Part shown: positions 1-32,000 of the stretch, piece after piece
Layout of the letters: the number at the start of each line of letters is the position of its first letter
How positions within the stretch are numbered: position 1 is the stretch's first letter
NCBI GenBank assembly: GCA_022646745.1
Contig: CP060262.1
Span: 120,001-152,000 of the forward strand
Length of the DNA stretch: 32,000 nucleotides
Origin: Planctomycetales bacterium
GTDB taxonomy: Bacteria; 4484-113; JAFGCY01
Direction: 5' to 3'
Made by a program: the position numbers and the translations under genes
The notes under the pieces: generated by a model
Told to the model about the DNA's origin: nothing
The model's database searches: none
Seen by the model: only the letters and a program-made list of their open reading frames with translations

Positions 1-377
1 TGGTAGTAGTAGTGCACCACTGAGCAACCCGGGTTGAACCACTCGAGCACGACGGTCTTGCCGTCGGCGAGGTAGTCCGCCAGGTGGTGCTCGGCACCGC
101 TCATGTCGGTCAGGGTGAAGTCCGCCGCCATCGTACCGGGCGCGCCGGGCTTCTCCATCGTCATGCCGCTGTCGGCCTCCGCCTGCCCATCGGCATGGGC
201 ATCCGATGCCGCGGTGTCAGTGGCGGCCTGCTGGCTTGCGCCGCTGTCAGCCACTGTGGTGCTGCTGCTGCCGGAACTGTCCGCCGCCGTGTCACCGCCG
301 CCTTCGTTACAGGCGCTCAGGCACAGCAGCAGGACCAGCACTCCGGACAGGAGTGTTATCAGTTTCCTGGTCTGCAT
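1..377 (-). CDS. Thioredoxin/redoxin-fold lipoprotein; N-terminal part only, the gene runs off the left edge
   Basis: Minus-strand ATG at 375-377 with GGGAGGA 4 nt upstream (382-388). Hand translation gives MQTRKLITLLSGVLVLLLCLSAC (signal peptide plus lipobox), a low-complexity linker, then DFTLTDMSGAEHHLADYLADGKTVVLEWFNPGC, which is typical of redoxin-fold proteins. Absent from the ORF track because it is truncated by the window edge. Confidence 0.75.
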   Translation of the reverse strand, partial: MQTRKLITLLSGVLVLLLCLSACNEGGGDTAADSSGSSSTTVADSGASQQAATDTAASDAHADGQAEADSGMTMEKPGAPGTMAADFTLTDMSGAEHHLADYLADGKTVVLEWFNPGCSVVHYYY

Positions 378-589
378 TGAATCCTCCCGAAAATGACTCG
401 CTTATCAATACCGGCCCGCATTGACTTTTGATCTATTAATGATAGTGCATTTTCAAGAAGAGACTGAATTGAGACATACTCACCACCAGTCAGCAGAGTC
501 TGCCTGCAGAACAGGCAAAAGTGTCCCTTGAAACCCCTCAGTTTCGGCATTATCCTCATGATGGAGATCTGTTCTGGGGAGAGATCATT

Positions 590-2857
590 ATGGGACGGTT
601 TTTTCATACTGTTATTGTTGTCTCGGCAATCATCTCTTGCACCTCCTGCGGTGTCACAAAAGCACCTGCTGAGCTGGATTCAGTGCAGGCAGAGCCACAG
701 GCTGAATCAATTCAACCGGAGCTGCTGTCGGACCTGCAGCAGGAACTCGAACGGGTGATTGCAGAATCAGGCACGGCGGGTCCACAGAGATTCCTGCTTG
801 CCTGCGAGATCGAGCCACTGGAAAACGCCAGCAGCATCAGCTGGGCCTACCCCTCCGCCAGCGGTGACTACGACCTCAACTCGCTTACCAATGCCGCCGA
901 TCTCGTCGAAATCGGCCGCTACTTCGGGATCAGCAGCGGGGAACCCGGCTGGGACAAGGCGCAGGTCGCCGACGGGGATGGAAACGGTCGCATTGACATC
1001 GGGGACGTCACCCCGATCGGCCGCAACTTCGGGCTGGACAGCTCCGATTACATCTTCAGGCTGCTCAGTTGCCAGACAGAGGAAAACATCCCGGTGCTTG
1101 AACTCGGCCCGGTGCGCGAGGCCGGCAGCAGCCAGGCCCTGGCAGCCTACCAGCAGCTCTCCACAGTGCTGCTGGACGATGGGCCCTACTGCGTTGAGTT
1201 CGGCGACCAGGCGGTGATCCCGCTTGCTCCAATGGGCCTGGCGGCGGCACTCGACGGTCAGAACCTGATTCAGCTCAGCTGGCAGCCTGCCAGGTTTGCA
1301 TCGGGTTACCGGGTCTGGCGCGACGACGAGGCCGAACCGCTCGTGGAACTGGGCAGCAGCACCTGGTTCGTGGATAGCGCTGCCAGTTACGGCGTGAAAC
1401 ACAGCTATCGGGTCAGCGCATTCAACAGCTGCGGCGAGGGCCCGTTCTCGCCCTGGGCAGAGGAGATCCGCGAGCTAAAGGCAGCGCAGCTGCTTGCCAG
1501 CCAGGGCGATTTCAGCGACCGCATCGAGCTAGCCTGGACCTGCGTCAGCGGTGCCTCCGCCTACCAGGTGTACCGCGATGGGGAGCTGATCGGTAGCACC
1601 AGCGATCTCAGCTTCACGGATGCCGGGGCTGAACGGACCCGCATCTTCGGATATCAGGTCGTTCCGGTCAGCCAGTTTGGCAACGGCCCGGCAAGCAACA
1701 CGGCCTACGGCATATCCATGCTCTGGCGGCGCACCATCGTGGCAGGCACCAGAAGCTCCAACTACTCCGCGATGATCCACAACGGTCTGGCAGTCGTTGC
1801 CCGTGAGGAATCGGAGGAGGATGTGCTCAACATCTACCATGCAACCCAGCCGGTGCCGCTGAACTGGCCCCACTGGAAGGGTGGCGGAACCTTTGCTCGC
1901 ACCAACTATCCCTGTAACCCGGCGATAGTGGAGATTGACGGCACGATCGGCGTTGCCTACCCCACGCGGAAGAGTGGCGGTGAATTGCGCTTTGCGGTCA
2001 GCAACAGCGGCGACCCATCACGTGTGGATGACTGGCAGGAGATGACTGTTGACCCCAATTGCGCTTCGGGCGGCTGGGTCTATGCAACCGTGATTGATGG
2101 CCACGCAATGCTTGGCTACCATGATTTTGACAACAAGGACATCCTGTTCGCGCGGGCCCTTGTTCCCAGACCGCAGTCAGGTGATGACTGGCGCACGATG
2201 ATCGTTGATGCTGACGACAAGACCAGCATCTATGCGCGGATTGCCGCCATCGAGGGCCGGCCGGTACTCTGTTACGGAGCCGATACCGTTGATGACGGCT
2301 ACTTCAATGAGGACGATGAAGCCTTCCTGCGCCTGGCCTGGGCCGACTCCAGCGAGCCGGATTCAGCGGAGGACTGGAGCTTCACCGAGCTGCACTTCCC
2401 CGGGGCGAACATCAGCCCCTCCTTCTTTGGGTTTGCCAGCGTGAATGACAGGCCCGTTATTGCTCTTCGTGAATTCACCGGTACATACAACAATGAGGAC
2501 AGTGCACGCTTCCACGTGGCATACGGCATGAATGAAAGGCCAGAGGGATTCGCGGACTGGAACATGATCAGGATGGAACGGCTGGACAGGCTCGGTGGCA
2601 CAGCTCCGTTCGTCACATCCGTCAGTGGCAACCCGGCGATCGGTTACTACGACAATTACTCGAATGATCCTGTGCTCGCCTGGTCTGCCCTGGCCGAACC
2701 TGAGTCGCAGGACCAGTGGGTTTACATGACCGTGCAGCAGGATTCAGATTACGGCACCTGGCCCCAGGTGCTTGACATAGGGGGCAGGCCGGCAATGTTC
2801 TACATGAGCAACAAGAAGTCCTACAACGATGCCCTGGCTTACGCCGTGGCGGACTGA
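590..2857 (+). CDS. Secreted lipoprotein: dockerin-like double Ca-binding loop + 2 FN3-like domains + ~7 propeller-like repeats (paralogue 1 of 3)
   Basis: ORF 521..2857. The likely start is ATG 590 (GGGGAGAG upstream), giving MGRFFHTVIVVSAIISC. Dockerin-like segment GDYDLNSLTNAADL...ADGDGNGRIDIGDVTPIGRNFG. FN3-like segments LSWQPARFASGYRVWRD...YRVSAFNSCGEGPFS and LAWTCVSGASAYQVYRDG...YQVVPVSQFGNGPAS. The C-terminal repeats carry G-x-P-[AV]-[ILM] and P-x-S-x-x-D-W motifs. Confidence 0.85.
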   Translation: MGRFFHTVIVVSAIISCTSCGVTKAPAELDSVQAEPQAESIQPELLSDLQQELERVIAESGTAGPQRFLLACEIEPLENASSISWAYPSASGDYDLNSLTNAADLVEIGRYFGISSGEPGWDKAQVADGDGNGRIDIGDVTPIGRNFGLDSSDYIFRLLSCQTEENIPVLELGPVREAGSSQALAAYQQLSTVLLDDGPYCVEFGDQAVIPLAPMGLAAALDGQNLIQLSWQPARFASGYRVWRDDEAEPLVELGSSTWFVDSAASYGVKHSYRVSAFNSCGEGPFSPWAEEIRELKAAQLLASQGDFSDRIELAWTCVSGASAYQVYRDGELIGSTSDLSFTDAGAERTRIFGYQVVPVSQFGNGPASNTAYGISMLWRRTIVAGTRSSNYSAMIHNGLAVVAREESEEDVLNIYHATQPVPLNWPHWKGGGTFARTNYPCNPAIVEIDGTIGVAYPTRKSGGELRFAVSNSGDPSRVDDWQEMTVDPNCASGGWVYATVIDGHAMLGYHDFDNKDILFARALVPRPQSGDDWRTMIVDADDKTSIYARIAAIEGRPVLCYGADTVDDGYFNEDDEAFLRLAWADSSEPDSAEDWSFTELHFPGANISPSFFGFASVNDRPVIALREFTGTYNNEDSARFHVAYGMNERPEGFADWNMIRMERLDRLGGTAPFVTSVSGNPAIGYYDNYSNDPVLAWSALAEPESQDQWVYMTVQQDSDYGTWPQVLDIGGRPAMFYMSNKKSYNDALAYAVAD

Positions 2858-2895
2858 TCCAGCGTGGCAGGCAGTGAGTTGCCGGGCAGGCAAGG

Positions 2896-3354
2896 CTAAG
2901 AAGCGGAACTGCCCTGGCTCGCCAGGGTCTGCTCCAGGTTTGCCAGTAAGGTCTTCCAGCCGGCTGTGCTCTGCTCGGCGAATTCGACGGGGCAGTGCTC
3001 CTGCGTCAAGGACAGCTCGCAGGAACCATCCTTCCCGTCCGTGATCTGGATGCGCACGATGGAGCTGCCGAACTGCTCGAGGAACTTCGGCAGGTAGAAG
3101 CTGAAGGCCAGTTTGCGCGGTGCGTCGATTTCAAGGTACTCGCCACAGTGCTCCCAGTCCTCGCCGTCGCGGCGCTCCGTGATGCTGAAGCGTCCGCCGA
3201 CAAGCGCATCGATCCGCGGCGGCAGCATTTCCCCGTCAGGCGTGGCGAACAGCCACTGTACTGCCACTTCAGGGTCCAGCCAGGCATCGAACACGCGCTG
3301 GGCCGGCTGGCTGAAACTGTGCGAAACATGGATGCTGGTGTACTGCGTTGCCAT
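2896..3354 (-). CDS. SRPBCC / AHSA1 (Aha1-like START-fold) domain protein
   Basis: ORF 2896..3405(-). The start is set at ATG 3352-3354 with GGAAGGAG upstream. The pattern VSHSFSQPAQRVFDAWLDPE..WLF...GGRFSI......HCGEYLEIDAPRKLAFSF is typical of this family. Confidence 0.85.
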   Translation of the reverse strand: MATQYTSIHVSHSFSQPAQRVFDAWLDPEVAVQWLFATPDGEMLPPRIDALVGGRFSITERRDGEDWEHCGEYLEIDAPRKLAFSFYLPKFLEQFGSSIVRIQITDGKDGSCELSLTQEHCPVEFAEQSTAGWKTLLANLEQTLASQGSSAS

Positions 3355-3416
3355 CTGGCTGCTCCTTCCCGGTCCGTGGTCGTTCCGCATTATGTTCGCA
3401 TACATGCCGCCGCGGC

Positions 3417-3422
3417 TACAAT
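3417..3422 (+). promoter_or_regulatory. -10 hexamer TACAAT exactly 6 nt before ATG 3429 (leaderless arrangement)
   Basis: TACAAT-ccagcc-ATG, with no SD. Confidence 0.4.
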
Positions 3423-3428
3423 CCAGCC

Positions 3429-3908
3429 ATGCTTACTGAACTGACGGAAATCTGGCGCATCCATGAGTCGATAAACATGGAGCTGCTTGGCAACATCCCG
3501 GATGCCACATTCGGCGCGATCCCGCTGCTGAAGGATGGCAAGCCGGGCCGCGGGCGGGACATCGCGCGGGTGTTCGGCCACATCTATGACGTGCGCATGT
3601 CGGCGATGCGCAAGGCCGAGAAGGATGAAATGACTGAAGTGCCTGTGTTCGACAAGGGCTACTCACCGACGAGGTTGGAACTCGAGAAGGCACTGATTGA
3701 AAGCAGCGTGGCGGTCGTCGCCAGGCTGCGCAATGCGCTGGAAGCAGGGGACGTGATCCGCAAGCGCCAGCCCTCGGTCTGGCTGGCCTACCTGATTTCC
3801 CATGAGTCGCACCACCGTGGGCAGATCATGCTGGCATTGAAGCAGAACGGCTACACACTGAGCGACGAACAGAAGTGGGGTCCGTGGGAGCGCTGGTTCA
3901 AGGATTAG
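3429..3908 (+). CDS. DinB_2-type (DinB superfamily) protein
   Basis: ORF 3348..3908. The start is at ATG 3429 (MLTELTEIW). It has the C-terminal His motif LISHESHHRGQIMLALKQNGY. TACAAT lies exactly 6 nt upstream of the ATG and there is no SD. Confidence 0.85.
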   Translation: MLTELTEIWRIHESINMELLGNIPDATFGAIPLLKDGKPGRGRDIARVFGHIYDVRMSAMRKAEKDEMTEVPVFDKGYSPTRLELEKALIESSVAVVARLRNALEAGDVIRKRQPSVWLAYLISHESHHRGQIMLALKQNGYTLSDEQKWGPWERWFKD

Positions 3909-3943
3909 GTTGGAGGTTGCTGGGTTCAGGTTGCCGGTTGCAG
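3908..3943. repeat. Heptamer word tract GGTTGNN x5
   Basis: The tract reads ggttgga ggttgct gggttca ggttgcc ggttgca. It is the reverse complement of the CAACCTG-type words at 4268-4345, on the other side of the DUF4177 gene. Confidence 0.8.
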
Positions 3944-3961
3944 AAATGACTCTGGCGAACT

Positions 3962-3967
3962 TATTAT
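3962..3967 (+). promoter_or_regulatory. -10 hexamer TATTAT exactly 6 nt before ATG 3974 (leaderless arrangement)
   Basis: TATTAT-cactgc-ATG. TTGCAG lies 18 nt upstream (3938-3943). There is no SD. Confidence 0.45.
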
Positions 3968-3973
3968 CACTGC

Positions 3974-4210
3974 ATGGATGACAGCAACCTGATAGACCTG
4001 CTTACAAATCATGAGCCCGCAGGCTGGGAATACAAGACTGAACTGCGGATGACGCTTGGCGACCGCAACATCCAACAATACCTGAACAGAATGGACAGGC
4101 ATGGCTGGGAATTGGTTCAGGTCATCGGCAGGGAGTTCTGGGCTAGGGGATACTATCGTTTCTTCTTCAGGCGCAGAAGCAGGAAAGACCAAGCCACAAG
4201 CACGGAGTAG
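3974..4210 (+). CDS. DUF4177-like small protein
   Basis: 78-aa ORF. The pattern GWEYKTE...IQQYLNRMDRHGWELVQV matches the W-E-Y-K ... G-W-E-L-V signature of DUF4177. TATTAT lies 6 nt before the ATG. Confidence 0.7.
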   Translation: MDDSNLIDLLTNHEPAGWEYKTELRMTLGDRNIQQYLNRMDRHGWELVQVIGREFWARGYYRFFFRRRSRKDQATSTE

Positions 4211-4276
4211 GCCAACCGATTCGTTACTGAGATCTCATTTCTCATCACTCCTCCAAGCTCCCCACTCCAACCTGCC

Positions 4277-4345
4277 CCAGCAACCTGCAACCTGCACCCA
4301 GCAACCTGCAACCTGCACCCAGCAACCTGCAACCTGCACCCTGCA
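4277..4345. repeat. Tandem repeat, 21-nt unit (3 heptamers: CCAGCAA CCTGCAA CCTGCAC) x3.3
   Basis: Perfect copies lie at 4277-4297, 4298-4318 and 4319-4339, followed by a partial copy. Confidence 0.9.
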
Positions 4346-4358
4346 TTACACTCCCCCC

Positions 4359-4772
4359 ATGCCATCCGACCGTGACTACTCGCACCGCACACTGCCGCAG
4401 AAGCTCGGCATCAAATCCGGCATGCGTGTGTTAATTGCCAACGAACCAGCCCCGGACACGATCCCGCGGGCGGATATCCCTGAAGGTGTGAAACTGGCAA
4501 CGCGTGCCAGCGCTGAGGCGGATATGATGATCCTGTTCGCCCGCGATGTGCAGCAGCTCACAGAGAAGCTCGACCAGTACATCTCACTGCTGCCGAAGGA
4601 AGGCACGCTGTGGACCTGCTGGCCGAAGAAGGCCGCCAGGCTGGCAACGGACATCGACCGCGACGTGGTGTTCAAGTTGCTGCATCCGACTGGGCTGGTG
4701 GATGTGAAGGTCTGCAGCGTGAACGAAACCTGGTCCGCGCTGAAGTGGGTGTACCGGAAGGTGGATCGCTAA
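4359..4772 (+). CDS. DUF3052 family protein
   Basis: ORF 4101..4772. The upstream part reads through a 21-nt tandem repeat and is unlikely to be coding. From ATG 4359 the product reads TLPQKLGIKSGMRVLI...ADMMILFARD...EGTLWTCWPKKAARLATDIDRDVV...GLVDVKVCSVNETWSALKWVYR, which is the DUF3052 pattern. Confidence 0.8.
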   Translation: MPSDRDYSHRTLPQKLGIKSGMRVLIANEPAPDTIPRADIPEGVKLATRASAEADMMILFARDVQQLTEKLDQYISLLPKEGTLWTCWPKKAARLATDIDRDVVFKLLHPTGLVDVKVCSVNETWSALKWVYRKVDR

Positions 4773-4778
4773 GGGGCA

Positions 4779-4940
4779 GTATTGATAGTCTGGATAGTAT
4801 GAATAGTGGAATAAGTGAATTCCGTAGCGGCTGATACCAGCAGCCGGCTATGTATCATCAGTAAGGCCCCGGTTGTGCGCCTGACCCCTGTTGTTTCCAC
4901 TACAAAAACTATTCAAACTATCTGTACTGTTTCCACTCTT
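4779..4940. repeat. Composite palindromic intergenic element (ATAGT-type word arms)
   Basis: The left arm 4779-4818 (gatagtctggatagtatgaatagtggaataagtga) is complementary in its words to the right arm 4897-4940 (ccactacaaaaactattcaaactatc...). The core contains the hairpin TAGCGGCTG-ATACCAG-CAGCCGGCTA. Confidence 0.7.
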
Positions 4941-4944
4941 CCTA

Positions 4945-4953
4945 TGCTATACT
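4945..4953 (+). promoter_or_regulatory. Extended -10 element TGcTATACT upstream of DinB paralogue 1
   Basis: It is the same 9-mer as at 9376-9384, and the following 15 nt are also similar (GTTAAGTT shared). The -35 is weak. It lies 27 nt upstream of ATG 4980. Confidence 0.4.
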
Positions 4954-4979
4954 AATGTTAAGTTAGTCAGGAGGCGGAA

Positions 4980-5477
4980 ATGATTCGTAGCATCCAGGAC
5001 TTTGTGGCGGCATACACCGCCGAACGTGAGAAGACAATGCAGCTCTTGCAGGCTGTCACACAGGACAGCCTGTCCACCCGTGTCGGGACGGAGGGGCGCA
5101 CGCTGGGCTACATCGCCTGGCATATCGTGGCCACCATCCCGGAGATGATGAACAGGACCGGGCTGAAGCTTGCGGAGCTGGACGGTGCCGAGGCACCAGG
5201 CAGCATCGAGGAGATCCGCAGCGCCTATGCCGCGGCATCGCAGGAACTGCTGGACACGGTGGAGCGGAAGTGGGCCGATGGCGACCTCAGCGTCAGTGAC
5301 AACCTGTATGGTGAGGACTGGCCGCGCAGCCAGACACTGCTGGTGCTGCTCACGCATGAGATCCACCACCGGGCGCAGCTGACGGTGCTGATGCGCCAGG
5401 CCGGCCTGCGCGTTCCCGGGATCTACGGCCCGGCCCGTGAGGACTGGGCGGAGTACGGCCTGGAAACCCACCCCTGA
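4980..5477 (+). CDS. DinB family protein (tandem paralogue 1)
   Basis: 165-aa ORF with AGGAGG 6 nt upstream. It carries the motifs W..IAWHI and THEIHHRAQLTVLMRQAGLRVPGIYGP. Confidence 0.9.
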   Translation: MIRSIQDFVAAYTAEREKTMQLLQAVTQDSLSTRVGTEGRTLGYIAWHIVATIPEMMNRTGLKLAELDGAEAPGSIEEIRSAYAAASQELLDTVERKWADGDLSVSDNLYGEDWPRSQTLLVLLTHEIHHRAQLTVLMRQAGLRVPGIYGPAREDWAEYGLETHP

Positions 5478-5601
5478 TTTTCCTGCCGCACCGGTAATCC
5501 AACGCAATTCACCATCCGGTGCGGTTAGACTGGCTTTGGGGAATGCACATCCATGCGGCCGGAAAGCGGCCGGATATCAACACTTTTCAGGAGAGATGGA
5601 A

Positions 5602-6105
5602 ATGTACAGCAACATGCAGGAATTCGTTGAGGGTTACGGCTGGGAGTCCGGCGTCACCGCCTCACTGCTTGACAACCTCACACAGGAAAGCCTCAGCGTG
5701 AAGAAGGCTGACGGGCACAACACGCTTGGCGAACTGGCCTACCACGTCGCCACTTCCCCGGCGATGATGATGCGCGAGATCAAGTGGGACATGCCCGAGC
5801 GCGGCTGGGCCCCGACAGGCGAGGTCAACCTCGAGGAGCTGCGCGCCAATTACCGCGCGGACGTCGAGGCGATCAAGGCCAAGGCCGCCACGCTGAGCGA
5901 GGATGAGCTCAACGAAGTGCACCATGTATTCGGCATGATGGACTGGAAGGCGAAGCAGATGTTCGGCGCGCTGGTCTGCCATGAGATCCACCACCGTGGG
6001 CAGCTTTCCGTGCTGATGCGCCAGGCCGGCCTGGTCGTGCCGAGTATCTACGGCCCGAACTACGAGGAGACCCAGGAGTACCTGAAGCAGATGCAGCAGG
6101 GCTAG
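5602..6105 (+). CDS. DinB family protein (tandem paralogue 2)
   Basis: ORF 5437..6105. The start is set at ATG 5602 (AGGAG at 5589-5593), giving MYSNMQEFVEGYGWE, which is colinear with the N-termini of the two neighbours. It carries CHEIHHRGQLSVLMRQAGLVVPSIYGP. Confidence 0.9.
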   Translation: MYSNMQEFVEGYGWESGVTASLLDNLTQESLSVKKADGHNTLGELAYHVATSPAMMMREIKWDMPERGWAPTGEVNLEELRANYRADVEAIKAKAATLSEDELNEVHHVFGMMDWKAKQMFGALVCHEIHHRGQLSVLMRQAGLVVPSIYGPNYEETQEYLKQMQQG

Positions 6106-6476
6106 GAGGCCAGGCTGTAAGCCTGGCGAGCAATGAAGAATGAGTAAGGAGCAATGAGGACGGAGCAGCGTTGCGAAGTCATGCAAGCTGCATGACGAAG
6201 CTGCGCATGTGCGGGATGCGGTCTTAAGCAATGAGCAATGAAGAGTGAGCAATGAGCCAGGCTGTCAGCGAGGCTAACTCGACCTGGGCTGAACTCATTG
6301 CTCCCCCATCCAGCAATCCACACCATGCGAAGCAGCGCTTCGCGACCCACCGACTAGCGGCGGCCACCCGGCCGCCGTTTTCATTTACCCCGATTGATTG
6401 ATACTGCTTACCCGGATACACTCTACAGATTGCGGCGGGGCAACCAAAACATGCCGCACCAGGAGTAAACGGGACC

Positions 6477-6983
6477 ATGTTCACCAACGCACAGCAGTTC
6501 ATCGGCGAATACACCTACGAAAGCGGCATCACCCGCAGCCTGTTTGCCAACCTGACCGACGCCACGCTCGGTCAGGCCCAGGCGGAAGGCCTGTACAACC
6601 TCGGGCAGATCGCCTGGCATATCAGCTCCTCACGCTGCTACCTGTTCGGCCAGACCGGCTTCGACATGCCGGACCAGGGCCACGGCTTCCCGGAGAACAT
6701 GACGGCCGACATGATCCGCCAGAACTACGACATGCTGCTGGAGCGCGTGCTGAGCCAGGCCGCGACCAAGAGCGATGACGACCTGAACGTGGTCTACCGC
6801 TTCTTTGACAAGATGGATGTCAGCCTCGGCCAGATGATGCGGATGGTGATCTCGCATGAGGTGCACCATCGCGGCCAGCTGTCCGTGCTGATGCGCCAGG
6901 CCGGCCTCGGCATCCCGGGCATCTACGGCCCGAACGCTGAGGACACCAAGATCATGATGGAGCAGATGGCGCAGCAGGGCTAG
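6477..6983 (+). CDS. DinB family protein (tandem paralogue 3)
   Basis: 168-aa ORF with AGGAG upstream. It begins MFTNAQQFIGEYTYE and carries SHEVHHRGQLSVLMRQAGLGIPGIYGP. Confidence 0.9.
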   Translation: MFTNAQQFIGEYTYESGITRSLFANLTDATLGQAQAEGLYNLGQIAWHISSSRCYLFGQTGFDMPDQGHGFPENMTADMIRQNYDMLLERVLSQAATKSDDDLNVVYRFFDKMDVSLGQMMRMVISHEVHHRGQLSVLMRQAGLGIPGIYGPNAEDTKIMMEQMAQQG

Positions 6984-6990
6984 GCCCTGC

Positions 6991-7166
6991 GGGATGAGGA
7001 ACGAGGGATGGGGGATGAGCATTCCAGTAATGTGATTTGAATTCTGCACAATGAGCCCGGATGGCAATGGTGGCCCGCCGTTCACGGCGGGAACCATTGC
7101 GTGATCAGGGACGAGGAATGAGAGTTCGCATCCCCCATCCCCCATCCCCCATCCCCCATCCCTCAT
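6991..7166. repeat. Composite palindromic intergenic element (GGGATGR arm / ATCCCCC x4-5 arm)
   Basis: The left arm 6991-7020 reads gggatgaggaacgagggatgggggatgagc. The right arm 7128-7166 reads gca(tccccca)x4 tccctcat. The core has the nested hairpin GCAATGG(7064-7070)..CCCGCCG-TTCA-CGGCGGG..CCATTGC(7094-7100). Confidence 0.8.
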
Positions 7167-7231
7167 AGCTCCCCCAGCCCGTTTTCTTTTCTGGCAACGC
7201 TTCCGATGATCTCCCTGTCGGGAGGTGAGGA

Positions 7232-8293
7232 ATGCGTCTGTTCGCGCTGCTGGTGGTGCTGGCCACGCCTGTCGTGCTGGCGGCTTGCCGCGATTCCGGG
7301 ACGGAAGGCAATGACCAGTCGCTGGCTGAAGTCCAGCCAGCCGCAGTGCAGGATGACACGCCAGAACCAGCTGACACCGCCAGTCCTGCGGAACCCCTGC
7401 CTGACCACCCCCACCAGGCAGACCGGGTTTCCGATGCCGGCTCCACACTTTTCCCCAATGCCGTCATGCTGGAAATGCCATCCATGGATGGATATCATGG
7501 CTACCAGCACAACTGCCGTTGCCACTTCTACCGTCCCGAGGTATTCGACCAGGATGAAAACAACGTCCCCGCCAAAGAGTATCTGAGCCTTGCGGATCTG
7601 CAGCTTGCGGACCAGGAGGAAGTCATTTACATTGACCCACTCCTTGAGATTCATTCTTCAAGAGAATGGGAGAACAGATTCACCGTCGTCTGCTGGAAGG
7701 AATGGCATCTGGATCCGAACATTGGTGGCAAGCCTTTTCCCAAGCTGAGTTACGACAGCTGGATTTCAGTGTTTGATGAAAACGGACAACTGGTTGGCAG
7801 GACTGACAGCCTTGACAGGGTGGAGCGGATGGTGGAATGGCGTCCATCCAGCTCCGACCAGATGACGATATTGCTGGTGCAGGAGTTCCTGGGAGATCAG
7901 TACTTCTTCAACATTGAAGCGGATGGCAGTCTGGAATTACAACTCGAAGTTGGTATGGGCAGGGAAAACAGCTTCAACTTTCTGGCGTGCGGATCGGCAG
8001 TGCCCGGCGGTGAATTTGGAGAGGAGTGCTTCTCAATCATCCTGCCTGCTGGAGGGTCTGTTTCCACTGTCAACCATCAGGGCAACTTCATATACCTGCA
8101 TGACTGCCGTATGCCGGACGGGCGATCAGCAGCTGATGTGGACACCGGCTACTTCATCATCCGTTTTGGCAACGATCGCGTGTTCCCCTTCAGCTATGTG
8201 GAGGACTTTGACCTGAGCCGCTTCTGGTCAGTGCGTGATGAGATTCCGGCGGACTCCGGGCTGATTATCGCTGGCAATGTAGGAGGTGACTGA
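7232..8293 (+). CDS. Lipoprotein of unknown function (tandem paralogue A)
   Basis: 353-aa ORF with GGGAGGTGAGG upstream. MRLFALLVVLATPVVLAAC is a signal peptide plus lipobox. It shares blocks with the next gene (FTVVC, S.I.VFD..G.L, DCR.PDG, GY.I.RFGN..V.PFSY). Confidence 0.8.
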   Translation: MRLFALLVVLATPVVLAACRDSGTEGNDQSLAEVQPAAVQDDTPEPADTASPAEPLPDHPHQADRVSDAGSTLFPNAVMLEMPSMDGYHGYQHNCRCHFYRPEVFDQDENNVPAKEYLSLADLQLADQEEVIYIDPLLEIHSSREWENRFTVVCWKEWHLDPNIGGKPFPKLSYDSWISVFDENGQLVGRTDSLDRVERMVEWRPSSSDQMTILLVQEFLGDQYFFNIEADGSLELQLEVGMGRENSFNFLACGSAVPGGEFGEECFSIILPAGGSVSTVNHQGNFIYLHDCRMPDGRSAADVDTGYFIIRFGNDRVFPFSYVEDFDLSRFWSVRDEIPADSGLIIAGNVGGD

Positions 8294-9268
8294 GTGATGC
8301 CGTTCCTGCTCCTGCTGCTTGCCTGCGTTCTGACACTGGCTTCCTGCCGGCAGGCAGCTGAACCAGCGGATGAAGTGAAAGCAGCACAGGACCCGTTGCC
8401 TGTCGCAGACCAAGCGGGGGAAATCTCGCAGCAAGCGCAGTTCCTGTATGGCAATGCACGCTCCAGCCTGTTCCCGGATGCCCTGCTGCTGGACATGGTG
8501 CCGCCAGATGAACTGCGCATTCCTGACCAAAAGGCAATGTACGTCGTGCGTCCTGAGGAAGAAATACCTGAGGGCCTGCAATTCAATGAACTCGCTGCAC
8601 TGCAACGTGCCGTTGATGCGGATGATTACGTCATTGAGGCGCGATCGCCGATTACCGTGGATACGGATACCGGGTACCGGGATTTCACTGTGGTCTGCTA
8701 TGCCGAGAATTACCTGGTTGAGCTGAGCTGGGGCGAGAAGTACCGCAAAGTAGCCTACTCCAGTCAGATTGCCGTGTTTGACGATCAAGGCAAGCTGACA
8801 GACCAGGCAGGCTGTGACAGGCTGCAGGGCATGGTACTGGAAGGCAAAATGCTGCACATCACCGCATTCAGTCCGGAGCACCAGTGGCTGAATATCACTT
8901 CTGAGGGAAAGCTACAGACTGAGGTCTCCATCTTCTTCGGTCCCGGCTGGGATAACCTGCAAAGCAAGGAAAGCCTGTACGAAACTGAGCTTCATACGGA
9001 AACCTGCCGTTACATCGTGATCCCGGTGCAGTGCGGACACAACCTCGAAATCCACTACCGCGGGGAGTACCTCTTCAACCAGGACTGCCGCACACCTGAT
9101 GGACTTGCCCCCGAGGATCTGAAGGAAGGCTACATGATCTATCGCTTCGGCAACGAGCATGTCTGGCCCTTCAGCTATGCGCGGGAACTGGACGCGCTGG
9201 CTGTGCTGTCCAGCGGCGATGAAATCCCCGGTGGATCAGGGCTGATCAACCTGGGCGGGCTGGACTGA
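8294..9268 (+). CDS. Lipoprotein of unknown function (tandem paralogue B)
   Basis: 324-aa ORF. It starts at GTG 8294 or ATG 8297, directly after the TGA of the upstream gene, with AGGAGG at 8281-8286. LLLLLACVLTLASC is a lipobox. It is colinear with 7232..8293. Confidence 0.8.
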   Translation: MMPFLLLLLACVLTLASCRQAAEPADEVKAAQDPLPVADQAGEISQQAQFLYGNARSSLFPDALLLDMVPPDELRIPDQKAMYVVRPEEEIPEGLQFNELAALQRAVDADDYVIEARSPITVDTDTGYRDFTVVCYAENYLVELSWGEKYRKVAYSSQIAVFDDQGKLTDQAGCDRLQGMVLEGKMLHITAFSPEHQWLNITSEGKLQTEVSIFFGPGWDNLQSKESLYETELHTETCRYIVIPVQCGHNLEIHYRGEYLFNQDCRTPDGLAPEDLKEGYMIYRFGNEHVWPFSYARELDALAVLSSGDEIPGGSGLINLGGLD

Positions 9269-9348
9269 CCACTGACTACTGACCACTGCCCACTACTGAT
9301 CCCTGGTCCCTGGTCCCCGGTCCCTGATCCATGATCCCCGATCCCTGG
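9269..9348. repeat. Heptamer word tracts (ACTGACY then CCCTGGT/CCCTGAT series)
   Basis: The tract reads ccactgactactgaccactgcccactactgat, then ccctggt ccctggt ccccggt ccctgat ccatgat ccccgat ccctgg in 7-nt register. It starts right at the stop codon of 8294..9268. Confidence 0.8.
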
Positions 9349-9356
9349 ATTTCCCC

Positions 9357-9384
9357 TTGACATCCGTCTAGATAGTGCTATACT
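9357..9384 (+). promoter_or_regulatory. Near-consensus sigma70 promoter (TTGACA-N16-TGcTATACT) with no ORF behind it
   Basis: TTGACA at 9357-9362, a 16-nt spacer ending in an extended -10 TG (9376-9377), and TATACT at 9379-9384. The next plausible CDS on this strand is more than 2 kb away. Confidence 0.6.
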
Positions 9385-9390
9385 TTAGTT

Positions 9391-9716
9391 AAGTTCATCC
9401 GACGCTGTAGAGGAAGAGCCGCCGCGAATTCCCATGGGGGACTCGCGGCGGGCTTCAATCTGAGCTAGAATGAAATCAGGCCGCGATTGCTTGTGGGGCA
9501 GCCCTCCAAGGCAGGGGGCGCAACCGGCGGGTCAGGGGCAAACCCCTGTCCGTGCCAGCATTGGCGGCTGTGGGAAACAGGACGAGGAAGTCCCGTCGCA
9601 AGCGGGAAGGAAGGCTCCAAGGCAGGAAGCCTGGACTGGGACCCTTGAAAATTCATACTGCCGGCCATCCCGGATTTATCCGGTTCCTTGCCAGATGGCC
9701 GGCTTTGCCTTTTCTA
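9391..9716 (+). ncRNA. Candidate structured non-coding RNA of unknown family (~325 nt)
   Basis: It starts about 7 nt after the -10 at 9379-9384. By hand folding it contains GCCGCCGCGA...TCGCGGCGG(G)C (about 9420-9455), CAGGGG-CAAA-CCCCTG, CCCG(U)C-GCAA-GCGGG, and two hairpins that both display CCAAGGCAGG. It ends with stem CCGGCCATC (9661-9669) / GATGGCCGG (9694-9702) followed by CTTTGCCTTTTC. There is no credible ORF or SD. Confidence 0.3.
9661..9716 (+). terminator. Terminator-like stem-loop with T-rich tail
   Basis: A 9-bp outer stem (9661-9669 / 9694-9702) encloses the hairpin CCGGAT-TT-ATCCGG. It is followed by CTTTGCCTTTTCT. The T-run is interrupted, so this is weak. Confidence 0.3.
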
Positions 9717-9834
9717 CCTGCCGCCTCGTGCAAGCACTCGGCGGTCTGCGAACCGCAGCGAAGCATAGCTTCACTGCTCTTGCCCGCAACATCCATATCT
9801 CCTGCTCATGCGAGCACTCGGCGGGCTGGCGCTG

Positions 9835-10627
9835 CGTTTTCCATCCACCATCCCATTGTGCCTCACGCCTAAGGCGTGATTGCGCACCTCCGATCTGCCT
9901 TTTGCCTTCTGCCTTCTGCCCACCGACCACTGACCACTGACCACTGAAGGCTGTGTCGCCATTCCTTCAGGCAAGGCCGGAGGCCGCGCAGCAGCGCGAG
10001 GTACGAGCGCTGAAATGCAGACAGGCGTAAAGGCGCCACAGCGAAGATCAGGCGACAGCATGTCGCTGCTAGTTACTCGTGTTCGCAGAATAGTGTTGCC
10101 AGAATGAATTCCGGCCTCCCACAAACGGATGGCAAATGCCATCCTGGGCAAGGCACGCAGGCCTTGCCCTACGTTTTCCATCCACCATCCCATTGTGCCT
10201 CACGCCTAAGGCGTGATTGCGCACCTCCGATCTGCCTTTTGCCTTTTGCCTTCTGCCTTCTGCCCACCGACCACTGAAGGCTGTGAAGCCATTCCTTCAG
10301 GCAAGGCCGGAGGCCGCGCAGCAGCGCGAGGTACGAGCGCTGAAATGCAGACAGGCGTAAAGGCGCCACAGCGAAGATCAGGCGACAGCATGTCGCCGCT
10401 AATTGCTCGTGTTCTTAGATTAGGCGTTAACTGTTCAGTGTTGCCAGAATGAATTCCGGCCTCCCACAAACGGATGGCAAATGCCATCCTGGGCAAGGCA
10501 CGCAGGCCTTGCCCTACGTTTTCCGTCCACCATCCCATTGTGCGCAAACGAGTTGCGCACCTCCGATCTGCCTTTTGCCTTCTGCCCACCTACCACCGAC
10601 CACTGACCACTGACCACTGAAGGCTGT
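9835..10627. repeat. Tandem repeat, unit 337/345 nt, ~2.3 copies
   Basis: Unit starts (CGTTTTCCATCCACCATCCC) are at 9835, 10172 and 10517. Copies 1 and 2 are near-identical except for word-tract copy number, a 15-nt indel and a few substitutions. Copy 3 is truncated after the heptamer tract. Confidence 0.9.
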
Positions 10628-10651
10628 TGTCAGACTCTCGTCTGACCTCCG
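10625..10651. repeat. 27-nt repeat TGTTGTCAGACTCTCGTCTGACCTCCG with 7-bp hairpin (copy 1)
   Basis: Identical to 18795-18821. The hairpin is GTCAGAC-TCTC-GTCTGAC. It lies 3' of the minus-strand gene ending at 10661. Confidence 0.85.
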
Positions 10652-10660
10652 GCCTCCTGC

Positions 10661-11497
10661 CTACTGCCCGCTGCCTTCCTGCCTCTGGTCGATCCGGTCC
10701 CGCAGGCGTTCGCGCGGACGCTGCCTGCCCTGGCCCGGCGGCGGGCCATCACCCTGCCCCATCCCGGGGCCTTCCTCGCCGTTGCGCCGGCCCGGGCCAC
10801 CGCCGGGTCCGCCCTCGCCCATCCCCGGGCGGAAATCCGGGAACATCGGGTTGTCACTGACGCGCTGGAAATGCACCTCGTCAATCTCGATCACGCGCGG
10901 CCCATCCTCGGCGGTGGTGCCCTGCTTCGTGTCGATGTAGCCGATCAGCACGCTTTCCAGCTGGTCGACGTCCAGCTGGCCATTCTCATCCTCACTGTCA
11001 TCGGAAAGCGTCATCAACTCCAGCGGGAATTCGTAATGCGTCCATTCCCGCTCCAGCCGTTCAGGAAAAACCGTGTAAGAGCTGCCGTCGCGCTCCATCA
11101 CACCGACCACCACCTGGCCGTCATAGCTGGCGCGCATGTCCATCGCCAGCGCATTCGCGTCCGGCGGGCCGGGCCTCAGCATCAGGCCGAGCAGGTCGAT
11201 CGGCGCAGTCTCGCGGTCCGGTGTCCATTCCAGCCAGCCCTCCTGCCCGTCATCCATCAGCTCGGTGCGGGCCTTGCCGCTGATTGCGACCAGCGGGTCA
11301 TGCCCGTCGAAGCGGGCCACCGGCGGCGCTTCGATCCCGTCCGCCTGCATGCGCTGCTTCAGCTCGGAGTATCTGATCTGCCAGCTGGTGAACATCTGCG
11401 CCAGGCCCTGCTGCTTATCGCCGGCATCAACCACCGCCCCTGTCACGAGCAGGCCGTAAAGCAACATCAGCCAGGCAATTCCCTTCCACATTTGCAT
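10661..11497 (-). CDS. Secreted hypothetical protein with Gly/Pro-rich, basic C-terminal tail
   Basis: ORF 10661..11542(-). The likely start is ATG 11495-11497 (MQMWKGIAWLMLLYGLLVTGAVV, a signal peptide) with GGGAGCG upstream. I cannot name a family. The beta-sandwich-like central part is only an impression. Confidence 0.7.
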   Translation of the reverse strand: MQMWKGIAWLMLLYGLLVTGAVVDAGDKQQGLAQMFTSWQIRYSELKQRMQADGIEAPPVARFDGHDPLVAISGKARTELMDDGQEGWLEWTPDRETAPIDLLGLMLRPGPPDANALAMDMRASYDGQVVVGVMERDGSSYTVFPERLEREWTHYEFPLELMTLSDDSEDENGQLDVDQLESVLIGYIDTKQGTTAEDGPRVIEIDEVHFQRVSDNPMFPDFRPGMGEGGPGGGPGRRNGEEGPGMGQGDGPPPGQGRQRPRERLRDRIDQRQEGSGQ

Positions 11498-11587
11498 TCG
11501 CTCCCTGCAACTTGGAGTAGCGCAGCGCGTACTGAGTTGCAAAACCTATAATAGTTCCATACCGGGCCGCATGCCCGGCAGGCTGAT

Positions 11588-12907
11588 ATGGACACCAGCA
11601 ATCCAGATAACGGCAGCATCCGCATCCAGCCGGCGACGGGGCCGATCCGCGGCAGCTATGACCCGCCCGGCGACCGAAGCATCACGCACCGCGCGCTGAT
11701 CCTCGGCTCGCTCACGGATGAGGACAGCGAGGTGTGCGGCTCACTCGAATGCGAGGACACCGTCTGCACCCGCCGCGTGCTGGCCCAGCTCGGGCAGACC
11801 TTCACCAGCAGCGAGGAGGAGGACTGTGTCACGATCAGCCTCGGCGGCCTGCAGGCGCCGAGTGTGCCGCTGGACTGCGGCCGCTCCTTCACGACGCTGA
11901 AGCTGATGCTCGGCCTGCTGGCCACGCAGGACTTCGACAGCGTGCTGACCGGCTCACCCGAGCTGCTGCAGCGCCGGGTGACGCACCTCGTCGAGCCATT
12001 GCGTGCAATGGGTGCCGAGATCAGCTGCGAGGGCATCGGCGACAGTGCGCCGCTGCGCATCAGCGGCCGCAAGCTGAAGGCCGGTAAGGTGGAGATCGCC
12101 GTGCGCGATGCCGAGCTGAAGAGCACGCTGCTGCTGGCCAGCCCCTACATGCAGGGCCAGCTGCGCATCGTGGAGAAGGCCCCGAGCCGCGACCACAGCG
12201 AGCGCCTGATGAAACACATGGGGATCGCCTTCGGCCGTGACAGCGGGGCGATCACGCTGGAATGCGGCCAGCTGCCGAAGGCGCGGCGCATCAAGATCGC
12301 CGGTGACATGTCCTCCGCCGCGCCATTCATTGCGGCGACGGTGCTGATCCCCGGCAGTGAACTGACGATCAACCAGGTCGGCTTCAACCCGGGCCGCTGC
12401 GGGATGGTGAAGGTGCTGTCCCGCGTGGAGGACTGCGTGGAGCGCACCAAGGACTGGCAGCTCGGCAGCGAACCGGTGACCAGCCTGCATGTACGGCACT
12501 GTGCGGAAATGCCGGCCTTCAACATCGCACCGAACTTAAGCCCGAGCATGGCTGACGAGCTGCCGCTGCTGGCCCTGCTGGCAACGCAGGCCACGGGGAC
12601 GAGCTACCTGCGCGGCATCAACCGGCTGGCGACGCGCATGCCGGACCGCTTCCTGCTGACGGCGCAGATCCTGCGCAGCTTCGGCGCGGACATCGAGCTG
12701 GAGGAGGACGGCTTCACGATCCACGGCCCGACCCAGCTGCATGGCGGGCCGGTGCAGTGCGCCGGGGACCACCGGCTGGTGATGATGGCAACGGTGGCCG
12801 CGCTGATCGCCAATGGCGAAAGCACGCTGTATGGCGCTGACTCAATTCGCCACAGCTACCCGGGATTCTTCACGGACCTCAATGAGTTGTTGGTTGTCAG
12901 TGCTTAG
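11588..12907 (+). CDS. aroA: 3-phosphoshikimate 1-carboxyvinyltransferase (EPSP synthase) homologue, divergent in signature motifs
   Basis: 439-aa ORF. It has the family blocks PGDRSITHRALILGSL, SRDHSERLM, GDMSSAAPFIAA and GDHRLVMMATVAAL. Several signature residues are non-canonical (see findings). Confidence 0.85.
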   Translation: MDTSNPDNGSIRIQPATGPIRGSYDPPGDRSITHRALILGSLTDEDSEVCGSLECEDTVCTRRVLAQLGQTFTSSEEEDCVTISLGGLQAPSVPLDCGRSFTTLKLMLGLLATQDFDSVLTGSPELLQRRVTHLVEPLRAMGAEISCEGIGDSAPLRISGRKLKAGKVEIAVRDAELKSTLLLASPYMQGQLRIVEKAPSRDHSERLMKHMGIAFGRDSGAITLECGQLPKARRIKIAGDMSSAAPFIAATVLIPGSELTINQVGFNPGRCGMVKVLSRVEDCVERTKDWQLGSEPVTSLHVRHCAEMPAFNIAPNLSPSMADELPLLALLATQATGTSYLRGINRLATRMPDRFLLTAQILRSFGADIELEEDGFTIHGPTQLHGGPVQCAGDHRLVMMATVAALIANGESTLYGADSIRHSYPGFFTDLNELLVVSA

Positions 12908-12959
12908 TACTGAGTAGCGGCGCACGCTTCGTGTGACTGGGAGAGCATGCAGCGAAGCT

Positions 12960-13085
12960 ATGAGTAATGATGAGTAAGCAATTAGCCCGGCAATGATCAT
13001 CTTTCTCCGCGTCTCCGCGACTCCGCGTTGACAAGACCGTCGCCTCATTTGCACATATCAACCCGAGCACATGCGAGCCGCGCTG
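12960..13085. repeat. 126-nt composite module (copy 1), direct repeat of 14990-15115
   Basis: Gap-free hand alignment to 14990-15115 gives about 96/126 identities. This includes CGCGTTGACAA, GGCAAT and a 15-nt identical block GAGCACATGCGAGCC. Confidence 0.75.
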
Positions 13086-13143
13086 TCACGCGTGGAGCCT
13101 CGTGCTCGCCAGTCTGGTTTTCTTCAACGCGGAGTCGCGGAGA
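13012..13143. repeat. Perfect 19-nt inverted repeat (TCTCCGCGACTCCGCGTTG / CAACGCGGAGTCGCGGAGA) with 94-nt spacer
   Basis: 13012-13030 and 13125-13143 are exact reverse complements. The arms are made of CTCCGCG-type words. Confidence 0.85.
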
Positions 13144-13163
13144 TTGAAGAGAGGCGCGGAGCG
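13101..13163. repeat. Dispersed module CGTGCTCG..TGGTTTTCTT + variable words + GATTGAAGAGAGGCGC.GAG
   Basis: Other copies lie at 14916-14975 (same strand) and, first half only and inverted, at 22626-22666. The word tract inside differs between copies (CGCGGAG vs GCGCTGAG). Confidence 0.7.
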
Positions 13164-13319
13164 AATCGAGCGCATTGCCAAGCGCGTCTGCCATGCGTAC
13201 ATCACGGCATTTCCTCTCTGGCGCAGTAAGACTGCGCCGCTACGGCCTCTTTGGGAATTTCTTACCATGAGTCATGTCGCGTTTCAGCGGTGAGGGCGCT
13301 GCTGCTACTGACCACTGTT

Positions 13320-13407
13320 GTCCGGCTGCTGGAAGCAGCCGCTACTGACGTCTGACCACCGACCACTGACCACTGATGTCCGGCTGCTGGAAGCAGCCGC
13401 TACTGAC
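13320..13407. repeat. 30-nt repeat GTCCGGCTGCTGGAAGCAGCCGCTACTGAC x2 (58-nt period)
   Basis: Exact copies lie at 13320-13349 and 13378-13407, separated by TGACCAC-type heptamers. A degenerate third copy is at 15153-15182. It contains the hairpin GGCTGC-TGGAA-GCAGCC. Confidence 0.85.
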
Positions 13408-13583
13408 AACTTCTGCCACTTCTCGCTGACTTCCAACAAGCGGATGGTCGCAAGGCAATCCTGGCAGGGCACGGTGGCCCTGCCCTACTGACTATTGGTC
13501 CACTGTTAACAATCACTTCCGCCGCGGTTAAATGGCGCGAAATCCATCCTGACAACTTCCCTTTGAAGTTATATTCCCTGCAG

Positions 13584-14801
13584 ATGGATACCAGTGTGAC
13601 AAACGTGGTTGCCGAGTTCGACGAGGACGTGTTCGTCCCGGTCGAGCGGCTCAGTGCCGGCCTGGTCGTTGACAGCGACCTGTTCGCCGACAACCAGAAG
13701 CTGATCAGCAAGGGCACCGTACTCAGCCAGTCGATCATCAGCAACCTGACGAGCCGCGGCATCGAGCAGCTCAAGGTGCGCAGGGGCTCCAGCCTGGCAC
13801 GGCTCGGCATCATGCCCGAGAGCGCCGAGGACCGCTTCGCCGCGCTGCTGGTTGACACCGGCCGGATCTACGAGAAGCACGACCTGTCGATGGTGATCCC
13901 GCAGGAGAAGCTGGAAAGCGCCAGCCACCAGATCGAGACATTCTTCTGCGACCTCGAGCTCGGCCAGAGCGTGGACCTGACAAAGATGCGCGGCACGGTG
14001 GACGGCCTGATCCGAGAGTTCACCAAGAACCCGAACGGCGCCGTCAAGCTGCTCGACCTGGAGCACTTCGACCGCTACACCTACCGCCACTCGATCAACG
14101 TCGGCCTGCTGTTCCTGCTGAACGTGGCGGACTGGGTTGACGACGAGGACGAACTGGCCGAGATGGTCTACGGCGCGGTGATGCATGACATCGGCAAGAG
14201 CCGCGTGGACCTCTCGATCCTCAACAAGCCGGGCCCGCTGGACCGCGAGGAATGGGAGATCATGAAGATGCATCCGGTCTGGTCCAGTGAGCTGCTGGAG
14301 GACACGGCGATCTCCGACACCGGCATGCGCATCGCCCGCGCGCACCACGAGAAGCTGGACGGCAGCGGCTACCCGGACGGGCGCAACGCGAGCCAGATTG
14401 ACAAGTTCGTCAGGCTGTCAACGATCTGTGACGTGTATGACGCGATCACCACCAAGCGCAGCTACAAGAACAAGATGAACTTCGCCAAGGCGATTGAGAT
14501 CATCATCCAGGGATGCGGCCCGCAGTTCGACCCGAAGATTGCCAACATGTTCATCCGCAAGGTCGGGCAGTACCCGATCGGCACCTTCGTCAGGCTCAGC
14601 GACGGTCGCGTGGGCGTCGTCACTTCCGTGAACGAGGCCGCCATCACGCGCCCCGTGGTCAGCATCGTGCTGGACCAGCAGCTCAAGGAGACGGACTCCC
14701 CGGAGGAGCTGGACCTGTCCGAGCTGCCGGGCATCCGCATCGTCGGCGTGGTGGCCGGACGTACTGAGGAAACCACGGACCGCCCGCGCGCCAATTCATA
14801 G
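13584..14801 (+). CDS. HD-GYP domain phosphodiesterase (c-di-GMP type)
   Basis: ORF 13563..14801 (TTG). The first ATG is at 13584. It carries YTYRHSINVG, HDIGKSRV, REEWEIMKMHP and HHEKLDGSGYPDG. Confidence 0.9.
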   Translation: MDTSVTNVVAEFDEDVFVPVERLSAGLVVDSDLFADNQKLISKGTVLSQSIISNLTSRGIEQLKVRRGSSLARLGIMPESAEDRFAALLVDTGRIYEKHDLSMVIPQEKLESASHQIETFFCDLELGQSVDLTKMRGTVDGLIREFTKNPNGAVKLLDLEHFDRYTYRHSINVGLLFLLNVADWVDDEDELAEMVYGAVMHDIGKSRVDLSILNKPGPLDREEWEIMKMHPVWSSELLEDTAISDTGMRIARAHHEKLDGSGYPDGRNASQIDKFVRLSTICDVYDAITTKRSYKNKMNFAKAIEIIIQGCGPQFDPKIANMFIRKVGQYPIGTFVRLSDGRVGVVTSVNEAAITRPVVSIVLDQQLKETDSPEELDLSELPGIRIVGVVAGRTEETTDRPRANS

Positions 14802-14989
14802 CAGTCAGTGGCCAGTTGTCAGTGGTCAGTTTGCGGGAGCTGCGGAGCAAGTCGCACAACTGTGATGCCGCGCAGCAATGAGCAATGAAGAGCCGCGCAG
14901 TCGCACGGGCAGCATCGTGCTCGTCTGCATGGTTTTTTTGGCGCAGAGGCGCTGAGATTGAAGAGAGGCGCTGAGAATTCATTAAAGCA

Positions 14990-15115
14990 ATGAGCGATGA
15001 TGAATGAGCAATGAGCCTGGCAATCTTCATCTTCCCACGCGGCTTTGCGCCTTCGCGTTGACAAAACCATCGCAGCCTTAGCTCGAATGAGTACGAGCAC
15101 ATGCGAGCCACGCTG
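14990..15115. repeat. 126-nt composite module (copy 2), direct repeat of 12960-13085
   Basis: See 12960-13085. The two copies bracket the HD-GYP gene in the same orientation. Confidence 0.75.
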
Positions 15116-15227
15116 CTACACCCTTAACCCGGCACTAACAACTGACAACTTCTTCCGGCTGCTGGAAGCATCCGCTACTGAAGTCTGACCACTGACCACT
15201 GTTGCCAGCGGCGGGGCGCCGCTGCTA

Positions 15228-15638
15228 CTACGGAGTAACCGCCGTTGCCAGTTGCAGCATCGAGCTGGCCTGGCGCAGCTGGTAAGCCTGCTCATCCTGT
15301 TCCACGGTGCGCAGCATGCGCAGTGTGCCCAGCAGTGACCTGATCTCCGCCGGCTTCATCACCGTGGCCAGCATCTCGCTGGTGCGCTGCCTGAGCAGCG
15401 CGAACAGCATCTGCAGGCTGAACAGGCGGCCAATGCGCAGCAGGCCGCGGATGTGCTCCCGGCGCTCGGGGTTCTCCTTCAGCAGCTTCTCGGCCTCGGC
15501 ACGCTGCATGCCGCCCTTCGCCAGCCATTCGTCATCGATGCCGCCATTGGCCTCGATGCTGTACACCAGCAGCCACTCCAGCGGCTTGCGGCTTTCCAGG
15601 TCATCCCAGTTGAGCGGACCTTCCTTTACGACTTGCAT
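15228..15638 (-). CDS. Hypothetical protein (136 aa)
   Basis: ORF with AGGAGAG 5 nt upstream and TAATAT further upstream on the minus strand. The composition is protein-like. I recognise no family. Confidence 0.6.
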   Translation of the reverse strand: MQVVKEGPLNWDDLESRKPLEWLLVYSIEANGGIDDEWLAKGGMQRAEAEKLLKENPERREHIRGLLRIGRLFSLQMLFALLRQRTSEMLATVMKPAEIRSLLGTLRMLRTVEQDEQAYQLRQASSMLQLATAVTP

Positions 15639-15728
15639 GAATCTCTCCTGTGATATTACGATACAAATGTGTACCTGAGTCTGTATGCAGTGTCAAGGAA
15701 TGTGAATGTTAATTTATCAATCAGGCAA

Positions 15729-15837
15729 CAGAAACAGATTGAGAATCAGGAGATTGTGGGAGTTGCGATCGCTCTAATACTAGGCGCGCCTGTACTTCCT
15801 CTTCCTGGTTCTAAACCTGTTTCTCATTCTGCTTCTG
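15729..15837. repeat. 21-nt imperfect inverted repeat (CAGAAACAGATTGAGAATCAG / CTGTTTCTCATTCTGCTTCTG), 67-nt spacer
   Basis: 18 of 21 positions are complementary. It lies in the divergent promoter region between 15228..15638(-) and 15999..17882(+). Confidence 0.7.
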
Positions 15838-15998
15838 CTTCTGACTCTTCCCCTAACACCCGTTAAGCCCAATCCCACACAGGATTCGCAAAATGCACAT
15901 ACTTATTAAGAATGCATCCCCGCCGGCGATTATTCTCTTACCGGTCGGCGTGGCGATTCCTTCGCTGCGCAAGGGGTAAAGGACCGGACAGAGAGGTT

Positions 15999-17882
15999 AT
16001 GGGATTGATTCGGACTGCAATTCTGGCCTGCCTGCTGTTCATGCTCGGCACCGTTGCCGCTCATGCCAAGGCTGAGGGCCCGTTCTACATCCATGGTACG
16101 GAAGTCAACCTCAGGGAGGAGCCCTGGGGCGAGATCATCCACATCTTCGACGTCAACGAGAAGATCTTCGTCGTCAAGACCGAAGGCCAGTGGAGCTACG
16201 TCAGCGCACCGGTGCTCGAGCTCAAGGGCTGGGTCTGGAACGAGTACATCGGCGATGGCCGCCTTAAGCTTGATGAGAACCAGCAGCAGGCCGGCGACGC
16301 CACTCCTCCCGTTCCCGTGGTCCAGGCGAAGCTGTCCAGCGCTGGCGTGCAGGACACGGTGATCACCAGTGCCGAACCGCTTGCCGTAGCGGACGGGATA
16401 GTCCCTGCACAGGAAAGCCCGGCAGTGGTCAAGGATGCCGTGGCCGGCGGCAATGACAAGTCGGCCAGCGGCTTCATCCCGGATGAGGATCCGGTGAGCG
16501 GCTTCGAGGCGCATGTGCCCCCGCCGGGTGTGCAGATCACCAGCGGCCCTGAAATCAACATCGACAGTTCTGCGATGCAGAAGCCCGTCCCGGCTCCGGC
16601 CCCAACGCCGGCACCGGCCCAGCTCACTCCGAGCCCCGGCGAGCAGGACAGCGGCCTGCTGATCACCCAGGAACAGCGCTTCCGTCCGGCGGCCGACCTG
16701 CCGAGCACGACCGACATGAAGAGCGGTTTCTACCAGCCCTACGAGAAGAAGCAGCATGTGGCACCCGACCAGCTGCGTGGAGTGGCATTCCTGCCGGTCG
16801 GTGGCTATGACATCGGCCTGGCCAGCGGCACCCGCGTCAATGTGCGCGAGGAGCCGACGACTGACGGCAAGATCCTCGGCAAGGTCAACAAGCGCGACAA
16901 GCTGTTCCTGATCCACGAGGAGGATGGCTGGTATTTCGTCAGCATCCCGGACCAGGAGCTGAAGGGCTGGGTCTCGAAGGAATTCATCCTCGAGCTGCCC
17001 CGCGTGGAGATCACCGGTGACAACGTGCGCCTGCGCGAGGACCCGAACATGAAGGCCCGCATCAAGAAGGAAGTTGACAGCGGCAGCGTGTTCTACCAGT
17101 TCGACACCAAGCATGACTGGATCGAGGTCGCCGACAGCGTCAGCGGCCTGCGCGGCTGGGTGCATGAGGACTACATCAAGCCGACCCAGCTCAAGCCGAG
17201 CCGTCCCTACAAGGTCAAGGGTGATGCGGTGAACTTCCGCACCTCCCCCTCGCTGGATGGCAGCGTTATCACGAGCTTTGACAGCGGCACCGACGTGCAG
17301 GTGCTGGGCCGCACCACCGACTGGACCTACGCCAAGCAGGGCCAGCAGTACGGCTGGATCTTCTCAGAGCTGCTGCAGCCGGCGGCCTGGGGCAGTGAGG
17401 GCACGCTGAAGATCAGTGACCCGAAGAAGGCCCCGAGCCTGCCCAGCCGCGAATATGCAACGGCCTCCAGCCCGGTCGGCCGCCAGCTGATCGAGCGCGC
17501 GATCGCGATGGCCGGCGTGCCCTACGTCTGGGGCGGCAGCTCCGACAGCGGCGTGGACTGCAGCGGGCTGATCTACAAGATTCTCTGCAGCGACATGAAG
17601 TGCGGCACCTCCGGGATGCCGCGCCGCGCCAGCGAGCAGTTCGCGGAACTGGGATATGCGGTGGACTATGACGACCTCGAGCCGGGCGACCTGGTGTTCT
17701 TCACCACCTACAAGGCCGGCGCCAGCCACGTCGGGATCTACCTCGGCGAGGGCGACTTCATCCACGCCTCCAGCGTGCAGCACCAGGTCGGCTACTCCAA
17801 CATGGAGGACGGCTACTACAAGCGCAACTTCGTCGGCGGCCGCCGCCTGAGCGAAGCCCAGCTCCAGGCGCTGCAGGACTAG
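15999..17882 (+). CDS. SH3b x4 + NlpC/P60 peptidoglycan endopeptidase
   Basis: ORF 15912..17882. The start is at ATG 15999 (GAGAGG upstream), giving the signal peptide MGLIRTAILACLLFMLGTVAAHA. There are four repeats of type G..VN.RE.P.....G.....W..V......GWV...I. The C-terminus reads GVPYVWGGSSDSGVDCSGLIYK...GDLVFF...SHVGIYLGEGDFIHAS. Confidence 0.9.
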   Translation: MGLIRTAILACLLFMLGTVAAHAKAEGPFYIHGTEVNLREEPWGEIIHIFDVNEKIFVVKTEGQWSYVSAPVLELKGWVWNEYIGDGRLKLDENQQQAGDATPPVPVVQAKLSSAGVQDTVITSAEPLAVADGIVPAQESPAVVKDAVAGGNDKSASGFIPDEDPVSGFEAHVPPPGVQITSGPEINIDSSAMQKPVPAPAPTPAPAQLTPSPGEQDSGLLITQEQRFRPAADLPSTTDMKSGFYQPYEKKQHVAPDQLRGVAFLPVGGYDIGLASGTRVNVREEPTTDGKILGKVNKRDKLFLIHEEDGWYFVSIPDQELKGWVSKEFILELPRVEITGDNVRLREDPNMKARIKKEVDSGSVFYQFDTKHDWIEVADSVSGLRGWVHEDYIKPTQLKPSRPYKVKGDAVNFRTSPSLDGSVITSFDSGTDVQVLGRTTDWTYAKQGQQYGWIFSELLQPAAWGSEGTLKISDPKKAPSLPSREYATASSPVGRQLIERAIAMAGVPYVWGGSSDSGVDCSGLIYKILCSDMKCGTSGMPRRASEQFAELGYAVDYDDLEPGDLVFFTTYKAGASHVGIYLGEGDFIHASSVQHQVGYSNMEDGYYKRNFVGGRRLSEAQLQALQD

Positions 17883-17897
17883 GCCGCGGGCCTGCGG

Positions 17898-17903
17898 TAG
17901 ACT
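17898..17903 (+). promoter_or_regulatory. -10 hexamer TAGACT exactly 6 nt before ATG 17910 (leaderless arrangement)
   Basis: TAGACT-cgatac-ATG, with no SD. Confidence 0.35.
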
Positions 17904-17909
17904 CGATAC

Positions 17910-18596
17910 ATGTCAAAGAGCATCATCGCCATGCTCGTGATGCTGGTCGTGCTAGTCGCCGCACTGCTGATCCCGATCATGCAGATGACGAGGTGGGATC
18001 CCAAGCTGAAGCAGGGCGTTGCCAGGCAGGCTGGCCAGGAGCAGGCCGGGGCCGCGATCAGCACCGAGCCGAGCGGGGATCCGCAGTCGGTGGCAACGCT
18101 GGAGACGGCTGACCAGCTGCGCCAGGAATTCAACGCTGACAACGGCCGGCTGCGCATGCTGGCGATCCTCTCCCCGACCACCCAGAGCAGCCGCGAGGCG
18201 GCCAGCCTGATTGAGCAGGTCGTGCTGGAGGAGCACCCGGACCTCGACCTGACGGTCTACGTGCTGTGGATCACCCAGACCAGCAAGGATGACTACGAGG
18301 CTGCGCGCGAGGCCAGTGCCCTGCTGACCGACGGCCGTGCGCGGCACTACTTCAGTTCGGATGCGGCGGCGTCCTACGTTGCCGATGCGATGGGTTACCC
18401 CGGGGACAAGGCCTGGAACTGCATCATGCTGTTCGGCGAGGACAAGGTGTGGGACCCGGAACTGCCCCAGCCGCAGCGCATCCTGCACCAGCTCGGGCCG
18501 CAGCACTGGCTGGGCTCGCAGAACTATGCGACGGGCAACGACCTGCGCAACGGGCTGGCGGCAATGGCGAGTGAACTGGGCGGCTGGCAGTTTTGA
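17910..18596 (+). CDS. Membrane-anchored hypothetical protein (228 aa)
   Basis: ORF with an N-terminal TM helix (IIAMLVMLVVLVAALLIPI). TAGACT lies 6 nt before the ATG and there is no SD. It lies 27 nt after the upstream stop. I recognise no family. Confidence 0.7.
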   Translation: MSKSIIAMLVMLVVLVAALLIPIMQMTRWDPKLKQGVARQAGQEQAGAAISTEPSGDPQSVATLETADQLRQEFNADNGRLRMLAILSPTTQSSREAASLIEQVVLEEHPDLDLTVYVLWITQTSKDDYEAAREASALLTDGRARHYFSSDAAASYVADAMGYPGDKAWNCIMLFGEDKVWDPELPQPQRILHQLGPQHWLGSQNYATGNDLRNGLAAMASELGGWQF

Positions 18597-18683
18597 GAGA
18601 GCAGGCAGCAGAGAGTAGGAAGCAGAGAGCAGAAAGCAGGAGCAGCCCGATTGTCACGAAGCTGGACCAACTACTTTGATGAC

Positions 18684-18730
18684 GTAGGGATGGGGTAATA
18701 CCCCATCCCGGTGGCGGTATTACCGCCACC
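18684..18730. repeat. Twin perfect hairpins GTAGGGATGGGGTAATACCCCATCCC + GGTGGCGGTATTACCGCCACC
   Basis: It lies between convergent genes. Homologous copies are at 24890-24947 and 27131-27165 (first hairpin only). Confidence 0.85.
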
Positions 18731-18794
18731 TTGCTTCATTCCCTCCCCTCGCTGTCTCCACTATCCAAACTATTTGGACTATCCAAACTACACA

Positions 18795-18821
18795 TGTTGT
18801 CAGACTCTCGTCTGACCTCCG
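18795..18821. repeat. 27-nt repeat TGTTGTCAGACTCTCGTCTGACCTCCG (copy 2)
   Basis: Identical to 10625-10651. It lies 3' of the minus-strand gene ending at 18892. Confidence 0.85.
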
Positions 18822-18891
18822 AAATGGAAACGGCATCCGGACCTGCCGGATGCCGCGATATGCTCGCAGGTTGCATTGGAGCCCATTTGGC

Positions 18892-19800
18892 TCAGTCGTC
18901 GTCTTCCTCCTCGCCCTCATCATCATCGCCGCCGGAGCCATGTTCCCCGTCGTCGTCTCCCATCGAGTCGTCATCGCCGTCGTCATCATCGCCGCCGATG
19001 CCGTCATCATCACCATCGTCGTCACTGCCACCGGTGCCTGTCCCGGGGTTGCTGCCACCACCTGCCGATGCACGGTTCAGCCAGGCTGTCAGGTCAGCCA
19101 GTTCCTGCTGCGAGAGCTGGATGCTGCGCATCGCGCCTACGTTGGCAATCGCGGACTCAAGGGTCCCGAAGCTGCGGGCTCCCATGCTGCCGTGGCAGCT
19201 GCTGCAGTTGTTGCTGAAAACCTGTTCGCCGGCGCTGATGCTGCCGCTCAGCCCGGTGGGGATGCCAAAGCCCGTCAGGCTGTCACCTGTCGCCGGGTCA
19301 GGGTTCGTGCCCGGATCCGGCTGGCTGGGCGGCGGGTCCGTCGCCGGCGGATCAGTTACCGGCGGATTGCCCGTGCCGGGGTCCGTGGCTGGCGGGATGC
19401 TGGCCCGGTTCAGGTAGGCGGTGATGTCCGCCACCTGCTGCTGGCTGAGGCTTAAGCCCTTCATCGAGCCGACGGCCACCAGCGCGGTGTTGATCTGCCC
19501 GAAGTTGCGGGCACCCATGTTGCCGTGGCAGCCGCTGCAGTTGGAGTTGAACAGCGACTCACCGGTGGCGACGGTGCCCTCCATCCCGGCCGGGATGCCG
19601 AAGGCTGATGTGACACCGTTGCGGGTGCTGCTGTTGTCCTGCGGCAGCGGGTTGCTGCCGGCGGACGGGTCGGGGCTGGTGTTATCGTCCCCCATGGCGG
19701 AGACGAGCCCACCGGCGCAGGCGGTACAGAGTAGCAGGGCGGCCAGCACCAGGATACTTGCCACGAAGGAACGGCCTTTGCGGGACCGCAAATCATACAT
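18892..19800 (-). CDS. Di-haem c-type cytochrome lipoprotein with poly-acidic C-terminal tail
   Basis: 302-aa ORF with AAGGAGG upstream. It has a signal peptide plus Cys (LAALLLCTAC). There are two duplicated modules, each with a CxxCH (CSGCH, CSSCH) and a distal Met (GSMKG / GAMRS). Pro/Thr/Asp linkers separate them. The tail reads GGSDDDGDDDGIGGDDDDGDDDSMGDDDGEHGSGGDDDEGEEEDDD. Confidence 0.85.
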   Translation of the reverse strand: MYDLRSRKGRSFVASILVLAALLLCTACAGGLVSAMGDDNTSPDPSAGSNPLPQDNSSTRNGVTSAFGIPAGMEGTVATGESLFNSNCSGCHGNMGARNFGQINTALVAVGSMKGLSLSQQQVADITAYLNRASIPPATDPGTGNPPVTDPPATDPPPSQPDPGTNPDPATGDSLTGFGIPTGLSGSISAGEQVFSNNCSSCHGSMGARSFGTLESAIANVGAMRSIQLSQQELADLTAWLNRASAGGGSNPGTGTGGSDDDGDDDGIGGDDDDGDDDSMGDDDGEHGSGGDDDEGEEEDDD

Positions 19801-19926
19801 AGACGACCTCCTTTGTATGAGTAATTGCAGCTTAACCCGCAGGAAGGGCTCTCATTGGTGACACTTAATGAGAATTTTACCGGGGACACTGACCTGCCCG
19901 GGCTTCCGGGGCAGCCGAGGTGGACG

Positions 19927-19932
19927 TAGAAT
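19927..19932 (+). promoter_or_regulatory. -10 hexamer TAGAAT exactly 6 nt before ATG 19939 (leaderless arrangement)
   Basis: TAGAAT-agggcc-ATG, with no correctly spaced SD. Confidence 0.4.
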
Positions 19933-19938
19933 AGGGCC

Positions 19939-21666
19939 ATGTCCAGCCTGTCGCCGGCCATGCTCCTGCAGGGCACTGCCCCCGCCCCGGCGATCGACTG
20001 GCTGCTGCTGGCGATGCTGCTGCTTGGCGGGCTGGCGCTGTTCCTGTTCGGGCTGGAGCACATGAGCCAGAGCCTGCGCAGTGCGGCGGGGGAGCGGCTG
20101 AAGGATGTGCTGAAGCGCCTGACCGAGCATCGATTCAGCGGGCTCCTGACCGGCTTCTTCGTGACCGCGCTGACCCAGAGCTCATCGGTCACAACGGTGA
20201 TGCTCGTCGGCTTTGTCGGCGCCGGGCTGATGAAGCTCTCGCAGACCGTGGCGGTGATCATGGGCAGCAATGTCGGCACCACCATGACGGCGCAGATCAT
20301 CGCATTCAAGGTCTCGCACTATGCGTTGCTGCTGGTTGCGATCGGCTACCTCAGTTCGCTGGCAATCCGCCGCCGGGAGCCGAAGCTGTGGTTCTCGGCA
20401 CTGGCCGGGCTCGGGCTGATTTTCTACGGGATGGAGCTGATGAGCACGGCGATGCAGCCGCTGCGCAGCCACCAGCCCTTCATCGAGATGATGCTGTCGC
20501 TGGAGCATCCGCTGGCCGGGCTCGCCGTCGGCTTCCTGTTCACCGCGCTGGTGCAGAGCAGCTCGGCCACCATCGCACTCCTGATCGCGCTCGGCAGCCA
20601 GGGCCTCGTCTCCCTGCCGGCGGCGATCGCGATCGCCTTCGGGGCCGAAGTCGGCACCTGCATCACCGCGCTGTTGGCCGGGCTTGGCAACAGCACCGAG
20701 GCCCGTCGCGTGGCGGTGGTGCACATCCTGTTCAACCTGCTGACGGTGCTTGCGAGCCTGCCCTTCATCGGCGCGCTCAGCCGGCTGGCGATGCTGATCA
20801 GCCCGCTGCCGGTCGGCCCTTCCCCATTGGATGCGCTGGCCACGGTGCTGCCGCGCCAGATTGCCAACTCGCTGACCTTCTTCAACCTGTTCTGGGCGCT
20901 GGCCCTGCTGCCGGCGACCGGGGTGTTCGCCGCCATGGCCCGCCGCATCATCCGCGAGCCGGCCCAGGCGCCGGACCCGGATGCCCCGCAATTCCTCACG
21001 GCGCAGCTCTTGGCAACGCCGCCCGCCGCGCTTGAGATGGTGCGCCGCGAACTGTCCCGCCAGGCACAGCAGGTGGTGGCGATGCTGGTGGACAGCCGGG
21101 AGCTGGTGCTCAATGCTGACAACGAGGGTCTGGCCAGCCTGCGCGCGCGGGACCGACAGGCCGACCGGCTGCACGACGCGATCGTGGAGTACCTTGGACG
21201 GATCAGCCTGTCAACGCTGAGCGAGTCCGACAGCCACGACTTCCTCGCACTGATGCGCTGTGGCAACGCCCTGTGGCATATCTCCAACCTGGTCGGCGAC
21301 CAGCTGGTGCACCTTGGCAGCGAGCGCATCAGGGACGGGCTGCTGCTGGATGAACCGGTGCGGGAGACCATCGGGCATGTGCATGCCAGCGTGCTTGAGG
21401 CCTGCCGGCTGGCACAGCGGGCACTGGCGGATGGCGACCTGCAGGCCGCACGTGACTGCCGGGCGATGAAGCATTCGATCAGTGCGATGATGGCGGATGC
21501 GCGGCTCGGTGAGGCGGCACGCCTGCGCGGCAGCAGCGCGGAGGCGATGAATGTCTACGGCTTCGAGATGGGCGTGCTGGAATGCTACAAGCGGACCTAC
21601 TACTACGCCGCACGAATAGCCAAGACGCTTTTGCACGTCGATGGCGACGGCGAGGACGACGACTGA
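19939..21666 (+). CDS. Na+/phosphate cotransporter family protein with PhoU-like C-terminal domain
   Basis: 575-aa ORF. It has the typical duplicated QSSS motif (LTQSSSVTTVMLVGF and LVQSSSATIALLIAL) and a helical C-terminal half. TAGAAT lies 6 nt before the ATG. Confidence 0.9.
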   Translation: MSSLSPAMLLQGTAPAPAIDWLLLAMLLLGGLALFLFGLEHMSQSLRSAAGERLKDVLKRLTEHRFSGLLTGFFVTALTQSSSVTTVMLVGFVGAGLMKLSQTVAVIMGSNVGTTMTAQIIAFKVSHYALLLVAIGYLSSLAIRRREPKLWFSALAGLGLIFYGMELMSTAMQPLRSHQPFIEMMLSLEHPLAGLAVGFLFTALVQSSSATIALLIALGSQGLVSLPAAIAIAFGAEVGTCITALLAGLGNSTEARRVAVVHILFNLLTVLASLPFIGALSRLAMLISPLPVGPSPLDALATVLPRQIANSLTFFNLFWALALLPATGVFAAMARRIIREPAQAPDPDAPQFLTAQLLATPPAALEMVRRELSRQAQQVVAMLVDSRELVLNADNEGLASLRARDRQADRLHDAIVEYLGRISLSTLSESDSHDFLALMRCGNALWHISNLVGDQLVHLGSERIRDGLLLDEPVRETIGHVHASVLEACRLAQRALADGDLQAARDCRAMKHSISAMMADARLGEAARLRGSSAEAMNVYGFEMGVLECYKRTYYYAARIAKTLLHVDGDGEDDD

Positions 21667-21680
21667 GGAGACAGGAGCTT

Positions 21681-21842
21681 GGTTGTCGGGGGTAGCAGGC
21701 GAGGAGCTGGGACTTAGGTTGTCGGGCGTAGCACGCGAGGCGCTGGGATATAGGTTGTCGGTTGTAGCAAACGAGGTGCTGGGACAACGGTTGCCGGTTG
21801 TAGCAAACGAGGAGCGGGGACTTAGGTTGTAGGGCGTAGGAG
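21681..21842. repeat. Tandem repeat, 36-nt unit x4.5 (GGTTGTCGGNNGTAGCANNCGAGGNGCTGGGANNTA)
   Basis: Units start at 21681, 21717, 21753, 21789 and 21825 (the last partial). It begins 15 nt after the Na/Pi transporter stop. Confidence 0.9.
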
Positions 21843-21954
21843 TATTCAGGGATCCGGTTTGAAGGCATGTGTCACGCAATGCGTGACCTAAATCAATTTG
21901 GTAATGCGACGCGTCATGATTTGCCTTACGCCAGAATTCTGTTCCATTCTGCTA

Positions 21955-22028
21955 CACCCGAGCTCCTAGTTCCCAGATACCAGCACGCTACAACTTACAA
22001 CCCAGATCCTCCAACCTCGTTAGCCCTC
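21955..22028. repeat. Inverted, degenerate copies of the 36-nt-unit words
   Basis: The reverse complement reads ...ggttggaggatctgggttgtaagttgtagcgtgctggtatctgggaactaggagctcgggtgtag. These are the same GGTTGTAG / GCTGGGA words as 21681-21842. It abuts the stop of the peroxiredoxin gene. Confidence 0.6.
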
Positions 22029-22511
22029 CTAGCCCACTATCTGCTTCACAGCATCGTAAGCCTCGGACACATGGTCCGCCACGTTGCCACGTCCCTCGTA
22101 GTAGTAGATATGGCGGATCACTCCCTTGCCATCGATCACGAAGGTGATGCGCTTCATCTCCTTGCCGGTCGGGGCCGGGGTGCCGAGCTTGAGCCGGTAC
22201 TCCCAGTCATTGTCAACGAGCAGGCCGAAGGGCAGGCCGAGCTTGGCCGCGAATCCCTGGTGTGACTTGACTGAATCCTTTGAAACGCCGAAGACCTCGG
22301 CGCCCAGCCTGGTGAACTCGCTGTAGAGCTCACCGAAGGCTGAAGCTTCAGTCGTTCAACCCGGGGTGTTGTCCTTCGGGTAGAAGAACAGCACGAAGGG
22401 CTTGCCCTTCAGGTCCTTCAGGCTGACCGTGCCGCCGCGATGGTCCTCCATCGTGAAGTCCGGTGCCTTCTTGCCGACGCTCAGGCCGTCTCCGCCAAAT
22501 GTCTCTGCCAT
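22029..22511 (-). CDS. bcp: Bcp/PrxQ-type peroxiredoxin with in-frame TGA (candidate selenocysteine) at the peroxidatic Cys position
   Basis: ATG 22509-22511 with GGAAGGG upstream. The product reads KAPDFTMEDHRGGTVSLKDLKGKPFVLFFYPKDNTPG-[TGA 22356-22358]-TTEASAFGELYSEF...FVIDGKGVIRHIYY to TAG 22029-22031, all in one frame (hand-translated). That gives 160 codons, the normal Bcp length. Confidence 0.75.
22328..22346 (-). other. Candidate SECIS-like hairpin downstream of the in-frame UGA
   Basis: Minus-strand RNA GCUUCAGCCUUCGGUGAGC starts 9 nt after the UGA. It forms an imperfect GC-rich stem (GCU-C-GCC / GGU-G-AGC with bulges) and a small apical loop. It was folded by hand only. Confidence 0.3.
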
Positions 22512-22901
22512 GTATCCCTTCCTGGAAAGTGATCGGCATATTCTAGGACATGGGAACTTGTCAACGAAGCAGGCGTGATGCCATGTCTGCAGGTTCAATT
22601 GAAAGTCTCTGCGTCTCCGTTTTCGCTCAGCGCCTCAGCGCCAAGAAAACCAGACGGGCGAGCACGCTCTGTTTCGAGCGCTTGCGAGTCATCTTGCTTC
22701 GCTTACGCTCGACAGGCATGGTGGCCATTGAAACGGTTCTTTTGGCGCAGAGGCGCAGAGAATAAATGAGGCGCAGAGAATGTCGTAAACATTTCCCCGC
22801 ACATTTCATTGCCAGGCATGCCGGCTTGCATGTTGCATCACAAAGCATGCCCTCTTCGTGCCTTCGAGGTGAAAACTTGTCCGGATATTTCCCGACTTCC
22901 G

Positions 22902-23225
22902 CTAGGTTGCGATCACCGTGTAGGTCTGGAAGTCCGAGGTCATCGGCGGCGTGCGGCCCTCTTCCTTCGCCTTCTGGATGTCCTCGAAGCCGCGGCGGTG
23001 GCCCTTCAGGAAGGCCTCGCTCTTCGTCCAGGCCTTGAAGTGCTCCTCCGCCTCCCAGTGGGAGACGATCAGGTAGGGCTTGCCCTCGCTGGCCGGCCGC
23101 AGCACTTCCATGTACTTGAAGCCCTCCATCTTGTCGATCTCCCCGGCCCGGGTGGAGAACAGGTATTCAAAGCGCTCAGCGAATTCCGGCTGGCACGTAA
23201 TGTAATTGATTGTGACAAAGGTCAT
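22902..23225 (-). CDS. Antibiotic-biosynthesis-monooxygenase (ABM) / IsdG-like domain protein
   Basis: 107-aa ORF with GAGAGGA upstream. The pattern MTFVTINYITCQPEFAERFEYLF.....IDKMEGFKYMEVLRP....KPYLIVSHWEAEEHFKAWTKSEAFLKGH is the ABM/IsdG pattern. Confidence 0.85.
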   Translation of the reverse strand: MTFVTINYITCQPEFAERFEYLFSTRAGEIDKMEGFKYMEVLRPASEGKPYLIVSHWEAEEHFKAWTKSEAFLKGHRRGFEDIQKAKEEGRTPPMTSDFQTYTVIAT

Positions 23226-23367
23226 GACGTCCTCTCTGGGAGTTAAGGGTCGGATGCACTGATCCGCCTTACACGGGAACAGCCCGCGGCTTTTACTTCG
23301 TCATCTTCGCGTGACCCGTTTGCCCGGGTCACATTTCATCCCGCTATTTGAGACGGTGTCTCAGTAG

Positions 23368-24360
23368 GTGACCGATTATACGCCGCCTCAGGCATTCTGT
23401 AAATACTGTGAAGGCCCGGATAAGCTTACCCGCCGCTTCCCGCGATATCATTTCCCTGTGAGCGATAGCAGTGCACCCACCAGGAACCGCCCCGGCTGGA
23501 TCCGCGTGCGCCGTCTCGACCTGGCCACCGAGGAGCAGGTCGGCACGACGCTGGGCGGACTGGCGACGGTCTGCCAGAGCGCGAACTGCCCCAACATCGG
23601 CGACTGCTGGGGCCGCGGAACGGCGACCTTCATGGTGATGGGCGACAAGTGCACCCGGGCCTGCCGCTTCTGCAATGTGGACTTCGGCAAGCCTGAACCC
23701 CTTAATCCGCATGAACCGGCGCAGCTGGCCCAGAGCGTCCGCGAATTGGGACTGAACTTCGCCGTAGTGACCTGCGTGGACCGCGATGACCTGACGGACA
23801 GCGGCTCACAGCACTGGGTGGACTGCATCGACGCCGTGCATGCCGTTGGCGAGGGCGTGAAGATCGAGGTGCTGACCGGAGACTTCAAGGGCAGCGAAGC
23901 TGACATCGCGCGCGTGGTGCGCAGTGCCCCGGAAGTGTTCGCCCACAATGTGGAGACCATCCCGCGCCTGCAGGGCCGCGTGCGCCACAAGGCGCGCTGG
24001 GAGACCAGCCTGCGTGTGCTGAAGCTTGCAAAGAAGATCGCGGCCGACGAGGGCATCCCGCTCGTCACCAAGAGCGGCATCATGCTCGGGCTGGGAGAGA
24101 GCTTCTTCGAGGTGCAGGAGGCGATGCACCTGCTGCTGGATGAAGGGGTGGAGATCCTCACCATCGGGCAGTACCTGAAGCCCTTCGACCGGCCGGACAA
24201 GCTGGCGGTGGAGCGCTTCGTGGAACCGCAGGAGTTCGAGCGCCTGCAGGAGTACGGCCTGTCCATCGGCTTCGCCGGGATTGCCAGCGGGCCGCTGGTG
24301 CGCAGCTCCTACCGGGCGGAGACGCTGTACGAACAGGCGATGGCGCGCAAGGCGGGCTGA
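23368..24360 (+). CDS. lipA: Lipoyl synthase
   Basis: It carries the motifs CQSANCPNIGDCWGRGTATFMVMGDKCTRACRFCNV (both LipA Cys clusters) and a radical-SAM core. The longest ORF starts at GTG 23368. An in-frame GTG at 23458 preceded by TATCAT-N6 is an alternative start. Confidence 0.93.
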   Translation: MTDYTPPQAFCKYCEGPDKLTRRFPRYHFPVSDSSAPTRNRPGWIRVRRLDLATEEQVGTTLGGLATVCQSANCPNIGDCWGRGTATFMVMGDKCTRACRFCNVDFGKPEPLNPHEPAQLAQSVRELGLNFAVVTCVDRDDLTDSGSQHWVDCIDAVHAVGEGVKIEVLTGDFKGSEADIARVVRSAPEVFAHNVETIPRLQGRVRHKARWETSLRVLKLAKKIAADEGIPLVTKSGIMLGLGESFFEVQEAMHLLLDEGVEILTIGQYLKPFDRPDKLAVERFVEPQEFERLQEYGLSIGFAGIASGPLVRSSYRAETLYEQAMARKAG

Positions 24361-24385
24361 AGACTTGGCAACAGGCTCCTCCGCC

Positions 24386-24787
24386 ATGCGCCGCATCCCG
24401 CTGCTGGCACTGGCAAGCTTCCTCGGCGCACTGATCCTCGTGGCGCACATCATCACGCTCGGCATCCTGCCGAACATCGGCATGGAGCTCGTGACCTTCC
24501 TCGTCGGTACACGCTTCGAGTTCAGCATCCCGCGCAATGAGCTGCGCGACCTCGGCCTGCACATGGGGATGTTCACGCTGTTCACGCTCAGCTACCGGCT
24601 GAGCTGGCGCAGCGGAGGGCCGGCGGTGCGGCTGGCGACGATCATGCTGTGCAGCGGCTGGGGGATGTTCTGCGAAAGCCTGCAGATCTTCATCCACCGC
24701 CGGGACTTCTCGCTGCTGGACCTGGGCGTGAACATGCTGACGCCGATGCTGGTGGTGGGCCTGACGCGGCTGTTCGAGAGGAAGTAG
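24386..24787 (+). CDS. VanZ-like family membrane protein
   Basis: ORF 24281..24787. The start is at ATG 24386 (MRRIPLLALASFLGALILV). It has several TM segments and the motif GWGMFCESLQIFIHRRDFSLLDLGVNMLTPMLVVG (like DE.Q.F.P.R..S..D...N..G). It lies 25 nt after the lipA stop. Confidence 0.75.
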   Translation: MRRIPLLALASFLGALILVAHIITLGILPNIGMELVTFLVGTRFEFSIPRNELRDLGLHMGMFTLFTLSYRLSWRSGGPAVRLATIMLCSGWGMFCESLQIFIHRRDFSLLDLGVNMLTPMLVVGLTRLFERK

Positions 24788-24811
24788 TCAGTGGTCAGCA
24801 GGCAGTGGCCA

Positions 24812-24876
24812 GGACAGGAAGCAGAATCAGAATGAGAAGCAGCAGTCCTCAGTTGCCAGACTGAAAGCTGGCCTCC
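24812..24876. repeat. 65-nt dispersed repeat (copy a)
   Basis: The sequence ggacaggaagcagaatcagaatgagaagcagcagtcctcagttgccagactgaaagctggcctcc is identical to 24976-25040. It has 4 mismatches to 27055-27119. Confidence 0.9.
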
Positions 24877-24889
24877 AATGAATGAAAAA

Positions 24890-24947
24890 GAAGTAGGGAT
24901 GGGGTAAAACCCCATCCCCGGCGGCAGTATTACTGCCGCCCTACTTC
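24890..24947. repeat. Twin hairpin module (copy 2) closed by GAAGTAG/CTACTTC
   Basis: It reads gaagtag-GGGATGGGGTAAAACCCCATCCCC-GGCGGCAGTATTACTGCCGCC-ctacttc. The second hairpin differs from 18710-18730 only by two compensatory pair changes. Confidence 0.85.
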
Positions 24948-24975
24948 CAATGAAGTGGTCAGTAGTCAGTGGTCG

Positions 24976-25040
24976 GGACAGGAAGCAGAATCAGAATGAG
25001 AAGCAGCAGTCCTCAGTTGCCAGACTGAAAGCTGGCCTCC
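24976..25040. repeat. 65-nt dispersed repeat (copy b)
   Basis: Identical to 24812-24876, 164 nt downstream of it. Confidence 0.9.
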
Positions 25041-25251
25041 TGTGGAAACCTGGAAGATAAAGCAGGGATGGGGAATGTAGCTTTCAGAGCTACAGGGCCA
25101 TGTTGCCTCAGGGCAATACTCCAGGATCCTGAGCCCCGGCTTGTGGCCAGTAAGTCTGCTGCAGATCCGCGAACTGCGGTATGATCACTCCATCTTGTCC
25201 CGGTTTCCCTGACCGGGGCTGGCGCCGCGACCCGACGCCGGAGGTGGAGAG

Positions 25252-27030
25252 ATGCCTCTGCAGCACCGCGCCATTGGCAAGCTGCTTGCCATTGCACTTC
25301 TCTGTGTATCCGCCACCGCCTGCGGGCGCTCCCCCGGCAGGATTGACAACAGCACCGCGGACCCCGCAAGCCTGCAACAAGCGATGGCTGCGCACGACCC
25401 CGCCGTGATGGACCAGCTTCGCAGCGAACTGGAGCGTGTGCTGGCACAGCGCGGGATTGAGCTGGATGCGGCGGGACAGCCGCTGCGCTCCGTTTCAGCT
25501 ATCCCAAAGCTGGTCTACCGCCAGCCCGGCTGGTTCAGTGACTTCAACGGGGACACCGCGGTGGGCTGGGCGCATTACCAGCAGGGCGACTATGACCTGA
25601 ATGGCGAGGTCAACATCTCCGACCTGACCCCGGTCGGCATCCACCTCGGCAAGAGCACCGCCAGCCCGGACTGGCTGACGGCGGCGGTGGTGGCGGATGG
25701 TGATGGCAACGGTGAGATCAACATCGCGGACGTGACCCCGATCGGGCAGAACTTCGCCGCCCGCGTCTCCGGCTACATGGTGCAGGCCCGCGAGGCCAGT
25801 GGTGAATGGCACGAGGTCGGATTCGCGCCGATGGAAAGCGGCATCAAGTCCGGCCCGGGACTCGAGTTTGGCTACTTTGCCAACGGTGGCGAGGTCGAGG
25901 CGGACTGGCGTGTGGCCCCGGTGGCCGGTGTGCGCGAATTCAGCTGGAAGCGCTACGCGCTGACAACGCAGGACTTCCAGCACTTCGACGTGCAGGGCTG
26001 CATCGTGGACGGCAGGCCGGCTCTGGTCTACGAGCGCTACGGGCTGACGCCGGACACGCATGACGGCTTCGCGATCGCCGCCGTGGCGCGGCCGCAGTCC
26101 GCGGCGGACTGGTACCTGGAGGATGACCTTGGGCATTTCCTGTATGACAACAGCCCGGTCGCGATTGCCTCAGTGGACGGAAAGCCGGCGATAGCCTACG
26201 TGGACTACAGCGCAGCACCGGTTTCATTTGCTGTGATGTACAGCCGCCGCGACAGCGCAGTGGCCGGGCCCGCCGGCTGGAGCACGCATCAGGTCACCAG
26301 CCTGTCCGCCAACCCGGTACGGCTTGCATTGACGGTACGTGAGGGCCGGCCATACATCCTGTTCAACAACAGCGGGCTGGAGGCCTGGCAGGCGAACACT
26401 GCACAGCCGAGCGGGCCGGCGGACTGGAGCGCTTACAGCGCGGCGCCGGGCTTCAACGACTTCCGCAGCCCGCAGTGCATTGCCAGCGGCCCCTGGCTGT
26501 TCAGCTGCGGACTCGGTGTCACGCCCGCCCCATACCTGCTGTTCAACCGCTCAACGGTTGTGGCCCCGAACGGCTCCGGCAGCTTCAGCGAATACTTGCT
26601 GACGCCGGTTGATTCGGCCTATCCGCCAAGGCTGATGCTGATTGCCGGCCTGCCCTGTGTAGTGGTCTCCGACGCGACAAGTTCCTCCCTGCAGTTCCTG
26701 CAGGCCGGCAGCCGCACTTCGGCCAGCGCGGCCAGCTGGTTCCAGCATGCGATCGTGGCCCAGCCCGGGTCGGACCTGCACTGGGAGCCGGCAGCGGCCC
26801 TGGTCGGCGGCCGGCCGGCGGTGGCCAGCGGCTACAACGAGCTGAGGCTGTACTGGACCGGCGGGCAGTTCCCTGACAACAGCGACCAGTGGAGCAGCCA
26901 GCCGGTGGACGATTCCGCGGAGCCCTTCGACCGGGTGCTGCTGGCGCTGGACGGCCTGCCTCTGGTACTGGAACTGGGCAGCGGAGGCGCCAACAGCCAG
27001 GTGGTTGTCAACATCGGGAATGAACAGTGA
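25252..27030 (+). CDS. Lipoprotein: dockerin-like double Ca-binding loop + ~7 propeller-like repeats (paralogue 2 of 3)
   Basis: 592-aa ORF with GGAGGTGGAGAG upstream. It has the signal peptide LLAIALLCVSATAC. The dockerin-like segment reads GDYDLNGEVNISDLTPVGIHLG...ADGDGNGEINIADVTPIGQNF. The repeats read VDGRPALVY...PQSAADW, VDGKPAIAY...AGPAGW, REGRPYILF...PSGPADW and so on. Confidence 0.85.
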   Translation: MPLQHRAIGKLLAIALLCVSATACGRSPGRIDNSTADPASLQQAMAAHDPAVMDQLRSELERVLAQRGIELDAAGQPLRSVSAIPKLVYRQPGWFSDFNGDTAVGWAHYQQGDYDLNGEVNISDLTPVGIHLGKSTASPDWLTAAVVADGDGNGEINIADVTPIGQNFAARVSGYMVQAREASGEWHEVGFAPMESGIKSGPGLEFGYFANGGEVEADWRVAPVAGVREFSWKRYALTTQDFQHFDVQGCIVDGRPALVYERYGLTPDTHDGFAIAAVARPQSAADWYLEDDLGHFLYDNSPVAIASVDGKPAIAYVDYSAAPVSFAVMYSRRDSAVAGPAGWSTHQVTSLSANPVRLALTVREGRPYILFNNSGLEAWQANTAQPSGPADWSAYSAAPGFNDFRSPQCIASGPWLFSCGLGVTPAPYLLFNRSTVVAPNGSGSFSEYLLTPVDSAYPPRLMLIAGLPCVVVSDATSSSLQFLQAGSRTSASAASWFQHAIVAQPGSDLHWEPAAALVGGRPAVASGYNELRLYWTGGQFPDNSDQWSSQPVDDSAEPFDRVLLALDGLPLVLELGSGGANSQVVVNIGNEQ

Positions 27031-27054
27031 TCAGTAGTCAGTGGTCAGTGGTCA

Positions 27055-27119
27055 GGACAGGAAGCAGAAACAGAATGAGAAGCAGGAGTCCTCAGTTGCC
27101 AGACTGAGAGCTGGCCACC
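27055..27119. repeat. 65-nt dispersed repeat (copy c)
   Basis: 61/65 identical to copies a and b. Like copy a, it is followed by AATG.A..AAAAGAAGTAGGGATGGGG, the hairpin module. Confidence 0.9.
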
Positions 27120-27130
27120 AATGGAAAAAA

Positions 27131-27165
27131 GAAGTAGGGATGGGGTAATACCCCATCCCTAGTAG
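27131..27165. repeat. Hairpin module GAAGTAGGGATGGGGTAATACCCCATCCCTAGTAG (copy 3)
   Basis: It has the same first hairpin as at 18684 and 24893. Confidence 0.8.
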
Positions 27166-27190
27166 TCAGTAGTCAGTGGTCAGAAGTCAG

Positions 27191-27247
27191 ACCACTGACC
27201 ACTCACCACTGACCACTCACCACTGACCACTGACCACTCACCACTGA
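27191..27247. repeat. Heptamer tract ACCACTG/ACCACTC x8
   Basis: The tract accactg accactc accactg accactc accactg accactg accactc accactg is the reverse complement of the CAGTGGT/CAGTAGT words at 27031-27058. Confidence 0.85.
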
Positions 27248-27251
27248 GTCA

Positions 27252-28454
27252 TCAGTGGACGTGCCAGCTGCTGGCAACCCGGCTGGCCCCGCGCTGCTTC
27301 TTGAAGCTCGCATCAGGCGTGCCGCGGAACTTGCGCGGGATGTAGGGATAGTCCTGGGTGATCACGTAGTAGTACGTGCCCTCGGGGAACTCCGGCGTGA
27401 CACCGAAGCGGCCGTTGCATTCATCCAGGTCGCCAAGCCCTTCGACGTATTCATAGTCCTCGATGTAGGTGCCGTCATAGATGCCGCCCGGGCCGCCATT
27501 GCGCATGCCACTCCTCAGGCGGTAGCTGCTTTCGAGTTCGACTACCGCGCTGCCACTGTCCCAGGCATCCTCGTAGCCGTACAGGGCGTAGACCGGGAAG
27601 CCGTCGGCGGCGAAGCCGACCAGGCCCATCGCGCTGCCATCGAGGCCGGTCAGCGTGCCCCAGGGCAGGCCGTGGTAGTGGTAGGCACCGCCCGGCTGCA
27701 CGTGGCCGTGGCTGAAGTCGAGCCCCAGTCCGTCGGGCATCGGCTCAAGCTGCCAGCCGCTGTTCATGTCGCGGTTCCAGAACTCGTTGGCAAAGGGGTC
27801 GAAGGGCACGCCGTTGATCGCGATGCCGAAGGGGTCCGGCAGGTAGTAGGGCGTGGCGCTGCTGTTGGCAACCGGGTCGAGCGGCATGCGGAAGCTGTAG
27901 CTCTGCTCCGTCATCACATTGCCGTTGTTGCCGATCTCATGGTCCGGCAGGCCGTTGGAACTGATGTAGCGGTAGGTCGCATCCTGCGTGATCACGGTGC
28001 CGTTCCTGCCGCTGATCTCCAGCGCGTCCACCACTTCATCCCCGCTGCCGCTGTCGTCCAGCGGGTCCGGGTAGACGATGTCGTCCGGGTTGTAGCCGTA
28101 CTCCTGCTCGAACCAGTCGTCAATCGTCAGCTCATTGCCGGAGCCGCTGTCACCGCTGTCGGCAATCACCTGTCCGCCGTCCGCTGAGCCGCTGTCCTGC
28201 TGCACCGCCCCGTCGTCAAGCAGGTCTCCGACGCTGTCCCCGCCGGTGCTGTCCTCCTGCAGCACATCGGCGCTGGACTGGTCTCCGGCAGCCTGCTGCT
28301 GCTGGCTGTCGCCAATCACCTGCTGTCCCTGCAGGGGATCAAGCTGGTTGTCAAGCGGGAGCGCCGCCGCACTGCCGCCACTGCAGCCGATCTGCACCGC
28401 AGCCGCCAGGCTGACCAGCAGTACCGCCAGCAATACAAGTATGCTCCTGTTCAT
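27252..28454 (-). CDS. YHYH-domain lipoprotein
   Basis: 400-aa ORF with AGGAGG upstream. It has the signal peptide plus lipobox LAAAVQIGC and an acidic low-complexity linker. Then come YRYISSNGLPDH, GVPFDP, HVQPGGAYHYHGLP and DECNGRFGVTPEFPEGTYYYVIT, typical of the YHYH family. Confidence 0.85.
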   Translation of the reverse strand: MNRSILVLLAVLLVSLAAAVQIGCSGGSAAALPLDNQLDPLQGQQVIGDSQQQQAAGDQSSADVLQEDSTGGDSVGDLLDDGAVQQDSGSADGGQVIADSGDSGSGNELTIDDWFEQEYGYNPDDIVYPDPLDDSGSGDEVVDALEISGRNGTVITQDATYRYISSNGLPDHEIGNNGNVMTEQSYSFRMPLDPVANSSATPYYLPDPFGIAINGVPFDPFANEFWNRDMNSGWQLEPMPDGLGLDFSHGHVQPGGAYHYHGLPWGTLTGLDGSAMGLVGFAADGFPVYALYGYEDAWDSGSAVVELESSYRLRSGMRNGGPGGIYDGTYIEDYEYVEGLGDLDECNGRFGVTPEFPEGTYYYVITQDYPYIPRKFRGTPDASFKKQRGASRVASSWHVH

Positions 28455-28537
28455 GTCCGTCCTCCTGAGATGAACTGCCCGAAGGGAACCTGTGGCAATG
28501 GGAGTGGCGGCCGGTGCGCTTGAGTTGCAGCATGCCC

Positions 28538-28543
28538 TAGAAT
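28538..28543 (+). promoter_or_regulatory. -10 hexamer TAGAAT exactly 6 nt before ATG 28550 (leaderless arrangement)
   Basis: TAGAAT-ctgcac-ATG, with no SD. Confidence 0.4.
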
Positions 28544-28549
28544 CTGCAC

Positions 28550-28873
28550 ATGCGGCTTGAATCAGACCATCTCTGGCAGCGCGGCGTGCAGGACGTGCGC
28601 TTAAGCGTGGACAAGTACAACGGGCTCGCCAGCGAGCTCGATGCGATCCTGTATGCGCAGTTCTTCGACGAGCTGATCGACATGCACTTCGAGCACGACG
28701 TACCCCTGCCCTCGCCGGAGGAGCTGAGCAGCTACCTCGTGAGGAGCGGCTGGAGCGACGAATGTGCGATCGAGGTCGAGGAGTTCTATGACAACATCCT
28801 CCTGTACCGGCGCTACAAGGCCGGGCAGCTGCTGCACCAGAGGCCGGAGGGGCACTTCAGGGAAATGGCGTAG
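28550..28873 (+). CDS. Hypothetical acidic protein (107 aa)
   Basis: ORF with protein-like composition. TAGAAT lies exactly 6 nt before the ATG, the same arrangement as four other genes here. I recognise no family. Confidence 0.6.
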   Translation: MRLESDHLWQRGVQDVRLSVDKYNGLASELDAILYAQFFDELIDMHFEHDVPLPSPEELSSYLVRSGWSDECAIEVEEFYDNILLYRRYKAGQLLHQRPEGHFREMA

Positions 28874-28971
28874 GGGGAAGTCTGGGTAGTTAGAATAGTT
28901 TGAATAGTGGAAGAAGTTGTTAGTGCTTGGTTCTTAGTAGCTGCGGCGCTAGGCCGCGGGGAGGTGCAAGG

Positions 28972-30708
28972 ATGAAGGCAATGCGCTTGACAGCAGCGGC
29001 GCTGCTGATCACCTTACTGGCAGGCTGTGGTGGCAATGGAGAGACCGCCGCGCCGCATGCAAGCAACCCCGCTGACACCAGTACTATGCTGCGCGCTGAG
29101 CTCGATCGTGTGCTGGCACAGCGCGGCATCGAACTGGACAGCTCAGGCAGGCCGACCCGCACTGTATCCTCCCTGCCCAAACGCGTCTGGCGGCACCCGC
29201 AGCGCTTCAACAACCTGCTGCTGCTGACGGCGGAGCTGAGCTGGGGGCATTACCAGCAGGGCGACTACGACCGCAACGGCGAGGTGAACATCTCGGACCT
29301 CACACCGGTGGGCGTGCACCTCGGCAAGGACACCACGAGCCCTGACTGGGCGGCGGCACAGACCGCGGATGGCGATGCCAACGGCGAGATCAACATCGCC
29401 GACGTGACACCGATCGGGCAGGACTTCGGCGCATCCGTCGGCGGCTATGTGATCCAGGTGCGTGACACGCCGGGCGCTGACTACCGCGATTACGGCTTCG
29501 TGGATTTCGCGGACGGCGTTGACAACGGCAGCTTCCGCGAGTTCAACTTCAGCGCCCCGGCCGGGTCCGATGCGGATGACTACCGCGTCTCACCCGTCGG
29601 CAGGACGCGTGAGTTCGACTGGCATGTGTACCGCCTGGAGCTGCCCGGCACATCGCAGCTGGAACCGGCCATTGCCGTGCGGGACGGTGGCCTGATGCTG
29701 GCGGCCGTGGATGACGATGCCGGGCGGCTGCTGTTCGCCGGCACGAATGAGCTGCATCCGCTGGCGGCAGCGGACTGGGTCGCGCATGTAGTCGATGCAG
29801 GCGGGGTGCAGGCCAGCCAGCCCGGCCTGGCAATGATCGGCGGGAGTCCGGCAATCGCCTACTGCGGTACAAGTTCCAGCTTTGCGTTTGAGGTGCGCTA
29901 TGCACGCGCGCTGATCGTCAACCCCGGCGCGGCCGCGGACTGGCAGTCGCACGGGATCGAAGGCGGGCTGCCGCTGCAGAGCGTGCGCCTGCTGGAGAAG
30001 GACGGGCTGCCGGTGCTGACAGTGCAGAACGGCAGCGGCGGGGTGTACCTCGGGGTCAGTGCCACGGCCACGCCATCATCGGACCTAGACTGGGCCGATG
30101 TGAACGTCAGCGGTGCGGCGACCCTGAACCTGCCGGAACTGGCCCTCGTTGGCAACCGGGTCTGTGTCGGCAGCTACCAGTATGGCGGTGCCGGCGAGGC
30201 CTACTTCAGCGGTGCCAGGATCAGCCACCCGGTGAATGCCTCGGACTTCGACAGCTTCCCGGTCTGGACCGTCGGCATCGAGGCCCAGCGCCCAAGCGTG
30301 CTGGCCTGCGGTGGCTACCCGGCGATGCTGGTGCCGGACCTGGACAGCGGGGAGCTGGACTTCCTCTACTCATCCGAGCCCCAGCCCACCAGCGCCGCCA
30401 GCTGGTTCGTGCATTCCGTGGCAACGGACTCGCCGGACTTCATCAACCCGGACAGTGTGCTGCTGGACGGCAAACCGGCCGCATCATTCGGGCGCTCAGA
30501 CATCAACTTCGCCTGGGGCAGGCGCGGCATCCCGGACCAGCCGGATGACTGGCTGCTGCAGCAGGGCATGGAGGAAGGGATCATCAACTTCGGCATCGGT
30601 GCAACGAGCATCGTGGTGTCTGACTACCTGCCGGTGATCGCATTCACTGAGTATGACAACATCAATGGCGTGCGGCATGTGGCGATTGCAGTGGCGACGG
30701 AGCAGTGA
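28972..30708 (+). CDS. Lipoprotein: dockerin-like double Ca-binding loop + ~7 propeller-like repeats (paralogue 3 of 3)
   Basis: ORF 28927..30708. The start is at ATG 28972 (GGGAGGTG upstream), giving MKAMRLTAAALLITLLAGC. It shares LRAELDRVLAQRGIELDSSGRP with paralogue 2. The dockerin-like segment reads GDYDRNGEVNISDLTPVGVHLG...ADGDANGEINIADVTPIGQDF. Confidence 0.85.
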   Translation: MKAMRLTAAALLITLLAGCGGNGETAAPHASNPADTSTMLRAELDRVLAQRGIELDSSGRPTRTVSSLPKRVWRHPQRFNNLLLLTAELSWGHYQQGDYDRNGEVNISDLTPVGVHLGKDTTSPDWAAAQTADGDANGEINIADVTPIGQDFGASVGGYVIQVRDTPGADYRDYGFVDFADGVDNGSFREFNFSAPAGSDADDYRVSPVGRTREFDWHVYRLELPGTSQLEPAIAVRDGGLMLAAVDDDAGRLLFAGTNELHPLAAADWVAHVVDAGGVQASQPGLAMIGGSPAIAYCGTSSSFAFEVRYARALIVNPGAAADWQSHGIEGGLPLQSVRLLEKDGLPVLTVQNGSGGVYLGVSATATPSSDLDWADVNVSGAATLNLPELALVGNRVCVGSYQYGGAGEAYFSGARISHPVNASDFDSFPVWTVGIEAQRPSVLACGGYPAMLVPDLDSGELDFLYSSEPQPTSAASWFVHSVATDSPDFINPDSVLLDGKPAASFGRSDINFAWGRRGIPDQPDDWLLQQGMEEGIINFGIGATSIVVSDYLPVIAFTEYDNINGVRHVAIAVATEQ

Positions 30709-30710
30709 GG

Positions 30711-30953
30711 GGAGTGGAAGAAGTCTGAATAGTTTGGATAGTGGAAGAAGTGGAAGAAGTAAGTCGGAGCTAGACAGGGAAGAGTCTGTCCCGTTTGGCA
30801 ATACTACCGGTGCTACCTGCCTACTGACTTCTACCTACTGACTTCTACCTACTGACCACTGGCCACAGCCAACTGACCACTGACCACTGACTACTGACCA
30901 CTGACAACTCAACTACTTACACTATTCAGGACTATTCCCACTATCCCCACTAT
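30711..30953. repeat. Composite palindromic intergenic element (GAATAGT/GGAAGAAGT arm vs ACTATTC/ACTTC arm, with ACTGACC heptamers)
   Basis: The left arm 30711-30766 reads ggagtggaagaagtctgaatagtttggatagtggaagaagtggaagaagtaagtc. The right part 30821-30953 contains gacttctacctactgacttctacc, TGACCAC heptamers and cactattcaggactattcccactatccccactattcagg. Confidence 0.7.
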
Positions 30954-31811
30954 TCAGGACTTCCCTCCAACCTCCGCACTCCTCACTCCAACCTTCTTCT
31001 TGAGTACCACCAGCGCAATCCCGCCGAGGATCACCACGCTGCAGATTGCCAGCCTCGGCGTAAGCACCTCGCCCAGCAGCAGCACCCCACCCAGCGCGGC
31101 GATCGGCGGCACGCTGAGCTGCACCGTGGCCGCCGTGACCGAGGCCAGCGAGCGTAGTGCGGCATACCACAGCACGTAGCCGATACCGGATGCCAGTGCG
31201 CCGGAGAGCACCGCCCAGCCCCAGCCATCCAGCTTCTGCTGGGTGAACTGCGCCAGCGCCAGCCACAGCAGGATGGCCGGCAGGGCAGCGCGGATGAAGT
31301 TGCCGGCGGTGGCGGCGGCCGGGTTGGCAATACCCTTGCCGCGCAGGGAATAGATCCCCCAGGCGACGCCGGCGGCCAGCATGAACAGTGAGCTCACAAG
31401 CGGCGGCTGGCTGAGGCCCGGCAGCAGCAGGTAGAGCACGCCGGCGGCCGCCAGCAGGAAACCGGCGAGGCGCAGGCCGGACAGCCGCTCGCCGCGGGAC
31501 AGGCCGTAGCCGATCATCGTCACCTGCACGGCACCGAACAGCAACAGCGCGCCGGTGGCGGCACTCAGCTGCATGTAGGCCGCGGAGAAGAAGCCGGCGT
31601 AGGCCAAAAGCGCCAGGGCGGAGGGCCAGTTGCCCTGCACACGCTGGCGGTGGACCAGCATCATCAGCCACAGCATCGCCGCGCCGGACAGCACACGCAG
31701 CATGGTGAAGGACGCCGGGTCGATGCTGCCTGAGGCCAGCGCCAGGCGGCAGATGATCGAATTGCCGGCGAAGGCCAGCATCGCCAGCGCGGTGAGGATG
31801 AGGGTGGTCAT
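30954..31811 (-). CDS. EamA/DMT superfamily transporter
   Basis: 285-aa ORF with about 10 hydrophobic segments. It begins LAMLAFAGNSIICRLAL and has a duplicated EamA-like architecture. Confidence 0.9.
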   Translation of the reverse strand: MTTLILTALAMLAFAGNSIICRLALASGSIDPASFTMLRVLSGAAMLWLMMLVHRQRVQGNWPSALALLAYAGFFSAAYMQLSAATGALLLFGAVQVTMIGYGLSRGERLSGLRLAGFLLAAAGVLYLLLPGLSQPPLVSSLFMLAAGVAWGIYSLRGKGIANPAAATAGNFIRAALPAILLWLALAQFTQQKLDGWGWAVLSGALASGIGYVLWYAALRSLASVTAATVQLSVPPIAALGGVLLLGEVLTPRLAICSVVILGGIALVVLKKKVGVRSAEVGGKS

Positions 31812-31871
31812 TGCTGCGTGATGAGTGTACTACTGAGTGGAGCTGCGACTTCAGTCGCTGGAAAGACCCAT

Positions 31872-31989
31872 GACTACAGACTCCAGAAGTCAGACTCCAG
31901 ACTACAGTCTACAGATCTCAAGCCGTAGCCCTCTGCGTCAATGTACCGAATTGCCAATCTGAAGTCTGGGGTCTAGGGTCTGAGATCTG
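31872..31989. repeat. Composite palindromic intergenic element (AGACTCC-type heptamer arm vs GGGTCT arm)
   Basis: The left arm 31872-31920 reads gactac agactcc agaagtc agactcc agactac agtctac agatctc a. The right arm 31960-31989 reads tgaagtctggggtctagggtctgagatctg. CAGATCTCA / TGAGATCTG are exact complements. Confidence 0.75.
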
Positions 31990-32000
31990 ATTTTCGCCTC

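Follow-up and report, generated by a model that had tools for sequence, protein, structure and literature searches.

Mirrored word arrays in bacterial spacers: a fast-changing kind of intergenic palindrome with the G-rich arm first

The window, that is, the whole stretch of DNA that was analysed, is 32,000 nt long and belongs to an uncultivated bacterium of UBP7. Within it, a spacer lies between a DinB-family gene (6477-6983) and the next start codon at 7232. The spacer sequence at 6991-7166 forms a genuine DNA palindrome, long but imperfect, and its arms are mirror-image runs of one 7-letter word. The features of this target element are listed below by position in the window.

6988-7017, strand not given: 5′ arm, purine/G-rich words GGGATGA GGAACGA GGGATGG GGGATGA
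7064-7101, strand not given: GC-rich hairpin of the core, GCAATGGTGGCCCGCC-GTTCAC-GGCGGGAACCATTGC
7098-7120, strand not given: second purine-rich word run, GGGACGA GGAATGA GAG, about 8 nt before the 3′ arm
7129-7166, strand not given: 3′ arm, (CATCCCC)x5.4
6985-7161, strand not given: allele A, a cassette that is replaced as a whole; its flanks, ...CAGGGCTAGG and CATAGCTCCCCCAGCCCG, are invariant

The 5′ arm starts 4 nt past the stop codon of the DinB-family gene and the 3′ arm ends 66 nt ahead of the next start. The arms pair as 6988-7017 with 7136-7165 (25 of 30 positions complementary) across a loop of 118 nt. Their inverted-arm score is 35, compared with 17.8 ± 2.5 for dinucleotide shuffles, and none of the 100 shuffles reaches 35 (z = 7.0). 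The 3′ array was returned with its 5.4 copies when TRF was run on the window. Its complement is (GGGGGAT)x5.4 with five G5 tracts; in the 5′ arm, which is degenerate, the tracts are GGG, GGG and GGGGG. The core hairpin contains 16 bp and is centred 6 nt off the symmetry centre of the arms. In all five compact elements the two lie within 9 nt of each other. The inner 21 nt of this hairpin (7073-7093, a CCCGCCGT..ACGGCGGG stem-loop) match other spacers of loci L003 and L004. A direct repeat is found between 6988-7010 and 7098-7120 (19/23), and the layout with a second word run before the 3′ arm recurs at 27161-27190. The second word run at 7098-7120 suggests that the core may have been inserted into an originally tighter palindrome.

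The target is predicted to fold on the + strand with -89.9 kcal/mol (z = -4.2) and on the - strand with -114.3 kcal/mol (z = -7.3). No T-run follows the core hairpin on either strand, and 6984-7231 holds no terminator-like site, i.e. a GC-rich hairpin and then a U-tract. Against Rfam 15 at E ≤ 1 the target gave only sub-threshold miRNA-precursor models, which are generic long hairpins; at gathering score the whole window gave no match, and a tRNA scan of the window found none. A blastn search of allele A against plasmid and phage collections returned no match.

Further elements of related build are spread over the window.

3907-4345, strand not given: AGGTTGS palindrome; arm 3907-3941, 35 nt, 91% complementary
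4777-4929, strand not given: 9-nt-word palindrome, AGTNNNNNN / GAATAGT versus ACTATTC
6107-6304, strand not given: paralogue of allele B, 3′ of the preceding DinB gene
13004-13143, strand not given: CTCCGCG-word element, TCTCCGCG x3 ... CGCGGAG x2; member of a dispersed family
14804-15201, strand not given: GTCAGTG / CTGACCA arms 355 nt apart
15729-15837, strand not given: CAGAAAC/GAGAATC versus ATTCTGC/TTCTGC palindrome, the sole one in a clearly divergent window spacer
21673-22010, strand not given: array of a 36-nt unit x4.4 with a degenerate complementary arm, 43/61
22606-22779, strand not given: CTCNGCG-family element in orientation opposite to the 13004 copy
27025-27247, strand not given: AGTGGTC / GACCACT palindrome that takes up the spacer delimited by two convergent stop codons
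30711-30957, strand not given: AGTGGAAGA/GAATAGT versus ACTATTC palindrome enclosing an ACTGACC array, in a spacer bounded by convergent stop codons
31872-31989, strand not given: GACTACA/GACTCCA versus GTCTGGG/GTCTAGG palindrome, a polarity exception

A coding region can hold one arm (4280-4314): the partner of arm 3907-3941 sits within a (CAACCTG)n array in the coding sequence of gene 4101-4772. The element at 6107-6304 consists of an M3 hairpin, GAGCAATG arrays with a 68-nt hairpin module set between them, a core and a short CTCATTGCTC arm, and the module insertion is flanked by duplicated array. In the element at 13004-13143, the arrays (13004-13028 and 13124-13143) enclose a core with a terminator-like hairpin and a T-run; other terminator-like cores of the window are at 27161-27135(-), 24919-24895(-) and 14914-14933(+). 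Between the arms at 14804-15201 lie AGCAATG arrays and halves of the CTCNGCG element in rearranged form, and the palindrome 27025-27247 contains a dispersed module (27031-27159) and a hairpin (27135-27161). In 9 of the 13 cases next to a gene 3′ end, an arm lies no more than 6 nt from the stop codon.

The architecture described in a first-pass annotation of this DNA, a word run, a hairpin-bearing core and a run of the reverse-complement word, is real. All nine arm pairs that it listed were reproduced. Besides the target, these are 13012/13124 (20/20 complementary), 27026/27209 (27/30), 15729/15816 (19/22), 22606/22735 (36/46), 4777/4895 (27/35), 31884/31957 (25/33), 30713/30909 (33/44) and, the weakest, 21673/21950 (43/61). 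That the elements adjoin housekeeping as well as accessory genes, in all gene orientations, was also borne out. The claim that almost every spacer above 100 nt has this architecture went too far: about half of them do, with 11 of 20 beating every shuffle. The nine spacers at 402, 3909, 6106, 9269, 18597, 19801, 23226, 24788 and 28455 contain no significant far-arm pair. The earlier observation is real but overstated, and its interpretation is partly supported. The shuffle control had been named beforehand as the refuting test. Among 45 coding segments of 250 nt, each compared with its own shuffles, none beat them all, which against the 11 of 20 spacers gives a Fisher p = 2e-7. Complementarity is specific to the locus, with a mean score of 33.7 for a left arm and its own partner versus 13.2 with the right arms of other loci; in direct orientation a left arm scores 8-14 against its own right arm. 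Identical spacers in independent ENA, Logan and NCBI assemblies rule out an assembly artefact, and the pattern extends beyond the window, as related genomes show the same architecture at the same spacers.

The words were said to differ from locus to locus. This is true in part: the words are reused from about ten families (at least ten within 32 kb, recurring across loci). CAGTGGT/ACCACTG recurs at 14802, 27031 and 30709, GAATAGT at 4773 and 30709, and CTCNGCG at 12908 and 22599, where copies of one dispersed element lie in opposite orientation. Some elements are dispersed repeats of conserved sequence, among them the CTCNGCG family (at least five copies, both orientations, conserved cores and ends) and the module 24788/24954/27031 (24788-24918 versus 27031-27159, 90% match). 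Heptamers, the word length first described, do occur, and so do periods of 8, 9 and even 36 nt. The trinucleotide AGT/ACT is common to many words.

A comparison with relatives, sampled as 32-kb to 15-kb pieces, reveals that the target locus has two alleles. Otherwise identical strains hold an unrelated GAGCAATG-word palindrome, allele B, between the same flanks. Loci L005, L006 and L008 have an unrelated 110-nt cassette at the allele A site, and L007 has allele A. Around this site the haplotypes are identical over 7162-9836, and over 3035-6984 they differ solely by a 21-nt indel in the CAACCTG array. Neither the allele A/B boundaries (TAGG ... CATAGC) nor any other boundary inspected showed a target-site duplication. 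When all examined loci were searched for a donor of allele A, just a 21-nt core match turned up, and a metagenome scan guided by the flanking DinB protein was negative. A second CATCCCC/GGGGATG palindrome lies in a divergent spacer (L005 3060-3393). In related UBP7 genomes the architecture is kept at the same spacers with changed words. Complementarity that is kept while the word changes, as first proposed, is thus seen at orthologous UBP7 spacers, and also in an unrelated Pyrinomonadaceae operon.

The copy number of TCTCCGCG is one in L001 versus three in the window. Two word families are nested in mirrored order at L004 607-745 and L005 5345-5510, which means that the arms are inverted copies of one another and not independent microsatellites. 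Two inversions were identified. The allele-B core of L005 is identical to that of L002 at 29/37 positions as reverse complement versus 10/37 directly, with the left arms matching directly at 30/31; and an inner 86-nt segment scores 79 as reverse complement versus 15 directly between L002 and L004. Such inversions of the DNA between the arms indicate that the arms recombine with each other. The elements mark spacer DNA that is swapped or flipped between otherwise identical strains, and are useful for strain typing and for learning how operon spacers evolve.

A strict polarity is observed far beyond the window. Among 120 unrelated metagenome contigs, with more than 20 word families, same-word arrays are inverted rather than direct at 65:15. 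The G-rich array is 5′ in 62 of these 65 inverted pairs, which come from unrelated soil bacteria, and a further metagenome count is 17:0 in favour of G-first. In the window 16 of 20 arms are G-first, and the array skew by spacer half has p = 7e-4. Palindromes occupy 18 of the 22 spacers of the Pyrinomonadaceae operon and span from stop codon to start codon; their words differ per genome, their stem base joins the stop and start codons, and all 18 are G-first. Single arrays show a weak polarity relative to genes (78:46 after stops, 68:61 before starts), so polarity is mainly a property of pairs. A coding-based explanation, with stop codons in one form of the word and start codons in the other, was rejected since it fails for AGTGGTC/GACCACT, the commonest word, and in convergent spacers. 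In an rRNA spacer, tRNA-Ile and tRNA-Ala are flanked by elements, which are certainly transcribed there. These elements are a fast-changing intergenic kind with one polarity rule, the G-rich arm first, in several bacterial phyla, hitherto mentioned only in passing. The ratios of 62:3 in unrelated soil bacteria and 18:0 in one operon point to a specific making process or a strong transcription-linked filter.

It has long been noted that heptameric simple repeats are in excess between bacterial genes, and cyanobacterial STRR heptamers were reportedly described by Mazel et al. in 1990. Eukaryotic Foldback (FB) elements have long terminal inverted repeats of tandem short subrepeats with variable copy number and a variable central loop. 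Unlike the elements here they are eukaryotic, share the subrepeat within a family, have target-site duplications and encode a transposase in some copies. We suggest that many intergenic heptameric repeats may be halves of palindromes bound by rules: mirror symmetry round a central hairpin, a locus-specific word, the G-rich arm first on both strands, extension to stop or start codons, and a turnover faster than modest protein divergence. TAACTGA repeats are known from Beggiatoaceae and Bacteroidetes (MacGregor 2015, PMC4679880). Like the arrays here, STRR and TAACTGA repeats are abundant intergenic tandem heptamers beside start or stop codons. Many of them are AGTNNNN on one strand, and TAACTGA, in tandem register, has AGTTATC as its reverse complement. 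Both kinds are reported to be essentially direct, with 169 direct sets versus one inverted in the Guaymas 'Maribeggiatoa' genome (PMC4679880), and no palindromic pairing was reported.

The closest precedent is in Xanthomonas, where 70-75 'convergent' inverted pairs of GGGAATC heptamer arrays lie close to stop codons (Rehm et al. 2015, PMC4692102). The word in that study is GGGAATC for Xanthomonas campestris/citri and GGGGA(C/T)T for Nostoc. As here, these pairs are intergenic G-tract heptamers near or overlapping the upstream stop codon, are G-first, and vary in length between related species with the pair type preserved (PMC4692102). The target word GGGGATG is of this type: a G-tract heptamer repeated four or more times, nearer to the upstream stop, in G-first convergent arrays. 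The difference is that one word serves each genome in their case, as opposed to many per genome here, with at least ten families in 32 kb. Rehm et al. did not test polarity against an alternative and reported no word turnover at orthologous sites, inversion or cassette replacement; they stress G-quadruplexes, which most words here (AGTGGTC, GAATAGT, AGCAATG) cannot support (PMC4692102).

For Geobacter metallireducens, Aklujkar et al. 2009 (PMC2700814) list paired 'global regulator binding sites' of classes 1-3, namely 24, 21 and 8 pairs of tandem GTTGCTYN (x4), TCTCCGTS (x3) and MTYCTGA (x5) on opposite strands at variable distance. The 8 pairs of class 3 have their left site on the - strand and their right site on the + strand. 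Tandem runs of 3-5 words of 7-8 nt paired on opposite strands are also present here, e.g. 13004-13028 with 13124-13143. Three window families resemble the Geobacter words, as far as short words alone can be compared: TCTCCGCG is like TCTCCGTS, ATTCTGC/TTCTGA like MTYCTGA, and GGTTGCTG like GTTGCTYN (PMC2700814). That paper presents the sites as supplementary alignments only, read as IHF/HU sites; each class is sequence-conserved genome-wide, and the paper has no locus-specific words and no evolutionary analysis. REP/BIME/REPIN elements of Enterobacteria and Pseudomonas (PMC3116915) are, like those here, intergenic imperfect palindromes, commonly at operon 3′ ends or between cistrons. Shared as well are inverted doublets forming long hairpins, mosaics with small motifs, and transcription. 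REPs, in contrast, are conserved over hundreds of copies per genome and depend on a RAYT transposase, and their arms are not tandem word arrays (PMC3116915). A 20-40-nt palindrome with genome-wide consensus is not what we see, as the arms are locus-specific; REP-like behaviour is confined to small core hairpin modules, e.g. GGGATGGGGTAAWACCCCATCCC with three copies. Given the Xanthomonas and Geobacter precedents, the elements are not an entirely undescribed kind. Neither AGTGGTC-array sequences nor the multi-word, polarity-constrained, cross-phylum picture was found in the literature searched. CRISPR and integron attC readings were dropped, as there are no regular spacers and no gene cassettes, respectively.

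The reading we prefer, with about an even chance of being right, is that the target is one allele of a strand-symmetric, DNA-level quasi-palindrome. Such a 'word-array palindrome' of about 100-250 bp would occupy non-essential spacer, mostly at gene 3′ ends, renew itself by slippage and inter-arm recombination, and any action it has would be that of a transcript-end hairpin working in both directions. A word of 6-9 nt, GGGGATG in the target, has multiplied into an array, with a copy number varying among strains and relatives as slippage predicts. Arrays mirror each other around a central hairpin, with different words nested in mirrored order. The inter-arm DNA has been inverted at least twice, and accompanying gene conversion or template switching may keep the arms alike (80-90%); this likeness persists though sequence turnover outpaces a protein divergence of 5-10%. 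Small hairpin modules enter the arrays and make the 'cores', and whole cassettes are replaceable between identical flanks. Coding sequence alone halts growth: arms reach up to stop codons or run into them, and those in operons finish 3-6 nt ahead of the following ATG. The G-rich arm is 5′ on both strands in nearly all palindromes, which could reflect a transcription filter, e.g. one avoiding an exposed C-rich Rho-loading tract, or a bias in palindrome making. Judging from position, the effect in the cell may be that of a long hairpin, effective in both directions, which serves at transcript ends or between cistrons as terminator back-up, insulator or 3′-end protector, and no sequence-specific function would be implied. 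Several points speak against the word-array palindrome model. It does not itself predict the G-first polarity; the dispersed sequence-conserved elements (CTCNGCG family and module 24788/24954/27031) look more like mobile elements than local growth; and the 9 of 20 spacers lacking the architecture count against it. With no donor copy in the loci examined, allele A might also have arrived by transposition or by recombinational import.

More tentatively, and doubtful on balance, word-array palindromes may be a distinct, phylum-spanning prokaryotic class set by architecture and strict polarity, not by sequence. They could come from a dedicated process, e.g. break healing or snap-back synthesis adding G-rich repeats to 3′ ends, head-to-head like fused telomeres. 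Or they could be selected as sequence-independent bidirectional insulators or stop-to-start translational couplers. If this is true, the heptameric-repeat excess in bacterial intergenic DNA would also be explained.

It is unlikely that the elements are functional RNA hairpins selected for structure and not sequence, i.e. 3′-UTR or intercistronic terminators, mRNA 3′-end protectors (as REP/BIME), RNase III sites or stop-start translation couplers. The strong predicted folds of the target on both strands, the arms within 6 nt of stop codons, the stem bases joining stop and start codons in the Pyrinomonadaceae operons, the change of words at a constant architecture, the transcribed elements flanking tRNA genes, and the cores that often have terminator-like hairpins and T-runs are all consistent with it. 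The arm mismatches, in contrast, show no excess of G·U over A·C, either in UBP7 (G·T 19, A·C 22, other 60) or on the sense strand of 61 metagenome palindromes (G·U 33, A·C 49, other 44). Loops are strand-symmetric (A 321, T 320), with no asymmetry of T-runs versus A-runs. With neither a G·U excess nor asymmetric loops, nothing points to selection on one RNA strand. Moreover, when the window is compared with L002, one-arm changes at 4773 are uncompensated; divergent spacers, too, have elements (15729; L005 3060-3393), and one arm lies inside a coding region. The target has no U-tract, and the classical terminator reading was dropped for want of U-tracts.

Even less probable are miniature inverted-repeat or foldback-type transposable elements, in which the word arrays would be terminal inverted repeats recognised by transposases from genes elsewhere, and the cassettes would transpose and replace each other. 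The dispersed CTCNGCG copies and the 90% module with their conserved cores, the cassette replacement between identical flanks and the different elements at orthologous sites would fit this. In G. metallireducens, ISGme8/9 lie at a fixed distance from the paired repeat sites (PMC2700814). Against it, no boundary inspected has a target-site duplication, and Pfam and NCBIfam searches of all plausible ORFs found no transposase, RAYT, reverse transcriptase or integrase; no transposase is present in the window or the flanks examined. Terminal repeats conserved in many dispersed copies, as in MITEs, are seen in the CTCNGCG family alone, and allele A has no second copy in the sequence examined. The many word families of the window and the metagenome sample would need as many transposase specificities. 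Arms that reach exactly to stop or start codons in many genomes fit expansion better than insertion, and known terminal inverted repeats do not show the strict G-first polarity.

It is very improbable that the paired arrays are binding sites at which each word takes up one protomer of a DNA- or RNA-binding protein. Binding to arrays has been proposed for the G. metallireducens sites (an IHF/HU-type 'global regulator', PMC2700814) and for TAACTGA repeats (S1, Csp, CsrA; PMC4679880). The regular 7-9-nt periodicity, the paired, oppositely oriented arrays at variable distance, the likeness of word families to the three Geobacter classes and the AGT/ACT in many words would agree with this. But one sequence-specific protein cannot read dozens of unrelated words per genome or per orthologous spacer, the words change freely while the architecture stays, and the genes nearby offer no candidate protein.

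That low-complexity GC-rich DNA is complementary by chance, or that repeats gave rise to an assembly artefact, is already refuted and keeps practically no probability: the arms are of low complexity, so that simple shuffles overstate significance, and the source is a metagenome-assembled genome, but own-locus scores far exceed cross-locus and direct-orientation scores, 0 of 45 coding controls are significant, same-word pairs are inverted at 65:15, and the spacers are identical in independent assemblies from different samples and pipelines. The elements can also supply the stop codon of the upstream gene, and in this way they shape protein C-termini.

The intergenic element at 6988-7166 is a real feature. 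As the first-pass annotation had proposed, degenerate GGGATGR words at 6988-7017 form an arm complementary at 25 of 30 positions to (CATCCCC)x5.4 at 7129-7166, and the 118-nt core between these arms carries a 16-bp GC-rich hairpin. The eight further arm pairs proposed there were all reproduced. A gene map drawn from third-position G+C (window G+C, 55-68%) contains some 28 genes, with 20 spacers of at least 95 nt. When arms had to lie at least 30 nt apart, inverted arms scored above every dinucleotide shuffle in 11 of the 20 spacers (z = 3.1 to 13) and not in the other 9; none of 45 coding control segments of 250 nt each did so. Roughly half of the spacers thus have a palindrome, and the claim that almost every one does was too wide. 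Since shuffling destroys low-complexity runs, each left arm was also compared with every right arm. The mean score is 33.7 at the own locus versus 13.2 across loci and 8-14 for the own locus in direct orientation, so the arm complementarity exceeds chance and is real, inverted and locus-specific. The word, the short unit repeated in the arms, had been said to differ from locus to locus. This is only partly true; the words are not unique and recur as families: AGTGGTC (spacers 14802, 27031 and 30709), GAATAGT (4773 and 30709) and CTCNGCG (12908 and 22599). Of 20 palindromes, 16 have a G-rich 5' arm, and arrays with G>C make up 17/26 in the left half of spacers versus 5/28 in the right half (Fisher p = 7e-4). 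Because a palindrome reads alike on both strands, this polarity is intrinsic and not a strand effect.

Five compact elements (6988, 13012, 15729, 22606 and 31884) are single long quasi-palindromes, with the main core hairpin at most 9 nt off the symmetry centre of the arms. Larger elements carry insertions, and the spacers combine word arrays with small, dispersed hairpin modules in a mosaic:

18694-18731, 24896-24940 and 27135-27161: three copies of the dispersed hairpin module GGGATGGGGTAAWACCCCATCCC
Small dispersed hairpin module GCGCAGTCATGC..GCATGAC.AAGCTGCGC
Small dispersed hairpin module GGCCAGGCTGTNAGCCTGGC, directly 3' of stop codons
Small dispersed hairpin module CCCGCCGTWAACGGCGGG

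The GGGATGGGGTAAWACCCCATCCC copies at 24896 and 27135 are terminator-like, each with a minus-strand T-run after it; the copy at 24896 has no minus-strand gene upstream. A second hairpin, GGYGGCRGTATTACYGCCRCC, comes after GGGATGGGGTAAWACCCCATCCC at 18694 and 24896. CTCNGCG elements form a dispersed family with a terminator-like core, and both orientations occur. Words nested in mirror order, AGTGGTC outside and GAAGCAG inside, are observed in two compared contigs (L004, 607-745; L005, 5345-5510). A second purine-rich run lies about 8 nt from the 3' arm in the target and abuts it at 27190 (run at 27161-27190), so that in both the core looks as if it had been inserted into a once-tight palindrome. 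Of 13 cases next to a gene 3' end, 9 have an arm starting no more than 6 nt from a stop codon; in the convergent spacers 27031 and 30709 this applies to both arms. Palindromes are present in 4/5 convergent, about half of the tandem and 1/5 divergent spacers. One with the target's word type (GGGATGC/GGGATGG ... CCCATCCCGCATCCC) is found at L005 3060-3393, just beyond the window's left end, where the spacer is divergent and precedes a DEAD-box helicase gene.

Other repeats accompany these elements. A 36-nt unit, GGTTGTCGGGCGTAGCAAACGAGGAGCTGGGACATA, far longer than the usual 7-9-nt words, is repeated 4.4 times at 21681-21839, right after the Na/Pi-cotransporter stop codon. Within the gene at 4101-4772, a (CAACCTG)x11 array (4251-4345) runs in frame as 21-nt units; it is 91% complementary to an AGGTTGS run at 3907-3941, just 3' of the preceding stop codon, and is shorter in the relative L003. 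At 9941-10613, a stretch of about 335 nt is duplicated in tandem, the copies being identical at 310/353 positions; each has a terminator-like hairpin besides TCTGCCT and ACCACTG arrays. The corresponding spacer of another contig, L015, is 390 nt rather than 720 nt long and therefore lacks one copy. A 58-nt tandem duplication at 13307-13407 (copies 42/43 identical) has related copies at 15141-15201, and the matching L015 spacer is shorter by 58 nt.

The window AroA protein is 98% identical to that of the MAG 'bacterium isolate UBP7 HKST-UBA01', and two more UBP7-type MAGs are syntenic with the window at about 80% nucleotide identity (L001-L004 for the compared loci of these MAGs). L013, a contig of GCA_020440665.1, is the same as the window in every spacer covered. 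The window also encodes an HD-domain protein, an NlpC/P60 protein, an Na/Pi transporter, a radical-SAM protein, EamA and four DinB-family paralogues. The latter stand in a row at 3348-6983 (3348-3908, 4980-5477, 5437-6105 and 6477-6983); the last two both end ...CAGGGCTAGG and were evidently duplicated jointly with the downstream palindromic cassette. An AhpC/TSA-family gene at 22072-22598 (minus strand) seems split: an 80-aa ORF (22356-22598) reaches no further than domain position 40, the conserved rest (22072-22308) is in another frame, and the source MAG is annotated with two pieces. Either a frameshift, pseudogene formation or a sequencing error accounts for the split.

In related genomes, where the first-pass annotation suggested looking, orthologous spacers (for example 4773, 3907, 6984, 12908 and 22599) retain the architecture and change their words. 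Spacer 4773 has GAATAGT in the window and L002, and AGTTGTW/ACTAAGAAC in L003 and L004; the element persisting in the window and L002 has changed in one arm without compensation in the other. At the target, two alleles are found between the same flanks (...CAGGGCTAGG and CATAGCTCCCCC...) among contigs encoding an identical DinB protein. The GGGATG-word element of the window, allele A, is shared by L007; L005, L006 and L008 have allele B, an unrelated 110-nt GAGCAATG/CATTGCTC palindrome. Outside this cassette, window and L005 differ over 3035-6984 solely by one 21-nt unit of the coding CAACCTG array, and they are 100% identical over 7162-9836. Allele B is the older one; its arms are present in L002, and a copy lies downstream of the preceding DinB paralogue, split by a 68-nt hairpin module between duplicated array. 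A donor for allele A was sought among the compared loci and in plasmid and phage collections, and none was seen. Two inversions of inter-arm DNA have taken place. In the allele-B core, 29/37 positions are identical as reverse complement versus 10/37 direct, with the left arm direct at 30/31, and for the inner 86 nt of the nested palindrome the score is 79 as reverse complement versus 15 direct. To be noted, the otherwise near-identical L005 lacks a 2.4-kb segment (478-2932), a strain-level insertion or deletion beside a spacer. Its 778-aa ORF (521-2857) matches no Pfam family, and an exoglucanase model is hit only weakly, below threshold.

Beyond UBP7, an exact search of JGI metagenome contigs for (GGTCAGT)-type arrays gave 120 loci of 45-69% G+C. 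For the 76 seed arrays with 300 nt on either side, a reverse-complement array is found downstream in 17 cases and upstream in none, and a direct partner in 4. With all arrays of 6-9-nt period included, pairs of the same word at most 400 nt apart are inverted in 65 cases and direct in 15. The G-rich arm is 5' (G-first) in 62/65 inverted pairs, and in 27 of the 29 that use more than 20 other words; their loops are mostly 0-80 nt. Solitary arrays show only weak gene-relative polarity. One locus, L035, is from Pyrinomonadaceae (Acidobacteriota), judged by the source names of RadA relatives, and was compared with three syntenic relatives. In this conserved gene cluster, 18/22 spacers have a significant palindrome, G-first in 18/18, and the word at any given spacer differs per genome (AGCAGTG, GACGATG, GTCAGYG and AGTAGTC at TRAM>IspD). 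The 5' arm starts at or within the stop codon, with TAG or TGA often supplied by the word itself, and the 3' arm ends 3-6 nt short of ATG. For several genes the last codons and the stop belong to the array (e.g. ...AGTAGTCAGTAG|TCAGTAGCC), which thus sets the C-terminus of the upstream protein:

L145 10620-10640: array covering gene end and stop codon
L145 11435-11450: the same
L145 12048-12062: the same
L143 13775-13790: the same

On an unrelated metagenome contig (L120, 357-560), tight (CAGTGGT)3-GTTTTTTT-(ACTGACC)3 palindromes surround tRNA-Ile(GAT) and tRNA-Ala(TGC). This region is a 16S-23S rRNA spacer, so these palindromes must be transcribed at a high level.

The elements show strand symmetry at all levels tested (loops, A 321 and T 320), their turnover outpaces the 5-10% protein divergence with arms remaining 80-91% alike, and the arms demonstrably recombine with each other. 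These observations fit a DNA-level, self-renewing quasi-palindrome. A word would be amplified by slippage; the arms would be mirrored and homogenised by inter-arm recombination or template switching, as the inversions suggest; hairpin modules would insert into arrays, and growth would halt at coding sequence. A bidirectional hairpin role, transcript-end or intercistronic, is plausible from the positions and the terminator-like cores; many loops are small palindromes themselves, or contain an A-run, hairpin and T-run. That the elements are transposons would agree with the dispersed families and the allele swap at the target, but this reading is weakened by the large number of words and because neither target-site duplications nor, among the window genes, a transposase was found. 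The mismatch spectrum gives no support for selection on a single RNA strand: UBP7 arms show no wobble bias (G.T 19 vs A.C 22, other 60), and 61 palindromes of 91% complementarity have sense-strand mismatches of G.U 33, A.C 49 and other 44. An assembly artefact is ruled out by independent assemblies with identical spacers. The G-first rule is predicted by none of the models (DNA self-renewal, RNA hairpin role, transposon); it may have arisen because exposed C-rich tracts that load Rho are avoided, or from a bias in how the palindromes form. The target, flanked by two plus-strand genes, folds much better as minus-strand RNA (6984-7180, -114.3 vs -89.9 kcal/mol) because four A.C mismatches turn into G.U pairs; such a bias is not seen across the other elements.

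This kind of element is already known, though poorly understood. In Xanthomonas, GGGAATC arrays near stop codons form 70-75 convergent inverted pairs, and Nostoc has few such pairs (Rehm et al., PMC4692102); TAACTGA direct repeats were described by MacGregor (PMC4679880). The present elements differ from these published cases: PMC4692102, PMC2700814 and PMC4679880 report neither locus-specific words nor a polarity rule, and neither orthologous-site turnover, inversion nor cassette alleles. For G. metallireducens, Aklujkar et al. (PMC2700814) list opposite-strand tandem-repeat pairs of GTTGCTYN (24), TCTCCGTS (21) and MTYCTGA (8), taken as IHF/HU sites, and the class-3 pairs listed there (MTYCTGA) have the same polarity as the present elements in 8/8.

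Follow-up and report, generated by a model that had tools for sequence, protein, structure and literature searches.

Noncoding RNAs of at least 300 nt that combine a complex fold with conserved junctions are rare, and historically they have been ribozymes, ribonucleoprotein cores, or global regulators. The CsrB/CsrC/RsmX-Y-Z RNAs are stand-alone, terminator-ended transcripts of a strong promoter, in which a string of similar hairpins displays GGA motifs densely in single strands and hairpin loops. The raiA motif, OLE, ROOL, and GOLLD RNAs are transcribed independently and consist of several domains with conserved junctions, covarying peripheral stems, and optional arms. 6S RNA and mycobacterial Ms1 are characterised by a very strong promoter, abundance, and a protein-titrating logic, and 6S RNA is a long irregular rod with a central bubble resembling an open promoter. 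For the candidate phylum UBP7, we know of no cultured member and of no described RNA biology.

Here we report a locus in the window, that is, the whole stretch of 32,000 nt of DNA that was analysed. Positions 9357-9715 (+) very probably constitute a stand-alone gene for a real structured noncoding RNA with a predicted length of approximately 320 nt (UBP7 RNA), and from comparative analysis of the sequences we assign it to a predicted new family of independently transcribed structured RNA within a known kind, the bacterial structured sRNA genes. UBP7 RNA resembles the Csr/Rsm RNAs in its predicted stand-alone, strongly promoted, terminator-ended transcript and in the dense GGA in its single strands and in a hairpin loop (GGC-AGGAA-GCC); however, the GGA cluster lies in one of its four domains, no Csr/Rsm model of Rfam gave a hit, and its fold is a complex one with conserved junctions rather than a string of similar hairpins. 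With the raiA motif, OLE, ROOL, and GOLLD RNAs it shares all of the features mentioned above, whereas it has no Rfam match, is smaller than OLE, ROOL, and GOLLD, is known from one narrow clade, and has no characteristic gene association except for a DinB cluster. Similarly, the very strong promoter, the presumed abundance, and a possible protein-titrating logic recall 6S RNA and Ms1, the latter being also similar in size, whereas the four domains of UBP7 RNA are arranged in series and differ from the rod of 6S RNA; the Rfam models for 6S and Ms1 gave no hit. The promoter, the inferred ends, eight homologues, and a secondary-structure model in hand are sufficient for synthesis, probing, and use of the RNA as bait. 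Its narrow distribution, with the RNA missing at the syntenic site of the next relative, limits its general importance.

As given in the preliminary description of this DNA, the gene is situated in a 1.39-kb gene-free interval, which extends from the gene at 8294..9268 (+) to a convergent gene at 10661..11491/11542 (-). A sigma-70 scan of positions 1-20000 returned TTGACA-16-TATACT with an upstream TG (9357-9384) as the top match (11/12). The sole tie was a site at 23403-23375 (-), which has an equal hexamer score but no TG, and the earlier choice of TTGACA-N16-TGcTATACT as the best sigma70-type promoter was thus borne out. Both the -35 hexamer TTGACA (9357..9362, +) and the extended -10 TGcTATACT (9376..9384, +; TGCTAYACT among the homologues) were invariant in all eight homologues with a constant spacing of 16 nt. 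These elements are considered to form a predicted near-consensus sigma-70 promoter with an extended -10 that is conserved base for base.

The neighbouring aroA was matched on the MAG contig 'bacterium isolate UBP7 HKST-UBA' and on related MAGs, the HKST-UBA MAGs being derived from saline activated sludge. Eight distinct homologous sequences of the RNA were obtained from related UBP7 metagenome genomes, all at one syntenic position. L011, L015, L010, and L021 were taken from contigs bearing homologues of the adjacent 276-aa protein, and L022 from contigs bearing homologues of the DinB gene; L016 and L022 are adjoining contigs of one MAG, with the break in the repeat region. L009 was left out of the count of eight as a frameshift-ridden duplicate contig of the L008 locus; accordingly, paralogy was rejected for the two RNA copies in MAG AC1.30 (L008 and L009), which are the same locus on two contigs. 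The block 9332-9744 was kept in L007 and L008 with 84-88% identity (BLASTN, nhmmer); it spans from approximately 25 nt upstream of the -35 to just past the terminator, and the DNA immediately beyond the terminator was not conserved. The identities of the RNA to the window were 90, 76, 78, 72, 70, and 67%, which equal or exceed those of the adjacent 276-aa gene (67-74%) and are similar to those of aroA. Homologues in eight lineages, with the promoter and the terminator invariant, are in line with the RNA gene proposed earlier.

At every locus, the RNA follows a DinB-family gene cluster and is convergent with the uncharacterised 276-aa gene, from which it is separated by a variable spacer of 160-950 nt filled with unrelated repeats. 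A conserved 59-mer and a tandem repeat downstream were considered as parts of the RNA and rejected, both being dispersed repeat elements. No same-strand downstream gene was found in any locus, and the next gene was convergent in all of them, indicating that the RNA is not a leader. Near the RNA, neither RNA-related nor regulator genes were found in the window and the related loci. In the deeper relative L024, of which aroA is 48% identical, the RNA was found neither at the syntenic site nor within 21 kb; the gene order there is DinB-DinB-[convergent gene]-aroA, with only 6 nt in the place of the RNA, suggesting a gene limited to a single clade. When metagenomes were scanned for the invariant 19-mer CCGGTTCCTTGCCAGATGG, only three chance matches inside coding sequence emerged, and viral contigs gave none. 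Plasmids and phages likewise yielded no BLASTN match, so that nothing hints at derivation of the RNA from a mobile element, and the invariant strings were not encountered when the full-text literature was searched.

The predicted transcript of approximately 320 nt (9391..9715, +) lies within the conserved block 9332-9744, its start being placed 7-8 nt past the -10 and its end within the U-tract; a covariance model (CM) of the RNA body scored each lineage at 148-279 bits. Folding of the 331 nt that follow the promoter gave -150 kcal/mol with z = -3.0 against dinucleotide shuffles on the + strand, whereas the opposite strand gave z = -4.0, so that energy alone cannot choose the strand. However, G-U pairs in the helices H1c, H3, H4, and H7, which are described below, would be C-A mismatches on the other strand, and the promoter and the U-tract are both on the + strand. 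When the frames were compared across the homologues, no conserved reading frame was found on either strand. The frame at 9470..9940, earlier described as lacking an RBS, does exist and stems from conserved nucleotides; it is broken by indels in relatives and by a stop after 14 codons in L011. A minus-strand 'MAGSM...' ORF was rejected as coding, because it is a by-product of an invariant hairpin and the frames differ among the homologues, and in L011 a 165-aa gene that was called across the RNA is probably not genuine. Taken together, the homologues, the covarying helices, and the lack of a conserved ORF support the original proposal that an orphan promoter would drive a structured noncoding transcript of about 325 nt.

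The proposed secondary structure has four domains in series, namely a long hairpin, a junction of which one arm is dispensable, a three-way junction rich in GGA, and a 3' hairpin that is invariant. Domain I (9394..9474, +) is probably closed by a tentative P1, in which UUCAU (9394-9398) pairs with AUGAA (9470-9474) and which shifts its register elsewhere, e.g. to CAUUC/GAAUG. It contains a long irregular hairpin, H1 (9404..9465, +), whose upper stem H1c (9417-9454) includes the previously noticed stem GCCGCCGCGA/UCGCGGCG(G)GC and is formed in all eight sequences with 9-14 pairs, six distinct stem sequences, and six compensatory positions. An invariant 17-mer, CAAUCUGAG(C/A)UAGAAUG (9456..9472, +), provides the 3' strand at the base of H1 as well as the junction, and the changes opposite to it in the partner strand are all pair-preserving (U-G to C-G and A-U to G-U). 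A long-range P1 between the 5' end and GGACU was dropped, as it clashes with P5/H9 and cannot form in L010.

Domain II (9477..9570, +) is closed by P2 (9477-9484 with 9564-9570), which forms 4-9 bp in all eight sequences with six distinct sequences and two compensatory positions, and its junction holds H3 and H4. L021 lacks the variable arm P2a/H3, and the arm of L010 has an unrelated sequence. The peripheral hairpin H3 of this arm (9501..9519, +) has 5-10 pairs, five distinct stems, and eight compensatory positions, and its loop is not conserved, being CAAGGCA, GUAAGGCAA, GGCA, GGCG, or AAAU among the homologues. H4 (9526..9556, +) carries a nearly invariant inner stem, CAGGGG/CYCCUG (9533-9548), with a variable loop; this is the CAGGGG-CAAA-CCCCUG stem recognised before, and its G-C to G-U changes suit the + strand only.

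In domain III (9578..9638, +), P5 closes a three-way junction with H7 and H9. P5 pairs CAG (9578-9580) with CUG (9636-9638), and is CCAG/CUGG in most lineages and GAUCGAG/CUCGAUC in L010. Throughout the eight sequences this domain contains 5-8 GGA per approximately 75 nt, against 1.5-1.9 expected (3-5 fold enrichment), and the other domains have no GGA motif. The motifs are placed in the junction strands CGAGGAA (9583..9589, +; CGAAGAA in L015) and GGAAGGCU and in the H9 loop AGGAA, the last being the only GGA in a hairpin loop supported by covariation. H7 (9591..9607, +) covaries fully, with 5-8 pairs, eight different stems in the eight homologues, and compensatory changes at six of its seven positions. 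In the window it is the hairpin CCCGU(C)-GCAA-GCGGG; the hairpin itself stood as first described, whereas its GCAA loop is window-specific and not conserved. The invariant GGAAGGCU is followed by H9 (both within 9609..9635, +), written as UCC-(A)-[A/U]GGC-AGGAA-GCC[U/A]-GGA with the loop at 9624-9628. H9 has 5-7 pairs, four distinct stem sequences, two compensatory positions, and a conserved AGGAA loop, and its closing pair is swapped from A-U to U-A in five lineages. The earlier view that two hairpins with different stems both present CCAAGGCAGG was retained only in that the window holds two copies of the string: relatives do not preserve the first, and the covariation at the second favours another hairpin, [A/U]GGC-AGGAA-GCC[U/A].

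Domain IV is an invariant terminator hairpin, GCCGGCCAUC-CCGGA-nnnA-UCCGG-[UUCCUUGCCA]-GAUGGCCGGC (9660..9703, +), with a predicted energy of -26.9 kcal/mol, and the 55-nt 3' hairpin is identical in all eight sequences except for three loop bases. The closing stem and the T-rich stretch after it were both present as originally noted, whereas the stem is in fact 10 bp (9660-9669/9694-9703) rather than 9 bp. It encloses an inner stem of 5 bp (9670-9674/9679-9683) and a 10-nt internal loop (9684-9693), and is followed by the U-rich tail UUUGCCUUUUCU (9704..9715, +). In all homologues a 15-bp interrupted stem thus precedes UUU(U), as in an intrinsic terminator; a terminator scan missed the hairpin owing to its long inner part. 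The H9 loop AGGAA finds its complement UUCCU in the terminator's internal loop in seven of the eight sequences (4 nt in L010), a putative contact of which one partner is invariant, so that no covariation can arise.

In the CM alignment, 78% of the cells were paired, compared with 37-48% when the partners were slid, and 14 pairs showed double changes, a number reached by 5 of 500 shuffles. Since MAFFT and the CM misalign length-variable hairpins (the 3' strands of H7 were misplaced in L015, L021, and L010), a helix table was made by hand. This table, which was checked by script, contained 24 compensatory positions and 3 non-pair cells over five helices; it is a fit to the model, and the numbers are weaker in the alignment that the CM tool produced. 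With eight sequences from about five independent lineages, the covariation falls short of R-scape-type significance. The covariation of several helices in relatives, which the preliminary description had named as a check, therefore provides strong qualitative support for the predicted fold and no statistical proof.

Subsequently, the segment was compared with known RNA families. No match was obtained at the gathering threshold of Rfam 15 (4227 models) in the window or in nine related loci, and at E<=10 stretches of 157-351 nt from three divergent homologues gave chance hits only (frameshift sites, snoRNAs, and miRNAs). ARAGORN found no tRNA or tmRNA in the window. These results agree with the earlier view that the segment is unlike tmRNA, RNase P, SRP, 6S, or a riboswitch. 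A highly divergent or rearranged housekeeping RNA of the RNase P, SRP, 6S, or tmRNA type that the Rfam models missed was nevertheless considered in view of the strength of the promoter and the suitable length. Some strings are also reminiscent of such RNAs by eye: CGAGGAAGUCC presumably resembles RNase P CR-I and GGCUCCAAGGCAGGAAGCC the E. coli P5-P8 region GGCUCCAUAGGGCAGGGUGCC, and we take GGAAGGAAG..CCAAGGCAG to resemble the 3' side of helix 8/5 of E. coli 4.5S RNA. However, these strings occur in the wrong order and context and are not conserved across the homologues, and none of the corresponding models hit the three divergent homologues even at E<=10.

Bacterial RNase P RNA was rejected, as no RNaseP model gave a hit at the gathering threshold or at E<=10 in the window, L010, and L011. 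The P4 helix of RNase P is a pseudoknot of the conserved CR-I (GAGGAAAGUCC) and CR-V strands. In UBP7 RNA, the CR-I-like string is degenerate in L015 (CGAAGAAACAC) and L010, no CR-V-like strand that could serve as its P4 partner was found, and the sole CCGGCUU sits in the terminator stem, where pairing with the CR-I-like string is not kept. tmRNA was rejected in view of the ARAGORN result and of the lack of a conserved ORF and of an Rfam hit. For SRP RNA, there was no Rfam hit, no conserved AGCA, and no GNAR helix-8 signature, and the H7/H4 loops vary; for 6S RNA, there was no Rfam hit, and the helices supported by covariation give four separate domains in place of a rod with a central bubble. 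Furthermore, an essential RNA would be expected phylum-wide, whereas this RNA is missing from the examined region of L024, although it could lie elsewhere in that genome. A housekeeping RNA in disguise therefore appears extremely unlikely.

A riboswitch or cis-regulatory leader was rejected in view of the convergent next gene in every locus. A related possibility is a cis-acting, riboswitch-like sensor, in which conditional read-through of the terminator would either send an antisense transcript across the 276-aa gene and the promoter region of aroA or interfere with transcription. The 276-aa gene is convergent with the RNA in all lineages, a complex fold directly precedes the terminator, and the H9 loop is complementary to the terminator's internal loop, all of which is consistent with this idea; however, such synteny is expected anyway among close relatives, and between the RNA and the convergent gene lies a spacer of varying length that is occupied by unrelated repeats. 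Expression platforms of riboswitches are normally their least conserved part, whereas the terminator is the most conserved part of this RNA, and no alternative (anti-terminator) pairing was seen with the 5' strand of the terminator. We consider a sensor of this type decidedly unlikely, and a trans-acting rather than cis-acting RNA to be probable.

We propose that UBP7 RNA acts in trans as a folded RNA, being neither a leader nor an mRNA, and that it would bind a protein partner, sequestering or scaffolding it by the logic of CsrB/RsmZ or 6S RNA. The binding platform would consist of the GGA motifs of domain III (CGAGGAA, GGAAGGCU, and the loop AGGAA) and of the invariant 3' hairpin, which would double as the intrinsic terminator. 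A protein-binding sponge or scaffold as the actual mechanism is put forward tentatively from the density of the motifs, and no CsrA/RsmA-family gene was found within the window or the related loci. Overall, the best explanation is a stand-alone gene for a trans-acting, protein-binding RNA whose output is tied to the regulator of a DinB gene, to which we assign a probability of roughly 0.45.

Two other modes of action in trans were weighed against this proposal. In a base-pairing regulatory sRNA, a conserved unpaired segment would pair with mRNAs and control their translation or stability, the candidate seeds being the C/U-rich internal loop UUCCUUGCCA and the invariant 17-mer, and the candidate targets including AAGGAA-like ribosome-binding sites. 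The stand-alone promoter-terminator unit is typical of sRNA genes, and the invariant single-stranded stretches also accord with this mode, as UUCCUU complements SD-like purine runs. However, with approximately 320 nt, two multi-helix junctions, and conserved nucleotides in the junctions, the RNA is far beyond the elaboration of a typical base-pairing sRNA, and RNAduplex against the 22 translation-initiation regions of the window revealed no complementarity above the shuffled background. Moreover, a candidate seed within the terminator hairpin is also the complement of the H9 loop (AGGAA) of the RNA itself. These results make base pairing with mRNAs an unlikely mode of action.

The other is a self-assembling or catalytic large RNA in the manner of ROOL, GOLLD, OLE, or raiA, in which the invariant helices and the AGGAA-UUCCU contact would mediate tertiary or intermolecular contacts. 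Conserved junctions together with freely covarying peripheral stems (H1c, H3, and H7) and a dispensable arm (H3/P2a, absent in L021) are the signature of a defined tertiary core, and the invariant paired stems of H4 and the terminator call for more than Watson-Crick pairing. The conservation of the 5-nt complementarity is also in favour of such contacts, but this complementarity is weak and cannot covary; in addition, the RNA is very narrowly distributed and, at 320 nt, small among such RNAs. We regard this alternative as quite unlikely. The invariance of the fully paired stems H4 and terminator is not accounted for by simple protein sponging.

The proposed link to the DinB gene is based on the promoter. 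The preliminary description had pointed out that 19 of 24 nt are identical between the RNA promoter and leader and positions 4945-4968 at DinB paralogue 1, and this count is correct. The shared part is a promoter-proximal, operator-like module, CTATAC-N4-GTTAAG (9378..9393), which overlaps the -10 and the start site; its twin, outside the RNA gene, precedes the DinB paralogue 4980..5477 at 4945..4962 (+). The module, with the consensus tG-CTAYAC-N4-GTWWAG, was found in all RNA promoters (8/8) and all DinB-1 promoters (7/7); no further copy was present in the loci, so that each region has two. The deeper relative L024 also retains the module on its DinB gene. The similarity to the DinB promoter appears to be a conserved promoter/operator module and no chance repeat, and co-regulation is suggested by its recurrence at the promoter of a single DinB gene in each lineage. 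The output of the RNA would then be tied to the regulator of the DinB gene, which might be a repressor of the stress or SOS type.

LexA (SOS) boxes of the Gram-positive and cyanobacterial type are CGAACN4GTTCG and RGTACNNNDGTWCB (PMC3091678). In the RNA genes of L011, L021, and L022, the module is a perfect palindrome, CTATAC-N4-GTATAG, i.e. a 16-bp inverted repeat that has a comparable ..AC-N4-GT.. geometry, overlaps the -10 and the start site, and is common to the RNA and a gene of the 'damage-inducible' DinB family. However, the module fits 7 of the 11 specified positions of the cyanobacterial consensus, and the DinB copies (GTTAAG) are imperfect palindromes. A looser -10/GTWW arrangement was also observed at a third promoter (15659-15674, -), where it is conserved in L007, and the module might therefore be a lineage-specific core-promoter feature instead of an operator; we consider operator-mediated co-regulation with the DinB gene and a shared core-promoter feature to be evenly balanced.

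A more far-reaching reading is that UBP7 RNA represents a new class of complex-folded RNA, the conserved core of which, the GGA-rich junction docked on the invariant 3' hairpin, would itself perform a biochemical task, be it recognition of a ligand or protein, catalysis, or self-assembly, and which would be switched on with a DinB-family stress gene by a repressor binding CTATAC-N4-GTATAG. This reading is conceivable but on the unlikely side; if true, a damage or stress regulon of an uncultured candidate phylum would for the first time be seen to include an RNA. The module shared with the DinB promoter offers a testable entry to a regulon of UBP7 organisms.

The promoter of one DinB-family gene in the window (4945-4962) carries tG-CTATAC-N4-GTTAAG, the same module that is found at the RNA gene. 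Orthologous sites of this module were located in the related contigs L007 (2799), L008 (1249), L010 (3229, minus strand), L011 (9106, minus strand), L022 (707), and L023 (169), and also in L024 (8669), the deeper relative in which the RNA is absent. Because the module at the DinB gene is conserved even in the lineage without the RNA, the sequences suggest either that the two genes respond to a common regulator or that the promoter of the RNA gene originated as a copy of the DinB promoter. A looser form of the same -10/GTWW arrangement was observed in a third promoter (15659-15674, minus strand; TTGACA, a 17-nt spacer, and GTACACATTTGTATCG), whose counterpart in L007 reads GTAAACATTTGTAACG. This promoter lies upstream of an ORF (15228..15638, minus strand) encoding a 136-aa protein. 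A near-consensus sigma-70 match (TTTACA-17-TATAAT, 11/12) was also present at 23403-23375 on the minus strand, pointing away from the radical-SAM gene at 23368..24360.

In the window, the DinB cluster is separated from the RNA by two adjoining paralogous lipoprotein-like genes (7232-8293 and 8294-9268), neither of which had a Pfam match. One homologue occupies the equivalent position in each of L007 and L008. These genes are missing in L010, L011, and L022, where a DinB gene directly precedes the RNA.

Downstream of the RNA gene, a tandem array with a period of approximately 337 bp extends over 9717-10660 in about 2.4 copies, and every unit contains hairpins and terminator-like sites (10146-10169 and 10491-10514). 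The copy number of the array is unequal between the near-identical contigs L001 and L002. Since pieces of the array are found again at L007 13273-13386 and L011 12221-12257, its units are, as judged from these matches, dispersed intergenic repeat elements. Heptanucleotide microsatellites (ACTGACC, CTGATCC, TCTGCCT, and CTGACCA; 9264-9347, 9894-9947, 10231-10264, 10567-10620, and 10646-10685) border the RNA gene and each unit of the array, and they also occur at further intergenic sites of related contigs (e.g., L006 64-161). Two very similar terminator-like palindromes on the minus strand (24895-24919 and 27135-27161), in which GGGATGGGGT...ACCCCATCCC is followed by CTTCTTTTT, may belong to a further family of repeats.

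In L011, a 165-aa gene (6855-7352, plus in locus orientation) is called on the strand opposite the RNA and overlaps it. This call is probably spurious, because its 'MAGSM' start is itself a product of the invariant 3' terminator hairpin of the RNA and the frame is not conserved. L009 (JAWLAZ010000004.1, 1-17289) is a second contig of MAG AC1.30 spanning the locus of L008. It was considered as a paralogous region; its aroA, DinB, and other genes are split into frameshifted pieces, which probably reflects an error-rich or chimeric assembly instead.

Follow-up and report, generated by a model that had tools for sequence, protein, structure and literature searches.

Sec-containing peroxiredoxins are known from prokaryotes. 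The selenoprotein families of prokaryotes tabulated in a 2026 review include 'Peroxiredoxin (Prx), PF00578, TxxU', and the review describes the conserved PxxxTxxU motif (PMC13188914). It cites PrxU from Eubacterium acidaminophilum (Sohling et al. 2001), an experimentally verified Sec peroxiredoxin of the AhpC/TSA family (PMC13188914). The Prx selenoprotein family comprised 43 genes in the Sargasso Sea (PMC1088965) and 253 members in GOS (PMC2398784), and several Cys-to-Sec conversions were inferred within it (PMC1794560).

The window analyzed here, a stretch of DNA of 32,000 nt, harbors a gene on the minus strand (22029..22511) that very probably encodes a 160-residue thiol peroxidase of the Bcp/PrxQ type, in which Sec replaces the peroxidatic Cys and the UGA is recoded with the help of a SECIS. 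This reading was built from sequence comparisons: translation, Pfam and PDB matches, and collinear orthologues. With the catalogued Prx selenoproteins (PF00578/COG1225 Bcp, TxxU), the predicted protein shares the Pfam family, the PxxxTxxU motif, a peroxidatic Sec, and a hairpin within the ORF. The AhpC/TSA family and the type of a Sec peroxiredoxin are also common to PrxU, but the subfamily is different. The product of the window gene has 160 aa and is of the Bcp/PrxQ type, whereas the PrxU profile (NF040737) has 233 positions; with a score of 60.7 bits and a cut-off of 270, the equivalog level was not reached. Since Prx is listed as a selenoprotein family in the literature, the kind of feature is already known, and the first-pass annotation was right to call Sec peroxiredoxins not unprecedented (PMC13188914, PMC1088965, PMC2398784). 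The gene represents one more clade, from an under-studied lineage, for a selenoprotein family catalogued since 2001-2005, and as such is unsurprising to a specialist.

Translation of the minus strand gave a frame of 160 sense codons from the ATG at 22511-22509 to the TAG at 22031-22029. It contains only one internal stop, a TGA at 22358-22356 in the context FVLFFYPKDNTPG*TTEASAF. This in-frame UGA (22356..22358, minus strand), which we read as selenocysteine, is codon 52 and occupies the peroxidatic position. A Shine-Dalgarno-like AGGAAGGG was recognized by reading the sequence 4 nt 5' of the ATG (22516..22523, minus strand). Neither the read-through product nor any of its orthologues contains a Cys. 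The list of open reading frames shows the N-terminal part alone, as 22356..22598, and the NCBI record of the gene is a 92-aa 'redoxin domain-containing protein' (MCB1221590.1, UNM10020.1) that corresponds to the C-terminal fragment. The first-pass annotation had described the 160-codon frame with its coordinates and its single TGA, the end of the listed frame at this codon, and the lack of Cys elsewhere in the protein, and had expected that automatic annotation would miss the gene. Translation, the ORF list, and the NCBI record agreed with it on all these points.

For the Pfam profile search, a Cys was placed at codon 52. The AhpC-TSA profile (PF00578) was matched over its whole length (1-124/124) with an E value of 2.5e-38 and a score of 131.2 bits, where the cut-off is 26. 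The nearest solved structures were Bcp proteins, namely 5enu (E 1.7e-33) and Bcp1 of Sulfolobus (3drn, E 8.8e-28). 5enu has the identical motif YPKDNTPGCTTE, with the Cys of its PGCT opposite the TGA in the alignment. Because of this alignment to an identical motif, the TGA lies in the column of the peroxidatic Cys, and 38 Cys-containing homologues agreed with this assignment, which the first-pass annotation had already made for the Bcp/PrxQ family. The active-site motif reads P45-K-D-N-T49-P-G-U52 (P-x-x-x-T-x-x-U). R121 is the Arg of KRITFVID and corresponds in the alignment to that of ERSTFLID in 5enu (R-x-TF-[VL]-ID motif). As P45, T49, U52, and R121 are all present, the catalytic set is intact. 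The best NCBIfam scores were obtained with the PrxQ (NF053650, 93 bits versus a cut-off of 260) and Bcp (NF006960, 86.9 versus 140) models, yet both remained below the equivalog cut-offs, and we therefore limit our claim to membership at the family level.

The window protein has the fold family and the active-site sequence in common with the Cys-containing Bcp/PrxQ proteins (5enu, 3drn, and Xanthomonas Bcp 3gkk), but carries a predicted Sec where those proteins have Cys at the peroxidatic position. A second difference concerns the resolving residue. In most Bcp proteins, position +5 is a resolving Cys (the genome homologues read CTxEAC). The resolving Cys of atypical 2-Cys Bcp proteins (+5 in helix alpha-2, or in alpha-3) is absent in the window protein and in its orthologues. 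Lacking any Cys, the protein belongs to the 1-Cys mechanistic type.

Orthologues were searched for among 5.8 billion proteins and by a scan of one genome per species. The three best matches of the protein search were C-terminal fragments of 92, 101, and 104 aa with 99, 82, and 72% identity, followed by full-length, Cys-containing Bcp proteins with at most 52% identity. Gene callers thus had stopped at the same TGA in the relatives, and on contigs L001-L004 a 51-residue AhpC-TSA piece was called directly before the C-terminal fragment. The genome scan revealed four more MAGs with the TGA arrangement (L009, L010, L011, and the partial L012), with the titles 'bacterium isolate UBP7 HKST-UBA01/03', 'bacterium AC1.30', and 'Planctomycetales bacterium Ww346'. 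Altogether the TGA was found in the same codon in the window, L009, L012, L001-3, L004-6, L010, and L011. The 11 contigs come from Logan, ENA, and NCBI MAGs, where they belong to nine or more independent assemblies, and they represent four lineages with 77-99% amino acid identity. The orthologues are collinear over all 160 codons. The first-pass annotation had suggested looking in relatives for TGA or TGC/TGT at this codon and for signs of decay. All close orthologues had TGA, while TGC or TGT was present in 38 more distant genome homologues (<50% identity, active-site motif matched) with L062 as an exception; further stops or frameshifts did not occur in any orthologue.

A wrong base call or assembly error at a codon that is truly TGC or TGT would need only a single-base difference, and errors or mutations at this codon do occur, as illustrated by a related database protein of the Cys clade with Arg in the column (P0121, described below). 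Recurrence of the TGA in 11 contigs and at least nine independent assemblies makes such an error hardly conceivable here. The orthologues are also not assembly copies of one sequence, because they differ by 18-23% of their nucleotides. We determined dN/dS between the lineages by the Nei-Gojobori method. Values were 0.17-0.31 for codons 1-51, with a dS of 0.29-0.85, and 0.14-0.29 for codons 53-160. The similarly low values on both sides indicate that selection on the protein acts in the same way behind the TGA and in front of it. This bears on the view that a recent nonsense mutation created a pseudogene whose product ends after 51 residues. The TGA does interrupt the frame, and automatic annotation does take it as a stop. 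The same TGA is nevertheless present in four lineages at a dS of 0.29-0.85, additional stops and frameshifts are lacking, and selection continues past the TGA, all of which renders a pseudogene exceedingly improbable.

Two adjacent ORFs were predicted at this locus, both matching AhpC-TSA, which would also fit a split gene, in which a 51-residue N-terminal peptide and a separately started C-terminal protein assemble after translation. The predicted restarts vary by lineage (products of 92, 101, and 104 aa), however, and no ATG, GTG, or TTG is found in the first codons past the TGA in the window; a split gene is therefore not credible. Moreover, the open frame and the selection extend over codons 53-68, which lie 5' of the predicted starts, and a split would cost the protein its catalytic residue altogether.

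We analyzed whether the RNA behind the UGA is structured. In the window, the 66 nt from the UGA form a single long, imperfect hairpin (-32.3 kcal/mol, z -4.2), and none of 200 shuffled sequences was as stable. The other lineages showed the same architecture with the loop in the same place (z -1.4 to -3.0). RNAalifold, run on five distinct sequences from four lineages, on which alone the covariation rests, predicted 23 pairs in alignment columns 4-65 (22355-22294), 4 of them with compensatory double changes. In this hairpin 88.7% of the cells were paired, compared to 30-44% when the 3' partners were shifted by 1-3 columns, and the shifted controls had only 0-2 compensatory pairs. Folding, RNAalifold, and shifted controls thus define the candidate SECIS at 22294..22355 on the minus strand, beginning 3 nt past the UGA. 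Its upper helix, GGUGAGCUC / GAGUUCACC (22311..22334, minus strand), contains covarying pairs, among them 25-47 and 26-46 of alignment A3 (GC/AU, CG/UA), and its apical loop UACAGC (22325-22320) lies 30 nt past the UGA.

Like the SECIS of E. coli fdhF and the elements described by the bSECISearch model, the hairpin of the window lies within the ORF directly 3' of the UGA. In the bacterial SECIS model of Zhang and Gladyshev from 2005 (bSECISearch), the distance from UGA to loop reportedly ranges from 16 to 37 nt, and the distance of about 30 nt in the window falls inside this range. The small apical loop of bacterial SECIS elements starts with a conserved G (GU), which is not evident in all lineages of the window clade. 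The apical loops are UACAGC in the window, GUACAA, and AUCC in the lineage of L004/L010; G is absent from the first two loop positions in the window, and AUCC has no G at all. A search of Rfam returned no relevant match and no SECIS, either at the gathering score over the whole window or with E values up to 10 over 22000-22600. On the small evidence base of four lineages, the structure at 22355-22294 is well supported as conserved, and a role as SelB site is only a candidate function.

A different hairpin, at 22346-22328, had been pointed out as SECIS by the first-pass annotation. It can indeed be drawn in the window, but it is not part of the minimum-free-energy fold and is not conserved. Only 56.7% of its cells were paired, versus 47-50% in some of the shifted controls, and we rejected it. 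Another perfect hairpin, GAAGGGC-AA-GCCCUUC, is situated within the coding sequence 5' of the UGA (22394-22411, minus strand) on the codons K-G-K-P-F and was flagged by the terminator scan. Its nucleotides are invariant across all lineages, and this invariant run is statistically ordinary. Invariant codon runs at K35-F43 and G70-V76 were considered as a sign of extra constraint on the RNA level. They were not significant, because 62% of the codons for conserved residues are identical across the four lineages.

Ten of the 15 main ORFs of the window end in TGA, among them all six genes named by the first-pass annotation, which had correctly described TGA as an ordinary stop here. The code is therefore standard. 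In line with this, the alignment of the radical-SAM gene of the window to L010/L011 spans exactly its 330 codons up to its TGA. We screened about 70 kb (window, L009, L010, L011) for in-frame TGA codons flanked on both sides by 40 open codons and a coding-type GC content at the three codon positions, and no other credible gene was found. An unfiltered comparison of read-through frames between the window and L009-L011 in all frames was swamped by off-frame conservation in the GC-rich DNA. When filtered for GC by codon position, it left only the Bcp gene as credible.

These data have to be weighed against the idea that TGA is a sense codon (e.g., for Trp or Gly), or that near-cognate readthrough inserts Trp or Cys without any Sec machinery. 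It would agree with a frame that is clearly translated past the TGA and with the gene content of the surroundings: selA, selB, selD, and tRNA-Sec were present neither in the 32-kb window nor in about 20 kb around the orthologues (flanks of L009-L012), and a few added kb beyond the window contained no Sec gene. The tRNA scan of the window and L009-L012 detected no tRNA of any kind, hence also no tRNA-Sec. The standard use of TGA in the window, the stop of the radical-SAM alignment at its TGA, and the lack of a second gene with in-frame TGA and two-sided coding signal in the about 70 kb all speak against this explanation. Catalysis would be lost with Trp or Gly in place of the peroxidatic residue, and the conserved hairpin would be left without a role. 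We consider a sense codon or simple readthrough very unlikely. Insertion of Sec, as proposed by the first-pass annotation, is supported by the TGA in four lineages, the dN/dS values on both sides of it, the Cys in distant homologues, and the conserved hairpin.

We searched metagenome contigs for other Sec-containing Bcp genes. An earlier scan of these contigs with a protein pattern had retrieved no relative; the DNA pattern [F]-Y-P-K-D-x-T-x-G-TGA-T across the active site then succeeded. At least 120 metagenome contigs carry an in-frame TGA in a Bcp-type sequence (120/120 among the matches listed). Most of these listed matches have a full read-through ORF; in a few the contig ends within the gene, and in one (L137) the sequence degenerates past the TGA. 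In L137 (PVBE012677772.1), a Bcp-like N-terminus and the TGA (reverse-strand index 173) are followed by 63 non-Bcp codons and another TGA; probably a frameshift has made it a pseudogene, or the assembly is faulty. A resolving Cys at +5 was present in 58 of 106 distinct full-length Sec-Bcp proteins among the matches listed; 33 had Cys elsewhere and 15 were free of Cys. The 66 nt behind the codon were more structured in Sec than in Cys forms (mean z -0.94 for 121 Sec genes versus +0.05 for 40 Cys-Bcp genes, Mann-Whitney p 8e-7), with folding better than in shuffled sequences for the Sec set and not for the Cys set.

Among the matches listed, 66 of 119 Sec genes have the loop of their main hairpin 15-19 nt downstream of the UGA, the distance being about 18 nt in most, and 69% of the hairpins of other Sec-Bcp genes among these matches had a G in the first two loop positions. 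The typical hairpin has the form GCGUGCGG-GUU-CCGC(G)ACGC and is built on the A-C-G-F-R-D codons. In most Sec-Bcp genes (L084-L203), the first ~35 nt past the UGA form the stem GCGUGCGG / CCGCGACGC with the loop GUU in the G-F codons. As the stem uses the A-C-G-F-R-D codons, the codon of the resolving Cys itself is part of the 5' arm of the SECIS.

The window clade differs from these genes in several respects. Among the matches listed, it is at most 46% identical to other Sec-Bcp proteins, and at most 52% to the nearest Cys forms. It is without the resolving Cys at +5 that is present in 58 of the 106 listed proteins, it has other residues in the stretch where most Sec-Bcp proteins have A-C-G-F-R-D, and its loop lies 29-31 nt after the UGA instead of the 15-19 nt seen in 66 of the 119 listed genes. 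It is conceivable, although rather doubtful, that the clade labelled UBP7/Planctomycetales converted Cys to Sec in Bcp independently, with its own SECIS at another place and with loss of all Cys. This SECIS would then have its loop about 30 nt after the UGA and no conserved G in the loop. If the conversion was independent, a SelB with unusual RNA recognition would be expected, as would a peroxidase cycle that relies on selenium alone and is resolved from outside, in a candidate phylum that has hardly been studied.

A second, different type of Sec-Bcp gene was observed at 8286-8810 (minus strand) of L105, the contig Ga0070741_10000092; it has the sequence UTREAC with a resolving Cys. This contig has 336,348 bp, and the MAG contig JAWLAZ010000004.1 of L010 has 336,347 bp. 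GC contents are 62.2% for L105 and 64.1% for L010, and the two sequences do not overlap. If both contigs were the same, one genome of the lineage would encode two selenoperoxiredoxins. A search with this second Sec-Bcp gave full-length Cys forms alone among the matches listed. The protein P0121, from a 659-bp contig in ENA, is 79% identical to the Sec-Bcp of L105 and has Arg at the Sec/Cys site (PGRTKEAC). This is consistent with a CGA in place of TGA or TGC, due to a sequencing error or an inactivating mutation. The exception among the distant genome homologues, L062 (position 3978; MAG Gammaproteobacteria bacterium SP171), is a distant Prx-like gene whose active-site column likewise has an in-frame TGA (FFPKAFTGG-TGA-TLQCKSL). 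This gene, which has a Cys at +4, probably also encodes a Sec-containing family member.

For the gene of the window, we infer recoding through SelB, activity as a peroxidase, and the type of reductant as follows. SelB loaded with Sec-tRNA(Sec) would bind the hairpin of the mRNA just 3' of the UGA, as a bacterial SECIS, and would compete with release factor 2 in bringing Sec-tRNA(Sec) to the ribosome, so that the UGA at codon 52 is recoded. The selenolate of U52, located in the P-x-x-x-T-x-x-U pocket together with R121, would attack the peroxide and be converted to the selenenic acid. Since the protein has no Cys and consequently no internal resolving residue, an external thiol partner should be needed. 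Thioredoxin, glutaredoxin, or a low-molecular-weight thiol may reduce the selenenic acid in a cycle of the '1-Cys' type.

As a correction of the annotation, a complete selenoenzyme would be hidden behind a catalytically meaningless record of 92 residues, and the same error was seen in every orthologue found. The gene would imply Sec decoding in a poorly known lineage (MAGs labelled UBP7/Planctomycetales from activated sludge and related samples). It may serve as a marker of the Sec trait, and Sec decoding bears on the trace-element needs of this lineage and on its defence against oxidative stress.

The upstream neighbor of the Sec-Bcp gene is a gene for a 107-aa protein with an ABM domain (22902..23225, minus strand; Pfam ABM, E 1.4e-17). 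In the window as well as in L001-L004 (coordinates 307-630 in L001 and 75-398 in L004), this gene, similar to antibiotic biosynthesis monooxygenases, is located upstream on the same strand, and it adjoins the Sec-Bcp gene in every case with available upstream sequence. The long window ORFs 521-2857, 7232-8293, and 8294-9268 had no match in Pfam. The radical-SAM gene (23368-24360, plus strand) is syntenic in L009-L011. The products of 25252-27030 and 28927-30708 (both plus strand) and of 4445-6709 in L009 are paralogues of about 590 aa without a Pfam domain and with 35-38% mutual identity, and these paralogous proteins are conserved in L010/L011.
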